From IMG/VR virus record IMGVR_UViG_3300008448_000010: a stretch of DNA of 64,000 nt; one strand, 5' to 3'. Source of the stretch: an uncultured virus (IMG/VR IMGVR_UViG_3300008448_000010). Its lineage: Duplodnaviria > Heunggongvirae > Uroviricota > Caudoviricetes. The notes beneath the pieces are model-generated. The model was not told where the DNA came from. It made no database searches and worked only from the letters and a program-made list of their open reading frames with translations. Shown piece by piece: positions 1 to 64,000 of this stretch. How positions within the stretch are numbered: position 1 is the stretch's first letter; each line of letters starts with the position of its first letter. The position numbers and the translations under genes are program-made.

Positions 1-31
1 TATATATATAATATACACAAAATATTTTATA

Positions 32-211
32 TTACAAACTATTTGGTTCTTCTTTTATAGGTGATTCATCATACCAAGTCCATCCTTCTACAGGATATGT
101 ATAAGAATCTTTATTTTCTTTAAGTAATTCATAATTTGGACCATATACAAAGTTAGGTGCATACAGCCAATTGTCATCTTCTAATTTATAAAATCCTGAT
201 GTATCTTTCAT
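32..211 (-). CDS. small hypothetical protein downstream of the tail fibre genes
   Basis: ORF track 32..232; the ATG at 211 (MKDTSGFYK) avoids overlap with the upstream stop at 214. Confidence 0.7.
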   Translation of the reverse strand: MKDTSGFYKLEDDNWLYAPNFVYGPNYELLKENKDSYTYPVEGWTWYDESPIKEEPNSL

Positions 212-213
212 AA

Positions 214-2415
214 TTATCCAATTATTGTCCATCCTTGTGATGTTACTATTAATCTATCTGCTGTAGTTAAAGCTGCTGCTCCTGTTGCTCCAGTTATATT
301 AATTGTTTTTGATACAACAGCTCCTTGAGCTGCCATATCATTAAATAATTGTACTATTTGTGCTGTACTCATATTAGTAAAAGTTATATTTATTTGAGGA
401 GATGATCCAGTCCATTGTCCTGCTGAAGTATTTAAAAGTCTTACATTTTGTACATCTGTTTTAACGTTTGATCCATTTAATTGAAGTAAACTTAATGGTC
501 CATAAAATGAAATTGTTGATCCACCTTTAAATCTATTGTTATTAAAAATAGCGGCAGACATTAAAGGTGTTGCAGTTAAAGACCCAATTTTATCAAAGTT
601 TGTAAGTGTAACCAAATCAGAACACCCTTGAATCATTGCATTAATGTCATTTACTAAAGACAACTGAGCAGCTCCAGGTAAAACACAAGTTTTAAGACTA
701 TTACAACCGGAAAAACATCCATTAAATGTTGTAGTAGAAGCACTTACAGTATTTGGTAAAGTAATGCTAGTAAGTAAGATACAACTATTAAAAGTACCAC
801 TAAAGTTATTACATGCAGACATTGAAGTAGGTAAAGTAACAGATGTAAGTCCTACACAACCCGAAAAACAATTTGACATATTAGTAACAGCATTTAAACT
901 TGAAGGAAATGTTAAACTTGATAAAGACCTTGCACCACTAAATGCAGATGAAAGATTATTTACTGCATTCATAGAAGTAGGCATTGTAAAACTTGTTAAT
1001 AGATAACAACCAACAAATGTTAATTGCATTGATGATATTGAATTTTGAGCACCTGGGGTCCAGGATATTGTTTTTAAGCTATAACAATTAAGAAATGTTT
1101 GGTTAAAATTATTAAGTATATATCCAGAAGGAATTGTAACTTCTTGTAATTTAATGCAACCATTAAACGCAGATTGAAAACTAACAGCAGCTGTTGGTGC
1201 TGCAGGTAATGTAATTTTAAGTAAAGAAAGACATGATAAGAACATATTGTTATATGCTATACAACCTGGAGAAGTTGCAGGTAATATACAAGATGTTAAT
1301 GAAGAACAACTATTAAAAGCACTCTCAAACGTACTAACATTCATATTTGATGGTAAAACAATGTTTTTTAATTGACGACAACCATTAAATGTACTGTTTA
1401 AAGAATACAGGGATAAAGGATTTGATACTGTAGCAGGGAAATATACAGTTTGTAAATTTGCAGAGTCTTGAAAGCAATTTTGCATATTAGCTCCTACCGT
1501 TGGCATACTTGTAAATTTTACCCATTCTAATTGCATGCAAGTGTAAAATGTATATTGTAAGTTATTACAAGCATTAATAGAGGGCATTGTAAAATTTCTC
1601 AAATTAGAACAGACAAAAAAACAATTACCCAAATCACTACAAGAATTCATTGTAGTTGGAAAAGTAACAGATCTTAAGTTACTACAACCATTAAATGAGC
1701 TATTCATATTTTGAATAGCTGTTGAATTAGAAGGAAGTATAATTTCTAGTAAATTCCAACAATTATTAAATGCATTATTAAATTGTAGTAAAGCAGAATT
1801 AGAAGTTGGCATAACAACTTTAAGTAAGGAATAGCAATAACTAAAAGTTGTAGTCCATGTTGTCCAAGATACTGTTGCTGGTAATTTTACAAATTGTAAA
1901 TTGCTATATATAGATAAACAAGAACTACCTATGATTGAATAAAAATTAACAGGAGTTGCATTTTGTGTGCTATCACCATAATATGCTTCTAATACATGAC
2001 AAATTTGAGGACTACCAACTGCAGTACTAGCAGTATTTAGAATAGCCATTATATTACAGTTACTTAAAACTGATACTCCAGTTCCTGTAAAATAAACTCT
2101 AATTATAAATGTTGTGTAACCTAAAGAAGGACAAGGAGTTCCTGTTCCTGGAGTATATGTATGAGTAGTATCTGTTGTTGCAGTAGTTGTAACTGTACTA
2201 GTAGTTGCATCTCCCCAATCTATAGTTATATTTTGAGAACCTGATGTTCTTGTAAATGTTGTTCTAATTTGACATGCTGCATCTCCAAGATCACAAAATA
2301 AGAATTGTACTTCTGTTGCTACATCTGTAATTACAGGCCAACATGCAGGTCTAGAATATACTGCTGGACCTGTTGTTCTACTAAAATAATTTTGTAATGG
2401 TAAGTTAAATGCCAT
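214..2415 (-). CDS. BspA-like leucine-rich-repeat protein with N-terminal PKD-like segment; putative receptor-binding/tail protein
   Basis: Many ~24-aa repeats of the form FxxCxxLxxVxLP; IDWGD PKD-like motif. Probable start MAFNLP at 2415, just after the tail fibre stop at 2418. Confidence 0.75.
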   Translation of the reverse strand: MAFNLPLQNYFSRTTGPAVYSRPACWPVITDVATEVQFLFCDLGDAACQIRTTFTRTSGSQNITIDWGDATTSTVTTTATTDTTHTYTPGTGTPCPSLGYTTFIIRVYFTGTGVSVLSNCNIMAILNTASTAVGSPQICHVLEAYYGDSTQNATPVNFYSIIGSSCLSIYSNLQFVKLPATVSWTTWTTTFSYCYSLLKVVMPTSNSALLQFNNAFNNCWNLLEIILPSNSTAIQNMNSSFNGCSNLRSVTFPTTMNSCSDLGNCFFVCSNLRNFTMPSINACNNLQYTFYTCMQLEWVKFTSMPTVGANMQNCFQDSANLQTVYFPATVSNPLSLYSLNSTFNGCRQLKNIVLPSNMNVSTFESAFNSCSSLTSCILPATSPGCIAYNNMFLSCLSLLKITLPAAPTAAVSFQSAFNGCIKLQEVTIPSGYILNNFNQTFLNCYSLKTISWTPGAQNSISSMQLTFVGCYLLTSFTMPTSMNAVNNLSSAFSGARSLSSLTFPSSLNAVTNMSNCFSGCVGLTSVTLPTSMSACNNFSGTFNSCILLTSITLPNTVSASTTTFNGCFSGCNSLKTCVLPGAAQLSLVNDINAMIQGCSDLVTLTNFDKIGSLTATPLMSAAIFNNNRFKGGSTISFYGPLSLLQLNGSNVKTDVQNVRLLNTSAGQWTGSSPQINITFTNMSTAQIVQLFNDMAAQGAVVSKTINITGATGAAALTTADRLIVTSQGWTIIG

Positions 2416-2417
2416 AA

Positions 2418-5400
2418 TTATATTGTTGGGAATATAGTTATTTCTCCTGTTATATTTGTTTGAGGTGGAAATAATGAATAAAATGTGCATGATCCTGCAG
2501 CTACTGTTACTTCAGATTGCATTCCACAAGTTGTTACTTCAAGATAACTAGTCCTATCAGGAGTAAAATCTACTCTTGTATTTACTGTTATGTTTACATT
2601 AGAAAATGTATATGTATAATATCCACTTACAAGTGACCAACTTGCTGAAGTTAATGTTTGAGCTGTTAATTTATATATGCTTCCACCTCCACCTCCACCT
2701 GAAGAATTTATTGTAACTACTCCTGTACCACCTGCGGGAGATATTGTAACATTTGTTCCTGCAACAATTTGTGTAACTCCACCTCCTCCTCCACCTGGAG
2801 CTGCCCATGTACCATCTGCACGTAAAAAGTTTGCAGTACCACCACCACTTGCAGGTGCAAGACCTTTTAATGTAGATGTAAATGTATCTATTAATGTTGT
2901 AGCTTGTGTACCAGTTAATGTTTCAACATTACCCGTACCTGCTGTTACTCTTCCTTGAATTGTACTTGTTGCTACCTGTGCTAACATAGCATTAGTAACT
3001 ACATTTGCAGCTATTGTAGTAGTTATTGCAGTTGTTCCAGTTCCGGTAACATTACCAGATAAAGTAATAGTTGCAGCTGAAGGTGTAGGTATATTTAATA
3101 CATTACTTATTAAAGTAGCAGCACCTGATCCTGTTGTTGTTAAACTTGTTATTCTGTTTGTATATGCAGTATTCCAATCTGCACTATTATTAGTTATTGA
3201 AGTTCCCCAAGCTGAACCTGTTGAAAGTGCAATACCTGCTGCAGGATAAACCATTCCACCACCACCACCACCACTTGACCATGAAGAACCATTGTAAAAG
3301 TTGAGAGCATTTAAAGTAGTGTCATAAACAATAAGTCCACTTGCAGGAGTAGCAATAGCATTCTTCTGTGTTGTGGTCATTACAGGTGGTAAAAAGCCTT
3401 GTGTTGTAGAACTTACTTGTAAAGCAGCAGTTGTTACTGAAGTGTTTGTTCCTATGTTTACAGTACCAGATACTGATAATCCATTAGTTGGTGCAGCAGT
3501 ACTTGCACTATATCCTATAGCAGCATTACCATTTACCTGTAAAGAACTACCAATTGTAGTAGTGTTCACACCCAAATTTCCACTTGTATTTATTACTATA
3601 CCACCTGTGTTCCAACCACCAATTGAATTTTTAGTAGTAAATATTAAATTGTCACCTGCATTTCCTGTTTGAAATTGTGATGTATAAATAGCTGCAGAAC
3701 CAAATCCACCACTATTATAAAATCCAATTCCATTTAACGCACCTGATGCAGCATTTGTATTTCTTACATATAAAGCAGGAGTTAAAAGGTTTGCAGTAGT
3801 TGCACTACTATTTACTAAAAATGCTGATGAATTAGTATTGCTTGTTGCTCCTATTATTGCAGCACCTGCAACCGCTAAACCATTAGTTGGAGCAACGGTA
3901 CTTACTGAGTATCCAATTGCAGCATTACCATTTACCTGTAATTTAGAACCTAAAGTTGTAGTTCCAATTCCTGTATTGCCAGCAGCATCTAAATATAATA
4001 TAGTATCATATGTGGTTCCCGTTTGTGTTTGACTGCGTTGTATGGCAAAATCCCCAAAAACTAATTGGTCAGATGTAAATCTCCAACTTCTTGATGCAGC
4101 ATTTGCAAAATAATTAAAAATAATATAAGAACTTCCTCCTTGTACTGCTAAACCATTTGTAAAGGTTTTTGTTCCATTAAAAGTTTGAGCAGCAGTTGTA
4201 ACTACACCTCTAGCAGTTGCACTTGCATCAGGTAAATTAAATGTGTGTGTTGATGTTGCTGAACTTATTGCAAAATCAGTTCCACTTGTTCCAACTGCAA
4301 AAGTTTGAGTAGTTGCAGTTAAAGTATTTAATGTAGTAATTCCACTACTTCCACCTGAATATTGTGGAATATTTAAAACACCTGTTACAGAACTATATGT
4401 AGCTGCACCTGATGTTCCTGTAGTAGTTAAACTAATGGCTGATCTAGCTAAAGCATCTGTATATTGAGTGATTGTAGATGTTATAACACCCGTTGTATTG
4501 TTATAACTAATTCCTGTGCTTCCACTTAAAGAAGCTAAAGTAATAAAGTTAGAACCATTAGTAATTTGATTGTTGTTAGTTGGTATAGTGATAACTCCTG
4601 TTGTAGAATTATATGCTCCAGAACCTGCAACAAATGAATTAGATAATCTTGCTCTTACATCTGTGTAATATAAGTTAGTACCTTCTGTTACTTGTGAAGT
4701 TGTATAATCTCCGCTAACTGAAACTACTGCACCAGTCCTTCCAAATACACTAGAAACACCTGAAACAATTGAACCTATATTTCCATTAAGTTTTTGTATT
4801 GCAGTTAAAATAGTATCAGTTGCTGATATTGTTCCTGGACCACTTACATAACCAGTTAAAATAGCAGAAATTGCTCTAACATTAGTAAAATATAAATTAG
4901 AACCTTCAGCAATGTTTGAAGTTGTTAAACTTACAGCACCTGTAAAACCATTTACAGAAACTACGGCATCAGTATTGTCTACTTTTTGCCATACACCACC
5001 ATTAAATATTGCCCAATCTCCAATGTTCCAATCAGTAATTCCATTTAAGTTAGTAGAACCTGCAACATTTACAATATAATAATATCCTGAAGTTCCAACA
5101 CTACTTGTTAATGGAGGTGTATTAGTTAAAGCATTCCAAGTACCTTGATAAGTTGAACCACCTATTAAACCATTAATTTGATTTTGAACTTTACCAAAGG
5201 CAATTAAGATAGAATCAGTAGCTGAAATAGTTCCTCCTGTAATATTAACTCCTGTTAAAACTTTTCCTATTACTGCTGAATTTACTAAAGATGGATTTGC
5301 ATAAGTTCCACTTAATTCACCTCCTGCTGTAATACCTGATATGGTTGTTAAATAAGTTGAGTTATCATAAGAAATAACTGTACCTATAATTTTAACAAAA

Positions 5401-6434
5401 CCAGTACCATTTAATGCAGCTTGTTTACCATTAAAAGCAGACCAATCTGTAATAGATAAAACACCTCTATTAGATGCAGAAGCTGTAGGTACATTTAATG
5501 TAATTACTGGAGTAGTTGTTCCTGTAGCTACAGTAGAAGATAAATCAGTACCAGTTGTACCTAAAGTTAATGCTGCTACAGAAGTTACTGTACCTGTTCC
5601 ATAAGGAGCTGTAAAATATTCTAAAGCTGTTTCTCCAGCATTAACTCTTGCTAGTTTTAAAGAATTACCTGTTAAACTATCTAAAGGAGATAATTTAGTA
5701 TTTAATGCTATTGTTCCTGCAGAAGTAATTGTACCACCTGTTAAACCTGTACCTGTAGCTACACTAGTTACAGTACCTGAAGTAGTAGATGGAGCAGTAT
5801 TAATTATAGTAAAACTTGGATATGTACCTGTTACAGATATTCCTGTTGATGGAGTAAGTACTACAGTTTGATCTGGAGCAGTATTAGTTACAATTGGTAC
5901 AGTAGTTGTACCTCCTATAGAAATTCCTGTACCCGAAGATAAAGATGTTACTTTATTATTCCAAGTAGTAGCAGAAGTTATTCTTGAGTCTGCTAGAGTT
6001 CCTGTCCAACCTAAAGTTAAACTAGTTGATTGTAATAAAGCTGTAGCAGGTGTACCTCCTAATGTAAGAGTAACATTAGTGTCATCAATCTTAGTTAAAG
6101 CAGATGGTGTAAAACTTGGTATAGTTGGGAATGTAGCAAATGTACCATCACCTCTTATATATTGTGATGCTGTACCAGTAGGTATTGGATAATAGGTTGA
6201 TGCTGCTAATGTAATTGTTAAATATGGAGTTAATGCAGATGCTGTTACAAATCCTGATGGATTACCAGTTAAAGGATAATATAATAAATCATATGTTGGG
6301 AGTCCATTATTCCATACTACAGAAGGATTAGGATAAACACCAGATAAATCTCCACCAGCTGGCCCTGAAGGAGCTCCTCCTCCGCCACCACTACCACTGG
6401 TTAATAGTTTTCCAACTTTATCTACTACTTGCAT
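2418..6434 (-). CDS. long tail fibre protein (Gly/Thr/Ser-rich, internally repeated)
   Basis: 1338 aa; typical fibre repeats (GTVTSV, EGSNLYFT/EGTNLYYT, duplicated LQVNGNAAIGYS block, poly-Gly linkers). Confidence 0.8.
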   Translation of the reverse strand: MQVVDKVGKLLTSGSGGGGGAPSGPAGGDLSGVYPNPSVVWNNGLPTYDLLYYPLTGNPSGFVTASALTPYLTITLAASTYYPIPTGTASQYIRGDGTFATFPTIPSFTPSALTKIDDTNVTLTLGGTPATALLQSTSLTLGWTGTLADSRITSATTWNNKVTSLSSGTGISIGGTTTVPIVTNTAPDQTVVLTPSTGISVTGTYPSFTIINTAPSTTSGTVTSVATGTGLTGGTITSAGTIALNTKLSPLDSLTGNSLKLARVNAGETALEYFTAPYGTGTVTSVAALTLGTTGTDLSSTVATGTTTPVITLNVPTASASNRGVLSITDWSAFNGKQAALNGTGFVKIIGTVISYDNSTYLTTISGITAGGELSGTYANPSLVNSAVIGKVLTGVNITGGTISATDSILIAFGKVQNQINGLIGGSTYQGTWNALTNTPPLTSSVGTSGYYYIVNVAGSTNLNGITDWNIGDWAIFNGGVWQKVDNTDAVVSVNGFTGAVSLTTSNIAEGSNLYFTNVRAISAILTGYVSGPGTISATDTILTAIQKLNGNIGSIVSGVSSVFGRTGAVVSVSGDYTTSQVTEGTNLYYTDVRARLSNSFVAGSGAYNSTTGVITIPTNNNQITNGSNFITLASLSGSTGISYNNTTGVITSTITQYTDALARSAISLTTTGTSGAATYSSVTGVLNIPQYSGGSSGITTLNTLTATTQTFAVGTSGTDFAISSATSTHTFNLPDASATARGVVTTAAQTFNGTKTFTNGLAVQGGSSYIIFNYFANAASRSWRFTSDQLVFGDFAIQRSQTQTGTTYDTILYLDAAGNTGIGTTTLGSKLQVNGNAAIGYSVSTVAPTNGLAVAGAAIIGATSNTNSSAFLVNSSATTANLLTPALYVRNTNAASGALNGIGFYNSGGFGSAAIYTSQFQTGNAGDNLIFTTKNSIGGWNTGGIVINTSGNLGVNTTTIGSSLQVNGNAAIGYSASTAAPTNGLSVSGTVNIGTNTSVTTAALQVSSTTQGFLPPVMTTTQKNAIATPASGLIVYDTTLNALNFYNGSSWSSGGGGGGMVYPAAGIALSTGSAWGTSITNNSADWNTAYTNRITSLTTTGSGAATLISNVLNIPTPSAATITLSGNVTGTGTTAITTTIAANVVTNAMLAQVATSTIQGRVTAGTGNVETLTGTQATTLIDTFTSTLKGLAPASGGGTANFLRADGTWAAPGGGGGGVTQIVAGTNVTISPAGGTGVVTINSSGGGGGGSIYKLTAQTLTSASWSLVSGYYTYTFSNVNITVNTRVDFTPDRTSYLEVTTCGMQSEVTVAAGSCTFYSLFPPQTNITGEITIFPTI

Positions 6435-6739
6435 CAGTATGTTATTCCATATATATAATAACTAGTGCCTACTACACTTGAATAGGCAATTATTTGATCA
6501 CCCTTATTTAATGCATATGAGAATTCATCTGTTACTGTATCACCAGCTGATAAATTTAAAGCATACATTAAATTTGTTGTTGCTGTACCAGCATCATAAA
6601 TAAATAGTTGTATATTATATGATACAGCATTATTAAATCTAACAGTAAATAATCTATTTAAACCTGCTGAAGAAGGTCCACCTGTTGCTAAAACAGTACC
6701 TGTAACAGATAGTTTTCCAGTTTTACTAAATTCAGCCAT
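6434..6739 (-). CDS. putative small structural (tail) protein
   Basis: 101-aa beta-rich ORF coupled to the tail fibre gene. Confidence 0.6.
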   Translation of the reverse strand: MAEFSKTGKLSVTGTVLATGGPSSAGLNRLFTVRFNNAVSYNIQLFIYDAGTATTNLMYALNLSAGDTVTDEFSYALNKGDQIIAYSSVVGTSYYIYGITY

Positions 6740-6754
6740 ACTATAATATACAAA
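6738..6754 (-). promoter_or_regulatory. putative late promoter motif TTTGTATATTATAGTAT
   Basis: 17-bp exact copy also at 9581-9597 and a partial copy at 7-17; the two full copies lie just upstream of minus-strand genes. Confidence 0.55.
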
Positions 6755-6765
6755 AATTTTATGAC

Positions 6766-6794
6766 AAAAAAAATCCCTATGGTTAATAGGGATT
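6766..6794 (-). terminator. intrinsic terminator
   Basis: AATCCCTAT-ggtta-ATAGGGATT hairpin with a U-tract on the minus strand. Confidence 0.6.
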
Positions 6795-6805
6795 AATAAC
6801 TAACA

Positions 6806-6997
6806 TTACATTAATGTTCCTGCTATAAAAATTAATAGTAAAACTGTTATAATAAAATAAGATCCAATGATATTATTTTTTTCATCTAACTCATAAGCAT
6901 CTTTATTTTTATTATATACTGGTTTTTGAAGTGAAGCTCCAATAATCCAAAGTATTAAAGAAATTGCTAAAATAAATAACATTATTATATGATTCAT
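6806..6997 (-). CDS. small membrane protein (two hydrophobic segments)
   Basis: 63 aa with two hydrophobic helices. Confidence 0.6.
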   Translation of the reverse strand: MNHIIMLFILAISLILWIIGASLQKPVYNKNKDAYELDEKNNIIGSYFIITVLLLIFIAGTLM

Positions 6998-7368
6998 AAG
7001 GTATCAATTCTACGTTGTAAATATACTAATGCTTTTTCTAAATCTTCTTTATTGTTAAAAGTTTTTTTACCAGCTCTAGCTAAATATTTTATTACATTTC
7101 CTAAGTAAAAATCTTTATCTAACTTCCAGGCTTCTAACACATTAAAAACTTCATATGTTGAATCTTTTCCACCATAGTATTTAGGACGTGATTCAAATGG
7201 TGGAATATCTTTTCTAAAATCATGAACATAATTTTTAGTATTATATTCTGAATCTAAACTATTTTTAGTTCTTTTATCTATTTCTTCTTTAGATAATTCT
7301 TTAGAATTAATTTTATCAGTACTTGTTCTTCCAGAAAAATACGGATTATCATCTGTTATGTTTACCAT
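6994..7368 (-). CDS. DUF3310 (SaV-like) domain protein
   Basis: C-terminal FYLGNVIKYLARAGKK...EDLEKALVYL signature. Confidence 0.75.
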   Translation of the reverse strand: MVNITDDNPYFSGRTSTDKINSKELSKEEIDKRTKNSLDSEYNTKNYVHDFRKDIPPFESRPKYYGGKDSTYEVFNVLEAWKLDKDFYLGNVIKYLARAGKKTFNNKEDLEKALVYLQRRIDTL

Positions 7369-7751
7369 ATTATTGCAATATCCATTTCATTAAACATTAG
7401 CTTTACACTACCATCAATGTCAACTTTTTCTGCATGTTCTAATTGTCCAGTTGGAATATATACTGAATCTCCAACAGCAATCTCTTCTACTTTATCACCT
7501 ATGGCATATACAGTTAACCTGTTCCATTGCTTCATTGCTTCATACATTAAAGCATCTTCATCTTTTTCAGATAATTTAATTACTGATTCTTTTCTTACAG
7601 GAACTTCAATAAGTATTCTTCTTCCTCTTAATGTTTTAAATTGTGTGTTCATTTTATTATTTATTAGGTTATCAAATTTAATTCTTGCTTCTAAGTTAGT
7701 CTCTGACTCTGATGTTAATTTTTGCCATAGACCTAACTCATGCTTTGTCAT
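7362..7751 (-). CDS. GroES-like co-chaperonin
   Basis: FKTLRGRRILIE...KES.IKL...VYAIGD.V..IAVGDSVY...EMDIAII resembles Cpn10; the start may be internal (MNTQFK). Confidence 0.65.
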   Translation of the reverse strand: MTKHELGLWQKLTSESETNLEARIKFDNLINNKMNTQFKTLRGRRILIEVPVRKESVIKLSEKDEDALMYEAMKQWNRLTVYAIGDKVEEIAVGDSVYIPTGQLEHAEKVDIDGSVKLMFNEMDIAIIW

Positions 7752-7772
7752 TCTAGTTATGTTTTAAAGTTG

Positions 7773-8051
7773 TCACTTTGTATTTAATAATTTTGACACA
7801 GCAGTCTGTGCACTAATTAATTCTCCTATAGCATGATCAAAAATAAAACTTTTAGAAGGTGATTTAGTTTCTTGATTGTAATGATCTTTTAAAATATTTA
7901 CAATATCAGCAATATTTTTTTTTACTTTATAATCTGAAGAATCTTCTTCTGTACTAAATTCAATACCAATTAATTCTTCACCAAAGGTTAAAACTTTAGT
8001 TTCATTGATATCAATAATACCATTTGGGATGGGTGTAACTCCTGAACTCAT
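7773..8051 (-). CDS. Acb2/Tad1-like helical hairpin protein (possible immune-signal sponge)
   Basis: TFGEELIG...VKKNIADIVNIL...AIGELISAQTAVSKLL pattern resembles the Acb2/Tad1 hairpin C-terminus. Confidence 0.45.
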   Translation of the reverse strand: MSSGVTPIPNGIIDINETKVLTFGEELIGIEFSTEEDSSDYKVKKNIADIVNILKDHYNQETKSPSKSFIFDHAIGELISAQTAVSKLLNTK

Positions 8052-8076
8052 AGTGTTGGTTTTTAAATATTATCTA

Positions 8077-8108
8077 CAAATATATAATTATTTGTAAATA
8101 AAAACAAA
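8077..8108 (-). promoter_or_regulatory. Bacteroidota sigma-A-type promoter (TTTG-N20-TATATTTG)
   Basis: Matches the -33 TTTG / -7 TAnnTTTG consensus upstream of ORF 7773..8051. Confidence 0.65.
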
Positions 8109-8118
8109 TATATTAAAA

Positions 8119-8565
8119 TTATTTTCTAGAGAAGAATTTTTTCTTTGGTTGTTCTACTTTAATATCTTTTAATTTTTCAATAATTTTATTTGCTTCTTCT
8201 TCAGCAAATGTTATCACCTCTTCTTCTTTATCTTTTATATCCCAGTTATTTAATAAGATACTCATGTGCATTGTCTCATGCATAATTCCTGTAGCTTTTT
8301 CTGTAACAGAGTATTTCTTAAAGGTACCTAAGTTTATAAATAAAAAAGGTTTGTAAGGATCTTTAGCAATAAGTTTTTTATCTGCCGGATCATAATTAGT
8401 TAATCCATATATGTAAACACCATTACCTTTTGATAAATCTACTTCTTCTGCTTGAGCATCTGCACGGTTAAGACCATGCATTTCTTTAACATTATAATAA
8501 TCAAAAATTTCAGTAGCATCTTTACCTATAAGTAAGATGTATTTACCCATGTCAATTTTTTTCAT
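8119..8565 (-). CDS. putative zincin-type metallopeptidase-like protein
   Basis: HETMH (HExxH) followed by EE motif. Confidence 0.5.
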   Translation of the reverse strand: MKKIDMGKYILLIGKDATEIFDYYNVKEMHGLNRADAQAEEVDLSKGNGVYIYGLTNYDPADKKLIAKDPYKPFLFINLGTFKKYSVTEKATGIMHETMHMSILLNNWDIKDKEEEVITFAEEEANKIIEKLKDIKVEQPKKKFFSRK

Positions 8566-8573
8566 AATTTTAT

Positions 8574-8711
8574 TTACTTACCTTGACCTCGGTATAATTT
8601 TTTATAATTCTTAGAAGACTTAAGTTTAGAAACTTTAGTTTTTGCATGAACACCAGTCCGGGAAACTTTTGGTTTATCTAACTTAGTAAATGTATCTTTA
8701 ATTTTTGCCAT
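8574..8711 (-). CDS. small basic protein (45 aa, ...GVHAKTK...YRGQGK)
   Basis: Read directly from sequence; Lys-rich; fills the gap between genes. Confidence 0.6.
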   Translation of the reverse strand: MAKIKDTFTKLDKPKVSRTGVHAKTKVSKLKSSKNYKKLYRGQGK

Positions 8712-8719
8712 GACTAATT

Positions 8720-8872
8720 TTATAGTTTTTTTAAATCTTCTATTTCTTTAATTAATATTAATAATTTTTTTTCTTTTTGTTCTATTATTTCTTCTTTAGT
8801 TTTTTCAATAACATCAACAAGTTCTTCTATATAAGTTCCTTGTTCATTATAGTATCCAATTAATTGTTTCAT
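8720..8872 (-). CDS. small hypothetical protein (50 aa, MKQLIGYYNEQG...)
   Basis: Read directly from sequence; A-rich leader. Confidence 0.55.
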   Translation of the reverse strand: MKQLIGYYNEQGTYIEELVDVIEKTKEEIIEQKEKKLLILIKEIEDLKKL

Positions 8873-8895
8873 TTTTTTATATTTATAGGTTATAA

Positions 8896-9564
8896 TTATA
8901 AAGTATGTATTCTTACTGCACGCACATATTGAAGGTCACCTTTAACAAGTGATTGTATCGCCCCATCAACAAAAGCCTGACCCACCGCATTTGTACCTTG
9001 GTACTCAGTAGAACTCCAATAGAAAGAAAAAAGATTAGTTTGAAAACCATTTGTTGAGCCTAAAATTTTATTTACAACAGCTGCTGAATTATAACACATA
9101 TTTAACTCCCAGGCTGATGGTAGATACCAATCACTAAAAAGACCACCATTATGTAATCTTGCAATTCCTGCAGCATAAGCTGTAGTAGCAGCAGCTCCTG
9201 TTTGTGCTATAATTGCATTAGTATTTGTAAGTCCATTTGAATAACTTTCAGCTGCAGAACCTATTGTATTGCCCTGTTGTGCAAATACTGTCCAAGGTAA
9301 ATTGATAGCTAAATTAGTTAGACTTGCAATAAGTGCTTTTTTAACTCCAGCATCATCCCATTCTGCTACTACTATTCCACCTCCAATTAGTTTACCTATG
9401 TTTGATCCAGTTGATCCACCAAAAGCAGTTACGGGAACAGTAACTGGTAGATATGCATCTCCCCTATTTGTATTAGGAACACCAACTACAGTAACTGCAC
9501 CAGCTGGCATAGTTAGGCTATATTTTCCTTTTTTAAGCCAGGAAACAAAATTTAAAATATCCAT
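8896..9564 (-). CDS. DUF1566/Lcl-type C-lectin-fold domain protein
   Basis: DWYLPSAWEL...YWSSTE...VRAVR signature. Confidence 0.75.
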   Translation of the reverse strand: MDILNFVSWLKKGKYSLTMPAGAVTVVGVPNTNRGDAYLPVTVPVTAFGGSTGSNIGKLIGGGIVVAEWDDAGVKKALIASLTNLAINLPWTVFAQQGNTIGSAAESYSNGLTNTNAIIAQTGAAATTAYAAGIARLHNGGLFSDWYLPSAWELNMCYNSAAVVNKILGSTNGFQTNLFSFYWSSTEYQGTNAVGQAFVDGAIQSLVKGDLQYVRAVRIHTL

Positions 9565-9623
9565 TTTTATATTTTTAAGTATACTATAATATACAAATAA
9601 TTTATTACTAAAACAAATGTGTA

Positions 9624-10256
9624 TTATTCTGTATCATAAAACATTCTTTCAGAATCTTCTGTATGCCATTTATCAAATCCTTCACAGTTATAATAATCTT
9701 TGTTAACCAAGTAATCTGGTTTTTCTGGGAATGGTTTAGTTACAAATGAAGGCTCAGACCATTTGATTCTGTTATTAGGCTGGAGTGCAATCTGACCATT
9801 ATCAAGTAAAATAATATGGTGACTCTTATGTTCTAGTGGATCTTCTGCTAGAGATAGATCTGTGTTAGGATCATTAGATCCCCAGTTTATGGTACCGTAA
9901 TAACTACCCGGGTAAAACTTATGATCCTTCATATACACTTCTACTCTGGTATCATATAGATAAGAGAGATGGAGAAGAGTAAAATTATAAGAAAAACAAT
10001 TCCATATCTGTAAGTAATGAAATGGTAGATCTGGATCCGGCATCTCTGGTTCATGTAATAAAGCATGACTTGGTAACTTATCCCTAAGTACTCCATTTTC
10101 TAAGAGTACTTGAAACAATGCTGCTTGACCAGGTAAACATCTTACAGATATAATTACCCCCGGTGTAAATTCTCCATGTCCTTTTTTATGTTGGTACATA
10201 TATTCATTCCTTACAAATACTTTAAGAGGAAAAAAGTTGTGTTCTATATAAGCCAT
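9624..10256 (-). CDS. hypothetical phage protein
   Basis: 210-aa ORF with an upstream TAnnTTTG promoter. Confidence 0.75.
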   Translation of the reverse strand: MAYIEHNFFPLKVFVRNEYMYQHKKGHGEFTPGVIISVRCLPGQAALFQVLLENGVLRDKLPSHALLHEPEMPDPDLPFHYLQIWNCFSYNFTLLHLSYLYDTRVEVYMKDHKFYPGSYYGTINWGSNDPNTDLSLAEDPLEHKSHHIILLDNGQIALQPNNRIKWSEPSFVTKPFPEKPDYLVNKDYYNCEGFDKWHTEDSERMFYDTE

Positions 10257-10269
10257 AGTAAATATTTTA

Positions 10270-10305
10270 TGTCACAAATATAGATAACATCTGTGACATC
10301 ACCAA
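10270..10305 (-). promoter_or_regulatory. sigma-A-type promoter (-7 TATATTTG at 10275-10282) inside a 29-bp quasi-palindrome
   Basis: TGTCACAAAT-N9-ATCTGTGACA; TTG(G) 19 nt upstream of the -7 box. Confidence 0.55.
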
Positions 10306-10749
10306 TACATAAATCTTATAGTAGGTAATTGTTCCCCCGGGTATATTCTACCTCAGATGTAGCCCCCATGATCTCAAGTTTATTTTACTAAAAACTGGAC
10401 AAAGGGATATGGTTTTTTAATATATAAGGGAGGAAGGAGGGTCCCTATATAACACATCCCCCCACTCTCAGCCAGCCGGGGTACCCCCCATTGTTTTATA
10501 CAGCTTCATACTAATCAGGAATTATTTTCTAAAATAAATTCTACCAGGAAATAGTTTTAGTATTACTATGAAGTACATAGTAACTATGTTATGCTATGTA
10601 GTATAGTATTGTATAGTATATACTAGAGGATGTCAAAGGTCTTGGCTCACCACACTATATATATAGTATAGTATATTATATTCTATATATAAAGCCTTCG
10701 GCATTTACAGCTTTATACTGTTAGGAATATTAATTTAAAATTTAAAGTT

Positions 10750-10896
10750 ATGTGGTATAATAGAATTGTAATGGATGAGAATAATAATGAAATATTAAGA
10801 GAGAAATGTTTTGTTAGTGAAGTGTATGAGTTATATAATGGATTAGGTATGGATGTATGTGGTAATTATATAATTGAATTTTGGAGTGAAGAATAA
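10750..10896 (+). CDS. small early protein (48 aa, MWYNRIV...)
   Basis: Read from sequence; lies between motif copy 2 and a terminator. Confidence 0.6.
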   Translation: MWYNRIVMDENNNEILREKCFVSEVYELYNGLGMDVCGNYIIEFWSEE

Positions 10897-10922
10897 AGGG
10901 ATTAACATCCCTTTATTTTTTT
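10895..10922 (+). terminator. intrinsic terminator
   Basis: AAAGGGAT-taac-ATCCCTTT plus T-tract. Confidence 0.7.
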
Positions 10923-10960
10923 CTTTTAGCCTGCGGCAGCTACAGCTTTATACTAATACT

Positions 10961-11058
10961 AAAATAATAAATGTTTCCAGGGGGGAACAGGGCCAGCCGT
11001 GGCTACTGTTTAATATACCTACGAGAGGATTCCTATGGGAAGCATTTATTATTTTTTT
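10961..11058 (+). ncRNA. candidate ~95-nt structured small RNA
   Basis: 18-bp closing stem 10961-10978/11038-11055 encloses a GC-rich branched core; it sits alone between motif copy 3 and a T-tract. Confidence 0.6.
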
Positions 11059-11116
11059 ACAACAGCCTGCAGCAGCTACAGCTTTTAACTATTAATAAAC
11101 TTTAAAACTATATATT

Positions 11117-11491
11117 ATGAAAACAATTACTTACAAGAAAAAGATTGAAGTAGAAGCTACTGTAGCTTTTCCTGTTATTACATTTGTTGCTGAGAAAATC
11201 AGAATGTTTGAAGATGGTTACTCATGGGATACTATGGGTTATGTACCAAGATATGATGGGCTTACTATTGATGGTTATCATAAACTTACAGGCATGTATT
11301 GTGATGATATATGGAAAATGCTTGAAACATATGTCATGGAAACTTATCATGAAAAACGTACAGGATATGGTTCAATAGATTATCATGTGTATTCTGGTAA
11401 AGATGTTAATCTACCTGAGTTACCTAAGTTAGAAAACACAAATGGTAATGATGACCATGCAGACTTAGTTAACATGTTTAAGAACTTATAA
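11117..11491 (+). CDS. hypothetical early protein
   Basis: 124-aa ORF between motif copy 4 and a terminator. Confidence 0.75.
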   Translation: MKTITYKKKIEVEATVAFPVITFVAEKIRMFEDGYSWDTMGYVPRYDGLTIDGYHKLTGMYCDDIWKMLETYVMETYHEKRTGYGSIDYHVYSGKDVNLPELPKLENTNGNDDHADLVNMFKNL

Positions 11492-11511
11492 GGGGAGTAA
11501 TCCCCTTTTTT
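11490..11511 (+). terminator. intrinsic terminator
   Basis: AAGGGGA-gtaa-TCCCCTT plus TTTT. Confidence 0.75.
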
Positions 11512-11676
11512 GCTTATGCCTGCGGCAGCTTTAGATACAGCTTTAGACTATTAAGGATTATAATTAGTATTGTTACCTTTTCTTTAACCAGGTAAATATC
11601 CAGTAAGCTGCTGGCCAGAGTTCAACTGAGTACATAATGAACAGGGTTTGGTCTATGTCCCTATACTATAAAGACC

Positions 11677-11831
11677 ATAATTAATGCACCATTCTCACTT
11701 CCCAAGGGTGAGCAGTTGTAATATAGGTAGCGTGAACAGGAATAGAGCTTGCAGATTACTGTTACTTTTATAATAGAAATATTATAACGGTTGAAGGGCA
11801 AGTATATTACAACTGAGTGCAGAGGGGTTAT
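11677..11831 (+). ncRNA. twister ribozyme (type P1) with extended P5 insert, copy 1
   Basis: P1 ATAAT/GTTAT; TAA; P2 TGCA/TGCA; CC; P4 CTCAC/GTGAG with loop TTCCCAAGG; 13-bp P5; GAGGG. Covaries with copy 2. Confidence 0.75.
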
Positions 11832-11843
11832 TACCCCTTTTTT
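11823..11843 (+). terminator. intrinsic terminator overlapping the twister 3' end
   Basis: AGGGGT-tatt-ACCCCT plus TTTTT. Confidence 0.7.
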
Positions 11844-11925
11844 AAATAGCCTGCGGCAGCTTTATATACAACTTTGGACTGTTAGGGATAGTAATTATTA
11901 TTAATCCATTAAAAAAATTAAAGTT

Positions 11926-12222
11926 ATGGAAAAAGTTAAAGTACAAGCAACATTAGTGAATGTTGCAAACAATGCATTATCATTTGTTAATGCAGAAGGT
12001 AAAACTACATCTTACCGTAGATGTGTAGTTAATTTCAATAATACAGATTATTTTGCAAAGATTTGGGAAAAATCTTTTCAGAATGGTGTTACAGTAGGAA
12101 ATACCTATACTGTTGAAATACAAATGGACGGTGAAAATTATTGGCTTACTGTACTTAATGGTACACAAGCAAAGGTTGCAACAGCAGAAGACTTTGCACA
12201 CCTGTTTAGTTTTGCAGTATAA
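11926..12222 (+). CDS. small beta-rich early protein (possibly OB-fold-like)
   Basis: 98 aa with alternating beta-strand pattern; fold call is tentative. Confidence 0.7.
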   Translation: MEKVKVQATLVNVANNALSFVNAEGKTTSYRRCVVNFNNTDYFAKIWEKSFQNGVTVGNTYTVEIQMDGENYWLTVLNGTQAKVATAEDFAHLFSFAV

Positions 12223-12232
12223 GACAAACCAC

Positions 12233-12266
12233 ACAAAGCACACCCTTAATTGGGTGTGTTTTGTTT
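12233..12266 (+). terminator. intrinsic terminator
   Basis: ACAAAGCACACCC-ttaatt-GGGTGTGTTTTGT. Confidence 0.7.
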
Positions 12267-12307
12267 ATAAAGCCTACGGCAGTCTTAGTACAGCTTTATA
12301 CTAAAAG

Positions 12308-12394
12308 GTTTGCAAGATAACAGTTGCTGTTATGTGTAGCAAATGTTTTTATAAAAACTGTTTGCAAGATATAATTATCTGTTATTTGTAGCAA
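12308..12394. repeat. two 35-bp imperfect direct repeats separated by a palindromic 17-bp spacer
   Basis: GTTTGCAAGATA-N7-CTGTTAT(G/T)TGTAGCAA at 12308 and 12360. Confidence 0.7.
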
Positions 12395-12416
12395 GTCTCC
12401 AGCCTGTGTAGCTTTG
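12385..12416 (+). promoter_or_regulatory. Bacteroidota sigma-A-type promoter (TTTG-N20-TAGCTTTG)
   Basis: Exact -33/-7 consensus match. Confidence 0.65.
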
Positions 12417-12668
12417 TGACTTTAATACTGTAAATCAAGTAGTTATATTTTAGAAAATAGTGAGAAAGAGTGTGAAAGTGTGATAAAGTGAAAAACTATC
12501 ACCATATTATTGGCAGATTGTGTGTTAACAGATTGGGAATAAAGCCTTATAATATATATTTATATAGCTAATCATTAGTATTGACTATATATACTATTAG
12601 TATTATCTCTCTCTATAGGGAAAGCAAGGTTAGTATTTCCGGAATATTTAAAATTTAAAATTATACTT

Positions 12669-12896
12669 ATGGAAAATGTTTATTGGACTATGAAAAATGG
12701 TCAAAAGATTAATGTTGATACTATGGATATACAACATTTAAGAAATACTCTTAAGCTTATTATTAATAATAAAGCAAGAGTAATAACAACACCTGTAAAA
12801 CCTAAGTTTGAAATACAAGGTGATATAGCACAAAACTTCATTGAGCAAATGCTTGAAGAAGATTATGCTCCTGAAGATTATGATGATCTTCATTAA
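12669..12896 (+). CDS. hypothetical protein (YWTMKNGQKI...HLRNTL)
   Basis: 75-aa ORF with A-rich leader. Confidence 0.75.
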   Translation: MENVYWTMKNGQKINVDTMDIQHLRNTLKLIINNKARVITTPVKPKFEIQGDIAQNFIEQMLEEDYAPEDYDDLH

Positions 12897-13196
12897 TTAA
12901 TGTACCATTCCTGATTCCCAAGGTCAGGCAGTTGTAATACATAGGCATAAGACTACAGTTGTAGTTATAAATCCATACAGAGTTTAATTAACTCCAAGGT
13001 GGTATAGTTATGTCTGGTTTGCTAACACTTCAATCATTTAGCTAATGATTTGTGGAAACCACTATGCATTTTATGCTTGTTAATGGAAATCCTGTTATGG
13101 GTATTCTTACTGAACCTTCATATTAAAAAAGTCCCTAGACTTGTAGGTAGTGTAAAGGTAACAATGTATGTGTATTACAATTGAGTACAGAGGGAT
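12896..13196 (+). ncRNA. twister ribozyme with ~225-nt structured P5 insert, copy 2
   Basis: TAA 12898-12900; P2 TGTA/TACA; CC; P4 CCTGA/TCAGG with loop TTCCCAAGG; P5 12929-12941/13171-13183; GAGGGA at 13190. Confidence 0.72.
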
Positions 13197-13199
13197 ACC

Positions 13200-13380
13200 A
13201 TAGCATAAGTGGTGATGAATCAATGCAAGTATATGATACTTATTATCATACATATAGGTTGAAAGACCTTGAAATCCAATAACATAAGATACATGAACTA
13301 ATGATTGTAGTCATTATTGGTGCATATGAACAGGTGATGCTTAGAGGTTCATGGGTAGAAAGTTATTAGCATTAAACTTA
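13200..13380 (+). ncRNA. candidate structured RNA downstream of twister copy 2
   Basis: Non-coding. Helices ATGCA/TGCAT, TATGATA/TATCATA, AGGTT-GAAA-GACCT and CCAATAA/TTATTGG; possible pseudoknot CATGAAC/GTTCATG. Confidence 0.45.
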
Positions 13381-13409
13381 AGGGGAGTAATAAGATTACT
13401 CCTCTTTTT
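13380..13409 (+). terminator. intrinsic terminator
   Basis: AGGGGAGTAA-taaga-TTACTCCTCT plus TTTT. Confidence 0.7.
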
Positions 13410-13436
13410 AATTTGTAACCAATTAAATTTATATAT

Positions 13437-13604
13437 ATGATTACTTTGTTTATGATTACAGAAATAACCAAGTTGGTAGCTTCTGCACAGAAAAACAACA
13501 TTACATTTTCCCAAGAGTATATTGATGCTCTTTATGATTTACCTATTAATGTTATAGTAGAGTTACGGGAATCTTACAGTGCAGAGAAATTAGTTTCTGC
13601 ATAA
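13437..13604 (+). CDS. small hypothetical protein (55 aa)
   Basis: Read from sequence; TAATG-coupled to the next ORF. Confidence 0.55.
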   Translation: MITLFMITEITKLVASAQKNNITFSQEYIDALYDLPINVIVELRESYSAEKLVSA

Positions 13605-13822
13605 TGAATACATTAATATTTCTATGGTATCTGATTACAGGTACCATAGTATATGAAAAAAACATTGATGGTAGAAATACCTATAGAATGGAATTTAGTG
13701 ATACTACTCTAATTACAGAAGGTGGAAATAAGTTCTATGGTACTACAGTTGATTATGTTTATAAGGAAGAGATTCTGGAATACATAGAATCTGGAACCTT
13801 TGAGTATAATGAAGATTATTAA
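13604..13822 (+). CDS. hypothetical protein
   Basis: ORF track. Confidence 0.65.
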   Translation: MNTLIFLWYLITGTIVYEKNIDGRNTYRMEFSDTTLITEGGNKFYGTTVDYVYKEEILEYIESGTFEYNEDY

Positions 13823-13839
13823 TACTTAAAATTATACTT

Positions 13840-14142
13840 ATGATTTCTCAATTTACATTAGAAGACTATAAAAACTTAGTCAATCAAATTAAAACAACCA
13901 AAGTTAAAGCTAGACCAGAACGTAATAGATATGAAGGTAAATATGAAAGAAAAGACTCTTTATGGAGAAGAGAAAGAACTAGACCTTGGGATAAATGTTG
14001 GTTCAGTAATAAACCACACATTATTAATTTAACTGTTGAAGAAGCAGCAAATAGATATCCAGACTATATGAAATGGATATATAAAAACTTAACAGGTATC
14101 AAATGGTCTGTCTTTACTGAAAGACTACTTATGAAACTATAA
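13840..14142 (+). CDS. hypothetical protein (YPDYMKWI, DUF3820-like tail)
   Basis: ORF track; PxYxxW motif. Confidence 0.65.
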   Translation: MISQFTLEDYKNLVNQIKTTKVKARPERNRYEGKYERKDSLWRRERTRPWDKCWFSNKPHIINLTVEEAANRYPDYMKWIYKNLTGIKWSVFTERLLMKL

Positions 14143-14339
14143 AAATTTAGCCATAGTATGGGTATTCCCTACTAACACATCTAGCGGACTGTGGCTTTAT
14201 TAAATTAATTAACCTTAACAGTAGGATGGTAAAACTGTTATTATTTATTACTTATTTAAAATAATTATGAAACTATTATTAATCTTAGCTATAATGTATA
14301 TAAGTTTTATATGTTGGATGCTTACTAAAATTTAATCTT

Positions 14340-14570
14340 ATGAAAAAACTATTAAAAAGAAGAAAAGAATTATTAATCTTACTTGATGAAGCAAGAAGAT
14401 CAGATTCAGATTATGACTTTAAATTACAAGCAATTAATGACATAGACTATGAAATGTATCTGTTAGAAAAAGATCTATATCATTACAAAATGATGAGACC
14501 ATTTAAAGTTATGTTATATGGTTTTATAATTATTAGTATAGTAATGTTAACTTATATGTTTTTTAAGTAA
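14340..14570 (+). CDS. hypothetical protein with C-terminal transmembrane helix
   Basis: ORF track; hydrophobic C-terminus. Confidence 0.65.
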   Translation: MKKLLKRRKELLILLDEARRSDSDYDFKLQAINDIDYEMYLLEKDLYHYKMMRPFKVMLYGFIIISIVMLTYMFFK

Positions 14571-14782
14571 TGTGTAATACTATTACTTCTGTATTAGGAT
14601 TTGATCTTGATGCAGAGATTACAGATAATGAAGGGAATGTTATAGCTTCCGGAACTACTTGTAATTATATACCAGAAAATAAACCAGATTATGTATTTAA
14701 TGTAGACTATTATAACAAATGGACTAACTTTAATGAAGGTTTGTTAAATAAAATAAGAGATTACAGAAAATATAATCTATAG
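14570..14782 (+). CDS. hypothetical protein
   Basis: ORF track; TAATG coupling. Confidence 0.65.
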   Translation: MCNTITSVLGFDLDAEITDNEGNVIASGTTCNYIPENKPDYVFNVDYYNKWTNFNEGLLNKIRDYRKYNL

Positions 14783-14935
14783 AAGTTTAATTAGGATTGC
14801 TTTTCCTAAAAATAATAAGGGGTTATAATGACCCCTTTTTATTGTATTAGCTATATAATACAATAATTTTAGATTTTAATAAAGCTATGTTAAATATAAT
14901 ATAATATATTTACTTAATTATATGAATCATTACAA

Positions 14936-15208
14936 ATGTTATATCAGCTGCCAAACGGCAAAGTAATATATTTAAGTGTTGAGCAGTATCTAGATCTTAC
15001 AGATTTAGATATTCAGTACTTAATGTCTATTGACTATGGTGATCATATAGTAAATCCTTTTACAGATTCAGCAATATCTAAAAATACTAAAGAAAAGTAT
15101 TATGACTTTGATTATTTAGCAGATGATGAAAGTGATGTTAATGATATTATTTCAGATGATGATCCATTTGATGAAATAATAGATTTGTCTGGCCCCTCAG
15201 ATATATAA
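14936..15208 (+). CDS. acidic hypothetical protein (MLYQLPNGKVI...)
   Basis: ORF track; very Asp-rich C-terminus. Confidence 0.7.
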   Translation: MLYQLPNGKVIYLSVEQYLDLTDLDIQYLMSIDYGDHIVNPFTDSAISKNTKEKYYDFDYLADDESDVNDIISDDDPFDEIIDLSGPSDI

Positions 15209-15308
15209 TATTATAGTAAAATATAATATAAATAACTTATTACAGCTTGAGTAACTGTAATAGAGTATCTACTCATATAATCTATTTATTTATTTAAAAT
15301 TTAAAATT

Positions 15309-15782
15309 ATGCAATCAAAAGTTGTTGTAGTACCTGATGCTACTACCGGTGCAGTGATATATGTCTCTGCAAATAACCCAGACTATGGGTATGTAAAATT
15401 ACAACAAGTTAGAACACTTGTAGATGATAATGGATTTCTAAGGAGACAAAATATGTCTGCACTAATTCAAGCTCCTGTAGGTATTCTACAAGAAATGGGC
15501 TATTATGCAGGTCAAGTTCTTGAAGGTAAAATTATTATTAAAGAATCTTTGGCTCCATTTAATAAAAAATCTCCAGAAAGAGATTTAAAAATTGCAGGTA
15601 AAACAGGTATACTATGTAAAGTAGGAAATAATCCCATTTACCGTAAAACAGTGTATAATACTTCTAGTAATGCTGCAGATATAACTATTCAACATGATAA
15701 TATAGAAGAGTTACGTGAAGCATATGCTATACAAAGAGTATCAACTACTACAGTTAGAGCAAATGAGGACTTTACAATCTAA
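15309..15782 (+). CDS. hypothetical protein
   Basis: 157 aa, followed by a hairpin terminator at ~15801-15830. Confidence 0.75.
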   Translation: MQSKVVVVPDATTGAVIYVSANNPDYGYVKLQQVRTLVDDNGFLRRQNMSALIQAPVGILQEMGYYAGQVLEGKIIIKESLAPFNKKSPERDLKIAGKTGILCKVGNNPIYRKTVYNTSSNAADITIQHDNIEELREAYAIQRVSTTTVRANEDFTI

Positions 15783-15853
15783 TTTGTAAAGAATGTTACC
15801 AGAGGGGGACACTGATGTCCCTCTCTATTTTATTTAAAATTAATATATATATA

Positions 15854-16333
15854 ATGGAAAAGCTAAAACAAAGTATTAAAGAGTATCAAACAAGCAGTAA
15901 AACATACATTAAGTATGATACTGATGGGTATAATCAATACCAAAACTATTTGTACAAAAGAGCATTACATGGTCTTAGTGCAATGACTGAAAAAGAAATA
16001 GCTACTATGTGTAGCAAAAAGAAACAAAGAATTATTAATGTATATAAGAGAGCTCAAGTTGTAATTAATAAACTTAAACAACAAGCTACTATATCTTATA
16101 GTAATTTTCTTTTTAAATCTTTATTTCCAAACAGTCCAATTACAGAATTTTTACTAACTGAAACTGAAACAGATGTAAGTATCATTAATACTCTAAATTT
16201 TAAAGATTTAAATATTAATAAAAGTGATATTATTACTATCTTTATACAAGAAGGAATCCTTCCAAAAAACTTTTTAAGTTTAGAAGGACCACAAGTAAAT
16301 ATTATTCAATTACCAAGACTAAAAAATGAGTGA
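15854..16333 (+). CDS. hypothetical protein
   Basis: Probable start MEKLKQ, after the terminator. Confidence 0.7.
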   Translation: MEKLKQSIKEYQTSSKTYIKYDTDGYNQYQNYLYKRALHGLSAMTEKEIATMCSKKKQRIINVYKRAQVVINKLKQQATISYSNFLFKSLFPNSPITEFLLTETETDVSIINTLNFKDLNINKSDIITIFIQEGILPKNFLSLEGPQVNIIQLPRLKNE

Positions 16334-16541
16334 CTATACACCAAAGTTAACACCATTAGATCAAGAATTTTATGATTTGCTTTCTGGATTAGATTTAGAA
16401 GATTTAAGAACTATGAGAGATGAAAACTATTGGTGGACTACCTGTATATTTACAGGTGCACAAATACCTAGACCTAAATATGAAAAAATAGATCTTATAA
16501 GTTATTATATTGCAAAAGGTGTACCTAAACCAAAAGAATAG
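16326..16541 (+). CDS. hypothetical protein
   Basis: ORF track. Confidence 0.65.
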   Translation: MSDYTPKLTPLDQEFYDLLSGLDLEDLRTMRDENYWWTTCIFTGAQIPRPKYEKIDLISYYIAKGVPKPKE

Positions 16542-16545
16542 TTAT

Positions 16546-16980
16546 ATGGTAAAATTGAAAGAATGTTATGGATGTATGAAACCATCTGTAATTTGGAAAA
16601 ACCATGAGGGATTTAGATATTGCAAAAATTGCTGGAGTTGTCACCAAAGCAATCTTGTTGCTCAGAAACCAACTGAAAACCTAATCCCTGTGGTTCTTCC
16701 TAATGTAAAGAAAAGACCAAGAATAAAGCTAAAATCTGAAAAGCAAAAAGCATTAGATAAGGCTTATTTATTAATGAGAAAAGAATATATGAATAAGAAT
16801 CCTTTATGTAATGTTAAAGTATCAAAAGATTGTTTCTTTAATGCTACTGATATACATCACATGGAAGGAAGAGGTGAAAAAACATTAACACAATTATCAT
16901 GGATATCAACTTGTAGACCTTGTCACACTTGGATTCATGAACATCCTGAAGAGGCTAGAATACTTGGATTTTTAAAATAA
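16546..16980 (+). CDS. Zn-binding HNH-like nuclease
   Basis: CxxC pairs; DIHH...CRPCHTWIH motif. Confidence 0.6.
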   Translation: MVKLKECYGCMKPSVIWKNHEGFRYCKNCWSCHQSNLVAQKPTENLIPVVLPNVKKRPRIKLKSEKQKALDKAYLLMRKEYMNKNPLCNVKVSKDCFFNATDIHHMEGRGEKTLTQLSWISTCRPCHTWIHEHPEEARILGFLK

Positions 16981-16994
16981 TATGATTTAAACTT

Positions 16995-17744
16995 ATGATT
17001 ATGAAAAAACAATTTATACAAATTGCTGTCACAACTGATTACACAATGTTTAATTATTTACCAATGAATAGAATAATAGATTCTAAACAGGTAGAAGCTT
17101 TAGTAGAAAGTATTAGAGCAATGGGTCTTACAAGACAAGTAATCTGTATTAAGACAGCTTGTATTGACGGAGAACTTAAAACTTATATAATTGATGGTCA
17201 ACATTTAGTACATGCTTGTCAAAGAGAAAACATTCCTGTAGAATTTAGATATATTGAAATTGTAGATGAAGATGATATTGTTAAAAAGATGGCTTTTTAT
17301 AACAATTCTTCTAAGTCTTGGAAACTTATGGACTATGTAAATGCATGGATGTATATTCATCCAGATTACACTATGCTTAAAAAGTTTAAAAATTTATATA
17401 ATCTTGAGCCATTAATGATTGCAAGTATTTGTAATAATACAGATTCTTATAATGGAATATGTCCAGCAAGTCAATTAATCAAGAATGGTAACTTTAGAGT
17501 TACTAATCCTAATGCTGAAACTATGTGTAAAGATTTTAGTGATTTATTTATTAAAATCGGTAAAGCTGACAGATGGGTTAAACATCAGTTTTTAAGAGTA
17601 TTTATTCAAGCTTATAATAGTAAAAATTATAACCATGAGGTTACTCTTCAAAATGTTGATAAGAATATTGCTACTATTAAGACAATGACAGATATTTCTG
17701 TAGCAAACCATTTTATACAAAAAAATGTTTTCAATTTAATTTAA
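16995..17744 (+). CDS. ParB/Srx-like N-terminal domain protein
   Basis: NR...LVESIRAMG...YIIDGQH motif. Confidence 0.6.
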   Translation: MIMKKQFIQIAVTTDYTMFNYLPMNRIIDSKQVEALVESIRAMGLTRQVICIKTACIDGELKTYIIDGQHLVHACQRENIPVEFRYIEIVDEDDIVKKMAFYNNSSKSWKLMDYVNAWMYIHPDYTMLKKFKNLYNLEPLMIASICNNTDSYNGICPASQLIKNGNFRVTNPNAETMCKDFSDLFIKIGKADRWVKHQFLRVFIQAYNSKNYNHEVTLQNVDKNIATIKTMTDISVANHFIQKNVFNLI

Positions 17745-17752
17745 AATAAATA

Positions 17753-18022
17753 ATGAATCCAAGCAAAGGCAACAATGCTTGGATTCTTAATATAAACATT
17801 ATGAGACAATATTTTAATCAAGGTTATAGTAAATTTAGTTTTAAAAGAATTGTAACAAAAACAGAAAAAGCTACATTATTTGAAATTATACCTAAAATAG
17901 AAATTTGGTTACCAAATAGTTGGTTAATTAAATTAACTAAAACTTCATTTACAGTAAAAGATCATATTGCAACAGATGTAAAACTTAAAATGAATGCAGA
18001 ATTTAAAGCACTTAAAAAATGA
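17753..18022 (+). CDS. hypothetical protein (KTEKATLF...WLPNS)
   Basis: ORF track. Confidence 0.65.
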   Translation: MNPSKGNNAWILNINIMRQYFNQGYSKFSFKRIVTKTEKATLFEIIPKIEIWLPNSWLIKLTKTSFTVKDHIATDVKLKMNAEFKALKK

Positions 18023-18108
18023 ACAGAGAAGAAATACAAGCAGAAGCATTAAAAGCAACTGAAGGTAAGCAAAGATGTAGTATTGTATTAGGCACAGGTT
18101 ACTTGTAA
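18019..18108 (+). pseudogene. truncated original 5' end of the SF2 helicase gene (29 codons)
   Basis: MNREEIQAEALKATEGKQRCSIVLGTG-YL*; 23/27 aa identical to the helicase N-terminus at 18905. Confidence 0.85.
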
Positions 18109-18137
18109 AATTTAAATAGTTTTTGTACCTTTATGGT

Positions 18138-18908
18138 ATGAAAATGACTAAAGGTTTTGGGTACAAAAAATGTGGTGTTTACTGCATTACTAATACAGTA
18201 AACAACAAAAGTTATATTGGAAGCAGTATCCATATTTATTTTAGACTAAGAAGACACAAGTCTGATTTGGCAAGAAATTGTCATGATAACAAGTATCTTC
18301 AAAATGCTTATAATAAATATGGTGCTGATTCTTTTATAGCATCTATTGTTGAAGAATGTTTTGAAAATGTAGTTTTACAAAGAGAACAACATTATATTGA
18401 TAATTTAAATCCTGAATATAATTTAACAAAAGAAGTTATTAATAATAGACTTTCTGAAGAATCAAGATTAAAAATATCTATTACTATGAAAGCAAAAGCA
18501 AAAGCAGGTATTAGAGTCAATCCTCTTAATGAAGATAAACAAAAAGAAATTGACTTATATGACTGTAATTGTAAATTTATTAAAAGATTTAATTCTTATA
18601 ATAATGCTGGTAGATTTATAAAAGAAACCTATCCAATATTTACACCACATAGTGTGTCTATTATTGTTAAAAGTAAATATGGTAGATATAAAAATTATTT
18701 TTTAATTAAACCAGATTCAATTTGTAATTCTGATTTATCTAAAAGTGGTTATGCATTATTAATTACTAATACATTAACTTCAGAAATCTTTAAATTTAAA
18801 AGTGCTGCACAAGTTGCAAAATATTTAACATGTAGTCATTCTTCTGTTATACAAGCATTTCATAAACAAAGACCTCTGTTAAAAATATATAAAATAGAAA
18901 AATTATGA
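18138..18908 (+). CDS. GIY-YIG homing endonuclease with C-terminal NUMOD-like DNA-binding repeats
   Basis: GVYCITNTVNNKSYIGSS...R...H...LQNAYNKYG...REQHYID..PEYN; own promoter-like TTG...TACCTTTA just upstream. Confidence 0.85.
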   Translation: MKMTKGFGYKKCGVYCITNTVNNKSYIGSSIHIYFRLRRHKSDLARNCHDNKYLQNAYNKYGADSFIASIVEECFENVVLQREQHYIDNLNPEYNLTKEVINNRLSEESRLKISITMKAKAKAGIRVNPLNEDKQKEIDLYDCNCKFIKRFNSYNNAGRFIKETYPIFTPHSVSIIVKSKYGRYKNYFLIKPDSICNSDLSKSGYALLITNTLTSEIFKFKSAAQVAKYLTCSHSSVIQAFHKQRPLLKIYKIEKL

Positions 18909-19996
18909 ATAGAGAAGACATTCAAAAAGAAGCATTAGATGCTACTATAGGAAAACAAAGATGTAGCATTGTGCTCGGAACTGGTGTAGGTAAGACCCTT
19001 GTTGGCCTAAAACATATGCAACTTTATACTACACCTCTTATGAGAACATTAGTAGTTGCACCTAAAAAATCTATTTTTCAATCTTGGAAAGATGATGCAG
19101 CAAAGTTTGATATGCTTGAACAATTAAGTAGAATTACATTTACAACTTATCTAAGTTTAAATAAACATAATCCTGCTGACTTTGATGCAGTGTATTTAGA
19201 TGAAGCTCATAGTTTATTAGATAGTCATAGAGGATTTCTACAACTATATAAAGGAAAGATAATTGGTCTTACCGGGACTCCTCCAAGATATAAAGATTCT
19301 GAAAAAGGTAGATTAATACAGGAATTTTGTCCTGTAATATATACTTTTAAAGCAGACTCTGCTATAGAACAAGGAATACTAAATGATTACCAAATTATAG
19401 TACATGAGTTAGAACTGAGTAATGAAAAGAATTATTCTGTAGTAATGAAGAATAAAAGTTTTATGAGTTCTGAAGTACAAAACTATAATTATTGGGGTCA
19501 AAGACTTGAAACTGGTTCTGGACCTGTCCATATTCTTAGAGTAATGAGAATGAAAGCAATGATGGAGTATGCTAGTAAAGAAAAATATACTAAAAAGTTA
19601 ATGGATAGCATTAATACTAAATGTATTGTATTTGCTAATACACAAGATCAAGCTGATAGATTATGTTCTCATAGTTATCATAGTAATAATACTAAATCTG
19701 AAGAAAATCTTGAGATGTTTAAAGACGGGTCTATTTTAAAACTTTCTACTGTTATGCAGTTAAATGAAGGTGTTAATATATCTAATCTTAAACAGGGTAT
19801 TATTATGCATTCATATGGTAATGAAAGAAAAGCTAGTCAAAGAATAGGTAGGTTGCTCCGGTTAAATCCTGATGATAAAGCTATTGTACATATATTATGT
19901 TATATGAATACAGTTGATGAAAAATGGGTTAAAGAAGCCTTAGAAGATTTTGACCAAACTAAAATTATATGGAAAAATTACAATATTCCCGTATAA
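18905..19996 (+). CDS. superfamily 2 DEAH helicase
   Basis: GTGVGKT Walker A, LDEAH, GLTGT, QRIGR. Confidence 0.9.
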   Translation: MNREDIQKEALDATIGKQRCSIVLGTGVGKTLVGLKHMQLYTTPLMRTLVVAPKKSIFQSWKDDAAKFDMLEQLSRITFTTYLSLNKHNPADFDAVYLDEAHSLLDSHRGFLQLYKGKIIGLTGTPPRYKDSEKGRLIQEFCPVIYTFKADSAIEQGILNDYQIIVHELELSNEKNYSVVMKNKSFMSSEVQNYNYWGQRLETGSGPVHILRVMRMKAMMEYASKEKYTKKLMDSINTKCIVFANTQDQADRLCSHSYHSNNTKSEENLEMFKDGSILKLSTVMQLNEGVNISNLKQGIIMHSYGNERKASQRIGRLLRLNPDDKAIVHILCYMNTVDEKWVKEALEDFDQTKIIWKNYNIPV

Positions 19997-20008
19997 TTTA
20001 TATATATT

Positions 20009-20269
20009 ATGAGTATGGAAGATATACAAACACATAAGATTATGTTATATAATGATGATGTAAACTCATATGAATATATTATGGCCTGTTTAATAGGTTT
20101 ATGTAAACATGAAGTAGTACAAGCAGAACAATGTGCTTTAATAGCACATAACAAAGGCAAGTGTGAAATAAAACATGGAGATTTTATGGATATGTTTGAA
20201 TTAAAAACTACCTTTGATAACTTAAATATTAAAGTTGAATTAGAAGAGTATGAAAGTGATTTGTATTGA
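20009..20269 (+). CDS. clpS: ClpS-like N-degron adaptor
   Basis: LYNDDVNSYEYI...AEQCALIAHNKGKCEIKHG. Confidence 0.8.
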   Translation: MSMEDIQTHKIMLYNDDVNSYEYIMACLIGLCKHEVVQAEQCALIAHNKGKCEIKHGDFMDMFELKTTFDNLNIKVELEEYESDLY

Positions 20270-20531
20270 TAATAGTAAAAAGCCAAAAAATATACCTATT
20301 GAAGAATGGGTAAAAGAAGGTGATACTTATACTGTAACCAGAATTGTTAGAATGGGTTTACAAAAAGAAACTTATGGTTTTTTACTTAAAGAAGTACAAC
20401 TATCAAGCAGATCATTTCCTTATGAACTTTATGATGCATCAAGATTTTTACCAATTGAACTTTTATCTAATATGAAAGAAGAAAAAAAAGAAGAGGTAAT
20501 TATTGAAGAAGCATGTCTTGAATTAATCTAA
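20250..20531 (+). CDS. hypothetical protein (MKVICID...)
   Basis: ORF track. Confidence 0.7.
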   Translation: MKVICIDNSKKPKNIPIEEWVKEGDTYTVTRIVRMGLQKETYGFLLKEVQLSSRSFPYELYDASRFLPIELLSNMKEEKKEEVIIEEACLELI

Positions 20532-20544
20532 ATAAATAAAGTTT

Positions 20545-20721
20545 ATGTATAAATTTATAAATATTATAGGTTTAATATCAGTTATATATCTAATAATGAG
20601 TCAGATAATGGCTCTTTATTTCTTATATTTATGGTCTAATAATCATGGCTTTTTAAATACTATAACATTAGGCGTACTAATATCAGAGATTAAAGGAATA
20701 TTCTTTCCTTTTTTTATATAA
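20545..20721 (+). CDS. small membrane protein (58 aa)
   Basis: Read from sequence; hydrophobic. Confidence 0.55.
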   Translation: MYKFINIIGLISVIYLIMSQIMALYFLYLWSNNHGFLNTITLGVLISEIKGIFFPFFI

Positions 20722-20726
20722 AAATT

Positions 20727-21179
20727 ATGGAATATACAGTTAATGACATTCTAAAAGAGTGTGATGCTTTAGTATATGAATTTCAAAATTCTCCTAAAAA
20801 AAGATTAAGACCAATGTTAGATAAAAGAAATTATCTAATTGCTATATTGTATTACAAGTTTGGCTATACTGAAGAAAAAATTTCTACTATATATAATATA
20901 AAAAGAGTATCAGTTTCAGTATCTAAAAAACATGCTTATTCTTTATTAGAATATGGTGATAATGTATTTAAAGAAAATATTAAAGATTATTTAATTAAAT
21001 ATCCGTATGATTTTCCAAATTTTAGTAATAAATATAAAAAAGATATAGGAATTACAATATATTTTGATAATAAAACTTTAGAAAAAATAAGAGCATATAG
21101 AGATATTATAAATGAAAAATCTACAGCAAAAACAATAAAAAGATTGGTAACTAATGGTTTAAAGTTATGGGGAAAATGA
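20727..21179 (+). CDS. putative DNA-binding protein (HTH-like)
   Basis: GYTEEKISTIYNIKRVSVS HTH-like segment; RHH-like C-terminus. Confidence 0.55.
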   Translation: MEYTVNDILKECDALVYEFQNSPKKRLRPMLDKRNYLIAILYYKFGYTEEKISTIYNIKRVSVSVSKKHAYSLLEYGDNVFKENIKDYLIKYPYDFPNFSNKYKKDIGITIYFDNKTLEKIRAYRDIINEKSTAKTIKRLVTNGLKLWGK

Positions 21180-21358
21180 AAGAATTATATTATGAGTTAT
21201 TACAAGCAAATAACGGAGAAATACCACAGGAAGCTACTATAGCTGACTTAGCAAGAATGAATGATCTAAAAATATTTGAATGGAGAGAATATGAAAGGTC
21301 TCAAAATAATATTAAAAAACCAAAAAATGAAGGAGATATCAAAGGACAGCAGTCTTAA
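21167..21358 (+). CDS. hypothetical protein
   Basis: ORF track. Confidence 0.6.
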   Translation: MGKMKELYYELLQANNGEIPQEATIADLARMNDLKIFEWREYERSQNNIKKPKNEGDIKGQQS

Positions 21359-21587
21359 TGAACACAGACAAGAAAAAGAATATGGTTGGAAACCTATTCC
21401 ATCTAAAAAGAAATCAGTAAGAAAAAAATCAGAATATAATTATGCATTTGTAGGTATAATAATAGGTCTTACTATGGGTATACTTACAAGCATTTTTATG
21501 TATAAAGATTCTCAAAGATGTAATTTACTATTAGAAGAAAATAAACTTCTTAAAGAAATGTTGTATTATAAAGAAATAAATAAATAA
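21276..21587 (+). CDS. membrane protein with coiled-coil tail; start uncertain
   Basis: ORF track; single TM segment. Confidence 0.55.
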   Translation: MNGENMKGLKIILKNQKMKEISKDSSLNEHRQEKEYGWKPIPSKKKSVRKKSEYNYAFVGIIIGLTMGILTSIFMYKDSQRCNLLLEENKLLKEMLYYKEINK

Positions 21588-21610
21588 ACAATTAAATTAA
21601 AAAAAAAAAA

Positions 21611-22060
21611 ATGAAAAAATTATTAATAAGTATAGGAGTAATGTTGTGTTTAAATGCAAATGCTCAATGGACTAACAAAACTATAAATAATGGTTTTGAT
21701 GAACCTTATAGAATATGTTATACAGCAACAAATAATCTTGGATATTTAAAATTAGAAAATGTAGATGGTCAAATATATTTTTATCTTAATGGAAAATATT
21801 GTTGTGATGACAGCCCTGTTGTAAATTTATCATTTGTTGTAAATGGTGTAACTGTAAAATATTCTTGCACTGCTAATGTAGGTGATGATAAAAATATTGT
21901 TTGGATTTTAGAAGATTTTTTAAATAGTGATGTAGTGGAATCTTTTAAAAATTGCAGTACACTTAATATAAGAGTAAATGATAAAGTTTGTAATGAAGAA
22001 ATTTACTCATTTAATATGAGTGGGAGTACAGCTGCTCTTAATTTTATAATTAATAAGTAA
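21611..22060 (+). CDS. secreted/periplasmic protein with signal peptide
   Basis: MKKLLISIGVMLCLNANA|QW, a Bacteroidota-type signal peptide with Gln at +1. Confidence 0.7.
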   Translation: MKKLLISIGVMLCLNANAQWTNKTINNGFDEPYRICYTATNNLGYLKLENVDGQIYFYLNGKYCCDDSPVVNLSFVVNGVTVKYSCTANVGDDKNIVWILEDFLNSDVVESFKNCSTLNIRVNDKVCNEEIYSFNMSGSTAALNFIINK

Positions 22061-22062
22061 AC

Positions 22063-22251
22063 TTGAAACATTTTACAAAATATCTATTGGTATGGATAAG
22101 CCAAAACTTGTCCATACCTTTTTGGATGGTAGGTCATGTACATCTTTCAACAAATGTGTATGCTGACATCCATGAGATACTAATGTCCTGTGGCATGAAC
22201 ATTATTGTAGCCATTGGATTTGTAATAGATTATAGAGATAATGCTAAATAA
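22063..22251 (+). CDS. small membrane protein
   Basis: ORF track; TTG start. Confidence 0.55.
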   Translation: MKHFTKYLLVWISQNLSIPFWMVGHVHLSTNVYADIHEILMSCGMNIIVAIGFVIDYRDNAK

Positions 22252-22332
22252 AGTTTACAAAAACCTACATTTTTGTTAGTTATGCTTTACATAATAGACA
22301 TATTTCCGATTAACATTTAAAAATTTAACAAC

Positions 22333-22722
22333 ATGAAACTAGAAGTATTTACAGAAATCCTAAACAAACTTAGGAAGCAATCAGACAAGGAACATGCATT
22401 GTATGTATTAGATATAGACACTATTAATTTCTCAGATAATTATGCCTCAGTAATAAATATTTTGTTAGATGTTTACTATGGTAAGGAGGGAACAGATTGG
22501 ATTTATTGGTATCTATATGAGAGAGACCCTGTTGGAACAATTGACCAAGCAACTACTAATGACGGAAAGCCTATTTGTTATGATATTAAGTCATTATGGG
22601 AAGAGGTAGAGCAGTGTAGGTTGGACAATACAAAAGAATATGAGCTACCTGTTAAAATAACAGATGAAGAGAAATTAGAAATATTAAACATGATAAAAAA
22701 TGGAAAAGGATTCACATGTTAG
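22333..22722 (+). CDS. hypothetical protein (DWIYWYLYE motif)
   Basis: ORF track. Confidence 0.7.
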   Translation: MKLEVFTEILNKLRKQSDKEHALYVLDIDTINFSDNYASVINILLDVYYGKEGTDWIYWYLYERDPVGTIDQATTNDGKPICYDIKSLWEEVEQCRLDNTKEYELPVKITDEEKLEILNMIKNGKGFTC

Positions 22723-22737
22723 CTATTTACAACTATT

Positions 22738-22766
22738 TGTCACAAATTTAGCTAATATTTGGGACA
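22738..22766. repeat. 29-bp quasi-palindrome, second copy of the 10270-10298 element
   Basis: TGTCACAAATTTAGCTAATATTTGGGACA; 24/29 identical to the first copy. Confidence 0.6.
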
Positions 22767-22787
22767 GTTTAATTAAATAAAAATGAT

Positions 22788-23225
22788 ATGAAACAGACAG
22801 CAGTAGAATGGTTAATTGGGCAGATGAAAACATACAATATGACTCTTTCAGTTCAGAACACTAGTCATCAAAATGTAATAGACTTTTATAAGGCTGTTGA
22901 AGAAGCCAAAGAAATGGAGAAATTACATATAATAGTAGCTTGGAAAGATGGAGATGGAGAGTTTGATAAAGCAGCAGATTCATTGTCTGAATTATACTAT
23001 AATGAAACCTTTAAATCAAAACATAAGTATGACCCTTTTTATGCAGATATAATTAACCAAGCCAAAGCAATGGAGAGATATCAGAAAGATGACTCAATTG
23101 AAAAACAAGTAAGTATTTTAAAAGATACACTTGAAGAAATGATGACAGGATTTGACTCTGAAGAAAATAGAATAGATTTTATTCTTGATATTTGCAATGG
23201 CTATAAGAAAAGAATTAACCTTTAA
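22788..23225 (+). CDS. MKQTAVEWL-family protein (fusion of two units)
   Basis: Blocks TAVEWL, AKEMEK and YYNETFKS, then a second AKAME block. Confidence 0.75.
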   Translation: MKQTAVEWLIGQMKTYNMTLSVQNTSHQNVIDFYKAVEEAKEMEKLHIIVAWKDGDGEFDKAADSLSELYYNETFKSKHKYDPFYADIINQAKAMERYQKDDSIEKQVSILKDTLEEMMTGFDSEENRIDFILDICNGYKKRINL

Positions 23226-23236
23226 ATCAGAATAAG

Positions 23237-23422
23237 ATGAAACAAACAGCAGTAGAATGGTTGGTTGAGCAAATGAAATTAGATGAATTATTTAATGCAG
23301 ATTATTTTATTGAACAAGCAAAAGAAATGGAGAAGGAGCAGATAATGGATGCTTTTAATGGTGAGCCACATTGTGATGGAGATGGTGATAGATACTACAA
23401 CGAAACCTTTAAATCAGAATAA
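23237..23422 (+). CDS. MKQTAVEWL-family protein
   Basis: Same three conserved blocks. Confidence 0.75.
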   Translation: MKQTAVEWLVEQMKLDELFNADYFIEQAKEMEKEQIMDAFNGEPHCDGDGDRYYNETFKSE

Positions 23423-23423
23423 G

Positions 23424-23645
23424 ATGACAGCAGTAGAATGGTTGATAGAAGAATTAAGAGGAGCTCATGTCAAAGGAGATTTTATCTTTAATGGAGTTAT
23501 AACTTCTGAATTGATTGAACAAGCCAAAGAAATGGAGAAGGAGCAGATTACTGAAGCACACACATTTGGCTATGTTATAGGAGGTGGTAAGGGAGATTTA
23601 TATAATCCTGAGCAATACTACAATGAAACCTTTAAATCAGAATAA
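23424..23645 (+). CDS. MKQTAVEWL-family protein (start MTAVEWL)
   Basis: Same three blocks; ATG lies in the 24-bp junction repeat. Confidence 0.75.
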   Translation: MTAVEWLIEELRGAHVKGDFIFNGVITSELIEQAKEMEKEQITEAHTFGYVIGGGKGDLYNPEQYYNETFKSE

Positions 23646-23646
23646 G

Positions 23647-24039
23647 ATGAGACAGATAGTATATAACTCAGTAAAATGCCTTGAGTGTAACAAGGTATTA
23701 GTAAGTAGACACAGACATGACTATGTAACCTGTGGTTGCCCCAATGATGCTATGGCAGATGGTGGTAACGAGTATGAAAGGTATGGTGCAATGGACATGG
23801 ATAAGATTGAAACTCATTATGTCTATGCAGATGATGACTTTGAAATTGTTAGAAAATATGCAGTAAGAGGTAGCAGAGGTAAGTATGGTGAAACACCATT
23901 AACTTGGATAGCTATAGCTGACATGGATGACGACTACCTACATGCAGTACTTGACTATGGTGGAGATGATTGGCATCTTGAATTAATGAATAAAGAAATA
24001 GAATATAGAAAAAATGGGAAAAATAATACTGGAGTTTGA
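23647..24039 (+). CDS. Zn-ribbon-like hypothetical protein (CxxC...SRHRHDYVTCGC...DGG)
   Basis: Start at the ATG in the third junction repeat. Confidence 0.7.
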   Translation: MRQIVYNSVKCLECNKVLVSRHRHDYVTCGCPNDAMADGGNEYERYGAMDMDKIETHYVYADDDFEIVRKYAVRGSRGKYGETPLTWIAIADMDDDYLHAVLDYGGDDWHLELMNKEIEYRKNGKNNTGV

Positions 24040-24253
24040 CTCTGTAGAAGAACAAAGTGATGTTAGAACAGCATTAGATGGATATAAATGGAAAAATGCT
24101 ATGTGGGAATTAGACCAATTACTCAGAAGCACAACAAAGTATGCTGTTTTTGAAAAAAGAGAAGCTACAGAAGTTGAAAGAGATATGGCTGATAAGATAA
24201 GAGAAGCCATAAGAGAGATATTAAATGAACATAACTTAAACTTAGAAGACTAA
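24014..24253 (+). CDS. hypothetical protein
   Basis: ORF track. Confidence 0.7.
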   Translation: MGKIILEFDSVEEQSDVRTALDGYKWKNAMWELDQLLRSTTKYAVFEKREATEVERDMADKIREAIREILNEHNLNLED

Positions 24254-24700
24254 ATGGAAAAAACAGCAACAAATGATATTGTACTTACTAAGAAATTTAA
24301 AAAGTTTTTACATAGTATTGCAGAAGAACATTATAATATGACTTCACAGAATAATGATACTACAGGTCTTAATCATTCATTAAATTATTTATGGTATATG
24401 TATCATAAAGGTGTAAATTCTGGAGTATATAGACCATTTATATTTATGGCAGAAATGCATTTACTTAAAGAAATGGGTTATATGGAAAATGATGATATTA
24501 AAAATCTTAATGAAATGATTAAGTCAGAAGATACAGATAATTTTTATCTTGGATATCTATCTTTAGAGTCTTTAAGAAATAAAAGAATTAAAGAACATGG
24601 AGCATTTAGTCAAGGAAGTAAAGTTTATATGGATCTTGTTCCAGATTATGCTTCTAAAATATTAAATACAACATTGTTTAAGAATGCATTAAAAAATTAA
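24254..24700 (+). CDS. hypothetical protein
   Basis: ORF track. Confidence 0.7.
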   Translation: MEKTATNDIVLTKKFKKFLHSIAEEHYNMTSQNNDTTGLNHSLNYLWYMYHKGVNSGVYRPFIFMAEMHLLKEMGYMENDDIKNLNEMIKSEDTDNFYLGYLSLESLRNKRIKEHGAFSQGSKVYMDLVPDYASKILNTTLFKNALKN

Positions 24701-24712
24701 ATAGTAAATAAC

Positions 24713-24964
24713 ATGACAGAAAATGACTTAAAAGAATTAAACTTTGATAAAATAGTAGTTACTACTAAAGAAAGTGATAATGAAAAAGAATACTATTATT
24801 ATGAATTATTAATAATGCCTGGATTACATTTAGTTTCCACAGACAGTGATGAAACTAAAGATGATAACTGGAAAGTTAAGAATTGGGATTGGCCAGCAGC
24901 CTTATTTCCTACAAAAGAAAGTATTATTGAGTTGAAGAAGATTTCTCAGTATAATCATCAATAA
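24713..24964 (+). CDS. hypothetical protein
   Basis: ORF track. Confidence 0.7.
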   Translation: MTENDLKELNFDKIVVTTKESDNEKEYYYYELLIMPGLHLVSTDSDETKDDNWKVKNWDWPAALFPTKESIIELKKISQYNHQ

Positions 24965-25238
24965 TATCAGGTTCCTCACTTGCAGAGAGAACTCTTGTTT
25001 TTTCTGCAATGATGTTAAATATAATCATTGCAGAAGCTGATTTCCAACACTCATCAATTTCTTGTTGTAATATATCCATAGGAACCATAGTAGATAATAC
25101 TTCTCCAGTTCTTAAATATATTTTAGTTCCCGCATCTGGGTTCATAACATTAATAAATGCAGTTCTAGTTATGTGAGTCACATTTAAGTGTTCAATATAA
25201 GAACCTTCTTTATCTTTGAGAGTTATTGGTAGAAACAT
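24924..25238 (-). CDS. hypothetical protein
   Basis: Coupled to the phosphoesterase gene. Confidence 0.65.
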   Translation of the reverse strand: MFLPITLKDKEGSYIEHLNVTHITRTAFINVMNPDAGTKIYLRTGEVLSTMVPMDILQQEIDECWKSASAMIIFNIIAEKTRVLSASEEPDIIDDYTEKSSSTQ

Positions 25239-26272
25239 TAAATTATTGTATTACCTTCTATTTTATAATTAGATACTGATACTTTGTCTTTAATTTTACT
25301 CATTATACAGAAACCATGATTCCATTCATTGATTTCCATATATTCCGGAGCTAAGTCACACATACAACCTAAACTATAGGCTCTAATATTTGTAGGTTCT
25401 CCTACTCCAAAAACTCTCTGAGAACTCTCACTAGACTTATGGAAGTGATTTACTATGGAATTAGATTTAAGTCTCATTAAAAGTGTTCTAGCAGGTACTA
25501 CACCACCAGCACCTGGTATTTTATCACCGTGCTCTATAGTATAATCTCCAAATACAACTTTACTTCTGAATGGTAAATATTCTATTCTGTATTCTGCAAC
25601 ATGTAGTATTACATCTAGTCTACATTCATCTATGTCTAATAGTTCAGATGCTTTTATTCTTAAGTATCTTTCAAATCTATTTTCATGGTTACCTGTAATG
25701 TAGTAAATAGGAATATCCGGGAATCTACTTCTGATATATGCAAGAAATTCTTTTCCTGCTTCTATCTCACCTTTAAAATGAACTTCTCTTGGATCTTTTT
25801 CATGAAAAGATAATTGGTAAAAGTCTAATAAGTCTCCGTTAATAAATATAGAATCTACTTTTTCTTCTTCAAACTTTTTAAACATTACTTCTAAAGCAGT
25901 ATTATCATGATAAGGTATATGAACATCTCCAAATACTCCTAGTTTTTTGCAACCAGTTGGAAATGTAAATGAATTTCTTACTTTTGTATGTGATTCAGGT
26001 AATTGTAATTTATTTGACATAAATGTAGATTTTAATTCTTGTATATATTTAGAGTTTTTATTACTTAATTTTTTTCTTAAGTGTGAACCTTTTTGTCCAC
26101 GATAATATCTTATTCTACTATAAGCATGTTCAAATGTTTCAAAAAATGCAGATTGTTCAGAATATACTTTTCTAGCTAAAGTTTTAGAGGGTGCATTAGG
26201 AAACTTTTCAAGATATTCAAAAATAATATTAGTATTACTTTTTTTAGCACTTGGCTGTTTTATAATTGACAT
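25238..26272 (-). CDS. calcineurin-like metallophosphoesterase
   Basis: GDVH, NGDLLD, GNHE, HGD, HFH motifs. Confidence 0.85.
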   Translation of the reverse strand: MSIIKQPSAKKSNTNIIFEYLEKFPNAPSKTLARKVYSEQSAFFETFEHAYSRIRYYRGQKGSHLRKKLSNKNSKYIQELKSTFMSNKLQLPESHTKVRNSFTFPTGCKKLGVFGDVHIPYHDNTALEVMFKKFEEEKVDSIFINGDLLDFYQLSFHEKDPREVHFKGEIEAGKEFLAYIRSRFPDIPIYYITGNHENRFERYLRIKASELLDIDECRLDVILHVAEYRIEYLPFRSKVVFGDYTIEHGDKIPGAGGVVPARTLLMRLKSNSIVNHFHKSSESSQRVFGVGEPTNIRAYSLGCMCDLAPEYMEINEWNHGFCIMSKIKDKVSVSNYKIEGNTII

Positions 26273-26301
26273 ATAATCATTATATTTAATAAAAAAAAAT
26301 C

Positions 26302-26676
26302 ATGTTTACATCAAAATTAATAAAAGAAAATGGAAAGTTAGTTTATCTAGATGATAAATCAAAATTAAATTATAAATTATTTCTAGAAAAATTACCTGAA
26401 GGTCAGGAAATAGAAATATTTATAGGTTTAGCAACAAGTAATAAAAGTGTTGCACAACTTGCAAAAGTATATGCATGTATAAGAGAATTAGCTAAAGAAT
26501 CTGGTTATACATTTGAAGAAATGAAAACTTTAGTAAAAGAACAATCAGGACTATGCTATAATACAGGTGAAGAAACAGTATGTAAATCTTTTGCAGATTG
26601 TTCTAAAGATGAAATAATGTTAACTATACAAGCTTGTATAGAAATTGGAAGAATATATAATATTAATCTTGAGTAG
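26302..26676 (+). CDS. NinB/Orf-like recombination protein
   Basis: KSVAQL..YA.IRELA...GYT.EEMK...KSFADCSKDE pattern. Confidence 0.55.
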   Translation: MFTSKLIKENGKLVYLDDKSKLNYKLFLEKLPEGQEIEIFIGLATSNKSVAQLAKVYACIRELAKESGYTFEEMKTLVKEQSGLCYNTGEETVCKSFADCSKDEIMLTIQACIEIGRIYNINLE

Positions 26677-26986
26677 TTGGTTCTAAAGGATTTACATAAC
26701 CTTCATCTCCTGGTTGAAGAACTTCTTTTTCAACAATTAAATTATTAGCTTTGGCTTGTTGTTCAATTTCAGCAATTAAAAGAGTAACTGTATAAAATGC
26801 TTTTTGTAAATCATCTAGTTCTTCAGGTTTCTTATCAATTATTTCTTTTAAGTAAACATGTTTATCATCTACTTTAATTAAAGTAAATAAATAGAATGAT
26901 AAACCTTTGACCATCTCATAATAATTCTTATTTACTTGAATTGATACAAGAGCATCATCAGACATTTGTTTTAATTTAATAGGCAT
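26663..26986 (-). CDS. hypothetical protein
   Basis: Start MPIKLKQ at 26986, downstream of a TATATTTG box at 27002-27009. Confidence 0.65.
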   Translation of the reverse strand: MPIKLKQMSDDALVSIQVNKNYYEMVKGLSFYLFTLIKVDDKHVYLKEIIDKKPEELDDLQKAFYTVTLLIAEIEQQAKANNLIVEKEVLQPGDEGYVNPLEPTTQD

Positions 26987-27017
26987 AACAAAATATTTTA
27001 ACAAATATAATAAAAAA

Positions 27018-27698
27018 ATGGATTTACAAGAAATAAAACAAAAATTATTTAATAAATTTGCAGTTAATGGGTGGGACAAAGTTTTCAGATCATTTGTTTA
27101 TAGTACAGATTTTGATAATATATTAACAAAATTATGGGAATTAAGCAATGATGATAAAAAATTTACACCACCATTAAAACAAGTATTTAGAGCATTTGAA
27201 GAATGTCCTTATGATAATCTTCAAGTTGTAATAATAGGACAAGATCCTTATCCACAATTAGGAGTTGCTGATGGTATATCATTTAGTTGTAGTAATACAA
27301 ATAAATTACAACCTAGTTTAAGATTTATCTTACAAGAAGTTGATAGAACTGTATATAATAATGAAGTTATAAGTGAAGACCTGAATCTTAAAAGATGGTC
27401 AAATCAAGGTGTACTTATGCTTAATACAGCTCTTACAACTGAAATAGGTATTATTGGTAGCCATTATGATATATGGAGGCCGTTTACTACATATTTATTA
27501 GATTGGTTGAATATAAATAAATCTGAGCTTGTATATGTTTATATGGGTAAAAAAGCAGAAGAGTGGTCATCTATGACAGATGATACTAATATAAAATATT
27601 TTGTAAAACATCCTGCAAGTGCAGCTTATAATGGTTCTAAGTGGGCTTCAGATGATTTGTTTAATAAAATTAGTGTACATAAAAAAATAATTTGGTAA
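27018..27698 (+). CDS. ung: uracil-DNA glycosylase, family 1
   Basis: GQDPYP, PSL, QGVLMLN, HPAS motifs. Confidence 0.9.
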   Translation: MDLQEIKQKLFNKFAVNGWDKVFRSFVYSTDFDNILTKLWELSNDDKKFTPPLKQVFRAFEECPYDNLQVVIIGQDPYPQLGVADGISFSCSNTNKLQPSLRFILQEVDRTVYNNEVISEDLNLKRWSNQGVLMLNTALTTEIGIIGSHYDIWRPFTTYLLDWLNINKSELVYVYMGKKAEEWSSMTDDTNIKYFVKHPASAAYNGSKWASDDLFNKISVHKKIIW

Positions 27699-28285
27699 TG
27701 ACAGAAATATTTAATAAATTTGTGCAAGAAGATATTACTCCTGATGGGTATTATGTTCTTCATTGTATTAAAGAAAAGATTGTACCAAATAATTTTGTAA
27801 ATAATAGTTTACAAGTAACTAAATTAAAAAGGTATGATTGGCTTAATGAAGATTTGACTTTAACTAATAAAAGTCTTATATTCATGGCAGAAATAAATAG
27901 TTTTTTCAAAAAGACTAAAGCAAAAACATTACAAGATTTATTAGGAACAAAGTTTATTGACAAAATCCAAGAATATATTGAATTATTTCCTAACAGGAAA
28001 CTATCTTCTGGAAAATATGCAAGAACAACTTCTAAAAATTTAGAAACCAGTTTTAAATGGTTTTTTGAAAATTACAGTTATGATTGGGAAACAATAATCA
28101 AAGCTACTGAAAAGTATGTTGATGACTACAGTATAAGGAATTATGAGTTCATGAGAACTTCTCAGTATTTTATAAGAAAACAAAACATAGATAAATCCTT
28201 TGAATCTGATTTAGCAACATATTGTGAATTGCTTAATAATGGGTTTGATGAACCTGAAACATATTTTAAAGAAAGGATAGTATAA
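27692..28285 (+). CDS. hypothetical replication-associated protein
   Basis: 197 aa, upstream of DnaB; role inferred from position only. Confidence 0.6.
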   Translation: MVMTEIFNKFVQEDITPDGYYVLHCIKEKIVPNNFVNNSLQVTKLKRYDWLNEDLTLTNKSLIFMAEINSFFKKTKAKTLQDLLGTKFIDKIQEYIELFPNRKLSSGKYARTTSKNLETSFKWFFENYSYDWETIIKATEKYVDDYSIRNYEFMRTSQYFIRKQNIDKSFESDLATYCELLNNGFDEPETYFKERIV

Positions 28286-28461
28286 TGAAATGGAATAAAA
28301 CTATAAAGTTAAGTGTGTTGGCAATTTTGGGGAGTATTATAGCTTATTTTATAGTTAATAGTTTTATTGTTCATGTTACAATTGGACAATATATTTTAAT
28401 TGAGATAATTATTAGCACTTTGCATGCTATGTATAACAAAGCAAAAATACAAAATACTTAG
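28285..28461 (+). CDS. small membrane protein (58 aa)
   Basis: Read from sequence; TAATG coupling; two hydrophobic segments. Confidence 0.55.
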   Translation: MKWNKTIKLSVLAILGSIIAYFIVNSFIVHVTIGQYILIEIIISTLHAMYNKAKIQNT

Positions 28462-28466
28462 ATTTT

Positions 28467-29468
28467 ATGGCAGAATTATTTAATGGTGCCAGGCCTTTAA
28501 TGCCTGTAAGTGAGAGAGATGCTTTAAGAAAAGCTATCATCAAAATTAAGGCAAGAAGAAAAGGAGATGTTAAATCTCTCAGGAGTGCATGGCCTAAGTT
28601 TAATGATGCTTTTTGTGATGGATTAGAATGGAGAACTATCACTATAGTAGGTGCTAGACCGGGAACAGGAAAAACTTTATTTATGGAACAGTTGATTAGT
28701 GATATTATAGAACACAACACTGACCAAGAATTTAGAGTTTTAAAGTTCCAGATGGAAATGGTTGATGAAACCAATGGAATAAGAAAATTAAGTCTGAATA
28801 CAGGTTCTGATTACAATACATTAATGAGCAAGGGTGGTAATCCTGTAGATGAGAAAGTATTCTATAAATGTGTTGAGTATTATGAAAAGTCTATTGATAA
28901 AGACTTTATAAATGTAGTTTATGATTCATGTACCGTTGATGAAATGTGTGCTACCATTCATTATGAAATGGAAAAACACAGGAAAGAAGATGGAGAATTT
29001 ACAAACATGTTGATTACTATAGACCATTCAGCACTATTTAGAGTTGGCAGAGGACAAAAAGATAAATTTGAGATGTTAAATAGCTTAGGTGAGGCTCTCA
29101 CCATTATGAAAAAGAAATATCCAATTGCTTTTGTAGTATTAAGCCAGCTTAATAGAAATATTGATTCTCCTGATAGACAGAGAGATGGTGAATATGGAAA
29201 TTATGTATTAGATTCTGATATATATGGGTCAGATGCCTTATTGCAACATGCAGATGTAGTTATGGGAATTAACAAACCTTCAATTAGAAAAATTAGACAG
29301 TATGGACCTGAAAGATTTATTATAAATGATGAGGACATGTTAATCTTTCATTTCTTAAAGTCTAGAAATGGTACAACTAGAATAAGTTTTTTTAAGCTTG
29401 ATAGAAGTACTATGAGAATTGTTGAAATAGACACACCACCCCAAGCAACAAAAAAAATAGCAATTTAA
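28467..29468 (+). CDS. dnaB: DnaB-like replicative helicase
   Basis: GARPGTGKT, MEM, IDH, LSQLNR, ADVV, KSRNG. Confidence 0.9.
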   Translation: MAELFNGARPLMPVSERDALRKAIIKIKARRKGDVKSLRSAWPKFNDAFCDGLEWRTITIVGARPGTGKTLFMEQLISDIIEHNTDQEFRVLKFQMEMVDETNGIRKLSLNTGSDYNTLMSKGGNPVDEKVFYKCVEYYEKSIDKDFINVVYDSCTVDEMCATIHYEMEKHRKEDGEFTNMLITIDHSALFRVGRGQKDKFEMLNSLGEALTIMKKKYPIAFVVLSQLNRNIDSPDRQRDGEYGNYVLDSDIYGSDALLQHADVVMGINKPSIRKIRQYGPERFIINDEDMLIFHFLKSRNGTTRISFFKLDRSTMRIVEIDTPPQATKKIAI

Positions 29469-29478
29469 AAACAAACAA

Positions 29479-30096
29479 ATGAGTATTAGAAAAGAAAAAG
29501 AAAAAGATTTCTATGTTAAACACTTAGAAACTTTTAAAAATCTTAAAATTGATGAACCTTTCTTTACCATAAAAACTGCATTCTTTCAAAAAGGAAAATA
29601 TGGAAGACATGTTCAGTTTTTTGAATGGGAGTTAAAAAAGAATGAAGACATTTACATAGAGTTCTATGATAATGTAAAAGACAGTCAAGGCATAGATGTA
29701 GATGTAGTACCAATGAATAGTGATAGACAACTGTTTAAGTTTAAAAACAATCCGTTTTTTTATGAAGAATATGATGTAAGAGAAACTACAAATGGAAAAG
29801 GTGAAAGTTATTCTACCTATACTGTTCCAGTTTCTGAGATATCAGCTGTTCTTAAAGATGGTACAGAGATAACATATGCTCTTTATGAAAAAAGAAAATC
29901 TGATGTTGATACTAAATTAAAAATAGAAGAAGATGGTCTTCCTAAATTACAAAAAAGTCTAAGTTTATTTCCTGACTTTGAACAACAATTTCCAACTACA
30001 GTAGAAATTAATTTAGAAAGTAATAATGAATCAGCTTCAGATATATTATTAAGGATAGCCCAAGATTTTCAAAAATTAGCACTAATAATTAAATAA
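29479..30096 (+). CDS. hypothetical protein
   Basis: ORF track. Confidence 0.75.
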   Translation: MSIRKEKEKDFYVKHLETFKNLKIDEPFFTIKTAFFQKGKYGRHVQFFEWELKKNEDIYIEFYDNVKDSQGIDVDVVPMNSDRQLFKFKNNPFFYEEYDVRETTNGKGESYSTYTVPVSEISAVLKDGTEITYALYEKRKSDVDTKLKIEEDGLPKLQKSLSLFPDFEQQFPTTVEINLESNNESASDILLRIAQDFQKLALIIK

Positions 30097-30097
30097 C

Positions 30098-30820
30098 ATG
30101 AGTATAGTACTTCCAACAACAAAAGAAAAACCAACAAGATTTAATCCTAAAAGATTAATTATTTATTCTAAGCCTAAAACAGGAAAAACAACTGCTTTTT
30201 CTGGTTTAGAAGGTAATTTATTAATGGATTTAGAAAATGGTTCTGATTATGTAGAGGCTATGAAAATTAAAATTTCAAGTCTAAAAGAACTTCTAGATGC
30301 TGGTAAAGCAATTAAAGAAGCAAATAATCCATATAAATATGTTACTATAGATACAGTAACAGCTTTAGAAGATATGGTAATGCCTTTGGCAATAAAGTTA
30401 TACAAAGAAACATCTATGGGTAAAAACTATGATGGAGACAATGTATTATCATTACCTAATGGTGCAGGATATTTATATTTAAGACAAGCTTTTTTTCAAG
30501 TTTTAGATTTTATTGATACCTTAGCACCCCATATTATTTTATCTGGTCATATTAAAGACAAACAGGTAGATGATAAAGGAGAAATGGTAATGGCATCTAA
30601 CATAGATTTAACTGGTAAAATTAAATCCTTAATATGTGCTAATGCTGATGCAATAGGATATATGTTTAGAAAGGGTGATAAAACAATTATATCTTTTAAA
30701 ACTAGTGAAGGAGTAACTTGTGGTGCAAGACCAGAACACCTAAGAAATGAAGAGATAGTAGTTTCTGAAATGAATAACAAAGGTGAAATGAAGTTTCACT
30801 GGGATAAAATATATATGTAA
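30098..30820 (+). CDS. AAA_24 / Sak4-like ATPase
   Basis: YSKPKTGKTT, DLENG, IDT motifs. Confidence 0.75.
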   Translation: MSIVLPTTKEKPTRFNPKRLIIYSKPKTGKTTAFSGLEGNLLMDLENGSDYVEAMKIKISSLKELLDAGKAIKEANNPYKYVTIDTVTALEDMVMPLAIKLYKETSMGKNYDGDNVLSLPNGAGYLYLRQAFFQVLDFIDTLAPHIILSGHIKDKQVDDKGEMVMASNIDLTGKIKSLICANADAIGYMFRKGDKTIISFKTSEGVTCGARPEHLRNEEIVVSEMNNKGEMKFHWDKIYM

Positions 30821-30840
30821 CAAATAAAAACAAAATAAAA

Positions 30841-31521
30841 ATGGGATTAAGTACAACAGACCTAGGTACAGGAACAGGCCAACCAAAAACAATTGCACCA
30901 GGCAATCATGTATTAAAAATTAATAGCCTTATGCTAGAAGATTTTCAATTTATAGATGGTGCTAAACATTTAGTATTAAATGTAGAAACAGAACCAATTA
31001 GTGGTTTTGAAGGATTCTGGGTTGATAAAGATGATGAAAGTAAAGGCAAACATAATGGTCAGATTGGTAGAGTAAAAGCTAGTCAATATGCATTTGCTGA
31101 TGGAGAGACTAAGTCTGGAATTAAAATTCAGAGAGATAGATCTATGATGATTTTTATGCAGAACTTATGTAAAGCATTAGATATTAATGATTGGTTTATT
31201 GCTCAAGATGGTTTACATCAAACAATTGATGATCTTATTATAGCTTTTAATAAAACTGCTGACTTTAAAGATAACTATCTAGAATTTTGTGTTGCTGGTA
31301 AAGAATATATTGGCAAAACAGGATATACTAACTATGATATGTATTTACCAAAATCAGAAAAAGGTAAGTATGCATATGGTGAAGTTGAAGGTGGCAAGGT
31401 TATACAATATACTGAAGCAATACACTTAAGAAAAACTGAAATAAAAGATGTTAAAGCTTTTGGGGATGATGATTCTTTCTCAATTCCTTCTAAATCATCT
31501 TCTGATTTTTCATTAGACTAA
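30841..31521 (+). CDS. putative single-stranded DNA-binding protein
   Basis: Follows the Sak4-like ATPase; PGNH..KI start and acidic/aromatic C-tail (SDFSLD). Confidence 0.55.
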   Translation: MGLSTTDLGTGTGQPKTIAPGNHVLKINSLMLEDFQFIDGAKHLVLNVETEPISGFEGFWVDKDDESKGKHNGQIGRVKASQYAFADGETKSGIKIQRDRSMMIFMQNLCKALDINDWFIAQDGLHQTIDDLIIAFNKTADFKDNYLEFCVAGKEYIGKTGYTNYDMYLPKSEKGKYAYGEVEGGKVIQYTEAIHLRKTEIKDVKAFGDDDSFSIPSKSSSDFSLD

Positions 31522-31537
31522 ATTTTATTTAGTGATA

Positions 31538-31567
31538 AGAGGAATCAGAAATGGTTCCTCTTTTTTT
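31538..31567 (+). terminator. intrinsic terminator
   Basis: AGAGGAATC-agaaat-GGTTCCTCT plus T-tract. Confidence 0.75.
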
Positions 31568-31585
31568 GTTATTAAAAATTATATC

Positions 31586-32569
31586 ATGATTTCAACTAAA
31601 AATTTAATTTCTGATTTAAGAGATGTACCAAGAGAATGGGTTTTTGAGAATTATCTTAACTTAAAAGAAAAACTCACAGGACAAGATATTAAAATATTAT
31701 CTGCTTTTAATTCAAAGGATAAGATTCCTTCTATGTGTATTTATATTGATGCAACATCAGGATATTATAAATTTAAAGATTTTTCATCTGGAAATCAAGG
31801 TGATAACATAGAGTTAGTTAAAGCATTATATAATATGCCAACTAGATCTCATGCTACAAGCAAAATACTTTCTGATTATCAAGAATATATAAATAATAAT
31901 ACTTTTTTTGAAAAAAGAGAATTTAAAATTCATGATAAATTTAAAGTAGTTGACCATGAAATAAGACATTGGAATACATCAGATCAACAATATTGGACAA
32001 GATATAAAATTGGATCAACATTACTTGAGCATTATAATGTATTACCATTGAGCTATTTTACAATGGAAAAAAAAGATATAGATGATAGTATAATTTTATT
32101 TAAGTTTGAGAAACCATATATGTATGGCTATTTCAGAAATGATGGATCTTTGTATAAAGTTTATATGCCAAAAAACTTAAATAAAAAATTTATTAAAATA
32201 CAAAACTATCCACAAGGACATGAGCAGTTAACTTTTGAAAAAGATTATTTAATTATAACTTCTTCTTTAAAAGATCTTATGGTATTTCAAAAACTTAAAA
32301 TAGTTAATGCAGAATGTATAGCACCAGACAGTGAGAATACTATGATTTCAGAAACTATAATTAACAAACTTAGTAAAAAATATAAATCTATAATTGTACT
32401 GTTTGATAATGATGAACCTGGTATCAAAGCTGCTGAAAGATATAAACATAAATATAATTTTAGTTATGTTGTTCTTCCTATGGAAAAAGACTTATCTGAT
32501 TCAGTAGCAAAGCATGGTATTGATAAAGTTAGAGATATATTATTACCTTTACTAAAACAAACATTATGA
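31586..32569 (+). CDS. DNA primase (TOPRIM)
   Basis: FKDFSSG.GD, ITSSLKD, LFDNDEPG, KDLSD. Confidence 0.85.
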   Translation: MISTKNLISDLRDVPREWVFENYLNLKEKLTGQDIKILSAFNSKDKIPSMCIYIDATSGYYKFKDFSSGNQGDNIELVKALYNMPTRSHATSKILSDYQEYINNNTFFEKREFKIHDKFKVVDHEIRHWNTSDQQYWTRYKIGSTLLEHYNVLPLSYFTMEKKDIDDSIILFKFEKPYMYGYFRNDGSLYKVYMPKNLNKKFIKIQNYPQGHEQLTFEKDYLIITSSLKDLMVFQKLKIVNAECIAPDSENTMISETIINKLSKKYKSIIVLFDNDEPGIKAAERYKHKYNFSYVVLPMEKDLSDSVAKHGIDKVRDILLPLLKQTL

Positions 32570-32991
32570 GTTGGATTTACCAAGGTAAAAAGTTTACTGA
32601 AACAAATATACCAGAAAATGGTATTGGATTTATCTATCACATGTCAGTGATATTAAATGGAAATACTTATGCCTATATTGGTAAAAAGAATTTCTTTTCA
32701 AATGTAAAAAAGAAACTTGGTAAAAAAGCTTTAGCATTAGTTACTGATAAAAGATTAAAAAAATATACTAAAGAACAAAAAGCTAATTTTGAAAATTACT
32801 ATAGTAGTAATCAACAATTAAAAGAAGCTCACAAAGCAGGAGTTACTATTAAAAGAGAGATCTTGTTAATTTGTTATTCTGCTACAGAATTAACTTATCA
32901 AGAAGTAAAGCACCAGTTTAAATATGAAGTGCTTGAGAAAGAAAATTATTTAAATGCCAATATCCTTGGCAGATTTTACAAAACAAAATAA
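32566..32991 (+). CDS. GIY-YIG-fold endonuclease (EndoII-like)
   Basis: GFIY...YIGKK...YYSS...REIL...E...YLNANI. Confidence 0.65.
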   Translation: MSWIYQGKKFTETNIPENGIGFIYHMSVILNGNTYAYIGKKNFFSNVKKKLGKKALALVTDKRLKKYTKEQKANFENYYSSNQQLKEAHKAGVTIKREILLICYSATELTYQEVKHQFKYEVLEKENYLNANILGRFYKTK

Positions 32992-32992
32992 T

Positions 32993-33400
32993 ATGACAGA
33001 AAATGAAATGACAGGCCTTCTATTAAAGTTGGCTGACCTTGGTGTGACGGGAATTAAAATATTCTACTCAGGTGGAGGAGATTCAGGAGATATTGATGAT
33101 GTTGTATATACTACAACTAAAAAAGCTAGTTTTGATGATATTATGAATTTAAGTAATTATGGACAAGAAAACACTCTTTATTTAGCAACTCTTGATGGTT
33201 ATCTTAGAGATGATTTAATAGACTTTGCAAATGAAAAAATTCTAAATGGTATAGAAGATTGGTGGAATAATGATGGTGGTTATGGAATAATGCTTATTAA
33301 AATTCCTTCAGGTGAATATAAAATAAATAATACTATTTATGTTACTGATACTGAAGAATTTGAACATGAAGGAGATTTAATTGATAAAAGTTTAAATTAA
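32993..33400 (+). CDS. DUF6878-like protein
   Basis: YSGGGDSG and WWNNDGGYG motifs. Confidence 0.6.
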   Translation: MTENEMTGLLLKLADLGVTGIKIFYSGGGDSGDIDDVVYTTTKKASFDDIMNLSNYGQENTLYLATLDGYLRDDLIDFANEKILNGIEDWWNNDGGYGIMLIKIPSGEYKINNTIYVTDTEEFEHEGDLIDKSLN

Positions 33401-33406
33401 AAAAAT

Positions 33407-33574
33407 ATGATAGATTTTGAAAAGTGGTTAGAAGTTTTGAAGAATAAAACACTAACAGATGAATTAATAAAAGAAATACTTGAAAAAGTAGAAGATATAC
33501 ATGAAGATGCTTATGGTGAAGGATATGGTGATGCTAAAAATGAAATTATTTATCAAATAAAATATAAGATGTAA
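33407..33574 (+). CDS. small protein (55 aa, KW..LK..TLTDEL)
   Basis: Read from sequence; paralogous to 34614..34736. Confidence 0.6.
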   Translation: MIDFEKWLEVLKNKTLTDELIKEILEKVEDIHEDAYGEGYGDAKNEIIYQIKYKM

Positions 33575-33921
33575 TGGCACATCCAATGCAACATTGCAAA
33601 TCCTCAGTTAGAAAATGGGGTGGTCAGTTATCTGATTACCAACCTATTCATGATTGGTTTGATGAAACTAAGGCTTGGATAGGACACAGTAAACACAGAA
33701 TGTTTAGACATCATAGTGAAGGTATATTTGAATGTGAAAAAGTATTTGGTAACTCATTTATAAATTCAGATGGTAAAACTGTATACACTAGATATGTTGG
33801 AGAACAGCATGTAAAAGAAGATTGTAATAATTACATTCCTACTGCTAAAGAATGGGTTGATATGATATCATCAGGTAAACCTAAAGAATGGGCAATAAAA
33901 ACTTTAAAAATTGAAGACTAA
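33574..33921 (+). CDS. DUF6915-like protein, ends KIED
   Basis: HP..H..SS..KWGG, HDWFD, HR.FRHH, EQHV.ED motifs. Confidence 0.7.
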   Translation: MAHPMQHCKSSVRKWGGQLSDYQPIHDWFDETKAWIGHSKHRMFRHHSEGIFECEKVFGNSFINSDGKTVYTRYVGEQHVKEDCNNYIPTAKEWVDMISSGKPKEWAIKTLKIED

Positions 33922-34205
33922 TGGAAGATGTAAATAACATATTTACAGTAGACACTGTAATAGAAGAAGGTAGTTATATAAAAGTAACTGGAGAGTATCA
34001 AATACCTGACAGTTCATTATTCAAAAGAGGTGATATACTTACTGAAGATAAATATAATGGTCATCAGATATATGTTTCTTTTGGAACTAAAGATAAAGAT
34101 GGAAAAGATGGTTTAATACTAGATACTAGAAGCATGCATCCTGCTATTAAAAAACCTTTAGACGCAGTTATTTTGGGATTAAATTTATTTAAAATAGAAG
34201 ACTGA
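33921..34205 (+). CDS. hypothetical protein, ends KIED
   Basis: ORF track. Confidence 0.7.
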   Translation: MEDVNNIFTVDTVIEEGSYIKVTGEYQIPDSSLFKRGDILTEDKYNGHQIYVSFGTKDKDGKDGLILDTRSMHPAIKKPLDAVILGLNLFKIED

Positions 34206-34405
34206 TGACACAAGAAAAAAAAGTAAAAGAAATCAAAGAAAAAATAGAAGCTTTAGTTAATGAAGGTATAAAACTTTTAGAAAGTAATTATGATATGGAT
34301 TATACTAAATCTGATAATCCTGCACATATTACTATGATGTATTTAAATAGTGCATTATGGGAAGTAGATTCTTTAGATGAAGAAAATTTAAAAATAGAAG
34401 ACTAA
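34205..34405 (+). CDS. hypothetical protein, ends KIED
   Basis: ORF track. Confidence 0.7.
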   Translation: MTQEKKVKEIKEKIEALVNEGIKLLESNYDMDYTKSDNPAHITMMYLNSALWEVDSLDEENLKIED

Positions 34406-34614
34406 TGAAAAAAGAAAGAAAAAAAGAATGGTATTCTAAAATTAAAGAAGCATCTGCTCTTTGGTTTAAAGAAAATCCTGATTATCATCCTGCATTTAAT
34501 TATTATGATTCAGGTGAAGTTAGTATTCCAAATGATTCTGAGTACTATAGAGTACCTATAGAAATGTGGAAAGAATATCATGAAGAATTGTATAATGTTA
34601 AAATAGAAGACTAA
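34405..34614 (+). CDS. hypothetical protein, ends KIED
   Basis: ORF track. Confidence 0.7.
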   Translation: MKKERKKEWYSKIKEASALWFKENPDYHPAFNYYDSGEVSIPNDSEYYRVPIEMWKEYHEELYNVKIED

Positions 34615-34736
34615 TGACAGAAGAAGAATTATATAAGTGGATATACAATTTAAAATTGCAAACACTTACAGATGAACTTAAAGATACTATAGTTGAAAAA
34701 ATTCAAGATGTAGTTTGGACTTTAACAAATAAATAA
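34614..34736 (+). CDS. small protein (40 aa, MTEEELYKW...TLTDEL)
   Basis: Read from sequence. Confidence 0.55.
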   Translation: MTEEELYKWIYNLKLQTLTDELKDTIVEKIQDVVWTLTNK

Positions 34737-34737
34737 T

Positions 34738-35142
34738 ATGATTTTAAACAAACAAGAAATTAAAAACATATTGAATATGTTACTTTCTGAAGATAAAGAA
34801 AATGCTATAATTGCTTTTTCTTGTCTTAATAACTATGCTAGTAAAAAACATTTAGGTAATTTATTGGTATTATATCAATTTGGTAGAATATCAGCTGAAG
34901 AATGGGAAAAAGAATGTAAAAAAGTTTTTAAACTTATAAAAAATGTTTTAAAACTTGATAGTACAGATTATAGAGTACCTTCTTCTACAGTATTTTCTGC
35001 TTTAATGAGTAATAAATGTAGTAAAGAATCAATAGAATTATATTTAGAATTATTTACTAATCAACTTTCTAATAATTTATATAATATGGGTTATCCTACA
35101 GATAAATTAGAAATAAATGTAAAAATAAAAGACAATGACTAG
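34738..35142 (+). CDS. hypothetical protein
   Basis: ORF track. Confidence 0.7.
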   Translation: MILNKQEIKNILNMLLSEDKENAIIAFSCLNNYASKKHLGNLLVLYQFGRISAEEWEKECKKVFKLIKNVLKLDSTDYRVPSSTVFSALMSNKCSKESIELYLELFTNQLSNNLYNMGYPTDKLEINVKIKDND

Positions 35143-36322
35143 AGAAGATACCTTAAGTAAAACAGGAAAAGATTTAATGTTGAAAGAGCCCTATTATGGG
35201 TTCTTTCTCATTAAGCTAAATAAAATTTGGAATAAAAGAATACCAACTGCTGGTGTTTGTAAAAATGGTATTAATTATCAATTAGTAATAAATGAAGATT
35301 TTTGGACAAATTTATCTGAAGATCATAGATTAGGCTTACTTAAACATGAGCTTTTACATATTGCTTTTGGTCACTTAACTACTGTATTTAAATTTAGTGA
35401 TAGAAGATTAGCAAATATTGCTATGGATATGGAAATAAATCAATATATTAGTGATGACTTATTACCAGAAGGTGGTATTGATATTAATAATTATCCTGAT
35501 TTAAATCTAAATACTAAAGCAGGTTGTAGATATTATTATGATAAGCTTAAAGAAGCTAAGAATGAGAAAGATACAAATGGTACAAGTGGTGATGAAAAGT
35601 TTGATAATCTTTGTGATCAAATGGATGCTGGTGATGGTGCTGATCTGCCTGACCATAGTACTTGGGATGAGTTTGAAAATCTTACAGAAGCTGAACAAAA
35701 ACTTATTGAGAAACAAGTACAGAAAATACTCTCAGATGCAAAAGATGACACACTTAAAAAGAGAGGTAATGTACCTGGAGAAATAGAAGGTGTTCTTATA
35801 CTTGAAGAAGTTGTTGCTGCTAAGTTTGATTGGAAAGGATATATCAGAAGATTTAATGGAATTTCAACTAAAGTTTATACTAAGAAAGTTAGAAGAAAAG
35901 AAAATAAAAGATATGATGCAAATCCTGGCCTTAAAATTAAGATGAAACAACATATGTTATTGGGTATTGATACTTCTGGTTCAGTAAGTGATCATGAACT
36001 ACAAGAGTTTATGAATGAAATACACCATATACATAAATCAGGTGTAGATATTACAGTTATACAATGTGATACTAGAATCAATTCTATTGAACCTTACAAA
36101 GGTAAATTAGAAATGACTGTATCAGGAAGAGGAGGAACAGAGTTTGATCCTGTCTTAAATTATTATAATGAAAATCAAGGTTTATATACAAGTTTAGTAT
36201 ATTTTACTGACGGTGAATGTAATACATCTGTAACACCAAAAGGAAATGTTCTTTGGGTTTTGTCAGAACAATCATATATGAATGAAGATCTTCCAGGTAA
36301 GGTCATTAAATTAGAATTATAA
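35135..36322 (+). CDS. DUF2201-type metallopeptidase plus VWA domain protein
   Basis: HELLH, AMDMEIN, DTSGS MIDAS, GRGGT, TDG. Confidence 0.85.
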   Translation: MTREDTLSKTGKDLMLKEPYYGFFLIKLNKIWNKRIPTAGVCKNGINYQLVINEDFWTNLSEDHRLGLLKHELLHIAFGHLTTVFKFSDRRLANIAMDMEINQYISDDLLPEGGIDINNYPDLNLNTKAGCRYYYDKLKEAKNEKDTNGTSGDEKFDNLCDQMDAGDGADLPDHSTWDEFENLTEAEQKLIEKQVQKILSDAKDDTLKKRGNVPGEIEGVLILEEVVAAKFDWKGYIRRFNGISTKVYTKKVRRKENKRYDANPGLKIKMKQHMLLGIDTSGSVSDHELQEFMNEIHHIHKSGVDITVIQCDTRINSIEPYKGKLEMTVSGRGGTEFDPVLNYYNENQGLYTSLVYFTDGECNTSVTPKGNVLWVLSEQSYMNEDLPGKVIKLEL

Positions 36323-36332
36323 AAAGAAAATT

Positions 36333-37502
36333 ATGAGTCAAGTACAATTAAATGTTGAAGAATTAAAAGGGTTTATTAAGCATATGGTTGGTAACAACCA
36401 ACATATTCAAAAGGAAGGTAAGGTTCCTGTAGCTATTAATATTGAAGGAGATGCAGGTCTTGGTAAAACTTCTGCTATTATGCAATTAGGTAAAGAACTT
36501 GATATGCAAGTGGTAAAGTTAAATTTATCTCAGTTAGAAGAATTAGGTGATTTAGTTGGTTTTCCTGTAAAAGAATTTGAAATAAAAAATGCTGAAGGTA
36601 AAACTACCTGGATTAATGAATCTCAGATAAATGCAGCTACTGCAAAAGGTTATAAAATATCAGGAAAAAGAATGTCCCATGCTGCTCCTGAGTGGATTCA
36701 AGGCAAAGGTGAAGGTGGTTTCTTGGTATTAGATGATTATACTAGAGCTGACCATAGATTCATGCAAGCTACTATGGAAATCTTAGATAGACAAGAATAT
36801 GTTTCTTGGAAACTTCCTAAAAACTGGCATGTAATCTTAACTACTAATCCAGACAATGGTGACTATAATGTTACTAGTCTTGATGTAGCTCAGAAAACAA
36901 GATTTATCTCATGTGAGCTTAAATATGATGTAAAAGTATGGGCTAAGTGGGCTGAGACCGCAAATATTGATGGTAGATGTATAAATTTTATGCTAATGCA
37001 TCCTGAATTAGTCACACAAAAGATTAATCCAAGATCAGTAACTACATTCTTTAATGCTATTAGTTCTATTTCTAAGTTTGAACAAGAATTACCTTTAATC
37101 CAAATGATTGGTGAAGGTTCAGTTGGTCCAGACTTTAGTTCTATGTTTACTATGTTTATTAATAATAAATTAGATAAGATTATTTCTCCGGAAGATATCT
37201 TGACTAAAGATGAAGCATATGTAATGGGAGCATTAGATGCTTCTGTAGGTAAAGATGATGATTTTAGAGCAGACTTATCTAGTATTATTGCTACCAGAGT
37301 AATAAATTATTCTTTGGTTTATTCTGAAAAGAATACAATTACAGATGCATTTACTAATAGACTAATTAAACTTACTACAGATTGTAATGCATTTACTGAT
37401 GACCTTAGATATTATATGATTAAGGAAATTGTAAATGGCAATAAACTTAAGTTTAGTAAACTGATGATGAACAGTGATGTTGTAAAGATGGCTGTAAAAT
37501 AA
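36333..37502 (+). CDS. MoxR-type AAA+ ATPase
   Basis: GDAGLGKT, LDD, TTNP, PRS; adjacent to the VWA gene. Confidence 0.8.
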   Translation: MSQVQLNVEELKGFIKHMVGNNQHIQKEGKVPVAINIEGDAGLGKTSAIMQLGKELDMQVVKLNLSQLEELGDLVGFPVKEFEIKNAEGKTTWINESQINAATAKGYKISGKRMSHAAPEWIQGKGEGGFLVLDDYTRADHRFMQATMEILDRQEYVSWKLPKNWHVILTTNPDNGDYNVTSLDVAQKTRFISCELKYDVKVWAKWAETANIDGRCINFMLMHPELVTQKINPRSVTTFFNAISSISKFEQELPLIQMIGEGSVGPDFSSMFTMFINNKLDKIISPEDILTKDEAYVMGALDASVGKDDDFRADLSSIIATRVINYSLVYSEKNTITDAFTNRLIKLTTDCNAFTDDLRYYMIKEIVNGNKLKFSKLMMNSDVVKMAVK

Positions 37503-37518
37503 ATTAATTATTAATCAT

Positions 37519-37546
37519 AATAAGGGAGGGTAAAACTTCCCTTATT
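37519..37546 (+). terminator. hairpin terminator
   Basis: AATAAGGGAGG...CTTCCCTTATT. Confidence 0.6.
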
Positions 37547-37560
37547 TAATATAAAACAAA

Positions 37561-38835
37561 ATGGCATATTTATATTTAAATTTTGACTACACATATTCAG
37601 ATACAACATTAAATAATTTTAATGTAAGAATTGAAACTACAAATTATTTTGACCCGAGTACTGATGCTTTTAATATTGTTAAAAATGAATATACTCCTAT
37701 GAAAGGAGATAAACTTTATTTTTTACCAGGAGTTAATATTCCTAGAATAAAACTTAAAGATTTGGCTACTAAATTTGGTATCCGTACAGTAAGAGATGTA
37801 AATGAAGCAACTATAATATTTGGTTCATCAAAAACAAAAGATAAAATGACAGGTTCTTCATGGAAATATAAAATTCCAACAACTCTTGTACAATTATTTT
37901 TTGAAACATATAAAAATGATATGGATGATCATCAATTCAGTAAAATAGATAATGCATTAGAATTTTATACAGAAGAATATATTTTAACTGATTGGTCTAC
38001 AGCAAGAAATTTTACAGATACTGATTGTCCACAATTTAATAGTTATTCTTTACAACCAGCATACTTAGATTATGTAAATAACAAAAAAAGTAGTTCTGAA
38101 TATGTTTATGATGTAACTACAGAATACCTAAGTATTTTTAATAGTCTTAAAGATAGAGAAATTATAGATGAATCTTGTTTATTAGATCAACTTAATGGAG
38201 ATGATGCTGTTATAATAGATGCTGATATGTTTACACAATTATCTACAATGTTTAATAGTTCAGATGATGATAATCATATTCTTGCTATGGAGATACTAGC
38301 TAATTCTAAGTATAAAGAAAGTTTATTATATATTGAAATGTTATTTAAAGATTATTCATATAAAATAGGAAATTGTCATACTAAAAATCATGTTAATTTT
38401 AAATCTTTATTAAGTTATTTAGGTAAAGCTAATAGATATATTGACACTAGTTTAGATGATATAATGGAATCTTTAATATCTAAAAAAGTTTTAACTAAGG
38501 ATAAAATAGATATATTACTTGAAAATTATGGTGAAGAAATAAAAAATAGAGGAGACTCAACTTACTTTAAAGTGCAGACAATAACAGTAAATGAAGATAC
38601 TCTAAGTTTATTAAATGAAAATTATAATTATAAAGTTATTAAAGACTATGAGCCTTTAATTGTTGAAAACTTAGAAGAAGAAGAATTAGATGAAGTTATA
38701 GAAGATGAATTAATAAATGAAATTGTTAATGAACCCATAGAAATTGAAATAATGATTGAAGAGGAAAAAGAATTACAAATATTAACAGAATCTAAAACAG
38801 AATCTAATGAATTTACAGATATCGACTGGTTCTGA
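37561..38835 (+). CDS. hypothetical protein with acidic tail (possible BRCT-like segment)
   Basis: 424 aa; ends DIDWF. Confidence 0.7.
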   Translation: MAYLYLNFDYTYSDTTLNNFNVRIETTNYFDPSTDAFNIVKNEYTPMKGDKLYFLPGVNIPRIKLKDLATKFGIRTVRDVNEATIIFGSSKTKDKMTGSSWKYKIPTTLVQLFFETYKNDMDDHQFSKIDNALEFYTEEYILTDWSTARNFTDTDCPQFNSYSLQPAYLDYVNNKKSSSEYVYDVTTEYLSIFNSLKDREIIDESCLLDQLNGDDAVIIDADMFTQLSTMFNSSDDDNHILAMEILANSKYKESLLYIEMLFKDYSYKIGNCHTKNHVNFKSLLSYLGKANRYIDTSLDDIMESLISKKVLTKDKIDILLENYGEEIKNRGDSTYFKVQTITVNEDTLSLLNENYNYKVIKDYEPLIVENLEEEELDEVIEDELINEIVNEPIEIEIMIEEEKELQILTESKTESNEFTDIDWF

Positions 38836-39826
38836 TGAACTAGATAACTTTTATAAAAAAGATTTTTATTTTAGTTATAGCAGTATAAATAAACTTTTGT
38901 TTTCACCAAGAATGTTTTATTCTCATTATGTATTAAAGCAGAAGGAAGATAGTAAGGATGCTCACCTGGTAACAGGGAGTGTCCTTCATTGTCTTTTATT
39001 TGAACCGGATACCTTTGATGATAAATTTATTTTATTACCTGGAAAACTACCAAGTGGAAATAATAAAATAATTATTGATAATATTTTTAAATATCATTTC
39101 AAATCAGAAAATAATTTATTATCTTTGGATGATTATTCTCAGGAGATTATTTCTGAGCTCTATACAATTAACTTACACCAATCTCTCAAAACAGATCAGC
39201 AAAGGCTTGATAAAATTCTCACAACAGATCACAAGGAATACTTTGAATTTTTAAAATTAAGTTTATCTAAAGCAATAGTAGATCAAGACACTTTGAGCGG
39301 CTGCAAAGTAAGTGTTGAGATACTTAAACTTAACAGTTCTGTTAGGGCTTTACTTCAACTTGATAAAACAAAAGAAGATGCTCACATCACTGTGTATAAT
39401 GAGTTGCCATTAGCTATTGATGTTGATAATTTATCTTTTGGTTTTAAAGGTATATTGGATAATGTTGTTATAGACTCTGAGTCTAAAACTGTATTTATTA
39501 ATGACCTTAAAACAACTGGTAAAAACTTAATAGACTTTCCAGAATCAGTTCAGTATTATAAGTATTGGATGCAAGCTGTTGTATATGAAAAATTAGTTTT
39601 TCAAAAGTTTATAAAAGATTTACCAGATAGTCTTGAATGGAATATAATTGTTACATTTATTGTAATAGATAAATACAACCAAGTGTATCCTTTTCAAGTC
39701 TCACAAGAAAGTTTAACTCTTTGGCAAGATAACTTTGAAAAAATTATTGATACTGTAAAGTACCATTATGAAAATAAAGACTATACTTTACCTTATGAGT
39801 TAGCAATTGGTAATTTAAAATTGTAA
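38807..39826 (+). CDS. PD-(D/E)XK exonuclease (RecE/ExoVIII-like)
   Basis: SYSS, GS.LH, E...KGILD...DLKT, Q..VY. Confidence 0.8.
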   Translation: MNLQISTGSDELDNFYKKDFYFSYSSINKLLFSPRMFYSHYVLKQKEDSKDAHLVTGSVLHCLLFEPDTFDDKFILLPGKLPSGNNKIIIDNIFKYHFKSENNLLSLDDYSQEIISELYTINLHQSLKTDQQRLDKILTTDHKEYFEFLKLSLSKAIVDQDTLSGCKVSVEILKLNSSVRALLQLDKTKEDAHITVYNELPLAIDVDNLSFGFKGILDNVVIDSESKTVFINDLKTTGKNLIDFPESVQYYKYWMQAVVYEKLVFQKFIKDLPDSLEWNIIVTFIVIDKYNQVYPFQVSQESLTLWQDNFEKIIDTVKYHYENKDYTLPYELAIGNLKL

Positions 39827-39829
39827 ATT

Positions 39830-40396
39830 ATGGCTTTAACTGCGCTTTATAGGAAGTATTTCCAAAAGTCTAAGATATTTATGTATCCTATCTTAGATAT
39901 AAAAAGAGGATCATGTGCTGTTCCAACTGAAACATATATTAGTTGGAAAGATATACATAACTCTGAGGATGCAAAACTAATCTGTGTTTATCACACTAAA
40001 AATGACCCAGAATATATCCAGTTTGAAAATAATGTTTTATTAAAACATAACAGACTATGTGATTATTCTAAGGTAGATAGCACAACTAGTGTATTTATAT
40101 TTGATTTTTCTGATTTAAAAAATGATTGGTTCCAATTTGTAAATGGAAAATATAGTAAAATCAATGAGAATCTGAAGCGCAAAATTTTAAATTATTTTGA
40201 TGATAATAGTGCAAACCATATCTATGTAGAAAGTTATTTGTTTCCAGATAAGTTTTATGAACAATATGCAAGTATACTAAATGTAGATGTTAGCTTGCTT
40301 AAAACAGTAGGTGAATTATGTACTAAACCTGATTTAGAAAAAGAAACACTATTAATTATAGTAGAAAATTTGGAAAATATAAAAATTCTAAATTAA
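39830..40396 (+). CDS. hypothetical protein
   Basis: ORF track; F.NGKYSK motif. Confidence 0.75.
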   Translation: MALTALYRKYFQKSKIFMYPILDIKRGSCAVPTETYISWKDIHNSEDAKLICVYHTKNDPEYIQFENNVLLKHNRLCDYSKVDSTTSVFIFDFSDLKNDWFQFVNGKYSKINENLKRKILNYFDDNSANHIYVESYLFPDKFYEQYASILNVDVSLLKTVGELCTKPDLEKETLLIIVENLENIKILN

Positions 40397-40426
40397 TTTG
40401 TATTAACTTTATAAAAAATTAAAAAA

Positions 40427-40804
40427 ATGACAGAAAAATCAATGATGCTGGTTCAAGCAACCTGGCAAGACAAACAAACTTTTAGGTTAATACCTATTAG
40501 TGATAGTTGTCCTTATGTAGAATGTATATTTGATCCGGGAAGTAAGGTTTTTGTAATCATCTCTAAAATTAAAAGAACATCTTTACAGATGCTTCCTAAA
40601 TTAGATGAATATGGTCAACCTATTGCAGGAAGTAAGGGTCACCGTGAAGAAAGACATAAATTAGATGTGTTTCAAGAATTTTATATTGAAGACAAGATAG
40701 CTGTTAAAGACTTAATACATCTTTTTGGTATCAATGCTAAAACATTTAATTATGAAGCATTTATGTCTGAAAAAGAAGAAGAACTACCTGTAGCAGGAGT
40801 TTAA
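40427..40804 (+). CDS. hypothetical protein
   Basis: ORF track; terminator hairpin at ~40821-40851. Confidence 0.75.
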   Translation: MTEKSMMLVQATWQDKQTFRLIPISDSCPYVECIFDPGSKVFVIISKIKRTSLQMLPKLDEYGQPIAGSKGHREERHKLDVFQEFYIEDKIAVKDLIHLFGINAKTFNYEAFMSEKEEELPVAGV

Positions 40805-40891
40805 ATTAAATAACAAAAGTAAAGGGTGGATATTATTGTTCACCCTTTTTTATTAACTAAACGGGGAAACAGCTTAACTGAATGATAGCCT

Positions 40892-42790
40892 ATGAGAACA
40901 CATTGGGTAATGGATTATGAGACTTTATCAAACTGCTTTCTTGGAGTATTTGAGTCTGTAAATTCTGAAGAACAACATATCTTTGTTGTTCATGAATCAA
41001 GAAATGATATAGTAGAACTTTTAAAATTCTTTGAAAGAAATGTTTCTTTTGATGAATGGCATGTATCCTTTAATGGATTAAGTTTTGATAGTCAGATTAC
41101 TGAATACATAATAAGAAATAAATATGAGTTATTAGATGAACCTGCAGAAACTGTTGCAAAATTTATTTATGCAAAAGCACAGGACATAATAACTAATCAA
41201 AATGAAAATAAATTTTCTGAATTTAGTCCTAAAGATTTACATATAAAACAAATAGATGTTTTTAAATTAAATCATTGGGATAATCCAGCAAAAAGAAGTT
41301 CATTGAAATGGATACAATATACTATGGATTGGCTAAACATAAAAGATATGCCAATACACCATGCTAGTAGTATCACAGAAGACCAAATAGAAAGTATAAT
41401 AAGTTACTGTATAAATGATGTTAAGTCTACAAAGGCCATAATGCATTTAAGTAAGGAACAGATTGCTCTTAGAAAAACTTTAACTGAAGAATATAATATT
41501 AATTTATTTAGTGCTTCAGAACCAAGGATATCTAAAGAGTTGTTTTTACATTTCTTACATAAGCATACTGGTATACCAAAATGGGATCTTAAAAATATGA
41601 GAACAAGTAGACCAAAGATAGTAGTTAAAGATATTATACTACCTTATATAGAGTTTAAGACAGCAAGTTTCCAAAATCTTCTTAAAAAATTCCAGGACGT
41701 AATTTTATATCCAGGAGAAACTAAAGGAGGATTTAAATACTCTGTAAACTATAGAGGTGTTAAAACTGATTTTGGTTTAGGTGGTGTTCATGGTGCTAGA
41801 ACTAGTAAAGTATATAACTCTACTGAAGATACTATAATCATGACATCAGATGTTACTAGTTTCTATCCAAATTTAGCAATTAGAAACAAATGGTCTCCTG
41901 CTCATTTACCAAGAGAAGAATTTTGTAACCTGTATGAATGGTTCTTTGAGGAAAGAAAAAAGATTCCTAAGAAAGATCCTAAGAATTATGTATATAAAAT
42001 TATATTAAACTCTACTTATGGGCTCAGTAATGATGCTAATAGTTTTCTATATGATCCTGAGTTTACTATGAGGATTACAATTAATGGTCAGCTTAGTCTT
42101 ACTATGTTATATGAGATGATATGTGAAGGGATTCCCGAAGCTATTCCTATAATGCAAAATACTGATGGTTTAGAAACTATAATACCAAAAGATAAAGTAG
42201 ATAGGTATAAGGAAATATGTGCTGAGTGGGAAAAAATAACAATGCTAGAACTGGAACATGATACATATAGTAAAATTGTTTTAGGTGATGTAAATAATTA
42301 TATAGCAGTTACAGTAGATGGTAAGTCTAAATGTAAGGGTAGATTTGAGTATAAAGATTTAGCTCTTCATAAAAATAAAAGTTTCTTAATTATACCAATA
42401 GCTCTTCATGAGTTTTTTGTAAATGGTGTTGAACCTATAGATACAATTAAAGCTAACAAAAACATATTTGATTTTTGTGGTGGTGTAAAAATAAAAGGAG
42501 ATTGGAATTTTTGGGAACATGTAATTAAAGAAGGAGAATACAGTGTAAATGAAATACAACACACTATTAGATATTATATGTCTAACAATGGAAGTAAGAT
42601 TGTTAAGAAAAATAATACAGACAATAGAGAGATACAAATAGAAGCTGGAAAGTGGATGCAAAGTATCTTTATAAATTATGAAGAAAAAGAATTTTCTGAT
42701 TATGATATTAATTATGATTACTACATACAAAAAGTAAAAAAAGAAATAGAAGGGCTTATGCCTAATAGAAACCAATTAAGTTTATTTTAA
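40892..42790 (+). CDS. polB: family B DNA polymerase with 3'-5' exonuclease
   Basis: DYE, FNG..FD, YC.ND, DVTSFYPN, KIILNSTYG, NTDG, NNY, KG. Confidence 0.92.
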   Translation: MRTHWVMDYETLSNCFLGVFESVNSEEQHIFVVHESRNDIVELLKFFERNVSFDEWHVSFNGLSFDSQITEYIIRNKYELLDEPAETVAKFIYAKAQDIITNQNENKFSEFSPKDLHIKQIDVFKLNHWDNPAKRSSLKWIQYTMDWLNIKDMPIHHASSITEDQIESIISYCINDVKSTKAIMHLSKEQIALRKTLTEEYNINLFSASEPRISKELFLHFLHKHTGIPKWDLKNMRTSRPKIVVKDIILPYIEFKTASFQNLLKKFQDVILYPGETKGGFKYSVNYRGVKTDFGLGGVHGARTSKVYNSTEDTIIMTSDVTSFYPNLAIRNKWSPAHLPREEFCNLYEWFFEERKKIPKKDPKNYVYKIILNSTYGLSNDANSFLYDPEFTMRITINGQLSLTMLYEMICEGIPEAIPIMQNTDGLETIIPKDKVDRYKEICAEWEKITMLELEHDTYSKIVLGDVNNYIAVTVDGKSKCKGRFEYKDLALHKNKSFLIIPIALHEFFVNGVEPIDTIKANKNIFDFCGGVKIKGDWNFWEHVIKEGEYSVNEIQHTIRYYMSNNGSKIVKKNNTDNREIQIEAGKWMQSIFINYEEKEFSDYDINYDYYIQKVKKEIEGLMPNRNQLSLF

Positions 42791-42791
42791 T

Positions 42792-43982
42792 ATGCCAAAG
42801 AAAATTAAAGATTGCACATGGGATTACCTAACAGGAATTCCTTTACCGGTACATGCTGATACATATACAGTTATAAGTCATGAAAATGTGATGGATTACT
42901 CAAAAACAGCATTAATTAATGCAGGTTTTACAATTGAAAGAGAAGAATATAGAGCAACTGCTGATGGGCAGATTGCTCAGGGAGTTTTTAGATTACACTA
43001 TGGAACTGACCAAGAATTATCAATGATGTTTGCATGGACTAATAGTTATAATAAGCAAGTAAGGTTTAAGTGTGGTGTTGGTGCTTATATAAATACTAAC
43101 GGTACTGTGATGGTGTGTGGAGATATGGGTAGCTGGGCAAGAAAACATACAGGAACAGCTGACACAGAAACAATAGCTACAATTACTGAACAAGTAACAA
43201 ATGCTCACATGTATTATAATCAATTAGTATCTGATAAAAATGTTATGCAAACTATTAGCATGACTAAAAGAAAACAAGCACAGTTACTAGGAATATTATT
43301 TGCTGAGTATCAAATACTTACTACTGAACAAGCTAGTATAGTAAGACAACAAATGGATAAACCAAGTTATGTGTTTGCAGATAATAATAGTCTATGGGCA
43401 TTTTATAACTATGTTACTTTAGCTTTACAGCAGTCACATCCTAAAACATGGATGGAAGATCAAAGAATATTACATTATTTTATTAATTCTGTAAATAATT
43501 TTCCAGTGTGCAGTCAACCTGCACAGGTCCCTGAAGATGAAGTTATAGTTACTGAAGACACTGAAGCTAATTTTAATTTTAAAGATGTTATAGAAGCAAT
43601 TGATCCTAATCAAATTAGTTTGTTAGATCAGATTGCTGACATGGAAGCTGATATGATGGATGAAGATGTTAAATATGCTGCAAATGATGAAGAAGAAATC
43701 TATGATGAATTAGAAGTAGAAGAACTAGCTTTAGAGCAACCTGAAGAATCTATATTGCAATATACCGATAGAGATGGTAATACATTTGAAGCTATAGAAT
43801 TTCATAATGCAGCTGTAGAACATTCATTAGAACCTACTGTTGAAGACTATGAGTTATATGAAGCTGATCTGAATACATTAGAAACAAAAAAAATAGATAA
43901 AAAAGAAGAAGCTAACTTTGATTTAGATTTTACATCCACTACAGATGCAGAAGATAATGAGAGTGTTGCAGATTTCTTTTAA
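42792..43982 (+). CDS. DUF932/DUF945-like protein with long acidic tail
   Basis: NSY...G.....NG...KHT...SLWAFYN.VT pattern; C-terminal third Asp/Glu-rich. Confidence 0.6.
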   Translation: MPKKIKDCTWDYLTGIPLPVHADTYTVISHENVMDYSKTALINAGFTIEREEYRATADGQIAQGVFRLHYGTDQELSMMFAWTNSYNKQVRFKCGVGAYINTNGTVMVCGDMGSWARKHTGTADTETIATITEQVTNAHMYYNQLVSDKNVMQTISMTKRKQAQLLGILFAEYQILTTEQASIVRQQMDKPSYVFADNNSLWAFYNYVTLALQQSHPKTWMEDQRILHYFINSVNNFPVCSQPAQVPEDEVIVTEDTEANFNFKDVIEAIDPNQISLLDQIADMEADMMDEDVKYAANDEEEIYDELEVEELALEQPEESILQYTDRDGNTFEAIEFHNAAVEHSLEPTVEDYELYEADLNTLETKKIDKKEEANFDLDFTSTTDAEDNESVADFF

Positions 43983-44013
43983 TGATGCTTATGGATTAAG
44001 CATATTATCAAGA

Positions 44014-44047
44014 AAAGGGGGTACAGAAATGTGCTCCCTTTTTTTTT
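44014..44047. terminator. bidirectional terminator between the convergent gene blocks
   Basis: AAGGGGGTAC-agaaat-GTGCTCCCTT with A- and T-tracts on the flanks. Confidence 0.75.
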
Positions 44048-44051
44048 AATC

Positions 44052-47000
44052 CTACCCTTTCAAGTTTGTAAATATTTCTTGCTTCTTAATAGCCCAGTAA
44101 GGACTTAAATTCTTACCTGATAATCCAAGTATGCTACCCAAATGATTCCATATTTTATACTCACCTTCTTGTTGCCATCCATATGGACCAACTTCTTGTT
44201 TGTAAACAGCTTTCTCATTTCCTGTAATTATGTATCCTAAGTCTTTAAAAATCTTAAGATAAAGATCTAATGTAGGCCCCATCATAATGTTAGTTGTTTT
44301 GGTAAAGTCTAACCATTCACCTGCTCCTAATGGAGTCATACTAGTATTTTCTTTTTGTACCATGATAATTTGATAAAGCATATGATTTGCAACCCAACCT
44401 GCCGTACCATATTTTGCCTCTCTTTCTTTTAGTTTTTGAAATCTATCTTCATCATCTCCTTTGAATCCAAATAATAAAGATATTGCCACACCTGATATGA
44501 ATATTAACATACCTTCTGTAAGAATTTCATAGATAGCAATTTTTTCTTCCTCTTTCATAATTGGCCAATAGTTTTTAGCATCTGTAAGTAATTTAGTCAT
44601 ATTCTGTACAAATGTAATATACTTACCTTTAGTAGTTTCATTTAAATCCCAATCCCATACAGCTCCACCACGGTTACCTTTTGAAGTATCCATTTGGAAT
44701 CTAGATAAAAACATACCTGTACCAAACTTTCTTGAGAATGATGCTACATCATATAGTAAATGTTTTTCTGCAGTAGGACCTTCAATTGCTGCAACACTAC
44801 CATTTAATTTTTTATTAGTACTTGACATTCTAAGTTTCATCATATTAAACTTAGTATTTCTAGATATAATAAGTTCTTTACCATCTTCTAATTTAGCATT
44901 TGTTTCTATTTTATTTTTCTTTGCTAACTCTTCAACAGTCATATGATATTGTTTAGCAATTGATGCTAAGGTATCTCCCGCAACTACAGTATGATCAGTA
45001 TAGTTCATTCCCCATTCAGGATTAATACCATCTTTTATTTTTGCAATACCATCTTCACCTATTACAAAAGCATCTGCATATCTAATTTTTGTAACTGAAC
45101 CATCAGGTTGTACCTGATCAACTTCTTGCCATTCCATTAAACCAAAGCCTAATTCAAGTGCCCCTTGTACCTCTGTTAATTTTCTATCAGCAAACATCCA
45201 AGTAGCATCTAATAAATTTTTAACTGCTGTATTTGTATGAGTTCTTTTTGCATCTTTTTTAGTTTTACCTGGAGACATATCAAATGCATCCATTAATTGC
45301 ATATCTAAACTTTTCAGACCTGTTGTATATGTACCTGATGTAGCATAATCAAACATAGCTTTATAAGTTCTAATTTCTCCTCTTGCCATTGCAGGAAAAT
45401 TAATATATTTTCCACCTGCAGTTTTTATAAGTTTTTGAAAAGTCATTCCTCCTTTATTCTTAATAGTAGAAATAGGATTTAAAGCATAAAATGCAAAACT
45501 TGCAGCTCCCATTGCTTTTCTTGTTATCTTAGATAAAACAGGATTTTCTTGTTGAAATTCACTCACATTTTCTCCATACCATAGTCTATTAATAACATCT
45601 TTAGCAAACTGGTATCTTTGATTAGTATCTCTTTTTAAAAACACTGCTGTTTTATCTTGAGCATTAGATAATTTACTACTTGCCATATCTAGTTTATCTA
45701 ATGCATTATCTGGATCTCCAAGAACATCAAGAATAGCTGTAGCTGAAGACTGTGAGTCAATCAAAACTTTTTGTATATCTAAAGAGTTCATGTAGTTTAA
45801 TTCAGATGTTATTACATCTAAAGAAACTGCTTTAATTGGCATTTTGTATAAACCAGATACTGGAACTTTTGGTATTGGTTTCCCTTGTAAATCAGTTGGA
45901 ACATATATAAACTTAGGATCAAAATTTGCTTGACCAGATTCCGGGTCATCTGAAGCTTTAGTTACTGAAGCTCTTAAGGCATCTCCAATAGCTGATGTTT
46001 TATCTTTTATATCATCAGATAATGCACCAGATTGACCATATTCAATAGTAGTAGCTATTCTAAATCTAGGAAAATCTAAATACATTCTAGATGCATAAGG
46101 ACTATCTTCTTGATTTTTAAGTCTTTGTTTTTTAATAGCTTCAAGTAATTTAAACTCAGGACTATTAGCTTTTTTCATTTCATAGTACCTTTCATTCATA
46201 TACTTTCCAAAAGTACTTCCTATAGCTTGTTCTTTAGGTAAAAAGTTTCCACGGTTATCAATATGAGTACCAACTTCTAACTCAACTTTACCTGTCTTAG
46301 CATTAAAGCCTGTTTTATATTTATCTTTAATTTTAGTATAAGAATATTTTGCAATTGGAACACCATCAATAGTTATCTTTTCACCAGTGATAGGATCTAT
46401 AAGTTCTGTCTTTTTAAAATACTTAGGATTTGAAGGTTTTGAAACTGTCCAAGCCTTAGTTCTAAAAAATCTAGATTCATATACTCCAAGTTCAGGATTG
46501 AATACATTTTTTTCATAGTGATTTCTATCAAACCATTCTGAAAATCTTGGATTATCTGCTTTTGCTTGAAGAGTATTTTGTGAATTAATCCAATCATCTG
46601 CAGTATCAATTGTAATAGGTTCCAATTCAAGTTCTCCTAGTGCAGTATTAAATGAATCAACATAATAATCAGTAGCAACATTATCTGTTAACTCTGCTAA
46701 TTTTTTGAATAAACCTCTTAAGTATGTAATTTCTTGATCTGATAAACCAAAGGCTGTTCTATTAGCTACAAGTGACTGATACTCATTCTTTTGTTCTTGG
46801 GTCATTTGAGATGCTTTTCCTGCACCAATTATTTTTTCTTCATAATACCTAAGCTTATAAGCTTCAGTTTTTGATAAACCAGTTTTTTTATCAAAGCTCT
46901 CAGAAAGAAGTACTATTTCTTCTTCAATAGCTTTAAGTTTTCTGATAGAGTCAATTCCAAGTTCAGTTCCATTTGGTTCTCCATCTTTATCTGTTACTCT

Positions 47001-49910
47001 ATTTGTAATATTATATCTTTGTTCATAAAGACTAGCAAGCTTTTTAGATATTTCTGCTCCTTTTGCTTTTTCATTAATAGCATTTATCTCAGCAAGAACA
47101 TCATTTTTATCCTGGAAGTATTCATCTGTATAAGCTATTCTTGTATTTTTTTCAAAAAACTTTTTAATTTCTGCTTCATATTTTTCAGGTGTAGCATCTT
47201 TAGTAATACCTAAACTTGCAAGTTCAGTATTAACAAAGTGCTCATAATCTCTTTGAAATTTATCTAAAACTGGAACAGACTCATAGAATTGTCTTGACTG
47301 TTGTCTATAGTATCTTCTAACTAAAACTTTTTCTAATTCAATTCCCTGTTTATAATTTCCATTATTATCATATAAATTATAAAGATTATTATACTTTACT
47401 TTTGATGCTGCTGATGGAGTAAATTCTAATAAGTCATCAAGTGAAGTAAATTCATTTGAATCAGAATAAGTACTTAAGTCATCTAATGCAGCCTTTCTTT
47501 CTTGATAAGCTTCTAATGACACATCTGCAGATATTGTAATAGTTTTTTTAGTAGTAGGATCTATCACTGTATTACTTTGAAGCCATATATCTTGTAGCTT
47601 ATATACTTCATCTGTATATCTTCTAACTTTATAGTCTCTATCAAAATCTCTTATTGCCTGCATAGCAACTTTAATTGCTTCCTTGTCATTTTTAAGTTGA
47701 GCTTTTTTAAGGGATCCTTTTAAGTTGGTTTCATCAAGTTCCCAATCTTTAAATTTATCTAAATATGCATAAGCTTCATATTCTTCAACATCACCATCTT
47801 CATTAATGATACCTTTCTTATCTACAAATAATAATGCTTTTCCTAATTGTTGTGTATTATCAGGGCTCCAGTTCATTGCATTTAAAATAGGTTTTAAACT
47901 TTCAACAAACTTCATTTGTTCTTGCTGACTTTTTACTTCAGCATCTGAAATTTTATTTCTTGCATACTGTACAAATGCACCAAATAAATCATTAACATTA
48001 GCTAATGGGTTTAACATAGCTCCTGTAAATCCAAGATCTTTTACATGACCCCTTAAATATTCATCAACAACCTGTTCAGTAATTTTATTATTATTATACT
48101 CTTGAATTGCTTCTAAAATGTATTTAGCTCTAGGAGATTCTCTTGGTAACTTAAAGTCTTTTGCTGATATAGCTCTAATGTTATCTACATCTAATCTATT
48201 AAATAAATCTTCTTTAAAATCATTTATTTCAGCTTCTGTAAAACCATCAGTTTTTAAAATTTCATCAATTCTATCAGAAGTTTTTTCTTTTACATTTTCT
48301 TGCATAGTAAGACCTGCATCTAAAAGTAAATCTTTGACATATTTAAATGTCATATCTTTAGCTGTTTCAGAATTACGTTCCATTAATGACTTTACAGACA
48401 ATATTAATTTACTTAATTCATTTGAAGGATCCATTCCTAATTGTCTTTCCACATCTCTAAGAAATTTAATTTCTCTTTCCATGAACTGCTTAAAGTACTG
48501 AATCTTTTGATTACCTTCTTCAGTTAAATATTCTTTTGAAGTGTTCATATCTTTAAGAACCTTTTGAACTCTTCTTGCAAATACATTAAGTTCTGTTAAA
48601 CTTTTTATGAAAGCTAATGATCTAGCATTTAAATCAGCTTCATCATTAATTAATGAATCTATAAGACTTTGTAACTCATCATCTGAAATGTTTTCACCAG
48701 TAGTTTTATATCCATTAACATAATCTCTTATACCACGGATAGTTTGTTCAGCATCTTTTCCTAAGGTTTCTCTAAGTTTTTTTGGATTTGTTCTTAATTC
48801 TTGTAACTGAAAAGACATTTCATCATGAAATCTATTTATTGTATTTAGTATTTTTTCAGGAGCAAGAGCTTTAAGTTCTTTTAAATATGCATCAGTTTCT
48901 TTACTAAACTCAGCAAATAAACTTGTTTGATAATTTAAATCTTGAATTACAAAGTCTTCATTGAGCATCATGTCAACAAGTTGATCCCTGGTAGTACTTG
49001 TACTTAACTTTTTAAGATTAACTTTCTTTGTGAGAGCTTGAATAACTTTTTTAATAGCAAAAATTAATGTTTCTATAAACTTATCAAACAAGCTATCATC
49101 AGATTTAATTTTTTCTAACTTTAGTTCTGCATCTATTTCCATAGCAGTAACAATAGCTTCTTCTTTAAATCTTTCTGAATCAACTTCTAATTCAGGATAC
49201 TTACTTTTAACTCTTTCAATTGCTTCTTGTCCTGTTACAGAACCAGATAACTGAGCATATAAATTATTAAATAATTTAGGATTTTGAAATGCTATACCTT
49301 TAATTAAAGGGTGAGCAAATTCATGGACTACAGTTTTAGCATTAAAGTTACCCTTTACAAAATATACTTGATTTCCATAAAAGAAAGCAGATACATCTGA
49401 TGTATAGGGTGTTGGACTTAATTGTAAGATTAAAGCAGCTTCACCTGGGGTTACTATTTGATATTCTATTCCAAAAGCTTTTTTATATTTTTCACCTAGC
49501 TTAGTAGCAATTTCTTGATCTCTTGCTTCTCTAAATGTTTTTTCAACAATTATTTGAATATCATTTTCATTTTGAAATAGATAGTCATCTTGATATGGAA
49601 TACCTGCACGTTCTGCATCTCTTCTTTGTATTTCTCTAGCTTCTTCTTCAGCTGCTTGAGCAACATCAATAGCTTCTTGTATTTCTAGTTTAAGCTCATT
49701 ATTATAATAATCAGTTATTAAAGCTTCCGGAATTGTTATTTCAAGCTCAACTGTATCACCTAATGTAGGATATACAACATTGTAGCCATATTCTTTATTT
49801 ATAGTATCTGTTAGTCTTACAGCATTTTGATATGACATGTTTAATGCAGGTTTAGATTTCTCATAAACTTGATCAGTTAAGAATTCTTTTAATTTAATTA
49901 CACAAGGCAT
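44052..49910 (-). CDS. giant virion (ejection) protein with zincin HExxH domain, LysM domain and C-terminal hydrophobic segment
   Basis: HEFAH at 49311-49325 with downstream EE; LysM HTVVAGDTLASIAKQY at ~44865-44993. Confidence 0.75.
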   Translation of the reverse strand: MPCVIKLKEFLTDQVYEKSKPALNMSYQNAVRLTDTINKEYGYNVVYPTLGDTVELEITIPEALITDYYNNELKLEIQEAIDVAQAAEEEAREIQRRDAERAGIPYQDDYLFQNENDIQIIVEKTFREARDQEIATKLGEKYKKAFGIEYQIVTPGEAALILQLSPTPYTSDVSAFFYGNQVYFVKGNFNAKTVVHEFAHPLIKGIAFQNPKLFNNLYAQLSGSVTGQEAIERVKSKYPELEVDSERFKEEAIVTAMEIDAELKLEKIKSDDSLFDKFIETLIFAIKKVIQALTKKVNLKKLSTSTTRDQLVDMMLNEDFVIQDLNYQTSLFAEFSKETDAYLKELKALAPEKILNTINRFHDEMSFQLQELRTNPKKLRETLGKDAEQTIRGIRDYVNGYKTTGENISDDELQSLIDSLINDEADLNARSLAFIKSLTELNVFARRVQKVLKDMNTSKEYLTEEGNQKIQYFKQFMEREIKFLRDVERQLGMDPSNELSKLILSVKSLMERNSETAKDMTFKYVKDLLLDAGLTMQENVKEKTSDRIDEILKTDGFTEAEINDFKEDLFNRLDVDNIRAISAKDFKLPRESPRAKYILEAIQEYNNNKITEQVVDEYLRGHVKDLGFTGAMLNPLANVNDLFGAFVQYARNKISDAEVKSQQEQMKFVESLKPILNAMNWSPDNTQQLGKALLFVDKKGIINEDGDVEEYEAYAYLDKFKDWELDETNLKGSLKKAQLKNDKEAIKVAMQAIRDFDRDYKVRRYTDEVYKLQDIWLQSNTVIDPTTKKTITISADVSLEAYQERKAALDDLSTYSDSNEFTSLDDLLEFTPSAASKVKYNNLYNLYDNNGNYKQGIELEKVLVRRYYRQQSRQFYESVPVLDKFQRDYEHFVNTELASLGITKDATPEKYEAEIKKFFEKNTRIAYTDEYFQDKNDVLAEINAINEKAKGAEISKKLASLYEQRYNITNRVTDKDGEPNGTELGIDSIRKLKAIEEEIVLLSESFDKKTGLSKTEAYKLRYYEEKIIGAGKASQMTQEQKNEYQSLVANRTAFGLSDQEITYLRGLFKKLAELTDNVATDYYVDSFNTALGELELEPITIDTADDWINSQNTLQAKADNPRFSEWFDRNHYEKNVFNPELGVYESRFFRTKAWTVSKPSNPKYFKKTELIDPITGEKITIDGVPIAKYSYTKIKDKYKTGFNAKTGKVELEVGTHIDNRGNFLPKEQAIGSTFGKYMNERYYEMKKANSPEFKLLEAIKKQRLKNQEDSPYASRMYLDFPRFRIATTIEYGQSGALSDDIKDKTSAIGDALRASVTKASDDPESGQANFDPKFIYVPTDLQGKPIPKVPVSGLYKMPIKAVSLDVITSELNYMNSLDIQKVLIDSQSSATAILDVLGDPDNALDKLDMASSKLSNAQDKTAVFLKRDTNQRYQFAKDVINRLWYGENVSEFQQENPVLSKITRKAMGAASFAFYALNPISTIKNKGGMTFQKLIKTAGGKYINFPAMARGEIRTYKAMFDYATSGTYTTGLKSLDMQLMDAFDMSPGKTKKDAKRTHTNTAVKNLLDATWMFADRKLTEVQGALELGFGLMEWQEVDQVQPDGSVTKIRYADAFVIGEDGIAKIKDGINPEWGMNYTDHTVVAGDTLASIAKQYHMTVEELAKKNKIETNAKLEDGKELIISRNTKFNMMKLRMSSTNKKLNGSVAAIEGPTAEKHLLYDVASFSRKFGTGMFLSRFQMDTSKGNRGGAVWDWDLNETTKGKYITFVQNMTKLLTDAKNYWPIMKEEEKIAIYEILTEGMLIFISGVAISLLFGFKGDDEDRFQKLKEREAKYGTAGWVANHMLYQIIMVQKENTSMTPLGAGEWLDFTKTTNIMMGPTLDLYLKIFKDLGYIITGNEKAVYKQEVGPYGWQQEGEYKIWNHLGSILGLSGKNLSPYWAIKKQEIFTNLKG

Positions 49911-49937
49911 AATAATTTTATTTAAAGATAATAAATT

Positions 49938-52900
49938 TTATTGACAATCAGTTGATGTTCTTGGTATTCCTGGTAATCCATCTGGTGCATTAAGATTATC
50001 TGTAGGTGGTTGAGTAACAAAGTTTTTAAATCCTTCTATATCTTTTTTAGAACCTAGTATGTTAATTTGTTCTGACTTAGGTACAATAATAACTTGGTAA
50101 GGTTTAAGTTCTCTTGTAAATCCATCTGCAGTTTCTGTTTCAATGTAATAATCTTCACTACTTTCTTCTGCTATATAACCATCTTTAGTTTTATCAATAT
50201 TTTTAGCATCTAATAAATCTGTTACAAATTTAGTTCTTTGTGGATTTAATACATTAATTATACTTGGATTTAAATTTTGAGTTTTTACACCATTACCTTG
50301 TTTATCAAATTTCCAAGCATAAATTGTATCAGCTGCATTTTTATCCGTAGTAAAGAAGAAACCTAATTTATCATACTCAGGAGTATCAAAAATTGTTGCA
50401 TTCTGTGTTGCTTTAAATTCATCTTTAAACTCTTCAATTTTTTCCCCACTACCATGATAAACAATATCTTTAACTTGACTGTTTGGGAATATAGTACTAA
50501 GATACTCTGAGTATTGTTCAGGAGTTCCTATTGATGCTAATTCAGGATTAGAATCAAATAGTTCTGACACACCTTCTTTAACACTAGTAGATGATTGAGT
50601 AGGTTTAAATGTATTAACATATACATCTCTGATAGCTTGTTTAGCAGCTTCTTCTACTTTTTTACCCTTATACTGTTCTCTTGGTAACCATTTACCATCT
50701 TTTTGCACATTGTAAGATTCAATATCTCTTGAACCTATGCCTGCAAAGTTTTTAGTAAGAGTAGGTGTATCAGTTTCTTCAAACCATCTATTTCCATCCC
50801 ATTTATACCAAGATTGTGTAGCTAAATCCCATACATAAACAGGTTTACCTAATTTAATTCCCAGTTGTACTGCTGTATTTGTTCCTCCTTTTACAATATG
50901 TTTATAAGAATTTACTGATTTTGTTATGTCAGTAGTATTTTTAGGAGCATCTTTATCAACTACTTGTGTGATTTCAGCAATAGCATATACAGCATCTGCA
51001 TTAGCTACTTGATAATAATTTCTTACTTGTAAATTTCCTTGTAAAGTATCTGGATAACTTTGTCCAAGTAATCTCTCTACTTCTGTTCTAGCTTGATCCA
51101 TTTGTTCTTTAGTAAGTACTGTAGCTTTTATACCAGCATTTCTAAGTTTTTGAGACAAGTTAGCATTACCAGCATCTTTATAATGCATATGTTTAGTAAC
51201 ACCAAATTCTCTACCTATCATATCCCAGAAAGTATCTCCACCATAAGCTCCTCCAGAATGATTAGTAAATTCAGCTGGATTAACACTAGTAGATGATTGA
51301 GTAGATTCTTCTCCAATAGGTTTAATACCCATTTTTTCAAGCATAGCTACTGCTTCTTCTTCAGACATAAATTCATCTTCTTCTTTAACTACAGAAGGTT
51401 CTGGTTTAAGATATTGCTTAGGTGTAACTAATAAGTTTTTAAATACTTTGTTACCGGGCTCAACTAACTTATCAAAGATAACAGCTAGTGTGTCTTCATT
51501 AAGTTGTTTATTTATAAATATTTCAGAAGCTGTTTGCATTACTCCTATGAATCCTTCATAAGGTAATGCTCTTGTAAAGCCATACTTACTATAACCAATA
51601 CCATGTTGATACATCATCATTTGTGGTAATAAAGCAAATAGTTTACTTATTCTTTTATTATCTTCAGGATCTATTACTTTTTTAATATCTTCATTTCCAA
51701 GATCTTCTAAATTTTGGAAATAAATTTCAGCTAACTGTGCATCCTTTAATGATTTAGTATCATTTAAACTTAGCACACGTTCACCAGTTTTAACCTTTGG
51801 TATTGTAAATTGGGTTAAAATAGGATACTTATTTTTAAGTTCTGAAAATTCTTCTACCATATTTAAAACCATATCTGTATAAGATTGGCCATCTAATGTC
51901 ATAATAGTTTCTCTATTAAATGCATTAATTAATGCTCTTTGATTAATATATGCTTCATAAGATTGTGCAGGATCTTTGATTATTGAGTTGATTTTTAAAT
52001 AATCTTTATTAGTTTCAAGTGATTTCATTGAATAAAGATTTCTTTGAAGTTCTCTCTCAAATACATATTTAAAATATGTGGATTCATTAGGAAACAATTT
52101 TTCTACATTTCCAAAACCTCTCAATCCTTGTTTAGTATAACCAGCAGCATCTGTATTATCTCTTAAGTATAATTTTTTACTATACTCATTAGATAATCTT
52201 GTCTTGTCAATATATAGTGTACCATTAATTATTTGTGCACCATTTTTAACACCAGCTTTTTCTTTAACAGGAAACCCTTCAAAGTTATCAGGCATTGAAG
52301 TTATATTACCATTTTCATCTATAAAATTAGACTTGTAATTTTGATAGATATAATTAGGTATAGCATTTTTAAATTCTGTAATGAATCTTCTTGTACCATC
52401 ATGACCTCTTCCAAAAGTTCTAGTAATTATATTTTGTTTTAACTGGATAGTTTTAACAATATAATTTGTTACAGTATCATTATTTCTTAATGGAAATAGT
52501 GGAACTATTAAGTCACCAATAAGTTTATTATCATAAAAAGAACCTAAGATAGAATCCATCATTTTTTCAACAGTACCCTCTTCTATTGTTGACATTGATT
52601 TAGCATCTTCAATAGATAAGTTTCTTCTTATTATCTCTTGTAAAGTTTTAGAAGTCTTAGTATCTGGATTAGACATAAATTTTAAAGATGTATATCCACG
52701 GGTAGATTTTTCAAGTTCTAAGAAATGTAAGAACATTGCTACTGCATGATTTTTTAATTCTGGAGCATTAGGATTCTTAACAAGTTTACTCATCATTTTA
52801 ATGTCAAACTCAAGAGCATCATTTAATATTCCAGATTTAGATGTAGCATCAACGGCAGCCTTATAATATCCTTTAGCACTAACTAAGCTACCAGCTTTTT

Positions 52901-55900
52901 TAATACCTACTGTCTCAAGTGCATTTACAGCAGCTTCATATTTAGTTTTAGTTTCAGGAAAGTTTTCATCAATTTTACCTGTCATTTTAGCATAAGCACC
53001 TTTAATTATTCTTTGTTGTTTAGCATATTCTCTTACAAGAGGATTTGAAACAAACATAATAGCATGTTCTTTTGGAACACCTGCTTTAAGTAAGAATGTA
53101 ATCATTGGTGCTATCTCATAGTTACCTTGTATAAAGAATATCCATGGATTTTTCTCAACATCCACTGCACCATTCATCATTTGTGAAAATAAGTCACCAA
53201 TATTATCTAAACCATCTGCTGTATCAGTACCAGATAGAGATACATTACCCTCTGTAGTTTTATTATGTGGTAATAGTAATCTTGTTTTATTAGTCTGTTT
53301 TTTACTATCAACATTTCTTTGTAAGCCCTCATCAAAAACAGGATTTTGATAAGTAGCAGGTAATGAAGCTCCAATAGAATTAAGTACTGGATGTAATGCA
53401 TTTTCAATAGCAATTAGACCAAGTACTCTTTTACCAACCATATTTACTTCATGCTTGTGTAAGTTATAAGATACTTCTAGAGTTCTAGTAGGACTAATTA
53501 CTTTTTCACCTTTCTTACCAATTCTTTCAGATTCTTTATGCATGTTCTGAAATCTATTGTATTCAACAACATCATTCTCAATCTTATCAGCAATATCATC
53601 TTTTAATAAATAGGTATCATTTGGTCTAACTAAACCTGCATAGTTATCTGGTAACTCAAGAATACCTTTAATAGTTGATATTAATTCATTCTCTAGAGCA
53701 GCTTTTTGAATTTTAATTAAGTTAGTAGCTGTTTTTGAACCTTCTGGTGTAGCAGCTAATCTATTTACTTTAGCTAATAATTCATCATTAGTAATACCTG
53801 TTTTAACAAAGTTACCTTTAGTATCAATTGTAGGCATAAATGTGGTCAACTTATCTACGTCATAGTCAGTTCCTGATTTAGCTACAATCTCAGTTGGAGG
53901 AATAATAATATTTCCAGCTGCCGGATCTAAGAACTCATATACTTCCATAAACTCCATAGAGTTTAATCCTTGTACTGGAATCCTAACTGCAGATAAAGTA
54001 ACAGACTTTCTATTATCATTTTGATCTAACCAAGCATCTTCTTTAATCATATCATTTAATCTAGCTCTTGTCCCAATAGGTTGGCCATCTAAATGATTAA
54101 GTTTAAGTAAATTAACAAAGTCTCCTTGTAATGCTATAGCAACTTTCATAGCTAATGTTTTACCATCAGCTGTGTCATTGTTATAAAAAGGAAGATTATT
54201 AGTACCCATAAACTTTAGTATATCTGCTTTAGTACCTTTCTTAAGATTGTTATCCCATAGTCCATTAGACATAGAACTAGCTACTTGAACTAATGGTTCT
54301 CCTTTTACTTTTTGTTTAATAAGTCTTTTCTCTACTAATGCAACTAAGATAGCTTCAATTTCATCAGCCATTAAGTGTAATGATAAATCTGTTTTTATAG
54401 AGTTATCTCTATTAAGACCTACCATTTGTACAAGATGTTCTGGAACATCCTTTCTTTCTAGTTCTCTTTGTACTACATTTAAGAAATCTTTTAAGTTTCC
54501 GGTATATTTACCAGTTTCTTTATTTTCTTCATAACCAATCTCATGTAATAGTTCTAGTTTTAAAATCTTACTATAATTATCTACAGCTTTTTCATAAGCG
54601 TTAATAACTGCTTTATTATTAGAATTAATAATTTTACCATTACGATATAAACCACCCAAAATAAGTTTTCTTAACTGAGTTGAAAATACAGTTTTGTTTT
54701 TATACTTATTTGGAACAGATGTTACATTTTTAAGATTCTCAAGATAAATAGTATTCTTTGTAAATTTGATGTTTTTCTTTAAAACTTTTTGATCAGACTT
54801 AGGCTCATAGATTTCATCTGCTACTGCTTCACCTTCTTCATTAACTGTAGAAGTTTCACTACCTACTTTAGAACCAGTTTGGAATGATACATACTGAATA
54901 TTATCTTCCATCATTTGTCTATGTAAAGACTGAAGATCTGACCCTTCAATCACTGAAGGAATTAATGGAGCTAATGCAAATTTATGCATAGCTGTTACTG
55001 GAAGTTTAGTATTAGCTAATGCACCAAAGTTCTGAACTTTATATACAGGAAACATTTCTGTTATGTCAGATGCATTTACTTCTTCTCCTCTTAAAATTCT
55101 TTGGAAAAGAATCTCTTGCTCATTTGACCAATTATTCTCAAGGTATCTTAAAGTTCTATATGCATCAAAAGTTATAAAACCTTGACCATCAGCTTCTTCT
55201 ATATCTTTATATTTACTTATTTCCTTTTCAACCCTAATGTCTATTTCAGCTTTTGCATTCTTAACACCTGCTTCTTTATATCTTCTTTCATAATCTTTTC
55301 TAAGACCTTTTTCAATTTGTCCTAAATACTCTGAAGTTCTTTTTACATCTTGAATAATAGCTGTATTATATGTTCCATCATATGCTATTGTAGGCATACC
55401 AGCTTTTTTAGCATAGGATGTTTTAGCTAAAAAATCTTTTACAAAGTTTCTAGCGGCAATGTCAGTTCTAAATCCTCTACCACCTGAAGTTGATCCAGTA
55501 TTTCTTTTATGTAATTCTTCTTTATCATGATTGTACTGAGACATATCACCATAAAATAATACAGCCATTTCAAAGTTCTGAACCCAAGAATTATAGGTAT
55601 AAGTTTCAACAAGTTTATCTTCAATTTGATTTTCTGCAACACCTAAGTCACTCATTTTTTTAATCAAATCCTTACTAATAAAATTAGCATTAGTAAGTAA
55701 GCCAGTATTTATTTTAGTTTGATCTTTAAAATAAGTTCTTACATTATCTTTAACAGTAATTAATAAACCTGTATTATCATTTCTAAGAAATTCTGTAAGA
55801 TTAAAATTCTTTTTTTCTGCAATAGCTTTATCAATAGCTTTATATATTTGTTCTTTTGAGCTTTTAGTAAGTACATTATCAAATGCAGTAAATACTTCTC

Positions 55901-58900
55901 CAGCCATAAGACCATTACCTAAATCTCTATTGTATCCTGCATATTTTGAATACTCTTTTTTGTTCTGTCTAAACTTAAAGATTCTCTCAGCTTCTGCTTC
56001 CATATAAGGTAGCATGTGAGCTTTAAATCCATATTCATATGCTGTATTATCTGTAAACATTTTAACATCAATCCAAAGATGACCATCACTACCTTCTTTA
56101 CCTGGTAATCCAATTACTCCACCTTCTATCTTAGCACCAAATGAAGATGACTTAGATGCATGTCTCATAAATTCTTGAACACCATCTTTAAGCATAGTAT
56201 TAATTTCTTGAAGAAATTTACCGTTAACATCTAATGATGTTGTATTTAAACCAGTATCTTCTCCTTCAATTTGAGTTCCAGAATCCATAAATAATTTTAA
56301 GGATCTATTTGCTCTTCTTTTTTGTTCAGGAGAACTTAATTCATACAAAGTTCTAATGGTAGCTAATCTCTTTGTGTAAGGATTAGTTGCCGGATCAAGA
56401 TAAGACATATGTTGAAACTTATCCGTTGTCCATAGATCAGAAAGTTTAGTAGCATTGTTTAATGCATATACTTGTTTGCTTATAGTATTGTTCTCAATAA
56501 ATTCAGACACTAAGTTTCTTTCTGCATTAAGAACCATACCAGTAGATGCTTCTAATCCATATTTACTTTGAAGAGTTGCAATTTCTTTTATCTTATTTTT
56601 TTGACCTTCTCTAGTAGTACCAATTATATTTTCTGGTATACCATCCATAAGAGTTTGTATGGGATCATTTTTAAACTTAGCAATAACTGTTTTTACAGTG
56701 CTATTAGTATTTTCTAATTTAGACTTGTCATTTAGTCTTTTAACAATATCATAAATATATGGTAGACCAAATTGCTCAATAGTTTTAGTATCTTTTTTAA
56801 GTGTATTTTTAATTATACTTATATCATCTAAATAAAAACCAATAGCTCTTGCAAATGCAAAAGAATTAGAAGTATCTAATTTACCATTTATTCCAAAAGC
56901 ATCTACAACTTTTTGTAAATTTAAAGTTGGAATATTATCTCTTCCAATTCTATCTACATATAAATTAGTTGTAGAAGCTTTAAAATTTTCTTGAAATTTT
57001 CTTATAACATTAAATACATCATTAGATGCATCAGTTACTGCAGTACTATATTCAAATATATCTATCATTTTTGTACCATAGTATCCATCAGGTACTTCTT
57101 TTTCTCCTATTTTAGTTTTAAATACTGTTAACTGAATATAAGGTATTCTTGATTTACTAAAGTCTTGCCAAATAGCTGAAGTAGCTTGAAACTCATATTG
57201 ATTAGTTGAATTTTCTGGATTAGCTATCTTAGTATCAACAAGTTGTTTAATCTGAGCATTTGTTTTTGATTCCTCAACTAATTTATCATACTGTTCTTGA
57301 GCATCTTGAATACCACCAATAGCTCTTACTGTGTTATTCCAAGTAGTTCTAAAGTCTGCAAGTTTTTTAAAACCAAGTTCATTATATTGATACTCAATTT
57401 TATTAGTATTTTTATTAATCTTACCTTCATGTAAACTCTTTAAAATATAAAGAGTCTCTTTACCTGCTAGTTCTATTAGTGATTTCTGGCCATCTTTCTT
57501 GTCACCATATCTTTCTGTATTCTCAAGATTTGCAGGCTCCATTAAGTTACCTTCTTCATCTAATTCAAGAGCAGTATATTTCTGTCTCATCAAATCATAG
57601 GTACTATTATCTACATGGTATTTAATTAAACCATTTGTAGTATCTCCATAGTTATCTAAACCAGCTTTAAGAATTCTTATTCTATTTTCTAAAAGCTCTT
57701 TCTTAAATTCATTTTCTTTAGTGTCTTCTGTATCTTCAAGTTGTTTAGTAGTGCTGTTTAACTTATCTTGTAATTTAATTTTTATTAACTTATATAAGGG
57801 TTCTCTATTTCTTGAATCTAATAGAATACTTAAGGTACCTGATTTAATTACTTTTGAAGGAACTTGATCATCAATGATATCAGAGATGATTGAATCCATA
57901 CTATCTTTAAGTAGATTAGAATCTTGTCTATTAAGTACTTGGTCAGTCTCTGTTCCCGGTTTAACAACACCACTATTTCTATATAACACATCAAACATTA
58001 CATTGTCAATAGATGGCGTGTAAATGTTTAAACCTTTTCCAAGGTATAAGTTATCAAATAACTCTTTGACAGCTTTAATATCTGCAGTATCTGTTACTGA
58101 ACCTTTTCCAAAGAGTTCTCTTAAAAAGTTTAATATTTTTCTAAATAAGCTATTTCTTTTTGGAGAGTTAGCTTTAACCTTTCCTGTTCTTACATACTCA
58201 CGGAAATCCTCAGCAAGCATTTCCTCTATTTCAAAGAAGTCAACCTTAGTTCCAAGCTTCTTCTGTACCTCTCTATACAAAGCTTTTTTCTCAGCCCTAC
58301 TTAGGTATAATTGAGAAAATCCATGCCATGCTTCATGATATACATCTACCATAGAACCCTTTGCTGCAAGATCAATCATACCCAGATTACCATTAAGAGT
58401 GGCACCATAAGCTGTAAATCTTGCAAATGCATCTGAGTTAACTATATTAGCTACTTCTCTAAATCCAATATGTTTATTTAATGGAGAGTTAGCCCACCAT
58501 GTTTTTGCATCTGCTATTTGTTCTTCAGATACATCTGATGGTAATTCACCTTTTCTATAGAAAAATATATCTGCTGCTCCACCATCTTCAGGTTTAGCAA
58601 CATTTTTAGGATCAAGTGTTTCATTAATTTCTGCTTCAATTTCTTCTACAGTCTTTGTTGGTGCTGCAGTTTTTGGAGCATCAAAGTCTTCAGTTTCTCT
58701 TACATAACCAAGTAACTTATCTCCTGCTTTTACTTCAATAACATTAGTAAACTTCTTACCATTAAATTCAGCTTCTGGAACTAGATTTAAACTAACTTCA
58801 GTTGCAATGTCTTCAGCAGTAATATTTTTTTCTTTATTATAAAACTCAATAATATTTCCTTTTGGAGTTGTTATATGCCATTTAGATTGTGCACCAAATG

Positions 58901-60821
58901 GTTTTGATATTGTTCCTCTAACTTGTTTACCACTTTCTAAAACACTAATAATTTTTTCTCTAGTTTCTCTAACACCAAGTACTGGTGCAACATCTTCAGG
59001 TTCAGATAATGTTTCAAATAAATCATCTGTAACTAAATTATCTGTATTCTCTTGAGCTTTAGCTAATTGTTCTGTGAACTGATTAGGAATTGCAAAACCC
59101 ATATAACTATTAAAAGCTTTACTTTCTTGAGTTACATCTAAAAAGATTTTTGTATTTGGTAATCCTTTTAATAATTCAATATAGTCAGAGTAGTCATCAT
59201 TTAATGTATTGGTCTGAAGATCATAATCTTGATAAAGATTAGCATCAAGTAACTCTTTATTATAAGTCATTTTAGCTGAATAGAATTTACCAACTGTACC
59301 AGAAGCTTCCATCAATGATTTAGAAATGACATCAGCTGCTTTAGGTGCATCTAAGTTTACAGTAATCATTTCACTATAACCTTGTTGAAAAGTTGTAGGT
59401 GAATACTTATATATAAGTGTATCTGTATTTTCTAAATATTGTAAATCATGTTTTCTTGTTGCAGGAGAAGCATTATTTGCTAAGAATTGAGCTACAAATG
59501 AATACTTCTGCTTATTAGTCATGTTCTTATTAGTCAATACTGCAGCAATCTTTTTAGCAATATCTTCAGTAAGGTTTGGTCTATCTACTTTAATCTCTTC
59601 ACCTTTAATAGTAACTATAGCTTGACCTTTTTCTAAACCAGCTCTTGGTGACTTTACAAGATCAAGAGATCTAATAGCATCATTATCATCTTCTAGTATA
59701 AGTGTTACATTAGAAAGATTTAATGACTGAGGTTTATTACTACCAACTCCTGTACTAACTCCAACAATGTCAATTAATGGAGCTGTGTTATCTTTAATTA
59801 GTTTTTGTCTAAAGTTATAGAGTTCTTCAAATTCCTTTTGCTGTCTAGCTTCTGCTTCTTCAAAAGAAATATCAGCTTTTTGTGCTAAAATTGCCGGATC
59901 AATAATCTGATCACTTTTACCATAGATATCTGTTACTCTATAATTAGAACCTTCTTTTCTTACTTCTCTTAAAAACTGAAACACTATTGTGCCCCCTAGT
60001 TCTTTAGTAGTAATATTTCCTTTCTCATCAAAGAATAATGGATTCCCAGTTTCAACATTATCTGTAATAACCATTAAGAATATCTTATCTGGTGTAGTTA
60101 CATTTGCTTGAGCCTTTCCAGCACCAAGTAAAAATCCAGCACGGTTGAGTAATCTTAATGTAGTCTTATCTAATAACTCAGGATTTATATCAGAAAGCTT
60201 AATAGGCTTTAACTTTAATACTGTGTTTTGATAAATAAGTTCTTTTAATGGAGTATTGTTATTTGCATTCTCTCTAATAGCACTTAATGTAGTATAGATA
60301 GTTCTTCTACCTTGATCTAAGGTTTCTGTTTCAATATCTTTATTAGGATCTTTAGAAATAAATTCTTGGAATGTAGTAGATAATGCTGAATATGGTTGAT
60401 AATTAAATGGATCAACAGTAATTGAATCTGAAGAAGTTTCTTTTATTTCAAAAGCTTCATTAGCTTTTTTTTCAACTAGTTCTTTTTTAACTTCTGGATT
60501 TAAAGTTGGATTAAAATAAGTAACGGCATTAATAAGACCATTGTCATCTTTCTTAAATTGTTTAATCAACGGTCTAAGCATGTCTGTGCTTATCTCAAAC
60601 TCTTCTATGCTAGGTCTAAATGAAGCAGTACCAATCAAAGATGGTACTTGTTGCAAAAACTTAGCTGCAGTATCTACATCCTTATTTTTTGCAATCTTAT
60701 TAAAAAGATCTGTCATGTATTGTTTAGCATCAAATGCTTCCCCTTGGTTGAGCATGTGACCATAAACATTAGCATATAATTTCTCAACTTGAGATTGAGT
60801 AAGTGCACAAGTAACTTTCAT
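49938..60821 (-). CDS. crAss-like single-chain virion RNA polymerase (double-psi beta-barrel), polyvalent, with zincin, SLOG-like and ART-like domains
   Basis: 3627 aa; catalytic DYDVD at 53853-53867 preceded by RIP; DGQG motif; HEAWH at 58323-58337. Confidence 0.85.
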   Translation of the reverse strand: MKVTCALTQSQVEKLYANVYGHMLNQGEAFDAKQYMTDLFNKIAKNKDVDTAAKFLQQVPSLIGTASFRPSIEEFEISTDMLRPLIKQFKKDDNGLINAVTYFNPTLNPEVKKELVEKKANEAFEIKETSSDSITVDPFNYQPYSALSTTFQEFISKDPNKDIETETLDQGRRTIYTTLSAIRENANNNTPLKELIYQNTVLKLKPIKLSDINPELLDKTTLRLLNRAGFLLGAGKAQANVTTPDKIFLMVITDNVETGNPLFFDEKGNITTKELGGTIVFQFLREVRKEGSNYRVTDIYGKSDQIIDPAILAQKADISFEEAEARQQKEFEELYNFRQKLIKDNTAPLIDIVGVSTGVGSNKPQSLNLSNVTLILEDDNDAIRSLDLVKSPRAGLEKGQAIVTIKGEEIKVDRPNLTEDIAKKIAAVLTNKNMTNKQKYSFVAQFLANNASPATRKHDLQYLENTDTLIYKYSPTTFQQGYSEMITVNLDAPKAADVISKSLMEASGTVGKFYSAKMTYNKELLDANLYQDYDLQTNTLNDDYSDYIELLKGLPNTKIFLDVTQESKAFNSYMGFAIPNQFTEQLAKAQENTDNLVTDDLFETLSEPEDVAPVLGVRETREKIISVLESGKQVRGTISKPFGAQSKWHITTPKGNIIEFYNKEKNITAEDIATEVSLNLVPEAEFNGKKFTNVIEVKAGDKLLGYVRETEDFDAPKTAAPTKTVEEIEAEINETLDPKNVAKPEDGGAADIFFYRKGELPSDVSEEQIADAKTWWANSPLNKHIGFREVANIVNSDAFARFTAYGATLNGNLGMIDLAAKGSMVDVYHEAWHGFSQLYLSRAEKKALYREVQKKLGTKVDFFEIEEMLAEDFREYVRTGKVKANSPKRNSLFRKILNFLRELFGKGSVTDTADIKAVKELFDNLYLGKGLNIYTPSIDNVMFDVLYRNSGVVKPGTETDQVLNRQDSNLLKDSMDSIISDIIDDQVPSKVIKSGTLSILLDSRNREPLYKLIKIKLQDKLNSTTKQLEDTEDTKENEFKKELLENRIRILKAGLDNYGDTTNGLIKYHVDNSTYDLMRQKYTALELDEEGNLMEPANLENTERYGDKKDGQKSLIELAGKETLYILKSLHEGKINKNTNKIEYQYNELGFKKLADFRTTWNNTVRAIGGIQDAQEQYDKLVEESKTNAQIKQLVDTKIANPENSTNQYEFQATSAIWQDFSKSRIPYIQLTVFKTKIGEKEVPDGYYGTKMIDIFEYSTAVTDASNDVFNVIRKFQENFKASTTNLYVDRIGRDNIPTLNLQKVVDAFGINGKLDTSNSFAFARAIGFYLDDISIIKNTLKKDTKTIEQFGLPYIYDIVKRLNDKSKLENTNSTVKTVIAKFKNDPIQTLMDGIPENIIGTTREGQKNKIKEIATLQSKYGLEASTGMVLNAERNLVSEFIENNTISKQVYALNNATKLSDLWTTDKFQHMSYLDPATNPYTKRLATIRTLYELSSPEQKRRANRSLKLFMDSGTQIEGEDTGLNTTSLDVNGKFLQEINTMLKDGVQEFMRHASKSSSFGAKIEGGVIGLPGKEGSDGHLWIDVKMFTDNTAYEYGFKAHMLPYMEAEAERIFKFRQNKKEYSKYAGYNRDLGNGLMAGEVFTAFDNVLTKSSKEQIYKAIDKAIAEKKNFNLTEFLRNDNTGLLITVKDNVRTYFKDQTKINTGLLTNANFISKDLIKKMSDLGVAENQIEDKLVETYTYNSWVQNFEMAVLFYGDMSQYNHDKEELHKRNTGSTSGGRGFRTDIAARNFVKDFLAKTSYAKKAGMPTIAYDGTYNTAIIQDVKRTSEYLGQIEKGLRKDYERRYKEAGVKNAKAEIDIRVEKEISKYKDIEEADGQGFITFDAYRTLRYLENNWSNEQEILFQRILRGEEVNASDITEMFPVYKVQNFGALANTKLPVTAMHKFALAPLIPSVIEGSDLQSLHRQMMEDNIQYVSFQTGSKVGSETSTVNEEGEAVADEIYEPKSDQKVLKKNIKFTKNTIYLENLKNVTSVPNKYKNKTVFSTQLRKLILGGLYRNGKIINSNNKAVINAYEKAVDNYSKILKLELLHEIGYEENKETGKYTGNLKDFLNVVQRELERKDVPEHLVQMVGLNRDNSIKTDLSLHLMADEIEAILVALVEKRLIKQKVKGEPLVQVASSMSNGLWDNNLKKGTKADILKFMGTNNLPFYNNDTADGKTLAMKVAIALQGDFVNLLKLNHLDGQPIGTRARLNDMIKEDAWLDQNDNRKSVTLSAVRIPVQGLNSMEFMEVYEFLDPAAGNIIIPPTEIVAKSGTDYDVDKLTTFMPTIDTKGNFVKTGITNDELLAKVNRLAATPEGSKTATNLIKIQKAALENELISTIKGILELPDNYAGLVRPNDTYLLKDDIADKIENDVVEYNRFQNMHKESERIGKKGEKVISPTRTLEVSYNLHKHEVNMVGKRVLGLIAIENALHPVLNSIGASLPATYQNPVFDEGLQRNVDSKKQTNKTRLLLPHNKTTEGNVSLSGTDTADGLDNIGDLFSQMMNGAVDVEKNPWIFFIQGNYEIAPMITFLLKAGVPKEHAIMFVSNPLVREYAKQQRIIKGAYAKMTGKIDENFPETKTKYEAAVNALETVGIKKAGSLVSAKGYYKAAVDATSKSGILNDALEFDIKMMSKLVKNPNAPELKNHAVAMFLHFLELEKSTRGYTSLKFMSNPDTKTSKTLQEIIRRNLSIEDAKSMSTIEEGTVEKMMDSILGSFYDNKLIGDLIVPLFPLRNNDTVTNYIVKTIQLKQNIITRTFGRGHDGTRRFITEFKNAIPNYIYQNYKSNFIDENGNITSMPDNFEGFPVKEKAGVKNGAQIINGTLYIDKTRLSNEYSKKLYLRDNTDAAGYTKQGLRGFGNVEKLFPNESTYFKYVFERELQRNLYSMKSLETNKDYLKINSIIKDPAQSYEAYINQRALINAFNRETIMTLDGQSYTDMVLNMVEEFSELKNKYPILTQFTIPKVKTGERVLSLNDTKSLKDAQLAEIYFQNLEDLGNEDIKKVIDPEDNKRISKLFALLPQMMMYQHGIGYSKYGFTRALPYEGFIGVMQTASEIFINKQLNEDTLAVIFDKLVEPGNKVFKNLLVTPKQYLKPEPSVVKEEDEFMSEEEAVAMLEKMGIKPIGEESTQSSTSVNPAEFTNHSGGAYGGDTFWDMIGREFGVTKHMHYKDAGNANLSQKLRNAGIKATVLTKEQMDQARTEVERLLGQSYPDTLQGNLQVRNYYQVANADAVYAIAEITQVVDKDAPKNTTDITKSVNSYKHIVKGGTNTAVQLGIKLGKPVYVWDLATQSWYKWDGNRWFEETDTPTLTKNFAGIGSRDIESYNVQKDGKWLPREQYKGKKVEEAAKQAIRDVYVNTFKPTQSSTSVKEGVSELFDSNPELASIGTPEQYSEYLSTIFPNSQVKDIVYHGSGEKIEEFKDEFKATQNATIFDTPEYDKLGFFFTTDKNAADTIYAWKFDKQGNGVKTQNLNPSIINVLNPQRTKFVTDLLDAKNIDKTKDGYIAEESSEDYYIETETADGFTRELKPYQVIIVPKSEQINILGSKKDIEGFKNFVTQPPTDNLNAPDGLPGIPRTSTDCQ
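50578..51304. repeat. 25-bp exact direct repeat (encodes TQSSTSV) bounding a 702-bp in-frame module of the RNAP gene
   Basis: TTAACACTAGTAGATGATTGAGTAG at 50578-50602 and 51280-51304. Confidence 0.85.
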
Positions 60822-60825
60822 AGTA

Positions 60826-63800
60826 TTAACATTCTAAGTCATCCATTAATTCTTCATCTAATTCTTCAAGAGATTTAGCTGAAGCTGTCTCTTCAATTTG
60901 ATCAATTCTACCAGTCTTATTTTGTACAAAGGTATCTACTAAGTCTGTAGACTCAACTATTTTAATTTTATCTTCTGGTGTAACTTTTTCTTCTTCTATT
61001 TCTGTTGCATTCATTACAGCATCTTTTAATGTAAATGATTGGTTTAATGTACTAAAAGTTAGTGTTATAGAAGATGTTGAATTTAGTGGAGTAACTACTA
61101 TAGTATTATTACTAGCATTTACTGATTTAACCACTACTGTTTCATCTACTTGAACATTAACACCTGAAACAAAGATAGTATTTTTTGCAACAAGTTCTGT
61201 ACCTGGAGCCAATGATTCCGGAACAATTTTAATATCTTGTGGAGTATTTAATTGGTTAGCTTTTTCTTTATTCATAACTGCCATTTCTTGCAAGTCTTCT
61301 AAAGAGATTAACTGTTGTGAATTTTTAATACTAAGATCAGCTAATAAATTATTTAACTCTTCTTTTGTAGTTACTTTATCTAAGTCAGCTTTAAAGTCAG
61401 ATACCTTATATCTTAATGACTCATCAATATCAACAACTTCTCTTTCTTTTACTTCTGCTTCTACTGCAGGAGACTCTACATCATCACTTGATTCAGCATC
61501 TGCAGGAACAACATTTGTTTCTAAAGCAGCTATTTCTGCATCATATTTAGCATTAATTTCTTCTAAAGTTTCACTTCCAGGATATAGTAAATTATTTTTT
61601 CTAGAGTTTTCAATACTTGCTATTTTTTTTCTTTTTTCTATTAATTCCTTAGCATTAGGAATATTATTATCTAAAAGCTCTTTATCAAATGCTTCATTAA
61701 TACGTTCTAATTCATTAAATAATGTTCCTTTTAGTGCATCTAATGTATTACTAACAGGTTTTGATATTACACCATTTCTTTTTATATCTTCATCAGCTTT
61801 CTTTTGCCACTCATCTATTTTAGGTTTTGCAGACTCCTCAGCTTTTGTAAGTTTTTCTTGTCTTCTTCTTTCTATATCAGCTTTAGTATCTGTAGTAGTA
61901 ACTTTTTCTACAGGGATTAGTTTATCAATCTCTGCTTGAGCTTCTGTCTTGTTTAAAGCAATTAAGAAATCAGTAGCAAGTAATGTAGGTGAAGTAGGTT
62001 TATTAGCTGATAAGATTTTATCATCTGTAGTGCTGACACTCATCTCAATTGGTAAGACAGCAATCTTAGCTTCTGTGCCAAGCATACTCATTAACAAATT
62101 AGCATTAGCTGTTTGTAGCATTGCTGCTTGTTTTATCTTAGACTTAGGATTATCTTTTTTATTAAAGATATCCCAGTTACTTTTTGAATCCGGGGTCACT
62201 GCTACAATAGTTAAATTACTATTTGCATCTGCTACTAGTAAGTCTATTGTACTAGCCATTTTAGATTTAGTATCATATACCGTCAATCCTTGAGATACAA
62301 TAAATAATTCACCATTATCTACTCTTTGTTTTAACTTAGTAAGATATCCTTTATCACCAAATAGATTATCATATGCTTCTTGAGTAATTTTAGTTTCATC
62401 AAACATAGGAGTTCCTTCTGGATCAAATAAGTTTTTAACTTGTTCATCTACATAATCTTTAAATGGAGATTTAACTTCTTCAATACCTAATGCATTATTA
62501 GCAGTTTGGTATTCTTCACCATTTACTGTTATACCTTCTTCAGTTATTACTATATCACCTTGCTTTTCTTTAATAGTATTAATTTTATCTATAGCTGCTC
62601 TAAGTTCAGGAGTTAATCCTTTTCTGGATCTGGTTGCAATAAGTTTTTCAAAGTCAGTAACAAGAACTTTGTACTTACTCTTATTAGTCATATCTTCTGT
62701 AGTAGCATTTTCTTTATTATCAATTTCATTAATAAGTGCTCTGAATCTTCTTTGGATTTTTCTAAGATCAACAACTGTTTTATAGTCCTCTGTACTTTTT
62801 TCTTTACCTTGGTACATAAATTTAAACTCACCTTTCTCACCAGTTTCTTTAGTAGTTACATCTAACTTTTTCTTTTTATTAAATTCATCTATCTCAGCTT
62901 TTGCATCTTTATCAGTTTTCAAAAATCTATTAAATAAATTTAATTCTTCTTCTTCTGTAAGATTAACTTGATCTTGATCACTTAATTTAGATAGTATTTT
63001 TTCATTAAAAGATTTATATAAACTATTATATAAAGCTGGATAATCAAGAAGATTCTCAGAGTCATTTGTAACAGGTACAAAATCTACTACAGGTTTTTCT
63101 TCTTCAGTTGTAATTTCTTCAAGTCTATCTGCATATTCTTCTCTTGTCTTATTTTTAAGTTCTTCATATCTTTTTTCTATAGGAGCAACTAATTGAGGAT
63201 CAGATTGCTCACTGACAGTATATATTTGAACACTTGTAAAATCAACAGTTGCCTTTAAATTTTTAAAAATTTCACCTTCTTTTCCATCTAATCTAAGATT
63301 TCCTTCAAGATCTTTATATAACACTAAAGGTTCTGCATCTTCACTAAAAACACCTTCTGCAAATTCTTCTTGACCAAGTGTATTAAAAATTTCAGCAAGA
63401 GTTATATTAACTCCATTCTTAGATTTAAGAGTATTGCTAACAATCTTAACTTCTTTTTTTGGAACTCTATTAATAGCTTCTGCCATTTGCTCATCTATCT
63501 CATCAAGTTTAACACTTAATGATTGATCTAATGATTCTTTTAATGTTCCTGTTGATTGATCTTTAAGACTAGAAGCTTGTTCAAAAAATGCATAATAGTC
63601 ATCATAAGCTTTTGTTCCTTCAGGAATGATCATCTTTCTTGCATTATCAAAAAATTCTGAAGGTGGAGTAGCATCTTTTTTCCATTGAGCAAAATCATCA
63701 AGGCTGATATAAATACCTTCATTTGCTAATTTATTTAGTAAAGCATTATCTATAACTAAATCTAATTGCTCTCTGATCATTTTTTCATAGATCTCTCCTC

Positions 63801-64000
63801 TTTTATTATAGAGTTCTTTCATCCATTTTCTGTTTCTATCAGCAGTTTCCATGAGTGCATTTGGATCATGTAATAAATTTACATATTTCATTAAGTTATT
63901 AGCTTCATATCCTAATTTATAATGATCAGCTAATAATTCATAAGACTCATCAACATTTTGATCAAAAAGATAATCTCCATTTACTTCAGCAAGTGCTCTT
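60826..64000 (-). CDS. giant virion (ejection) protein, 3' part; gene continues beyond the window
   Basis: Frame stays open from 63891 to the window end; degenerate PD-(D/E)XK-like segment (STIDLLVAD). Confidence 0.75.
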   Translation of the reverse strand, partial: RALAEVNGDYLFDQNVDESYELLADHYKLGYEANNLMKYVNLLHDPNALMETADRNRKWMKELYNKRGEIYEKMIREQLDLVIDNALLNKLANEGIYISLDDFAQWKKDATPPSEFFDNARKMIIPEGTKAYDDYYAFFEQASSLKDQSTGTLKESLDQSLSVKLDEIDEQMAEAINRVPKKEVKIVSNTLKSKNGVNITLAEIFNTLGQEEFAEGVFSEDAEPLVLYKDLEGNLRLDGKEGEIFKNLKATVDFTSVQIYTVSEQSDPQLVAPIEKRYEELKNKTREEYADRLEEITTEEEKPVVDFVPVTNDSENLLDYPALYNSLYKSFNEKILSKLSDQDQVNLTEEEELNLFNRFLKTDKDAKAEIDEFNKKKKLDVTTKETGEKGEFKFMYQGKEKSTEDYKTVVDLRKIQRRFRALINEIDNKENATTEDMTNKSKYKVLVTDFEKLIATRSRKGLTPELRAAIDKINTIKEKQGDIVITEEGITVNGEEYQTANNALGIEEVKSPFKDYVDEQVKNLFDPEGTPMFDETKITQEAYDNLFGDKGYLTKLKQRVDNGELFIVSQGLTVYDTKSKMASTIDLLVADANSNLTIVAVTPDSKSNWDIFNKKDNPKSKIKQAAMLQTANANLLMSMLGTEAKIAVLPIEMSVSTTDDKILSANKPTSPTLLATDFLIALNKTEAQAEIDKLIPVEKVTTTDTKADIERRRQEKLTKAEESAKPKIDEWQKKADEDIKRNGVISKPVSNTLDALKGTLFNELERINEAFDKELLDNNIPNAKELIEKRKKIASIENSRKNNLLYPGSETLEEINAKYDAEIAALETNVVPADAESSDDVESPAVEAEVKEREVVDIDESLRYKVSDFKADLDKVTTKEELNNLLADLSIKNSQQLISLEDLQEMAVMNKEKANQLNTPQDIKIVPESLAPGTELVAKNTIFVSGVNVQVDETVVVKSVNASNNTIVVTPLNSTSSITLTFSTLNQSFTLKDAVMNATEIEEEKVTPEDKIKIVESTDLVDTFVQNKTGRIDQIEETASAKSLEELDEELMDDLEC

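What the first reader, a model, noticed from the sequence alone, without database searches (positions are those of the whole stretch)
11677..11831. Twister-ribozyme-like RNA (copy 1) in its own non-coding transcription unit
Seen: ATAAT-TAA-TGCA-CC-ATT-CTCAC-TTCCCAAGG-GTGAG-[13-bp P5 with a 77-nt insert]-AG-TGCA-GAGGG-GTTAT. This maps element by element onto the twister architecture (P1, UAA in L1, P2, P4 with a UCCCAAG loop, T1 CCC/GGG). The T2 pseudoknot is CC/GG instead of the usual GC/GC. Predicted cleavage is between U11682 and A11683. The unit from motif 11518 to terminator 11843 has no sizeable ORF. The insert includes a TTATAATA-GAAA-TATTATAA hairpin. Inference: an early self-processing phage RNA that releases structured products.
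Basis: partly seen in the sequence, partly recalled or inferred. Interest (0 to 1): 0.8.

Follow-up and report, generated by a model that had tools for sequence, protein, structure and literature searches.

The report
Remodelled twister-type ribozyme overlapping a terminator
A crAss-like phage carries an RNA that looks like a rebuilt version of the self-cutting twister ribozyme and belongs to a large phage family missed by the standard RNA catalogue; in this copy the cutting strand doubles as a stop signal for transcription, so it may cut poorly, and cutting has not been tested.

Summary
The sequence is as described, in a crAss-like phage. It is one of 153 distinct intact cores that I collected (151 from viral contigs, 2 in the window). 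P2, P4, P5 and T1 pair almost fully, with compensatory changes. The cleavage-site U|AA and the catalytic GAGGG are kept. Rfam misses the family, even its natural short-arm members.

C11689 covaries with G11817 (C-G 122, U-A 28, U·G 3 of 153). That gives a 5-pair P2, a one-pair T2 and a 7-nt L4 closed by U·G. In the published rice-twister matrix the plain CC/GG swap is nearly inactive (0.06), so this is a remodelled core, not a canonical twister.

The 77-nt insert is unique, variable filler. In copy 1 the GAGGG strand is also the 5' arm of a terminator-like hairpin (10.9 kcal/mol against the ribozyme's 2D fold), the strongest such overlap of the 153. Copy 1 is therefore probably damped or gated.

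Cleavage is untested and RNA evidence is weak. The scan reported this family before on other genomes. Verdict: new variant of a known kind.

The parts
11518..11549 (+). Repeated promoter-like motif (GCCTGCGGCAGC ... ACAGCTTTAGACT) ahead of the unit; promoter role inferred
   Evidence: 6 copies in 10694-12283; 7 matches in the window against 0.40 expected; copies aligned
11550..11676 (+). Non-coding leader, the would-be 5' cleavage product; poorly structured and not conserved
   Evidence: 11545-11682 folds at z +1.5; replaced by unrelated sequence in the orthologous unit L349
11677..11681 (+). P1 5' strand (pairs 11827-11831 only if the terminator-like hairpin is absent)
   Evidence: inner pair probability 0.90 without the tail, 0.0 with it
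11682..11684 (+). L1 U|AA; predicted cut between U11682 and A11683; A11683 is the general-acid equivalent
   Evidence: UAA in 155 of 160 distinct cores (partly fixed by search patterns); 69 of 81 have UAA-UGYA in the scan that left it free; role by analogy with PMC5408937
11685..11689 (+). P2 5' strand, five pairs (UGCAC with 11817-11821)
   Evidence: fifth pair C-G 122, U-A 28, U·G 3 of 153; 14 changes on both sides among 50 aligned sequences
11690..11690 (+). C of the proposed single-pair pseudoknot T2 (with G11706)
   Evidence: C-G 152, U·G 1 of 153; nearly invariant, so the pair rests on analogy, not covariation
11694..11712 (+). P4 (five covarying pairs plus U11699·G11707) with 7-nt L4 UCCCAAG 11700-11706; CCC 11701-03 is the T1 strand
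   Evidence: P4 pairs 151-153 of 153 with many pair types; closing pair U·G 151, U-A 2
11713..11815 (+). P5 arm: 13-bp stem around a 77-nt variable insert (11726-11802) that holds an A/U hairpin at 11768-11787
   Evidence: family P5 length 12-295 nt, median 87; this insert matches none of the others
11816..11821 (+). Invariant junction A11816, then P2 3' strand GUGCA 11817-11821
   Evidence: A in 153 of 153
11822..11826 (+). L1 3' strand GAGGG: general-base equivalent G11822 and T1 strand GGG; also the 5' arm of the terminator-like hairpin
   Evidence: GAGGG in 73 of 80 members of the scan that left it free; T1 change C-G to U-A in 2 of 153
11822..11843 (+). Terminator-like hairpin GAGGGGU-UAUU-ACCCCUU with a U run, mutually exclusive with T1 and P1
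   Evidence: -11.5 kcal/mol, z -2.9; pair probabilities 0.91-1.0; not listed by the consensus scan
12893..13199 (+). Copy 2 of the same family, 2 nt after the stop of ORF 12669-12896; different P2, P4 and insert; P1 only 2 pairs; no terminator overlap
   Evidence: RNA-library contigs match from 12919 onward
11849..12222 (+). Next repeat of the motif and the 98-aa gene of unknown function downstream (context)

Best explanation
The element belongs to a large family of twister-derived RNAs in the early region of crAss-like phages. It keeps the twister active-site parts (U|AA, GAGGG, T1, L4 UCCCAAG) but has a rebuilt top: P2 has five pairs, T2 is one C-G pair, L4 is 7 nt closed by U·G, P3 is absent and P5 is long with a freely varying end. 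The family most likely cuts itself between U and A by twister chemistry (inferred). This would cut early non-coding or polycistronic transcripts into pieces whose 3' part has a 5'-OH, tightly folded end (inferred from established twister chemistry). Copy 1 is atypical. It sits at the end of a gene-free module, and its catalytic strand is also the 5' arm of the module's terminator-like hairpin, so the full-length RNA should cut slowly, or only after its 3' tail is trimmed or refolded. Shown: sequence, covariation, family size, competing folds in 2D models. Inferred: tertiary fold, cleavage, promoter and terminator function, biological role.
For: 153 distinct intact cores; P2 152-153, P4 151-153, T1 152-153 and the first five P5 pairs 151-153 of 153 paired. 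On 50 aligned members, 93.4% of cells are paired against 80.8% shuffled, 0 of 500 shuffles reach it, and slid controls give 32-51%. In the scan anchored only on L4 and the start of P5, 69 of 81 P4-forming hits have UAA-UGYA and 73 of 80 have GAGGG. Position 13 with the base before the P2 3' strand is the 8th strongest column pair after background correction, among known stem pairs. Position 13 is C or U in 79 of 79 members where it was left free, whereas the rice twister tolerates only a purine there (G13A/C31U 0.89; G13C/C31G 0.06; G13U/C31A 0.02). In the same matrix a U·G or U-A pair at the P4-closing position keeps partial activity (0.29, 0.48). P1 is dispensable in known twisters (PMC5408937), and here 80 of 153 have at most 1 pair, while the mean run of 2.2 exceeds the shuffled 1.13. 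Canonical twisters L125 and L150 score weakly with a model of this family (E 3e-5, 7e-4). Terminator competition. The phage is crAss-like.
Against: No cleavage data. Three features called conserved in twister reviews are changed at once (GC dinucleotide of T2, four-pair P2, G-C closing P4). Extending P2 in the rice twister is harmful (A40C 0.09, main text; G13C/A40G 0.03). The proposed T2 and the U·G pair barely vary, so they are not shown by covariation, and position 13 is also compatible with the last L4 base in 153 of 153. Counts are sequences, not independent events, and one search was enriched for non-C at position 13. Rfam gives no twister hit. Two RNA-library contigs of relatives run across the cut site (X5 records 9 and 13). 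2D energies leave out T1 and Mg2+ stabilisation, so the terminator may not win. The consensus scan did not list this hairpin.
Confidence: 0.62

Rival explanations
1. One reading: a twister with four-pair P2, two-pair T2 CC/GG and a 9-nt L4; copy 1 cuts efficiently and releases a structured product.
For: Position 13 can pair with the last L4 base in 153 of 153 (C-G 122, U·G 29, U-A 2); copy 1 has a full 5-pair P1.
Against: Only 1 change on both sides for that pair against 14 for the P2 extension on the same alignment; CC/GG swap 0.06 in the rice twister; terminator-like hairpin favoured by 10.9 kcal/mol in 2D; insert not conserved.
Confidence: 0.13
2. The family is a non-catalytic structural scaffold derived from twister (a nuclease block or protein-binding module) that protects variable early RNAs; the twister bases are kept for folding only.
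For: Core changes that are harmful in the rice twister; 23 of 112 L4-anchored hits are a subtype without P4 or the usual cut-site strand that mostly keeps UGCA-GAGGG; contigs that span the cut site.
Against: The U before the cut site, which pairs with nothing, is kept in 69 of 74 members with an NAA-UGYA head, and P1 pairing is above chance; both fit selection on cleavage.
Confidence: 0.13
3. Copy 1 is a coupled switch: folding of T1 captures GGG and blocks the terminator, so cleavage and read-through into the 98-aa gene go together.
For: The two folds are mutually exclusive. The overlap recurs in two other phages with different leaders and inserts, one with a different hairpin loop (L349, L352).
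Against: The overlap is rare: only L092, L057 and copy 1 of 153 have such a hairpin with 6 or more T in the next 10 bases, along with the interrupted hairpin of L118, and an exact-pattern scan found 2 loci. The downstream gene has its own motif copy. Two of three non-identical orthologous loci have a hairpin there but no ribozyme (L350, L351). This fits chance joining of modules at a shared AGGGG.
Confidence: 0.1
4. Chance resemblance or an assembly artefact.
For: No Rfam hit.
Against: 0 of 200 shuffles; more than 150 covarying relatives; an identical second record.
Confidence: 0.02

Closest known systems
Type-P1 twister self-cleaving ribozyme (Rfam RF03160; rice Osa-1-4), with optional P5
   Same: Order of elements, U|AA cut-site loop, GAGGG strand, T1 CCC/GGG with the A·A partner bases, L4 core UCCCAAG, dispensable P1
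   Different: Pyrimidine instead of G at position 13; P2 five pairs; T2 one pair; U·G instead of G-C closing P4; one L4 base fewer; no P3; long P5 always present (P5 occurs in 1% of annotated twisters, PMC6154101); no RF03160 match
T-variant twisters of Schistosoma mansoni (PMC8501958, passages)
   Same: Natural twister variants with weak or missing P1 that are reported to cleave
   Different: T-variants keep the GC dinucleotide and the GUCCCAAGC loop in the rows shown and head retrotransposons; this family changes the T2/P4 core, keeps U before the cut, and lies in phage early regions
Abundant intergenic early RNAs of crAss-like phage phi14:2 (bioRxiv 10.1101/2020.03.07.982082, passages)
   Same: Highly transcribed gene-free stretches of unknown function in the early region of a crAss-like phage
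   Different: phi14:2 gave no match to this family's model (the first look found 0 candidates), so they are analogous in place only

Membership tests
Type-P1 twister ribozyme | U|A cut site in the L1 loop (UAA) | tested here: met
   11682-84; 69 of 81 in the scan that left it free
Type-P1 twister ribozyme | L1 3' strand GAGGG with the general-base G | tested here: met
   11822-26; 73 of 80
Type-P1 twister ribozyme | Pseudoknot T1: three Watson-Crick pairs plus A·A | tested here: met
   152-153 of 153 paired; C-G to U-A in 2; the A·A bases are present, their pairing is by analogy
Type-P1 twister ribozyme | P2 of four Watson-Crick pairs | tested here: not met
   A fifth covarying pair, 153 of 153
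Type-P1 twister ribozyme | T2 from a conserved GC dinucleotide pairing with GC of L4 (two pairs) | tested here: not met
   CC 67, UC 11, CU 1 of 79; never G at position 13
Type-P1 twister ribozyme | Essentially invariant G-C pair closing P4 | tested here: not met
   U·G 151, U-A 2 of 153; the U is kept in 79 of 81 where free; scan 40 found only 3 canonical twisters with another base there
Type-P1 twister ribozyme | Stem P1 (conserved but dispensable) | tested here: inconclusive
   5 pairs in copy 1 but outcompeted in 2D by the terminator-like hairpin; family mean run 2.2 against 1.13 shuffled
Type-P1 twister ribozyme | Match to Rfam twister models | tested here: not met
   No hit in the window, in 9 loci that include short-arm members, or in 5 records; control canonical twisters hit at E 2e-10 to 1e-5, though below the gathering score
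Type-P1 twister ribozyme | Self-cleavage giving 2',3'-cyclic phosphate and 5'-OH ends | not testable with these tools
   Only assembled contigs were available
T-variant twister (S. mansoni) | Canonical T2/P4 core with altered P1 or A count, at the head of a retrotransposon | tested here: not met
   Core differs; no reverse transcriptase among the 43 window proteins scanned against PHROGs
Intrinsic terminator | G+C-rich hairpin followed by a U run | tested here: inconclusive
   7-8 pair hairpin, -11.5 kcal/mol, six U; not listed by the consensus scan, probably because the stem extends into the U run; function untested

The most novel reading that the evidence does not exclude
An active natural ribozyme subclass that reaches twister catalysis with a rebuilt core (5-pair P2, 1-pair T2, no G13, no G-C closing P4), used by crAss-like phages as a mobile processing cassette, and in copy 1 wired so that cutting and transcription termination exclude each other; the head-less relatives may act in trans or as decoys.
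Probability: 0.15. Interest if true: 0.82.

Novelty: new variant of a known kind. Interest (0 to 1): 0.56.

Why it matters
If it cleaves, the family breaks three features that reviews treat as fixed in twister ribozymes. It supplies more than 150 natural variants for testing how the double-pseudoknot stack can be rebuilt (five plus one pairs instead of four plus two). It shows a blind spot in Rfam-based ribozyme counts of phages. It also gives a concrete place to study two open questions: what phage ribozymes do, and what the gene-free early RNAs of crAss-like phages are for. Copy 1 offers a simple natural test of cleavage competing with termination.

Tried and rejected
Rfam on the window: no twister hit.

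T2 register CC/GG: rejected in favour of the P2 extension. Scans for a non-U base before L4 returned only 3 canonical twisters. The scan for C13 with a non-G last L4 base gave 7 of 7 chance hits without P4 or 3' half.

Insert as conserved cargo: 146 inserts fall into 118 clusters, 99 of them single, and copy 1's has no match.

Cultured phages: blastn of copy 1, a short member and the copy-2 region found only chance matches; phi14:2 had no model hit. Solved-structure search of the 3627-aa protein: 0 hits. tblastn of the 1952-aa protein: none.

RNA runs: 4 of 23 listed runs were laid. Copy 1's own insert was not covered in any, which proves nothing. Contig starts near 11694-11700 and 12919 may be graph branch points, and no DNA run was laid as a control, so they are not counted as cleavage evidence.

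Sigma-70 promoter scan: 39 sites against 35.6 expected, uninformative. Link to gene boundaries: only 6 of 83 members lie within 10 nt of an upstream stop and 31 of 86 within 60 nt of a downstream start, so no fixed intercistronic position. In one search the terminator pair probabilities were asked in the wrong register; they were corrected. No whole genome is held.

Full report
Observation. The architecture occurs twice in the window, at 11677-11831 and 12893-13199, and in 0 of 200 shuffles; a model built from the family finds no further significant copy. The stretch 11518-11843 has no + strand ATG frame longer than 29 codons.

Setting. The window is part of a crAss-like phage. Its 3627-aa protein matches phi14:2 g066, the catalytic RNA polymerase subunit (E 9e-15), and 14 of the 15 best primase rows shown are gut crAss-type or related uncultured phages (the crAss assignment of the 'cr' names is recalled). 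The element lies at the start of the rightward arm, among small genes with no PHROGs match. Six copies of a GCCTDCRGCAGY motif lie in 10694-12283 (7 matches in the window, 0.40 expected). Their promoter role is an inference: in phi14:2 the early transcripts had no detectable common upstream motif (bioRxiv 10.1101/2020.03.07.982082, passages).

Family. A scan for non-C at position 13 gave 50, and a scan anchored only on L4 and the start of P5 gave 120, again at the limit. After de-duplication, 160 distinct cores were parsed; 7 without GA at the start of the L1 3' strand were dropped, leaving 153 (110, 26, 15, 2 from the window). In genome contigs, 12 of 43 matches were complete, all in metagenome-assembled genomes of mixed taxa, several labelled Bacteroidota; these are probably binned phage contigs (inference). 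P2, P4, T1 and the first five pairs of P5 are paired in 151-153 of 153, with many pair types in P4. On an alignment of 50 members (copy 1 plus 49 picked by hand from 81 mid-length members), 93.4% of cells pair against 80.8% shuffled, and slid controls give 32-51%; the tool warns that relatedness inflates such controls. In the unbiased scan, 112 distinct matches remained after 4 near contig ends and duplicates were dropped. Of these, 81 form P4; 69 of the 81 have UAA-UGYA upstream, and 73 of the 80 with a located 3' arm have GAGGG. So the catalytic strands are conserved where no pattern forced them.

Corrected structure. Position 13 (rice-twister numbering from PMC5113685; C11689 here) covaries with the base just before the P2 3' strand (G11817): C-G 122, U-A 28, U·G 3 of 153, no mismatch, spread over ten or more P4 types. 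Folding gives the pair probability 0.98 and U11699·G11707 0.90. The best model is therefore a 5-pair P2, a single T2 pair C11690-G11706, and a 7-nt L4 closed by U·G. The published double-mutant matrix of the rice twister supports this reading (PMC5113685, whole main text and supplement passages). I read the values by counting columns, checked against mirror cells and against C14G/G30C = 0.64, which fits the text. G13C/C31G is 0.06, G13U/C31A 0.02 and G13A/C31U 0.89, while G23U/C32G is 0.29 and G23U/C32A 0.48. The same matrix also counts against easy activity: extending P2 there is harmful (A40C 0.09; G13C/A40G 0.03). The review PMC5408937 (section 11 and passages) lists the GC dinucleotide, the four-pair P2 and the G-C closing pair as conserved, and says P1 is dispensable. 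Activity of the rebuilt core is thus inferred from conservation, not shown.

Rfam. There is no twister hit in the window, in nine loci that include members with 12-46 nt arms, or in five records searched with RF03160. Three loci with canonical GC/GC twisters did hit (E 2e-10 to 1e-5, below the 67.2-bit cut-off), while L153, L159 and L124 in the same call did not. Missing Rfam is a property of the core, not of the insert.

Insert and leader. P5 length ranges from 12 to 295 nt. Of 146 inserts, 99 are single, and copy 1's matches none. The insert alone folds at z -0.6 and the leader at z +1.5. The orthologous unit L349 keeps the core but has another leader and another insert. Neither looks like conserved cargo.

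What is special about copy 1. GAGGG and the start of the P1 3' strand are the 5' arm of a hairpin 11822-11839 followed by a U run (-11.5 kcal/mol; pair probabilities 0.91-1.0). Keeping GAGGG free costs 10.9 kcal/mol in 2D, and the switch happens once the chain reaches 11836. Twenty of 153 members have some hairpin below -5 kcal/mol on this strand; copy 1's is the strongest. The overlap with a U run recurs in L349 and L352, while L350 and L351 have a hairpin at the same place without a ribozyme. The nearest held record G001 lacks copy 1 but keeps copy 2. The simplest reading is that early modules recombine at a shared AGGGG, which leaves copy 1 damped. A regulated coupling is not excluded. Caveats: the consensus scan did not list this hairpin, and tertiary energies are not modelled.

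Expression. Four of 23 listed RNA runs (three studies) were laid; all are assembled contigs. Contigs match copy 2 and the gene-free stretch after it: 12919-13382 and 12919-13363 without differences in X1 and X3 (one study), 12919-13172 in X5 and 12922-13113 in X6. In X1 and X3 nothing else of this phage's own sequence was covered; X5 and X6 also cover part of the gene 12669-12896. Relatives with other inserts are present in all four. Copy 1's insert was not covered. Two contigs in X5 run across the cut site. With no DNA control and no raw reads, this shows presence in RNA libraries only.

Literature. Nine searches of the held library (listings only unless stated) gave no paper whose title or abstract start describes this family. 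Passages were read in PMC6154101, PMC9901934, PMC10085705 and PMC8501958. PMC10085705 notes that hammerhead and twister ribozymes are enriched near phage-related genes and near each other. Roth et al. 2014, its alignments, and unnamed candidate-RNA lists were not seen and could hold members; bioRxiv supplements were closed. Earlier notes of this scan report the same family, with look-alike stretches in 21 windows of 20 genomes; two word searches for the P2 extension or terminator overlap returned nothing, which is weak evidence because only short excerpts are shown.

Verdict. A real twister-type RNA of an uncatalogued phage family with a remodelled core; it works like a twister (about 0.8 likely for the family) but fails three membership features. 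Copy 1 is probably a damped member. New variant of a known kind; interest 0.56.

Noticed in passing
window 10694-12283 (10694, 10929, 11065, 11518, 11849, 12272): Six copies of a near-palindromic GCCTDCRGCAGY motif followed by ACAGCTTTATACT-like text, most just after a terminator-like hairpin and kept in related phages; candidate early promoter of the virion RNA polymerase.
   Followed up: partly
L192, L201, L203, L210, L257, L298 and others: A head-less subtype: 23 of 112 L4-anchored hits have CU before CCYAAGG, mostly AUCAG-CU or UCAGU-CU, no P4 and no usual cut-site strand, yet most keep P5, UGCA and GAGGG. 13 of 18 strict matches have an AAUGYAYC nearby (no chance control). Disarmed copies, trans-acting halves or another fold.
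   Followed up: partly
window 13195-13406: Gene-free stretch after copy 2 that begins with ATAGCATAAGTGGTGATGA, seen after the core in several relatives (L046, L115, L236, L305); covered by RNA-library contigs and ending in a terminator-like hairpin. Possibly a second conserved RNA.
   Followed up: no
window 11618-11635: The leader holds CAACTGAGTACA, which equals the P5/P2 3' end of family members but lacks GAGGG; possibly a decayed remnant.
   Followed up: no
L054:2153-2547: GOLLD-like RNA (100.8 bits, E 9.5e-26, below the gathering score) between family copies.
   Followed up: no
L021:2343-2524 and 2641-2757: tRNA-like matches with long insertions in the anticodon arm near a short family member.
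   Followed up: no
L150 and L165, 349-489: Tandem pairs of canonical P1 twisters in viral contigs, all below the Rfam gathering score.
   Followed up: no
window 13642-13801: A 160-nt stretch absent from the otherwise identical record L348.
   Followed up: no
window 49938-60821: The 3627-aa virion RNA polymerase-like protein ends with DprA-like and ADP-ribosyltransferase-like matches.
   Followed up: no
window 22773-23650 and 33457-34712: Runs of small genes with repeated starts and ends (repeat families D2, D4-D7, D18).
   Followed up: no

Follow-up and report, generated by a model that had tools for sequence, protein, structure and literature searches.

What kind of RNA lies directly behind a 75-aa open reading frame (ORF) among the early genes of a large lake phage? 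The question arises at positions 12897-13196 of a 64,000-nt stretch of viral DNA, the window analysed here, where an earlier note had seen a twister ribozyme with a structured insert and had proposed that it frees interchangeable RNA cargo from an mRNA. This segment is most probably a self-cleaving ribozyme of the type-P1 twister class, a member of a phage-borne subfamily, placed within one transcription unit and carrying a modular P5 arm. The sequence features, the covariation, the modularity of the arm and the continuity of arm, core and tail in RNA-library contigs can be observed, unlike catalysis, the ends of the products, the use of the promoter and any function of arm or tail, which we infer.

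Along the plus strand the element, copy 2, begins with the predicted cleavage site U^AA (12898-12900), a sequence-based assignment which places the putative cut between U12898 and A12899. The 5' strand of P2, TGTA (12901-12904), pairs with TACA at 13186-13189, and the 5' side of PK1, CC (12905-12906), can pair with the loop GG at 12922-12923. P4 (12910-12928; CCTGA at 12910-12914 with TCAGG at 12924-12928) encloses the L4 loop TTCCCAAGG (12915-12923), whose CCC at 12917-12919 forms PK2 with GGG at 13192-13194. The basal stem of P5 follows, its 5' strand CAGTTGTAATACATA (12929-12943) pairing with 13169-13183 over 15 pairs in the minimum free energy (MFE) fold, including one G.U and one U.G; the 3' strand was assigned by sequence together with this fold. 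Past its first three pairs, P5 and its distal branched region constitute an arm module (12932-13180) that is shared with a free-standing copy in locus L050. The core closes with the P2 3' strand TACA and the adjoining GAGGG (together 13186-13194, GAGGG at 13190-13194), assigned through sequence and PK2 covariation. P2, P4 and P5 are all recovered in the MFE fold of copy 2 (z -2.25). By the roles described in the available part of PMC11662667, A12899 occupies the general-acid position, A12900 is the conserved A2, G13190 takes the general-base position and A13191 is the A.A partner. The G of the general base opens the L1 3' strand and is invariant in the aligned family set (A1), and TAA stands at the predicted cleavage site in 113/122 family matches with P4 paired 4/5 or 5/5, among the matches listed.

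The P1 helix of copy 2, as the earlier note had estimated, is only 2 bp long, against 5 bp in copy 1, and falls short of a closing helix. A distal P1 (TTCATT at 12888-93 with GATGAA at 13211-16) was considered and ruled out, because GATGA belongs to a conserved tail motif which also exists without a twister. A possible P0-like hairpin, GAAGAT/ATCTTC (12873-12891, plus strand), lies 6 nt before the cleavage site, inside the 3' end of the ORF, and is retained with one G.U pair in the homologous sequence G001. Hairpins just upstream of the twister core are frequent across the family, and the available text of PMC11662667 lists P0 among the elements that a twister may or may not have; this particular hairpin may be chance within coding sequence.

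Copy 1 occupies 11677-11821 on the same strand, with P1 formed by ATAAT/GTTAT, a predicted cut at 11682/11683 and a P5 region of 105 nt. It has its own promoter-to-terminator cassette (11518-11833), its P2 and P4 are TGCA/TGCA and CTCAC/GTGAG, and its fold scores z -3.51. The common scaffold with compensatory changes in P2 and P4, claimed previously, can be read directly from the two sequences, as can the identical loop and GAGGG and the P5 base CAGTTGTAATA common to both; the two inserts, said to be unrelated, do fall into separate singleton clusters (blastn). At the place of copy 1, the G001 cassette holds differing content of about 70 nt and no twister. The GAGGGG of copy 1 overlaps a terminator-like GGGG/CCCC hairpin, likewise in L057 and L089, so the two folds are mutually exclusive. 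Inverted words resembling CAGTTGTAATA at 27223/27431 were set aside as chance, being inside an ORF and having no twister core.

The family was collected with the pattern CCATT-N5-TTCCCAAGG-N5-CAG, derived from the core of copy 2 and searched in viral contigs; because it came from this window, it samples one subfamily only. It gave at least 127 matches in at least 121 loci, and the conserved scaffold with variable inserts and covarying stems, which the earlier note had proposed to seek among homologues, was indeed found there. In the 127 raw matches listed, before any selection, P4 is paired 5/5 in 118, 4/5 in 4 and at three positions or fewer in 5; the scaffold recurs in 122/127 of these, with covarying stems, well above anything chance would give, and P2' plus GAGGG were located in 111/122 family matches among those listed. 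A covariance model built from family members was run on the 64-kb window and on phage records. Exactly two copies were found in the window, copy 1 with 99.3 bits (E 5.5e-24) and copy 2 as two matches of 51.9 + 18.4 bits, split by the arm, and each of 5 near-complete phage records holds 1-2 copies.

Entry into the aligned set required P2 pairing and P4 paired at 4/5 or better. Among 68 distinct members, 88.3% of cells are paired, compared with 76.8% in shuffles (a value reached by 0/500), and pairing drops to 32-41% when the partners are slid. P4 is 99.4% paired, with 5/5 pairs changing on both sides, and the P5 base is 87.5% paired, with 8/11 changing on both sides. In P2, where pairing was a selection criterion, 2 pairs change on both sides and the variable pair is C-G in 47 members, U-A in 19 and U.G in 2. 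PK2 covaries as a C-G to A-U swap: the loop UUCCAAAGG (CCA, 27 loci) stands with GAUGG in 25 loci, GAGGG in 1 and an unresolved partner in 1, and the loop UUCCCAAGG (CCC) with GAGGG in 111, another partner in 0 and an unresolved one in 10, among the loci listed. PK1, CC/GG, can pair; the variants found have U at position 1 opposite G (5/5) and none at position 2, with no double change. P1 is 57.6% paired across the family, and 53/98 members have two contiguous pairs or fewer (0 in 3, 1 in 25, 2 in 25), the others having 3 (18 members), 4 (12), 5 (10) or 6 (5). The subfamily is marked by the absence of P3, a weak P1, often an upstream hairpin and nearly always a long P5.

Why has such a family escaped notice? 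The curated twister model, Rfam RF03160, has a gathering score of 67.2 bits. Rfam returned 0 gathering-level matches on the window and 0 on 10 short-arm loci, and at E<=10 no twister on 9000-17000, on 11660-11850, on the minimal members L020/L028 or on 71 nt cut out of a minimal member; RF03160 run on 4 phage records found 0/4. At several sensitivities just weak chance matches (snoRNA, miRNA and similar) and no ribozyme appeared. The absence of P3 may account for the miss, since 78% of annotated twisters possess a P3 (PMC6154101). A blastn search of GenBank phages for distant matches, with 11000-14000 as query, gave no match, and no tRNA was found in the 64-kb window. In the literature searched on twisters and self-cleaving ribozymes of phages, crAss and freshwater phages included, no description of the subfamily was found; the supplementary descriptors and consensus figures of PMC11662667 may be relevant to the sampling of P5 forms like these. 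The RNA is very probably a twister of a phage-only branch that is missing from standard catalogues; its scaffold is of a known kind, and what is unusual is the swappable arm.

Copy 2 would belong to one unit, running from a promoter-like motif at 12272 through a leader, an optional 75-aa ORF, the twister and a tail to a terminator at 13380-13411, all on the plus strand. The motif GCCTACGGCAG (12272-12282), a putative promoter, heads the unit; where 0.06 matches would be expected, 5 were found, all in plus orientation (10929, 11065, 11518, 11849 and 12272), each just after a terminator-like hairpin. The non-coding leader of about 385 nt (12283-12668), which would fall in the 5' cleavage product, contains a pair of imperfect hairpins in tandem (TTTGCAAGATA..CTGTTAT..TAGCAA). 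Identity to G001 is 94.8% over 12223-12668, and L178 and L036 have a counterpart of 12600-12663, at 85-86%, immediately 5' of a twister. The ORF (12669-12896) has no PHROG or Pfam match and falls in no known family; its stop codon TAA is at 12894-96, so the predicted cut at 12898/12899 comes 2 nt after it, in agreement with the earlier note. In L178 and L036/L134 the leader is followed by the twister with no such ORF in between, and homologous ORF starts (ME.VYWTM.NGQKI) lie downstream of the twisters in L048 and L062.

The conserved tail module (13197-13379), which would be part of the 3' product, comprises a GCAT..ATGC stem around AAGTGGTGATGAATCA, a variable hairpin and the hairpin AGGT-TGAAAG-ACCT. 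It is present in 31/53 motif matches, 5 of the 31 directly behind GAGGG, and its identity is 98.9% to G001 and 96-97% in L036 and L178, behind other twisters. Two candidate identities for the tail were rejected: a hammerhead (CUGAUGA..GAAA), as the first base of the heptamer varies between G, C and T and no Rfam hammerhead match was obtained, and a C/D-box RNA, as the snoR20 match scored 26 bits against a threshold of 43 bits. The unit would end at a terminator-like hairpin with a T-run (13380-13411), consisting of 12 pairs at 13380-13406 followed by TTTAATTTGT and 100% identical to G001. From 12223 to 13410 the unit is 94.8-100% identical to G001, with flanking ORFs at 66.5%, 72% and 83%; the high identity may reflect recent transfer instead of selection.

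How would such a unit work? On transcription of GAGGG, the loop CCC and GG would pair with GGG (PK2) and CC (PK1), respectively, and the RNA would then cut itself between U12898 and A12899. The 5' piece would hold the leader and the ORF and carry a 2',3'-cyclic phosphate end 2 nt past the stop codon, and the 3' piece of about 510 nt would start with a 5'-OH and comprise the folded ribozyme, the 250-nt P5 arm and the conserved tail, ending at the terminator. The arm is a self-contained hairpin module, docked where the ribozyme tolerates it; such arms are swapped between phages and are also found free-standing, and cleavage would not release them.

RNA libraries bear on this scheme in the form of assembled contigs, which are blind to RNA ends, and the libraries may hold DNA. 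A 464-nt contig of run X15 covers 12919-13382 and a 451-nt contig of X16, from the same study, covers 12917-13367, both with 0 differences, and in two further studies X17 and X18 span arm and tail of closely similar variants. These contigs run through the arm, the 3' core and the 180-nt tail in one piece; in a relative (X17 record 12), a contig at 12806-12933 crosses the predicted site uncut. Contig starts at 12917-12922 in three studies were not accepted as RNA ends, because the preceding core, common to other twisters, would break the assembly graph. The segment 11835-12638 is covered by none of the four RNA runs, a gap which was rejected as evidence of differential stability, and runs with small shares were kept out of any statement on habitat. 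The previous proposal that the insert is freed from the mRNA as a discrete RNA is not supported, since the sole predicted site lies 5' of the whole ribozyme, where cutting cannot free the insert, and the RNA contigs join arm, core and tail. Release from an mRNA would be incidental in any case, because the relatives L178 and L036 lack the ORF and still carry leader, twister and tail. Of the idea of a reusable chassis with interchangeable cargo, the twister fold and the unrelated modular inserts are supported, and the setting free of the cargo is not.

Judged by sequence, the inserts are independent, exchangeable modules. The family holds at least 104 distinct P5 regions of 14-257 nt, that of copy 2 being the longest (257 nt); the median is 89.5 nt, the median uninterrupted base is 11 bp and only 3/104 measure 20 nt or less. 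The first 96 regions form 82 blast clusters, of which 72 are singletons, so most arms have no conservation beyond one lineage. A homologue of the copy 2 arm at L050:83-317 (93.6% identity) has no twister core around it and lies 5 nt before another twister, and the break-points of homology fall exactly at the third P5 pair; likewise, the L104 arm is found free-standing behind the L100 twister. Over 12940-13172 the copy 2 arm matches G001 at 98.3% identity. In close relatives, whose tails are 96-97% identical, near-identical flanks enclose unrelated arms, and inserts, tails and leaders combine differently (L036, L004 and L042; L041 and L178).

Signs of a maintained fold inside the arms are mixed. 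The inner arm of copy 2 has no notable extra stability over shuffles (z -1.01); the mean z of 85 arms is -0.64 (t-test p 4e-6), with z >0 in 38%. In comparisons of the copy 2 arm, 5-6 one-sided substitutions preserve pairing and 3 break predicted pairs; in an arm lineage of 5 members a fold of three hairpins is retained, and 2 of its pairs have changed in both strands. Each of the five nested helices reported before for the copy 2 insert can be located in the sequence, and MFE or RNAalifold folds contain most of them, but some are not kept, GGTTT/AAACC being broken by substitution in G001 and GCATAA/TTATGC becoming A.C in L050. A long-range pairing of AAUCCAUACAG with CUGUUAUGGGUAU in the MFE fold was discarded as unsupported, L050 having a local hairpin in that segment.

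These observations allow different views of what the arms are for. They may be functionless passengers at a permissive P5 site, with selection on the ribozyme and, in the copy 2 unit, on the tail only, an explanation that is plausible while falling short of probable. The conserved core (about 45 nt on the 5' side, about 25 nt on the 3' side and the TTGTAATA/TATTACAA stem) would then be recombination homology between co-infecting phages, through which hairpin modules would be shuffled in and out, and these would drift fast. Such a history is consistent with the hypervariability of the arms in sequence and length, the L050 break-points at the third P5 pair, the mixed combinations of insert, tail and leader and the weak thermodynamic signal, and the available part of PMC11662667 describes P3 and P5 as without a buildable consensus and of unclear role. 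However, neutral inserts are expected to be deleted, yet short P5 regions are rare; the copy 2 arm is close to identical in G001 and well conserved in the unrelated context of L050, and some arm lineages hold their fold by compensatory changes.

It is doubtful that the twister is instead a chassis delivering functional RNAs in P5, each arm acting in trans in its own way, as a decoy, a guide or a protein sponge, with the ribozyme there to fix the 5' end and to stabilise the whole. The arm is not freed by cleavage and stays joined to the 3' core and tail in the RNA-library contigs, the 72/82 singleton clusters, the 38% of arms with z >0, the modest z of the copy 2 arm and its 3 broken pairs all weigh against this role, and L020 and L028 manage with a P5 reduced to a 4-bp hairpin. 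Complementarity to the 64-kb window is also at chance level, no antisense target beyond chance having been found there by blastn-short with both arms, the tail and the copy 1 leader (best match 14 nt, E 0.044). What such a role would explain is the autonomy of arms that stand free in L050 and L100, the near universality of a long arm, the unrelated arms of close relatives, the three-hairpin fold of the 5-member lineage with the pairing-preserving one-sided changes in the copy 2 arm, and the greater average stability over shuffles.

A further proposal, which should be regarded as quite unlikely, is that the arms make up a stock of autonomous hairpin RNAs which diversify fast and which lake phages place in their first transcripts, docked on twisters or adjacent to them, swapped as cassettes and acting as decoys or sponges in an arms race. 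If it were true, the twister would be a nuclease-resistant 5'-OH frame, a natural scaffold displaying variable RNAs, and the targets of the arms would be, for example, host RNA-sensing defences or rival phages. Finally, it is highly improbable that the RNA has the twister shape, has lost the ability to cleave and is structural or regulatory in early transcripts, for example a protein-binding fold or a terminator-competing switch: the near absence of P1 in copy 2, the mutually exclusive core and terminator-like hairpin of copy 1 (also in L057 and L089) and the uncut contig of the relative would suit it, but the catalytic and tertiary positions (A1, A2, the first G in GAGGG, and those of PK1 and PK2) are all intact, compensatory change upholds PK2 and so speaks for selection on an active fold, and in the available part of PMC11662667 about 94% of the natural twisters assayed are active, P1 is dispensable and all P5-bearing twisters in the assay cleaved above 0.80.

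The preferred reading remains a type-P1 twister with an exchangeable arm. On what twisters do in bacteria and phages, the available part of PMC6765202 goes no further than their location near phage genes, and here a large phage-only branch escapes the curated models. With its natural PK2 compensation, its fixed place in an early unit and its traces in lake RNA libraries, the branch offers a system for asking what self-cleavage is used for. If the copies cleave, exchangeable P5 arms of up to about 250 nt would also show how much natural twisters tolerate, a point of use to RNA engineers. Should the arms prove inert, the outcome is a correction to ribozyme catalogues, not a new principle.

Compared with the type-P1 twister (RF03160; PMC11662667 and PMC6154101, as far as available), copy 2 has the same order of elements: P1, U^AA, P2, PK1, L2, P4, L4, P5, P2', GAGGG and P1'. 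The L4 sequence CCCAAG, PK2, A2 and the two residues assigned to catalysis (A as general acid, G as general base) are all alike, in both P2 has 4 bp and P5 lies on the 3' side of L2, and the bases for a 2-bp PK1 are present. Published twisters with an auxiliary P0 find a parallel in the upstream hairpin of many phage members. The available text of PMC11662667 describes P1 as dispensable and P5 as well tolerated in twisters, so a 2-bp P1 does not exclude twister membership; it gives P4 plus L4 of the rice twister as CCGGTCCCAAGCCCGG. The phage subfamily differs in its mostly 0-3 bp P1 and in its L4 of 9 nt, with GG where rice has GC. It is without P3, whereas annotated twisters have P3 in 78% and P5 in 1% (PMC6154101), and, unlike in RF03160 twisters, almost every member has a P5, which is long and conserved in sequence at its base.

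The HDV-like theta ribozymes of gut phages, which adjoin tRNAs and are proposed to process neighbouring RNAs, are likewise a phage-specific subfamily of small self-cleaving ribozymes beside small structured RNAs, in the available text of PMC10879173, which makes no mention of 'twister', 'hammerhead' or 'other ribozyme'. Theta ribozymes are of another class and fold and lie 3' of tRNAs, whereas the phage twister heads a non-coding RNA with a variable arm.

Within the viral contigs searched, the twister subfamily was seen in phage contigs only. Processing of early phage transcripts has a classical counterpart in phage T7, where RNase III cuts the polycistronic early transcript between genes, at defined sites rich in hairpins, and the resulting ends are structured. 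The analogy is one of role only, as the twister would be self-catalysed, with no need for a host enzyme, and its predicted ends are a 5'-OH and a cyclic phosphate.

Read on the plus strand, the copy-2 locus (12897-13196) begins with a predicted cleavage site at T12898^A12899-A12900 and continues with the 5' strand of P2 (TGTA 12901-12904, paired with TACA 13186-13189), CC (12905-12906) followed by ATT, and P4 (CCTGA 12910-12914/TCAGG 12924-12928) around the loop TTCCCAAGG (12915-12923). The base of P5 begins with CAGTTGTAATACATA (12929-12943) and is closed by 13169-13183, after which come AG and GAGGG (13190-13194), the 3' strand of L1. In copy 1 (11677-11821; predicted cut 11682/11683) P2 and P4 read TGCA/TGCA and CTCAC/GTGAG. 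The earlier note had described a common scaffold with compensatory changes in P2 and P4, identical loop, GAGGG and P5 base, a predicted cut 2 nt beyond the end of ORF 12669..12896 and a P1 of 2 bp in copy 2, and all of this is borne out by the letters; in copy 1, P1 has 5 bp (ATAAT/GTTAT). MFE folding recovered P2, P4 and P5 in both copies, with z values of -2.25 for copy 2 (equalled by 3 of 100 shuffles) and -3.51 for copy 1 (by 0 of 200). The GAGGGG of copy 1 also supplies the 5' side of a hairpin resembling a terminator, GGGG-TTATTA-CCCC plus T6 (11812-11833), its 4-bp stem lying below the hairpin-scan threshold; since GAGGGG belongs to both, ribozyme PK2/P1 and terminator hairpin are mutually exclusive. 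The overlap recurs in two other loci (L057, L089).

With the core pattern CCATT-N5-TTCCCAAGG-N5-CAG, at least 121 loci with at least 127 matches were gathered from viral contigs. Among the 127 matches listed, P4 is paired at 5/5 positions in 118, at 4/5 in 4 and at three or fewer in 5, the last being chance matches; TAA stands at the cleavage site in 113 of the matches listed, and the P2 complement followed by GAGGG lies downstream in 111 of 122 listed, the remainder mostly being cut by locus ends. Alignment A1 comprises 68 distinct members with a P5 of at most 100 nt, entered if P2 was paired and P4 paired at 4/5 or more. The proposed structure pairs 88.3% of its cells vs 76.8% in shuffles (0/500 reached it), and 32-41% are paired when the partners are slid. 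Both sides change in 5/5 pairs of P4 (99.4% paired) and in 8/11 pairs of the P5 base (87.5%), and P1 is 57.6% paired; the 100% pairing of P2 carries no weight, members having been admitted to A1 on that condition. In the window, a covariance model built from A1 found only copy 1 (99.3 bits) and copy 2, the latter as two matches (51.9 and 18.4 bits) split by its arm, a 7.8-bit match at 56869 being noise; five near-complete phage records yielded 1-2 copies each.

The decisive test came from PK2. A variant loop, UUCCAAAGG, accompanied by GAUGG was first noticed behind loci carrying the tail motif, and loci with this loop were therefore scanned for. Its 27 loci carry GAUGG in 25 cases and GAGGG in 1 (1 unassignable), and the loop UUCCCAAGG goes with GAGGG in 111 cases and with nothing else (10 unassignable), so that one pair of the predicted PK2 is exchanged from C-G to A-U. 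Variants of PK1 are solely U.G, 5/5 at the first position and none at the second.

Collecting homologues upheld the expectation of a conserved scaffold with variable inserts: 104 distinct twisters carry P5 sequences that are unrelated beyond the base, 96 distinct regions falling into 82 blast clusters with 72 singletons. The P5 region spans 14-257 nt (median 89.5; 20 nt or fewer in 3), and its first 10 nt are CAGTTGTAAT in 49/104. Only copy 2 and its near-identical counterpart in G001, the nearest phage record, reach 200 nt, and the copy-2 arm (module 12932-13180) is thus the longest sampled. On average the arms are slightly more stable than dinucleotide shuffles (mean z -0.64, n=85; 13% below -2, 38% above 0), copy 1 giving -1.14. 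In one arm lineage of five members a fold of three hairpins is preserved, and 2 of its pairs show changes in both strands.

When 91 inner arms were blasted against all fetched DNA with P5 regions masked, a homologue of the copy-2 arm, 93.6% identical, was found at L050:83-317 with no twister core on either side, stopping 5 nt before the TAA of another twister; the L104 arm likewise stands free behind the L100 twister. The arm may be a passenger moved by recombination, a reading that falls somewhat short of an even chance. That it is functional cargo is rather unlikely: the free-standing copies speak for it, but the copy-2 arm reaches a z of only -1.01, and in the window/G001/L050 alignment 3 changes break predicted pairs. 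As 5-6 one-sided changes there keep pairs (G.U to or from Watson-Crick) and one hairpin is swapped for a different local hairpin, the case for a fold under selection is suggestive, not strong.

Four RNA-library runs from three studies supplied assembled contigs. Two runs of one study, X15 and X16, each gave a contig that matches the window without a difference, spanning 12919-13382 in X15 and 12917-13367 in X16. In X17 and X18 there are contigs closely resembling the copy-2 arm and tail, and others, from relatives, that keep the conserved flanks but have 74 or 73 different letters in place of the arm. A contig from one such arm-replaced relative crosses the predicted cleavage site (12806-12933), and the shared core is matched by numerous contigs from elsewhere in the family. 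RNA libraries thus contain arm, 3' core and tail joined in a single molecule, contigs being blind to ends, strand and level and DNA carry-over being possible. The earlier idea of a twister chassis freeing interchangeable cargo survives in its interchangeable arms, free-standing copies included; release by cleavage is not supported, the single predicted cut lying 5' of the whole ribozyme and these contigs keeping arm, 3' core and tail together. A twister-shaped RNA with a non-cutting structural role is improbable. Under the favoured reading, a self-cleaving twister, copy-2 RNA would fold co-transcriptionally and cut itself at 12898/12899, separating leader and ORF from a 5'-OH RNA of about 510 nt that comprises the ribozyme with its arm and the tail; docked at P5, where the fold tolerates additions, the arm would stay in the product.

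The tail (13197-13379) is a module in its own right: its motif, AGCATAAGTG-N-TGATGA with closing ARTGC, occurs in 31/53 matches and directly behind GAGGG in only 5 of the 31. As a conserved RNA of three hairpins it recurs in many phage contigs (L133-L185), mostly with no twister directly before it: the first encloses AAGTG-N-TGATGAA in the stem GCAT..ATGC, the second is variable, and the third, with loop TGARAG, covaries; the module has no Rfam match. Behind it, L140 and L142 carry a tRNA-like piece made up of an approximately 7-bp stem, GGTCAAG/CTTGACC, plus a T-arm containing GGTTCAAGTCC; L137, L146, L180 and L184 have CAGGTGCAAAGCCTG in place of GGTTCAAGTCC. The piece GATGCTCCC..AGGTGCAAGGCCTGCAT, as found behind the tail, also follows twisters in L059, L070, L107 and L120, and a recurrent module TTGTTGCAYATGRAAYACAT..GCTGAGGCAACATTAGGCTATATATTCGC lies directly downstream of GAGGG in L018, L024, L056, L078, L079 and L087. 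In L182 the tail follows an RNA with a twister-like 3' end (..CAACTGAG CACA GAGGG), which could not be parsed as the same scaffold, its 5' side (..TTAATCATTTTCCCAAGTTAGGGCAG) being different.

The window encodes DNA polymerase and helicases and is phage DNA; no tRNA was found in its 64 kb. A 3627-aa ORF (49938-60821, minus strand), neighboured by a 1952-aa ORF (LysM) and one of 1021 aa, has an ART-PolyVal (ADP-ribosyltransferase) match near its C-terminus at 28.6 bits, below the 31.2-bit Pfam cut-off. The twister copies stand at the head of a plus-strand block of small genes, where GCCTRCGGCAG follows a terminator-like hairpin 5 times vs 0.06 expected; these plus-strand occurrences, more fully GCCTRCGGCAG(C)TTTA.ATACA.CTTT (10929, 11065, 11518, 11849, 12272), split this early region into small cassettes, of which 10929-11064 and 11518-11833 lack an ORF. 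Copy 1 occupies the latter; in G001 no twister stands there, its place being taken by about 70 nt of unrelated sequence. The motif ATCCAGTAAGYTGCTGGC (hairpin CCAG..CTGG) lies in the leader before copy 1 (11590-11625) and, in other phages (L042, L121), after twisters. The copy-2 unit runs from 12272 to a terminator at 13380-13411; its leader (12309-12397) has two tandem imperfect hairpins (TTTGCAAGATA-ACAG..CTGTTAT-GTGTAGCAAA), near-identical in G001. As the unit is 94.8-100% identical to G001 and the flanking ORFs 66.5%, 72% and 83%, recent exchange or strong constraint is indicated. L178 and L036/L134 combine the leader end (85-86%), a twister with another arm and the same tail (96-97%) with no ORF, which makes the ORF optional.

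At gathering level, Rfam gave no match in the window or in ten short-arm loci; no twister match at E<=10 was obtained for 9000-17000, 11660-11850, the minimal members L020 and L028 or a 71-nt excerpt, and RF03160 (68 positions, 67.2-bit threshold) matched in 0/4 phage records. With the models silent, the defining features were checked singly against the description in PMC11662667: three stem-loops (P1/L1, P2/L2, P4/L4); a PK1 of 2 bp and a PK2 of 4 positions, one of them an A.A; A1 acting as general acid, an A2 that is essential and, as general base, the G with which the 3' strand of L1 opens; a P1 that can be dispensed with and optional P0, P3 and P5; and, in the rice twister, P4+L4 as CCGGTCCCAAGCCCGG. 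Each has a predicted counterpart at copy 2, in a P3-less, P5-bearing form. This form is rare, since according to PMC6154101 annotated twisters carry P0 in 21%, P3 in 78% and P5 in 1%, and its rarity may be why Rfam missed it. A description of the phage-borne P3-less subfamily was not found in the literature searched on twister and self-cleaving ribozymes in phages. Twisters themselves, the option of a P5 and an association with phage genes are already on record (PMC6765202, PMC6154101, PMC11662667).

Follow-up and report, generated by a model that had tools for sequence, protein, structure and literature searches.

A GIY-YIG nuclease gene with a second helicase start in a likely Crassvirales-like phage: a probable splicing-free homing element that replaces a gene's 5' end

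The window, by which we mean the whole 64,000-nucleotide stretch of uncultured virus DNA analyzed here (IMG/VR record IMGVR_UViG_3300008448_000010), is a 29% G+C phage stretch that encodes DNA polymerase, primase, DnaB, Sak4 and very large genes on the opposite strand. The best cultured matches of its helicase are Flavobacterium and Bacteroides phages, and the window phage is therefore likely a Crassvirales-like phage of Bacteroidota. The helicase gene is preceded by a nuclease gene and by a second, truncated copy of its own start, in the following order.

17753..18022, + strand: 89-aa upstream open reading frame (ORF), context outside the mobile unit, with a stop that overlaps the ATG of the stub
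18019..18099, + strand: stub, the first 27 codons of the resident helicase and the proposed left homology arm; 80/81 nt identical to the nuclease-free relative L002
18103..18133, + strand: promoter-like motif (TTG, 20 nt, TAnnTTTA) at the left end of the element, conserved over element loci
18119..18145, + strand: RNA hairpin predicted on read-through transcripts at the start codon of the nuclease, no more than suggestive (z -3.1)
18138..18908, + strand: GIY-YIG homing endonuclease, 256 aa, with a NUMOD1-like C-terminal part (PF01541, E 1e-11)
18905..18991, + strand: replacement helicase 5' end, codons 1 to ~29; its ATG overlaps the nuclease stop
18992..19996, + strand: body of the resident SF2 (XPB/Rad25-like) helicase, continuing the frame of the replacement to give a 363-aa protein; 96-97% amino-acid identity to the nuclease-free L002 and L003

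As a preliminary description of this locus had reported, the helicase start at 18019 is coupled to the upstream gene by ATGA and breaks off before VGKT, a GIY-YIG gene follows, and the second start at 18905 is identical to the stub at 23 of 27 amino acids; the codons it quoted are correct, and the nucleotide identity is 63 of 81. The last stub codon is Gly27 (18097-18099), the glycine preceding VGKT, after which come two unrelated codons and a TAA (18106-18108). The resemblance of the stub to a helicase start is above chance, with a tblastn E of 5e-6 inside the window and an ungapped score of 112 versus a maximum of 26 among 86 nuclease-free loci. The ORF downstream of the nuclease matches ResIII, DEAD and Helicase_C and is XPB/Rad25-like. 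Because the same arrangement recurs in loci L001 and L152, and a 950-nt contig from run X6 of another study spans it with five differences, an assembly artefact is ruled out. The X6 contig (DNA) begins at 18069 and ends at 19018, the ends that branching of 31-letter words would produce if the sample also contained an empty allele. The upstream 89-aa ORF has no match in Pfam or PHROG, and it is not found 5' of the stub in L012 or L013. Immediately 3' of the helicase lies a ClpS-like gene (20009-20269), and positions 22788-23645 hold small ORFs, three tandem paralogues with 38-54% identity.

The catalytic residues of the window nuclease are intact. Arg36 and Glu83 align with the positions mutated in the I-TevI structures 1ln0 and 1mk0 and are invariant in 30 family sequences, and the protein has the make-up of an I-TevI-type enzyme: a GIY-YIG domain with catalytic Arg and Glu, and a C-terminal DNA-binding part. 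Of 32 element rows, 30 have TTGTAAA just past the left junction, and a TAnnTTT-like box follows about 20 nt later. Since the loose promoter pattern matches 27 times in the window, it is this conservation, and not the pattern match, that is the evidence for a promoter. A TTG element is also found upstream of the Flavobacterium promoter box. That box, TAnnTTTG, occupies positions -12 to -5 (PMC9723704), and by its spacing the RNA would begin at or near the nuclease ATG. Across the family, a hairpin over the nuclease start has weak support: of 26 element sequences only 4 reach a z below -3, the named structure is 82% paired with 3 of 11 pairs covarying on a weak consensus, and the hairpin is predicted only in the window and a few relatives. 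Where it is predicted, it would parallel the hairpin control of translation described in T4 (PMC2988022).

The two starts can be compared with L002, a nuclease-free relative whose helicase is 97% identical in amino acids to that of the window. The stub differs from the L002 helicase start at a single position, whereas the replacement differs at 21 positions in nt 1-87 (19/81 over the first 81 nt); over the rest of the helicase there are 37 differences in 1005 nt. As the L002 start matches the stub and not the functional start, the stub is the resident start, and the working start an import. The preliminary description had predicted that the helicase 5' end of nuclease-free relatives would match the stub, and this held: they have a single start, and it is stub-like. 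The nearest record, G001, has the flanks and a single helicase start, with no nuclease match beyond 48 nt, and was not counted as a separate case. Comparison with empty alleles places the left junction at the final base of codon 27 (+/-1) and shows foreign sequence continuing to approximately nt 84-87 of the second copy (18988-18991).

The window and L012/L013 differ at 162 of 1092 helicase nucleotides (~85% identity), while the element differs at only 9 of 805 (99%) and the L012 replacement at 2 of 81. Given a near-identical element in diverged helicases, the cassette has moved laterally. A second pair, L100/L103, has a 94% identical nuclease and a 99% identical replacement on helicase bodies that are 84% identical. 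In both pairs the nuclease and the second start travel together between diverged bodies, as had been proposed for a mobile unit. Only nt 54 and 56 (window 18958-18960) distinguish the replacement of the window from that of L012, and at both positions each replacement agrees with its own stub, possibly a short conversion patch.

Four of 80 helicase loci, kept from 357, have a second start and a nuclease (L001, L012, L013 and L075). The nuclease family comprises 26 clusters at 54-95% identity, and their alignment retrieved 67 viral and 40 metagenome loci; the pooled set contains 249 loci with a usable helicase Walker A, 162 of them unique. A stub is present in 23 of the 162, including near-duplicates (L096/L097/L099 and L108/L109), and all 23 have the nuclease. 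We also looked for nuclease-free relatives that keep the duplication, which would have spoken against the reading first proposed. None of the 86 nuclease-free loci that extend 1100 nt or more upstream has a stub (top score 26, versus 39-115 in stub loci). Fifteen of the 162 have a GIY-YIG gene and no stub: five distant nucleases, two truncated contigs and eight family members. Among these eight, the stub is clearly gone or degraded in L103, L158, L107, L111 and L114, and L091, L156 and L157 have little upstream DNA; a further 38 of the 162 loci are too short to class. All 23 stubs keep the ATG and an open frame and end at one shared Walker A codon, with nucleases down to 37% identity. A search of a genome collection gave one match, a Bacteroidales MAG carrying an element of the L173 type.

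The stubs differ by lineage. When stub and replacement were compared with the empty relative having the closest helicase body, the stub was the nearer of the two in 8 of 10 loci; the other 13 of the 23 have no close empty relative under this rule. The exceptions are L075 and L095, for which the nearest body (L076) matches neither copy, although the L075 stub is identical to L051. In eight hand-picked close pairs, stubs differ from the empty allele at 0-7 of 81 nt and replacements at 19-32, and 16 of the 19 codon changes in stubs keep the amino acid. Dead stubs that mirror the present working alleles of each lineage are what repeated homing would be expected to leave. A single old insertion with a duplicated start, inherited vertically ever since with the stub as an inert relic, fits the lost or eroded stubs of five loci and the broken nucleases of L146 and of the gut phages crAssBcn14 and crAssBcn18, but it does not sit with stubs that each match the present empty allele of their own lineage, nor with near-identical elements in helicases that are 12-16% apart. 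That history appears largely refuted, and we regard it as very improbable. Across 136 non-independent pairs, replacement divergence tracks that of the nuclease (rho 0.57) hardly better than that of the helicase body (0.43).

Several loci depart from the basic layout. The cassette of L093 (1440-1900) holds as cargo a small ORF together with a tRNA-like sequence that scores 40 bits in Rfam, L096 and L153 have a small Cys-rich ORF behind the stub, and L116 (3800-4250) has two ORFs between nuclease and helicase. In L146 (L146/L163) the nuclease is broken early and the stub intact, and in the distant element L173 (L173/L394) only ~8 nt separate stub and nuclease. Distant GIY-YIG genes (28-41%) without a stub are found upstream of the same helicase in L014, L023, L043, L078, L216 and L339.

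The preliminary description saw neither a group I intron core nor an intein, and our searches agree. The stub, the nuclease and the second copy lie in three different frames and a stop follows the stub, which excludes an intein, since an intein would be an in-frame insertion in the host protein. An Rfam search of the window at E up to 5 gave no intron match, no group I core was found in 11 other helicase-associated loci of the family, and there is no noncoding room for a ribozyme core 3' of the nuclease ORF. The element lies outside the coverage of RNA runs X15 and X16. One could still picture a cryptic self-splicing intron, or ribosomal bypass, with the stub as the true first exon and the second start incidental: related nucleases are intron-encoded, and the sensitivity of Rfam is limited, as it finds no match in the split dnaB loci L396, L397 and L399, which are probable phage introns. 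Group I introns follow a U/G rule at their splice sites, and cuts after 18100 (T) and 18986 (G) would fit it. However, there are only 38 nt before the nuclease ATG and none after its stop, compared with Rfam-positive group I cores of ~230-290 nt behind the nuclease in L119, L140 and L142. The base after Gly27 is not conserved, L090 and L096 have an eroded codon 27, L093 and L096 have cargo genes behind the stub, and stubs have been lost where the helicase is whole. Splicing would also be needless, because a complete second start is present. Splicing is thus unlikely from the sequences at hand, and an intron or bypass reading of the locus as a whole has very little probability.

In L119, L123, L140 and L142 (~2800-4050), a related GIY-YIG clade with 36-48% identity resides in group I introns, and these interrupt the Walker A codons of an AAA ATPase, 2-3 nt from the motif position occupied by the helicase element. 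L107 (3150-4210) has a second nuclease-bearing insertion near a helicase C-terminal motif; it gave no Rfam match and is probably an intron.

The replacement start had been described as recoded at wobble positions near the junction. The window replacement differs from L002 at 9 nt in codons 21-29 with no amino-acid change, but 28% of intact allele pairs at the same distance reach nine differences, in a null set of 7,626 pairs from 124 intact alleles. For seven element pairs, between 0.06 and 0.94 of the null pairs show as much difference or more, and only L013/L010 reaches 0.06 (0.015 among same-amino-acid pairs). We therefore rejected deliberate wobble recoding, as the junction divergence is within the ordinary spread of alleles; the replacement 5' end is better read as a diverged foreign allele. 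The proposal of a splicing-free unit that invades a gene without inactivating it is otherwise supported: nuclease-free relatives have a start like the stub, nuclease and second start move together, and the promoter-like motif is conserved.

The imported start may resist cutting. Because its junction has no excess divergence over ordinary alleles, resistance is not readable from the sequence. Residue 25 was one candidate, being Ala in 20 of 22 replacements. We rejected Ala25 as an immunity change: among alleles free of the family, residue 25 is Gly in 75 of 75 of one set and natively Ala in 26 of 71 of another, and the window's own replacement has Gly; Ala25 may therefore reflect ancestry. The set of 124 intact alleles is also biased to Gly by its selection pattern. 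Similarly, the exact 23-mer of the replacement junction occurs in three contigs, all element-bearing, but the idea that this junction exists only with the nuclease was abandoned, as nuclease-free L198 has the 23-mer with one mismatch.

L198 is one of three nuclease-free chimeric alleles. In L198, from the window's lineage, 8 of 11 informative sites to nt 48 are stub-type and 6 of 7 from nt 51 are replacement-type; L344 is stub-type at 17 of 17 sites and then replacement-type at 9 of 10; and L340 switches from stub-type to replacement-type at nt 63. The patch in L344 and L340 is similar to replacements that distant elements have in common and was therefore most likely contributed by the element, whereas for L198 either direction would fit. 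The three chimeras look like immune by-products; they point to codons 21-28 as the site and may be natural candidates for resistant alleles.

Taken together, we favor a splicing-free homing element that carries a replacement helicase 5' end, to which we give a probability of about 80%, with cleavage itself an inferred step. The element would span ~890 bp (18099/18100 to ~18990) and consist of a promoter, the GIY-YIG nuclease and foreign helicase codons 1-29. On co-infection with a nuclease-free relative, the nuclease would cut the empty helicase allele near the Walker A codons. The broken ends would pair with the donor, the left one with its stub and the right one with its helicase body just beyond the junction, and the cassette would be copied into the recipient during repair, as in established double-strand-break homing. 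The recipient's old start thereby becomes the new stub and the helicase would be made from the imported start, which is the outcome seen in the sequences. The donor would be protected, since divergence of the imported start would make it resistant and the right half of the site would be missing from the stub. As a recombination arm the stub would need no function and could decay or vanish, as it has in several loci. If the left end paired instead with the replacement, or stub and replacement recombined, the product could be a nuclease-free chimera of the kind found in L198, L344 and L340.

Alternatively, the cassette might only hitch-hike, with a nuclease that cuts at a distant site, or not at all, and with spread by recombination through the arms or by co-conversion. 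The window phage does encode a Sak4-like annealing protein. In T4, uvsW is a helicase gene. Free-standing T4 nucleases cut hundreds to thousands of base pairs from their own genes, and SegE, encoded between inh and uvsW, targets uvsW (PMC2988022). Nevertheless, in the phage family the break is fixed to one codon across nucleases that are 36-100% identical, the foreign tract ends within a few codons of the break point, and the flanking genes vary freely. Furthermore, the related clade, whose group I introns interrupt the Walker A codons of a different ATPase, points to Walker A coding DNA as the type of target. Hitch-hiking is therefore improbable, while deserving some weight, and we retain the homing element as the preferred reading.

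Homing endonucleases are taught as intron-borne, intein-borne or intergenic. The mobile element SXT integrates into the 5' end of prfC and supplies a new start and promoter, but by integrase-driven site-specific recombination, and the phage element has neither an integrase nor an att core. Closer precedents, left unnamed in the preliminary description, are the WHO elements and mitochondrial gene hybrids. WHO elements home into FBA1 of Torulaspora and Lachancea yeasts (PMC7282813). As here, their homing unit is a nuclease gene plus a piece of the host gene (resistant in WHO), the displaced piece stays as a noncoding homology arm, no RNA or protein splicing takes place, and the 5' and 3' ends of the host gene do not share a history (PMC7282813). 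WHO elements replace the 3' end, encode an intein-like zinc-finger nuclease related to HO, act in meiosis and form tandem clusters (PMC7282813), whereas the phage element replaces the 5' end, which places it between the gene and its upstream promoter, and has a GIY-YIG nuclease, its own promoter and a coupled start; no tandem stacks or second stubs were found among the loci. It shares the general WHO layout in mirror orientation, with the nuclease between a full-length chimeric gene and a gene fragment, the fragment coming from the recipient and the replacement traveling with the nuclease (L075 and L095 excepted under the nearest-body rule), but not the features of the WHO family proper, which are an HO-like intein-zinc-finger nuclease, the FBA1 3' end and tandem clusters. 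In fungal mitochondria, mobile endonuclease ORFs form hybrids with Glomus atp6, atp9, cox2 and nad3 and, as cited there, with Allomyces atp6, leaving a nuclease in a coding gene with a foreign gene end and the native end left behind; atp9 is a GIY-YIG case (PMC3630166). These hybrids, like the C-terminal duplications in Endoconidiophora, are C-terminal and organellar (PMC3630166, PMC6279837), and the term "N-terminal" is absent from the available text of PMC3630166. The best reading would be that the phage element is not a WHO but works like a 5' mirror of WHO and of the mitochondrial hybrid ORFs.

The T4 seg and mob genes are likewise intron-less GIY-YIG phage genes, SegE adjoining its target, and have their own promoter and hairpin control of translation, but they are intergenic and cut far from their own gene; insertions into T4 genes give genes in pieces, as in the split genes with mobE and mobA (PMC2988022). 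In contrast, the phage element lies inside what is the helicase frame of empty relatives, so occupying its presumed target, and leaves the helicase encoded as one polypeptide. The stem "duplicat" does not occur in the available text of that review of intronless homing (PMC2988022). In ICP1-like phages, HEG islands contain small fragments of essential genes near homing nucleases, proposed as recombination substrates for homing, but these islands are multi-gene and nuclease-flanked, and a fixed-codon stub with a replacement start is not described in the text available (PMC10055350). That paper is also the closest we found for 5' gene-end replacement in phages, of which mostly open-access main texts gave no description. 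Nucleases of crAss-like phages have been treated as signs of introns or inteins (PMC12386605).

The gene-end-replacing class is thus known from yeasts and fungal mitochondria at 3' ends, and the phage family would be its 5' mirror, with about twenty distinct elements at one codon. As judged from the genomes compared here, the arrangement is real, mobile and family-wide. Because empty, occupied, decayed and chimeric alleles are all present, the whole life cycle can be read from genomes. Annotators should note that the stub was left unannotated in the GenBank records examined, and tree-builders that codons 1-27 of these helicases do not share the history of the body.

Beyond the lake phages, the layout also occurs in human-gut crAss-like phages, whose helicase is 25% identical to that of the window (E 4e-30). 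Eighty-seven phage records match the nuclease, and cr112_1 is the one of five examined with the layout of stub, nuclease and replacement. Its 25-codon stub ends at the same motif position as in the window, and its 220-aa GIY-YIG gene (36% to that of the window) is overlapped by the replacement start. Against the start of crAss001, the stub has 4 differences in 75 nt and the replacement 31. Thirty-eight records match the cr112_1 helicase, six from nt 1 (cr112_1 twice and crAssBcn14, 15, 16 and 18) and 25 only from nt 62-64. The four of these 25 that were examined, crAss001, Bcn22, Bcn1 and cr106_1, are all empty, and their starts are 4-6 of 75 nt from the cr112_1 stub and 30-34 of 75 from its replacement. 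Because cr112_1 carries an element at the site and crAss001, which is in culture together with its host, does not, the mechanism is directly testable. In crAssBcn14 and 18, the two of four crAssBcn carriers examined, stub and replacement are kept, and the promoter and the catalytic domain are deleted; on these grounds we rejected a dependence of the helicase on the element's promoter. As the crAssBcn phages have been plaque-purified (PMC10354031), this arrangement is viable. The available text of PMC10354031 makes no mention of the locus.

A wider history can be sketched tentatively, and we consider it possible rather than probable. It would be an old, Crassvirales-wide homing lineage of a third class, which would have kept to a single Walker A codon boundary in lake phages and in gut relatives of crAss001 alike. 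The lineage would share an ancestor with the GIY-YIG genes in Walker A group I introns of the AAA ATPase and would have captured a gene start in place of a ribozyme, as a splicing-free alternative to, or precursor of, mobile introns. It would also seed nuclease-free immune alleles and so give a mosaic helicase N-terminus. Nuclease trees, which have long branches, gave no resolved order among the helicase clade, the intron clade, L173 and cr112_1.

Two annotations in the gut phages bear mention. The gp88 of crAss001 (L401 1438-2613), annotated as a "putative HKD family nuclease", matches Pfam DEAD, Helicase_C and ResIII. In crAssBcn14 and 18 (L400 2250-2300; L405 1180-1230), the start codon of the replacement reads ATA, and the annotated helicase start is an in-frame ATG seven codons upstream, within the nuclease relic.
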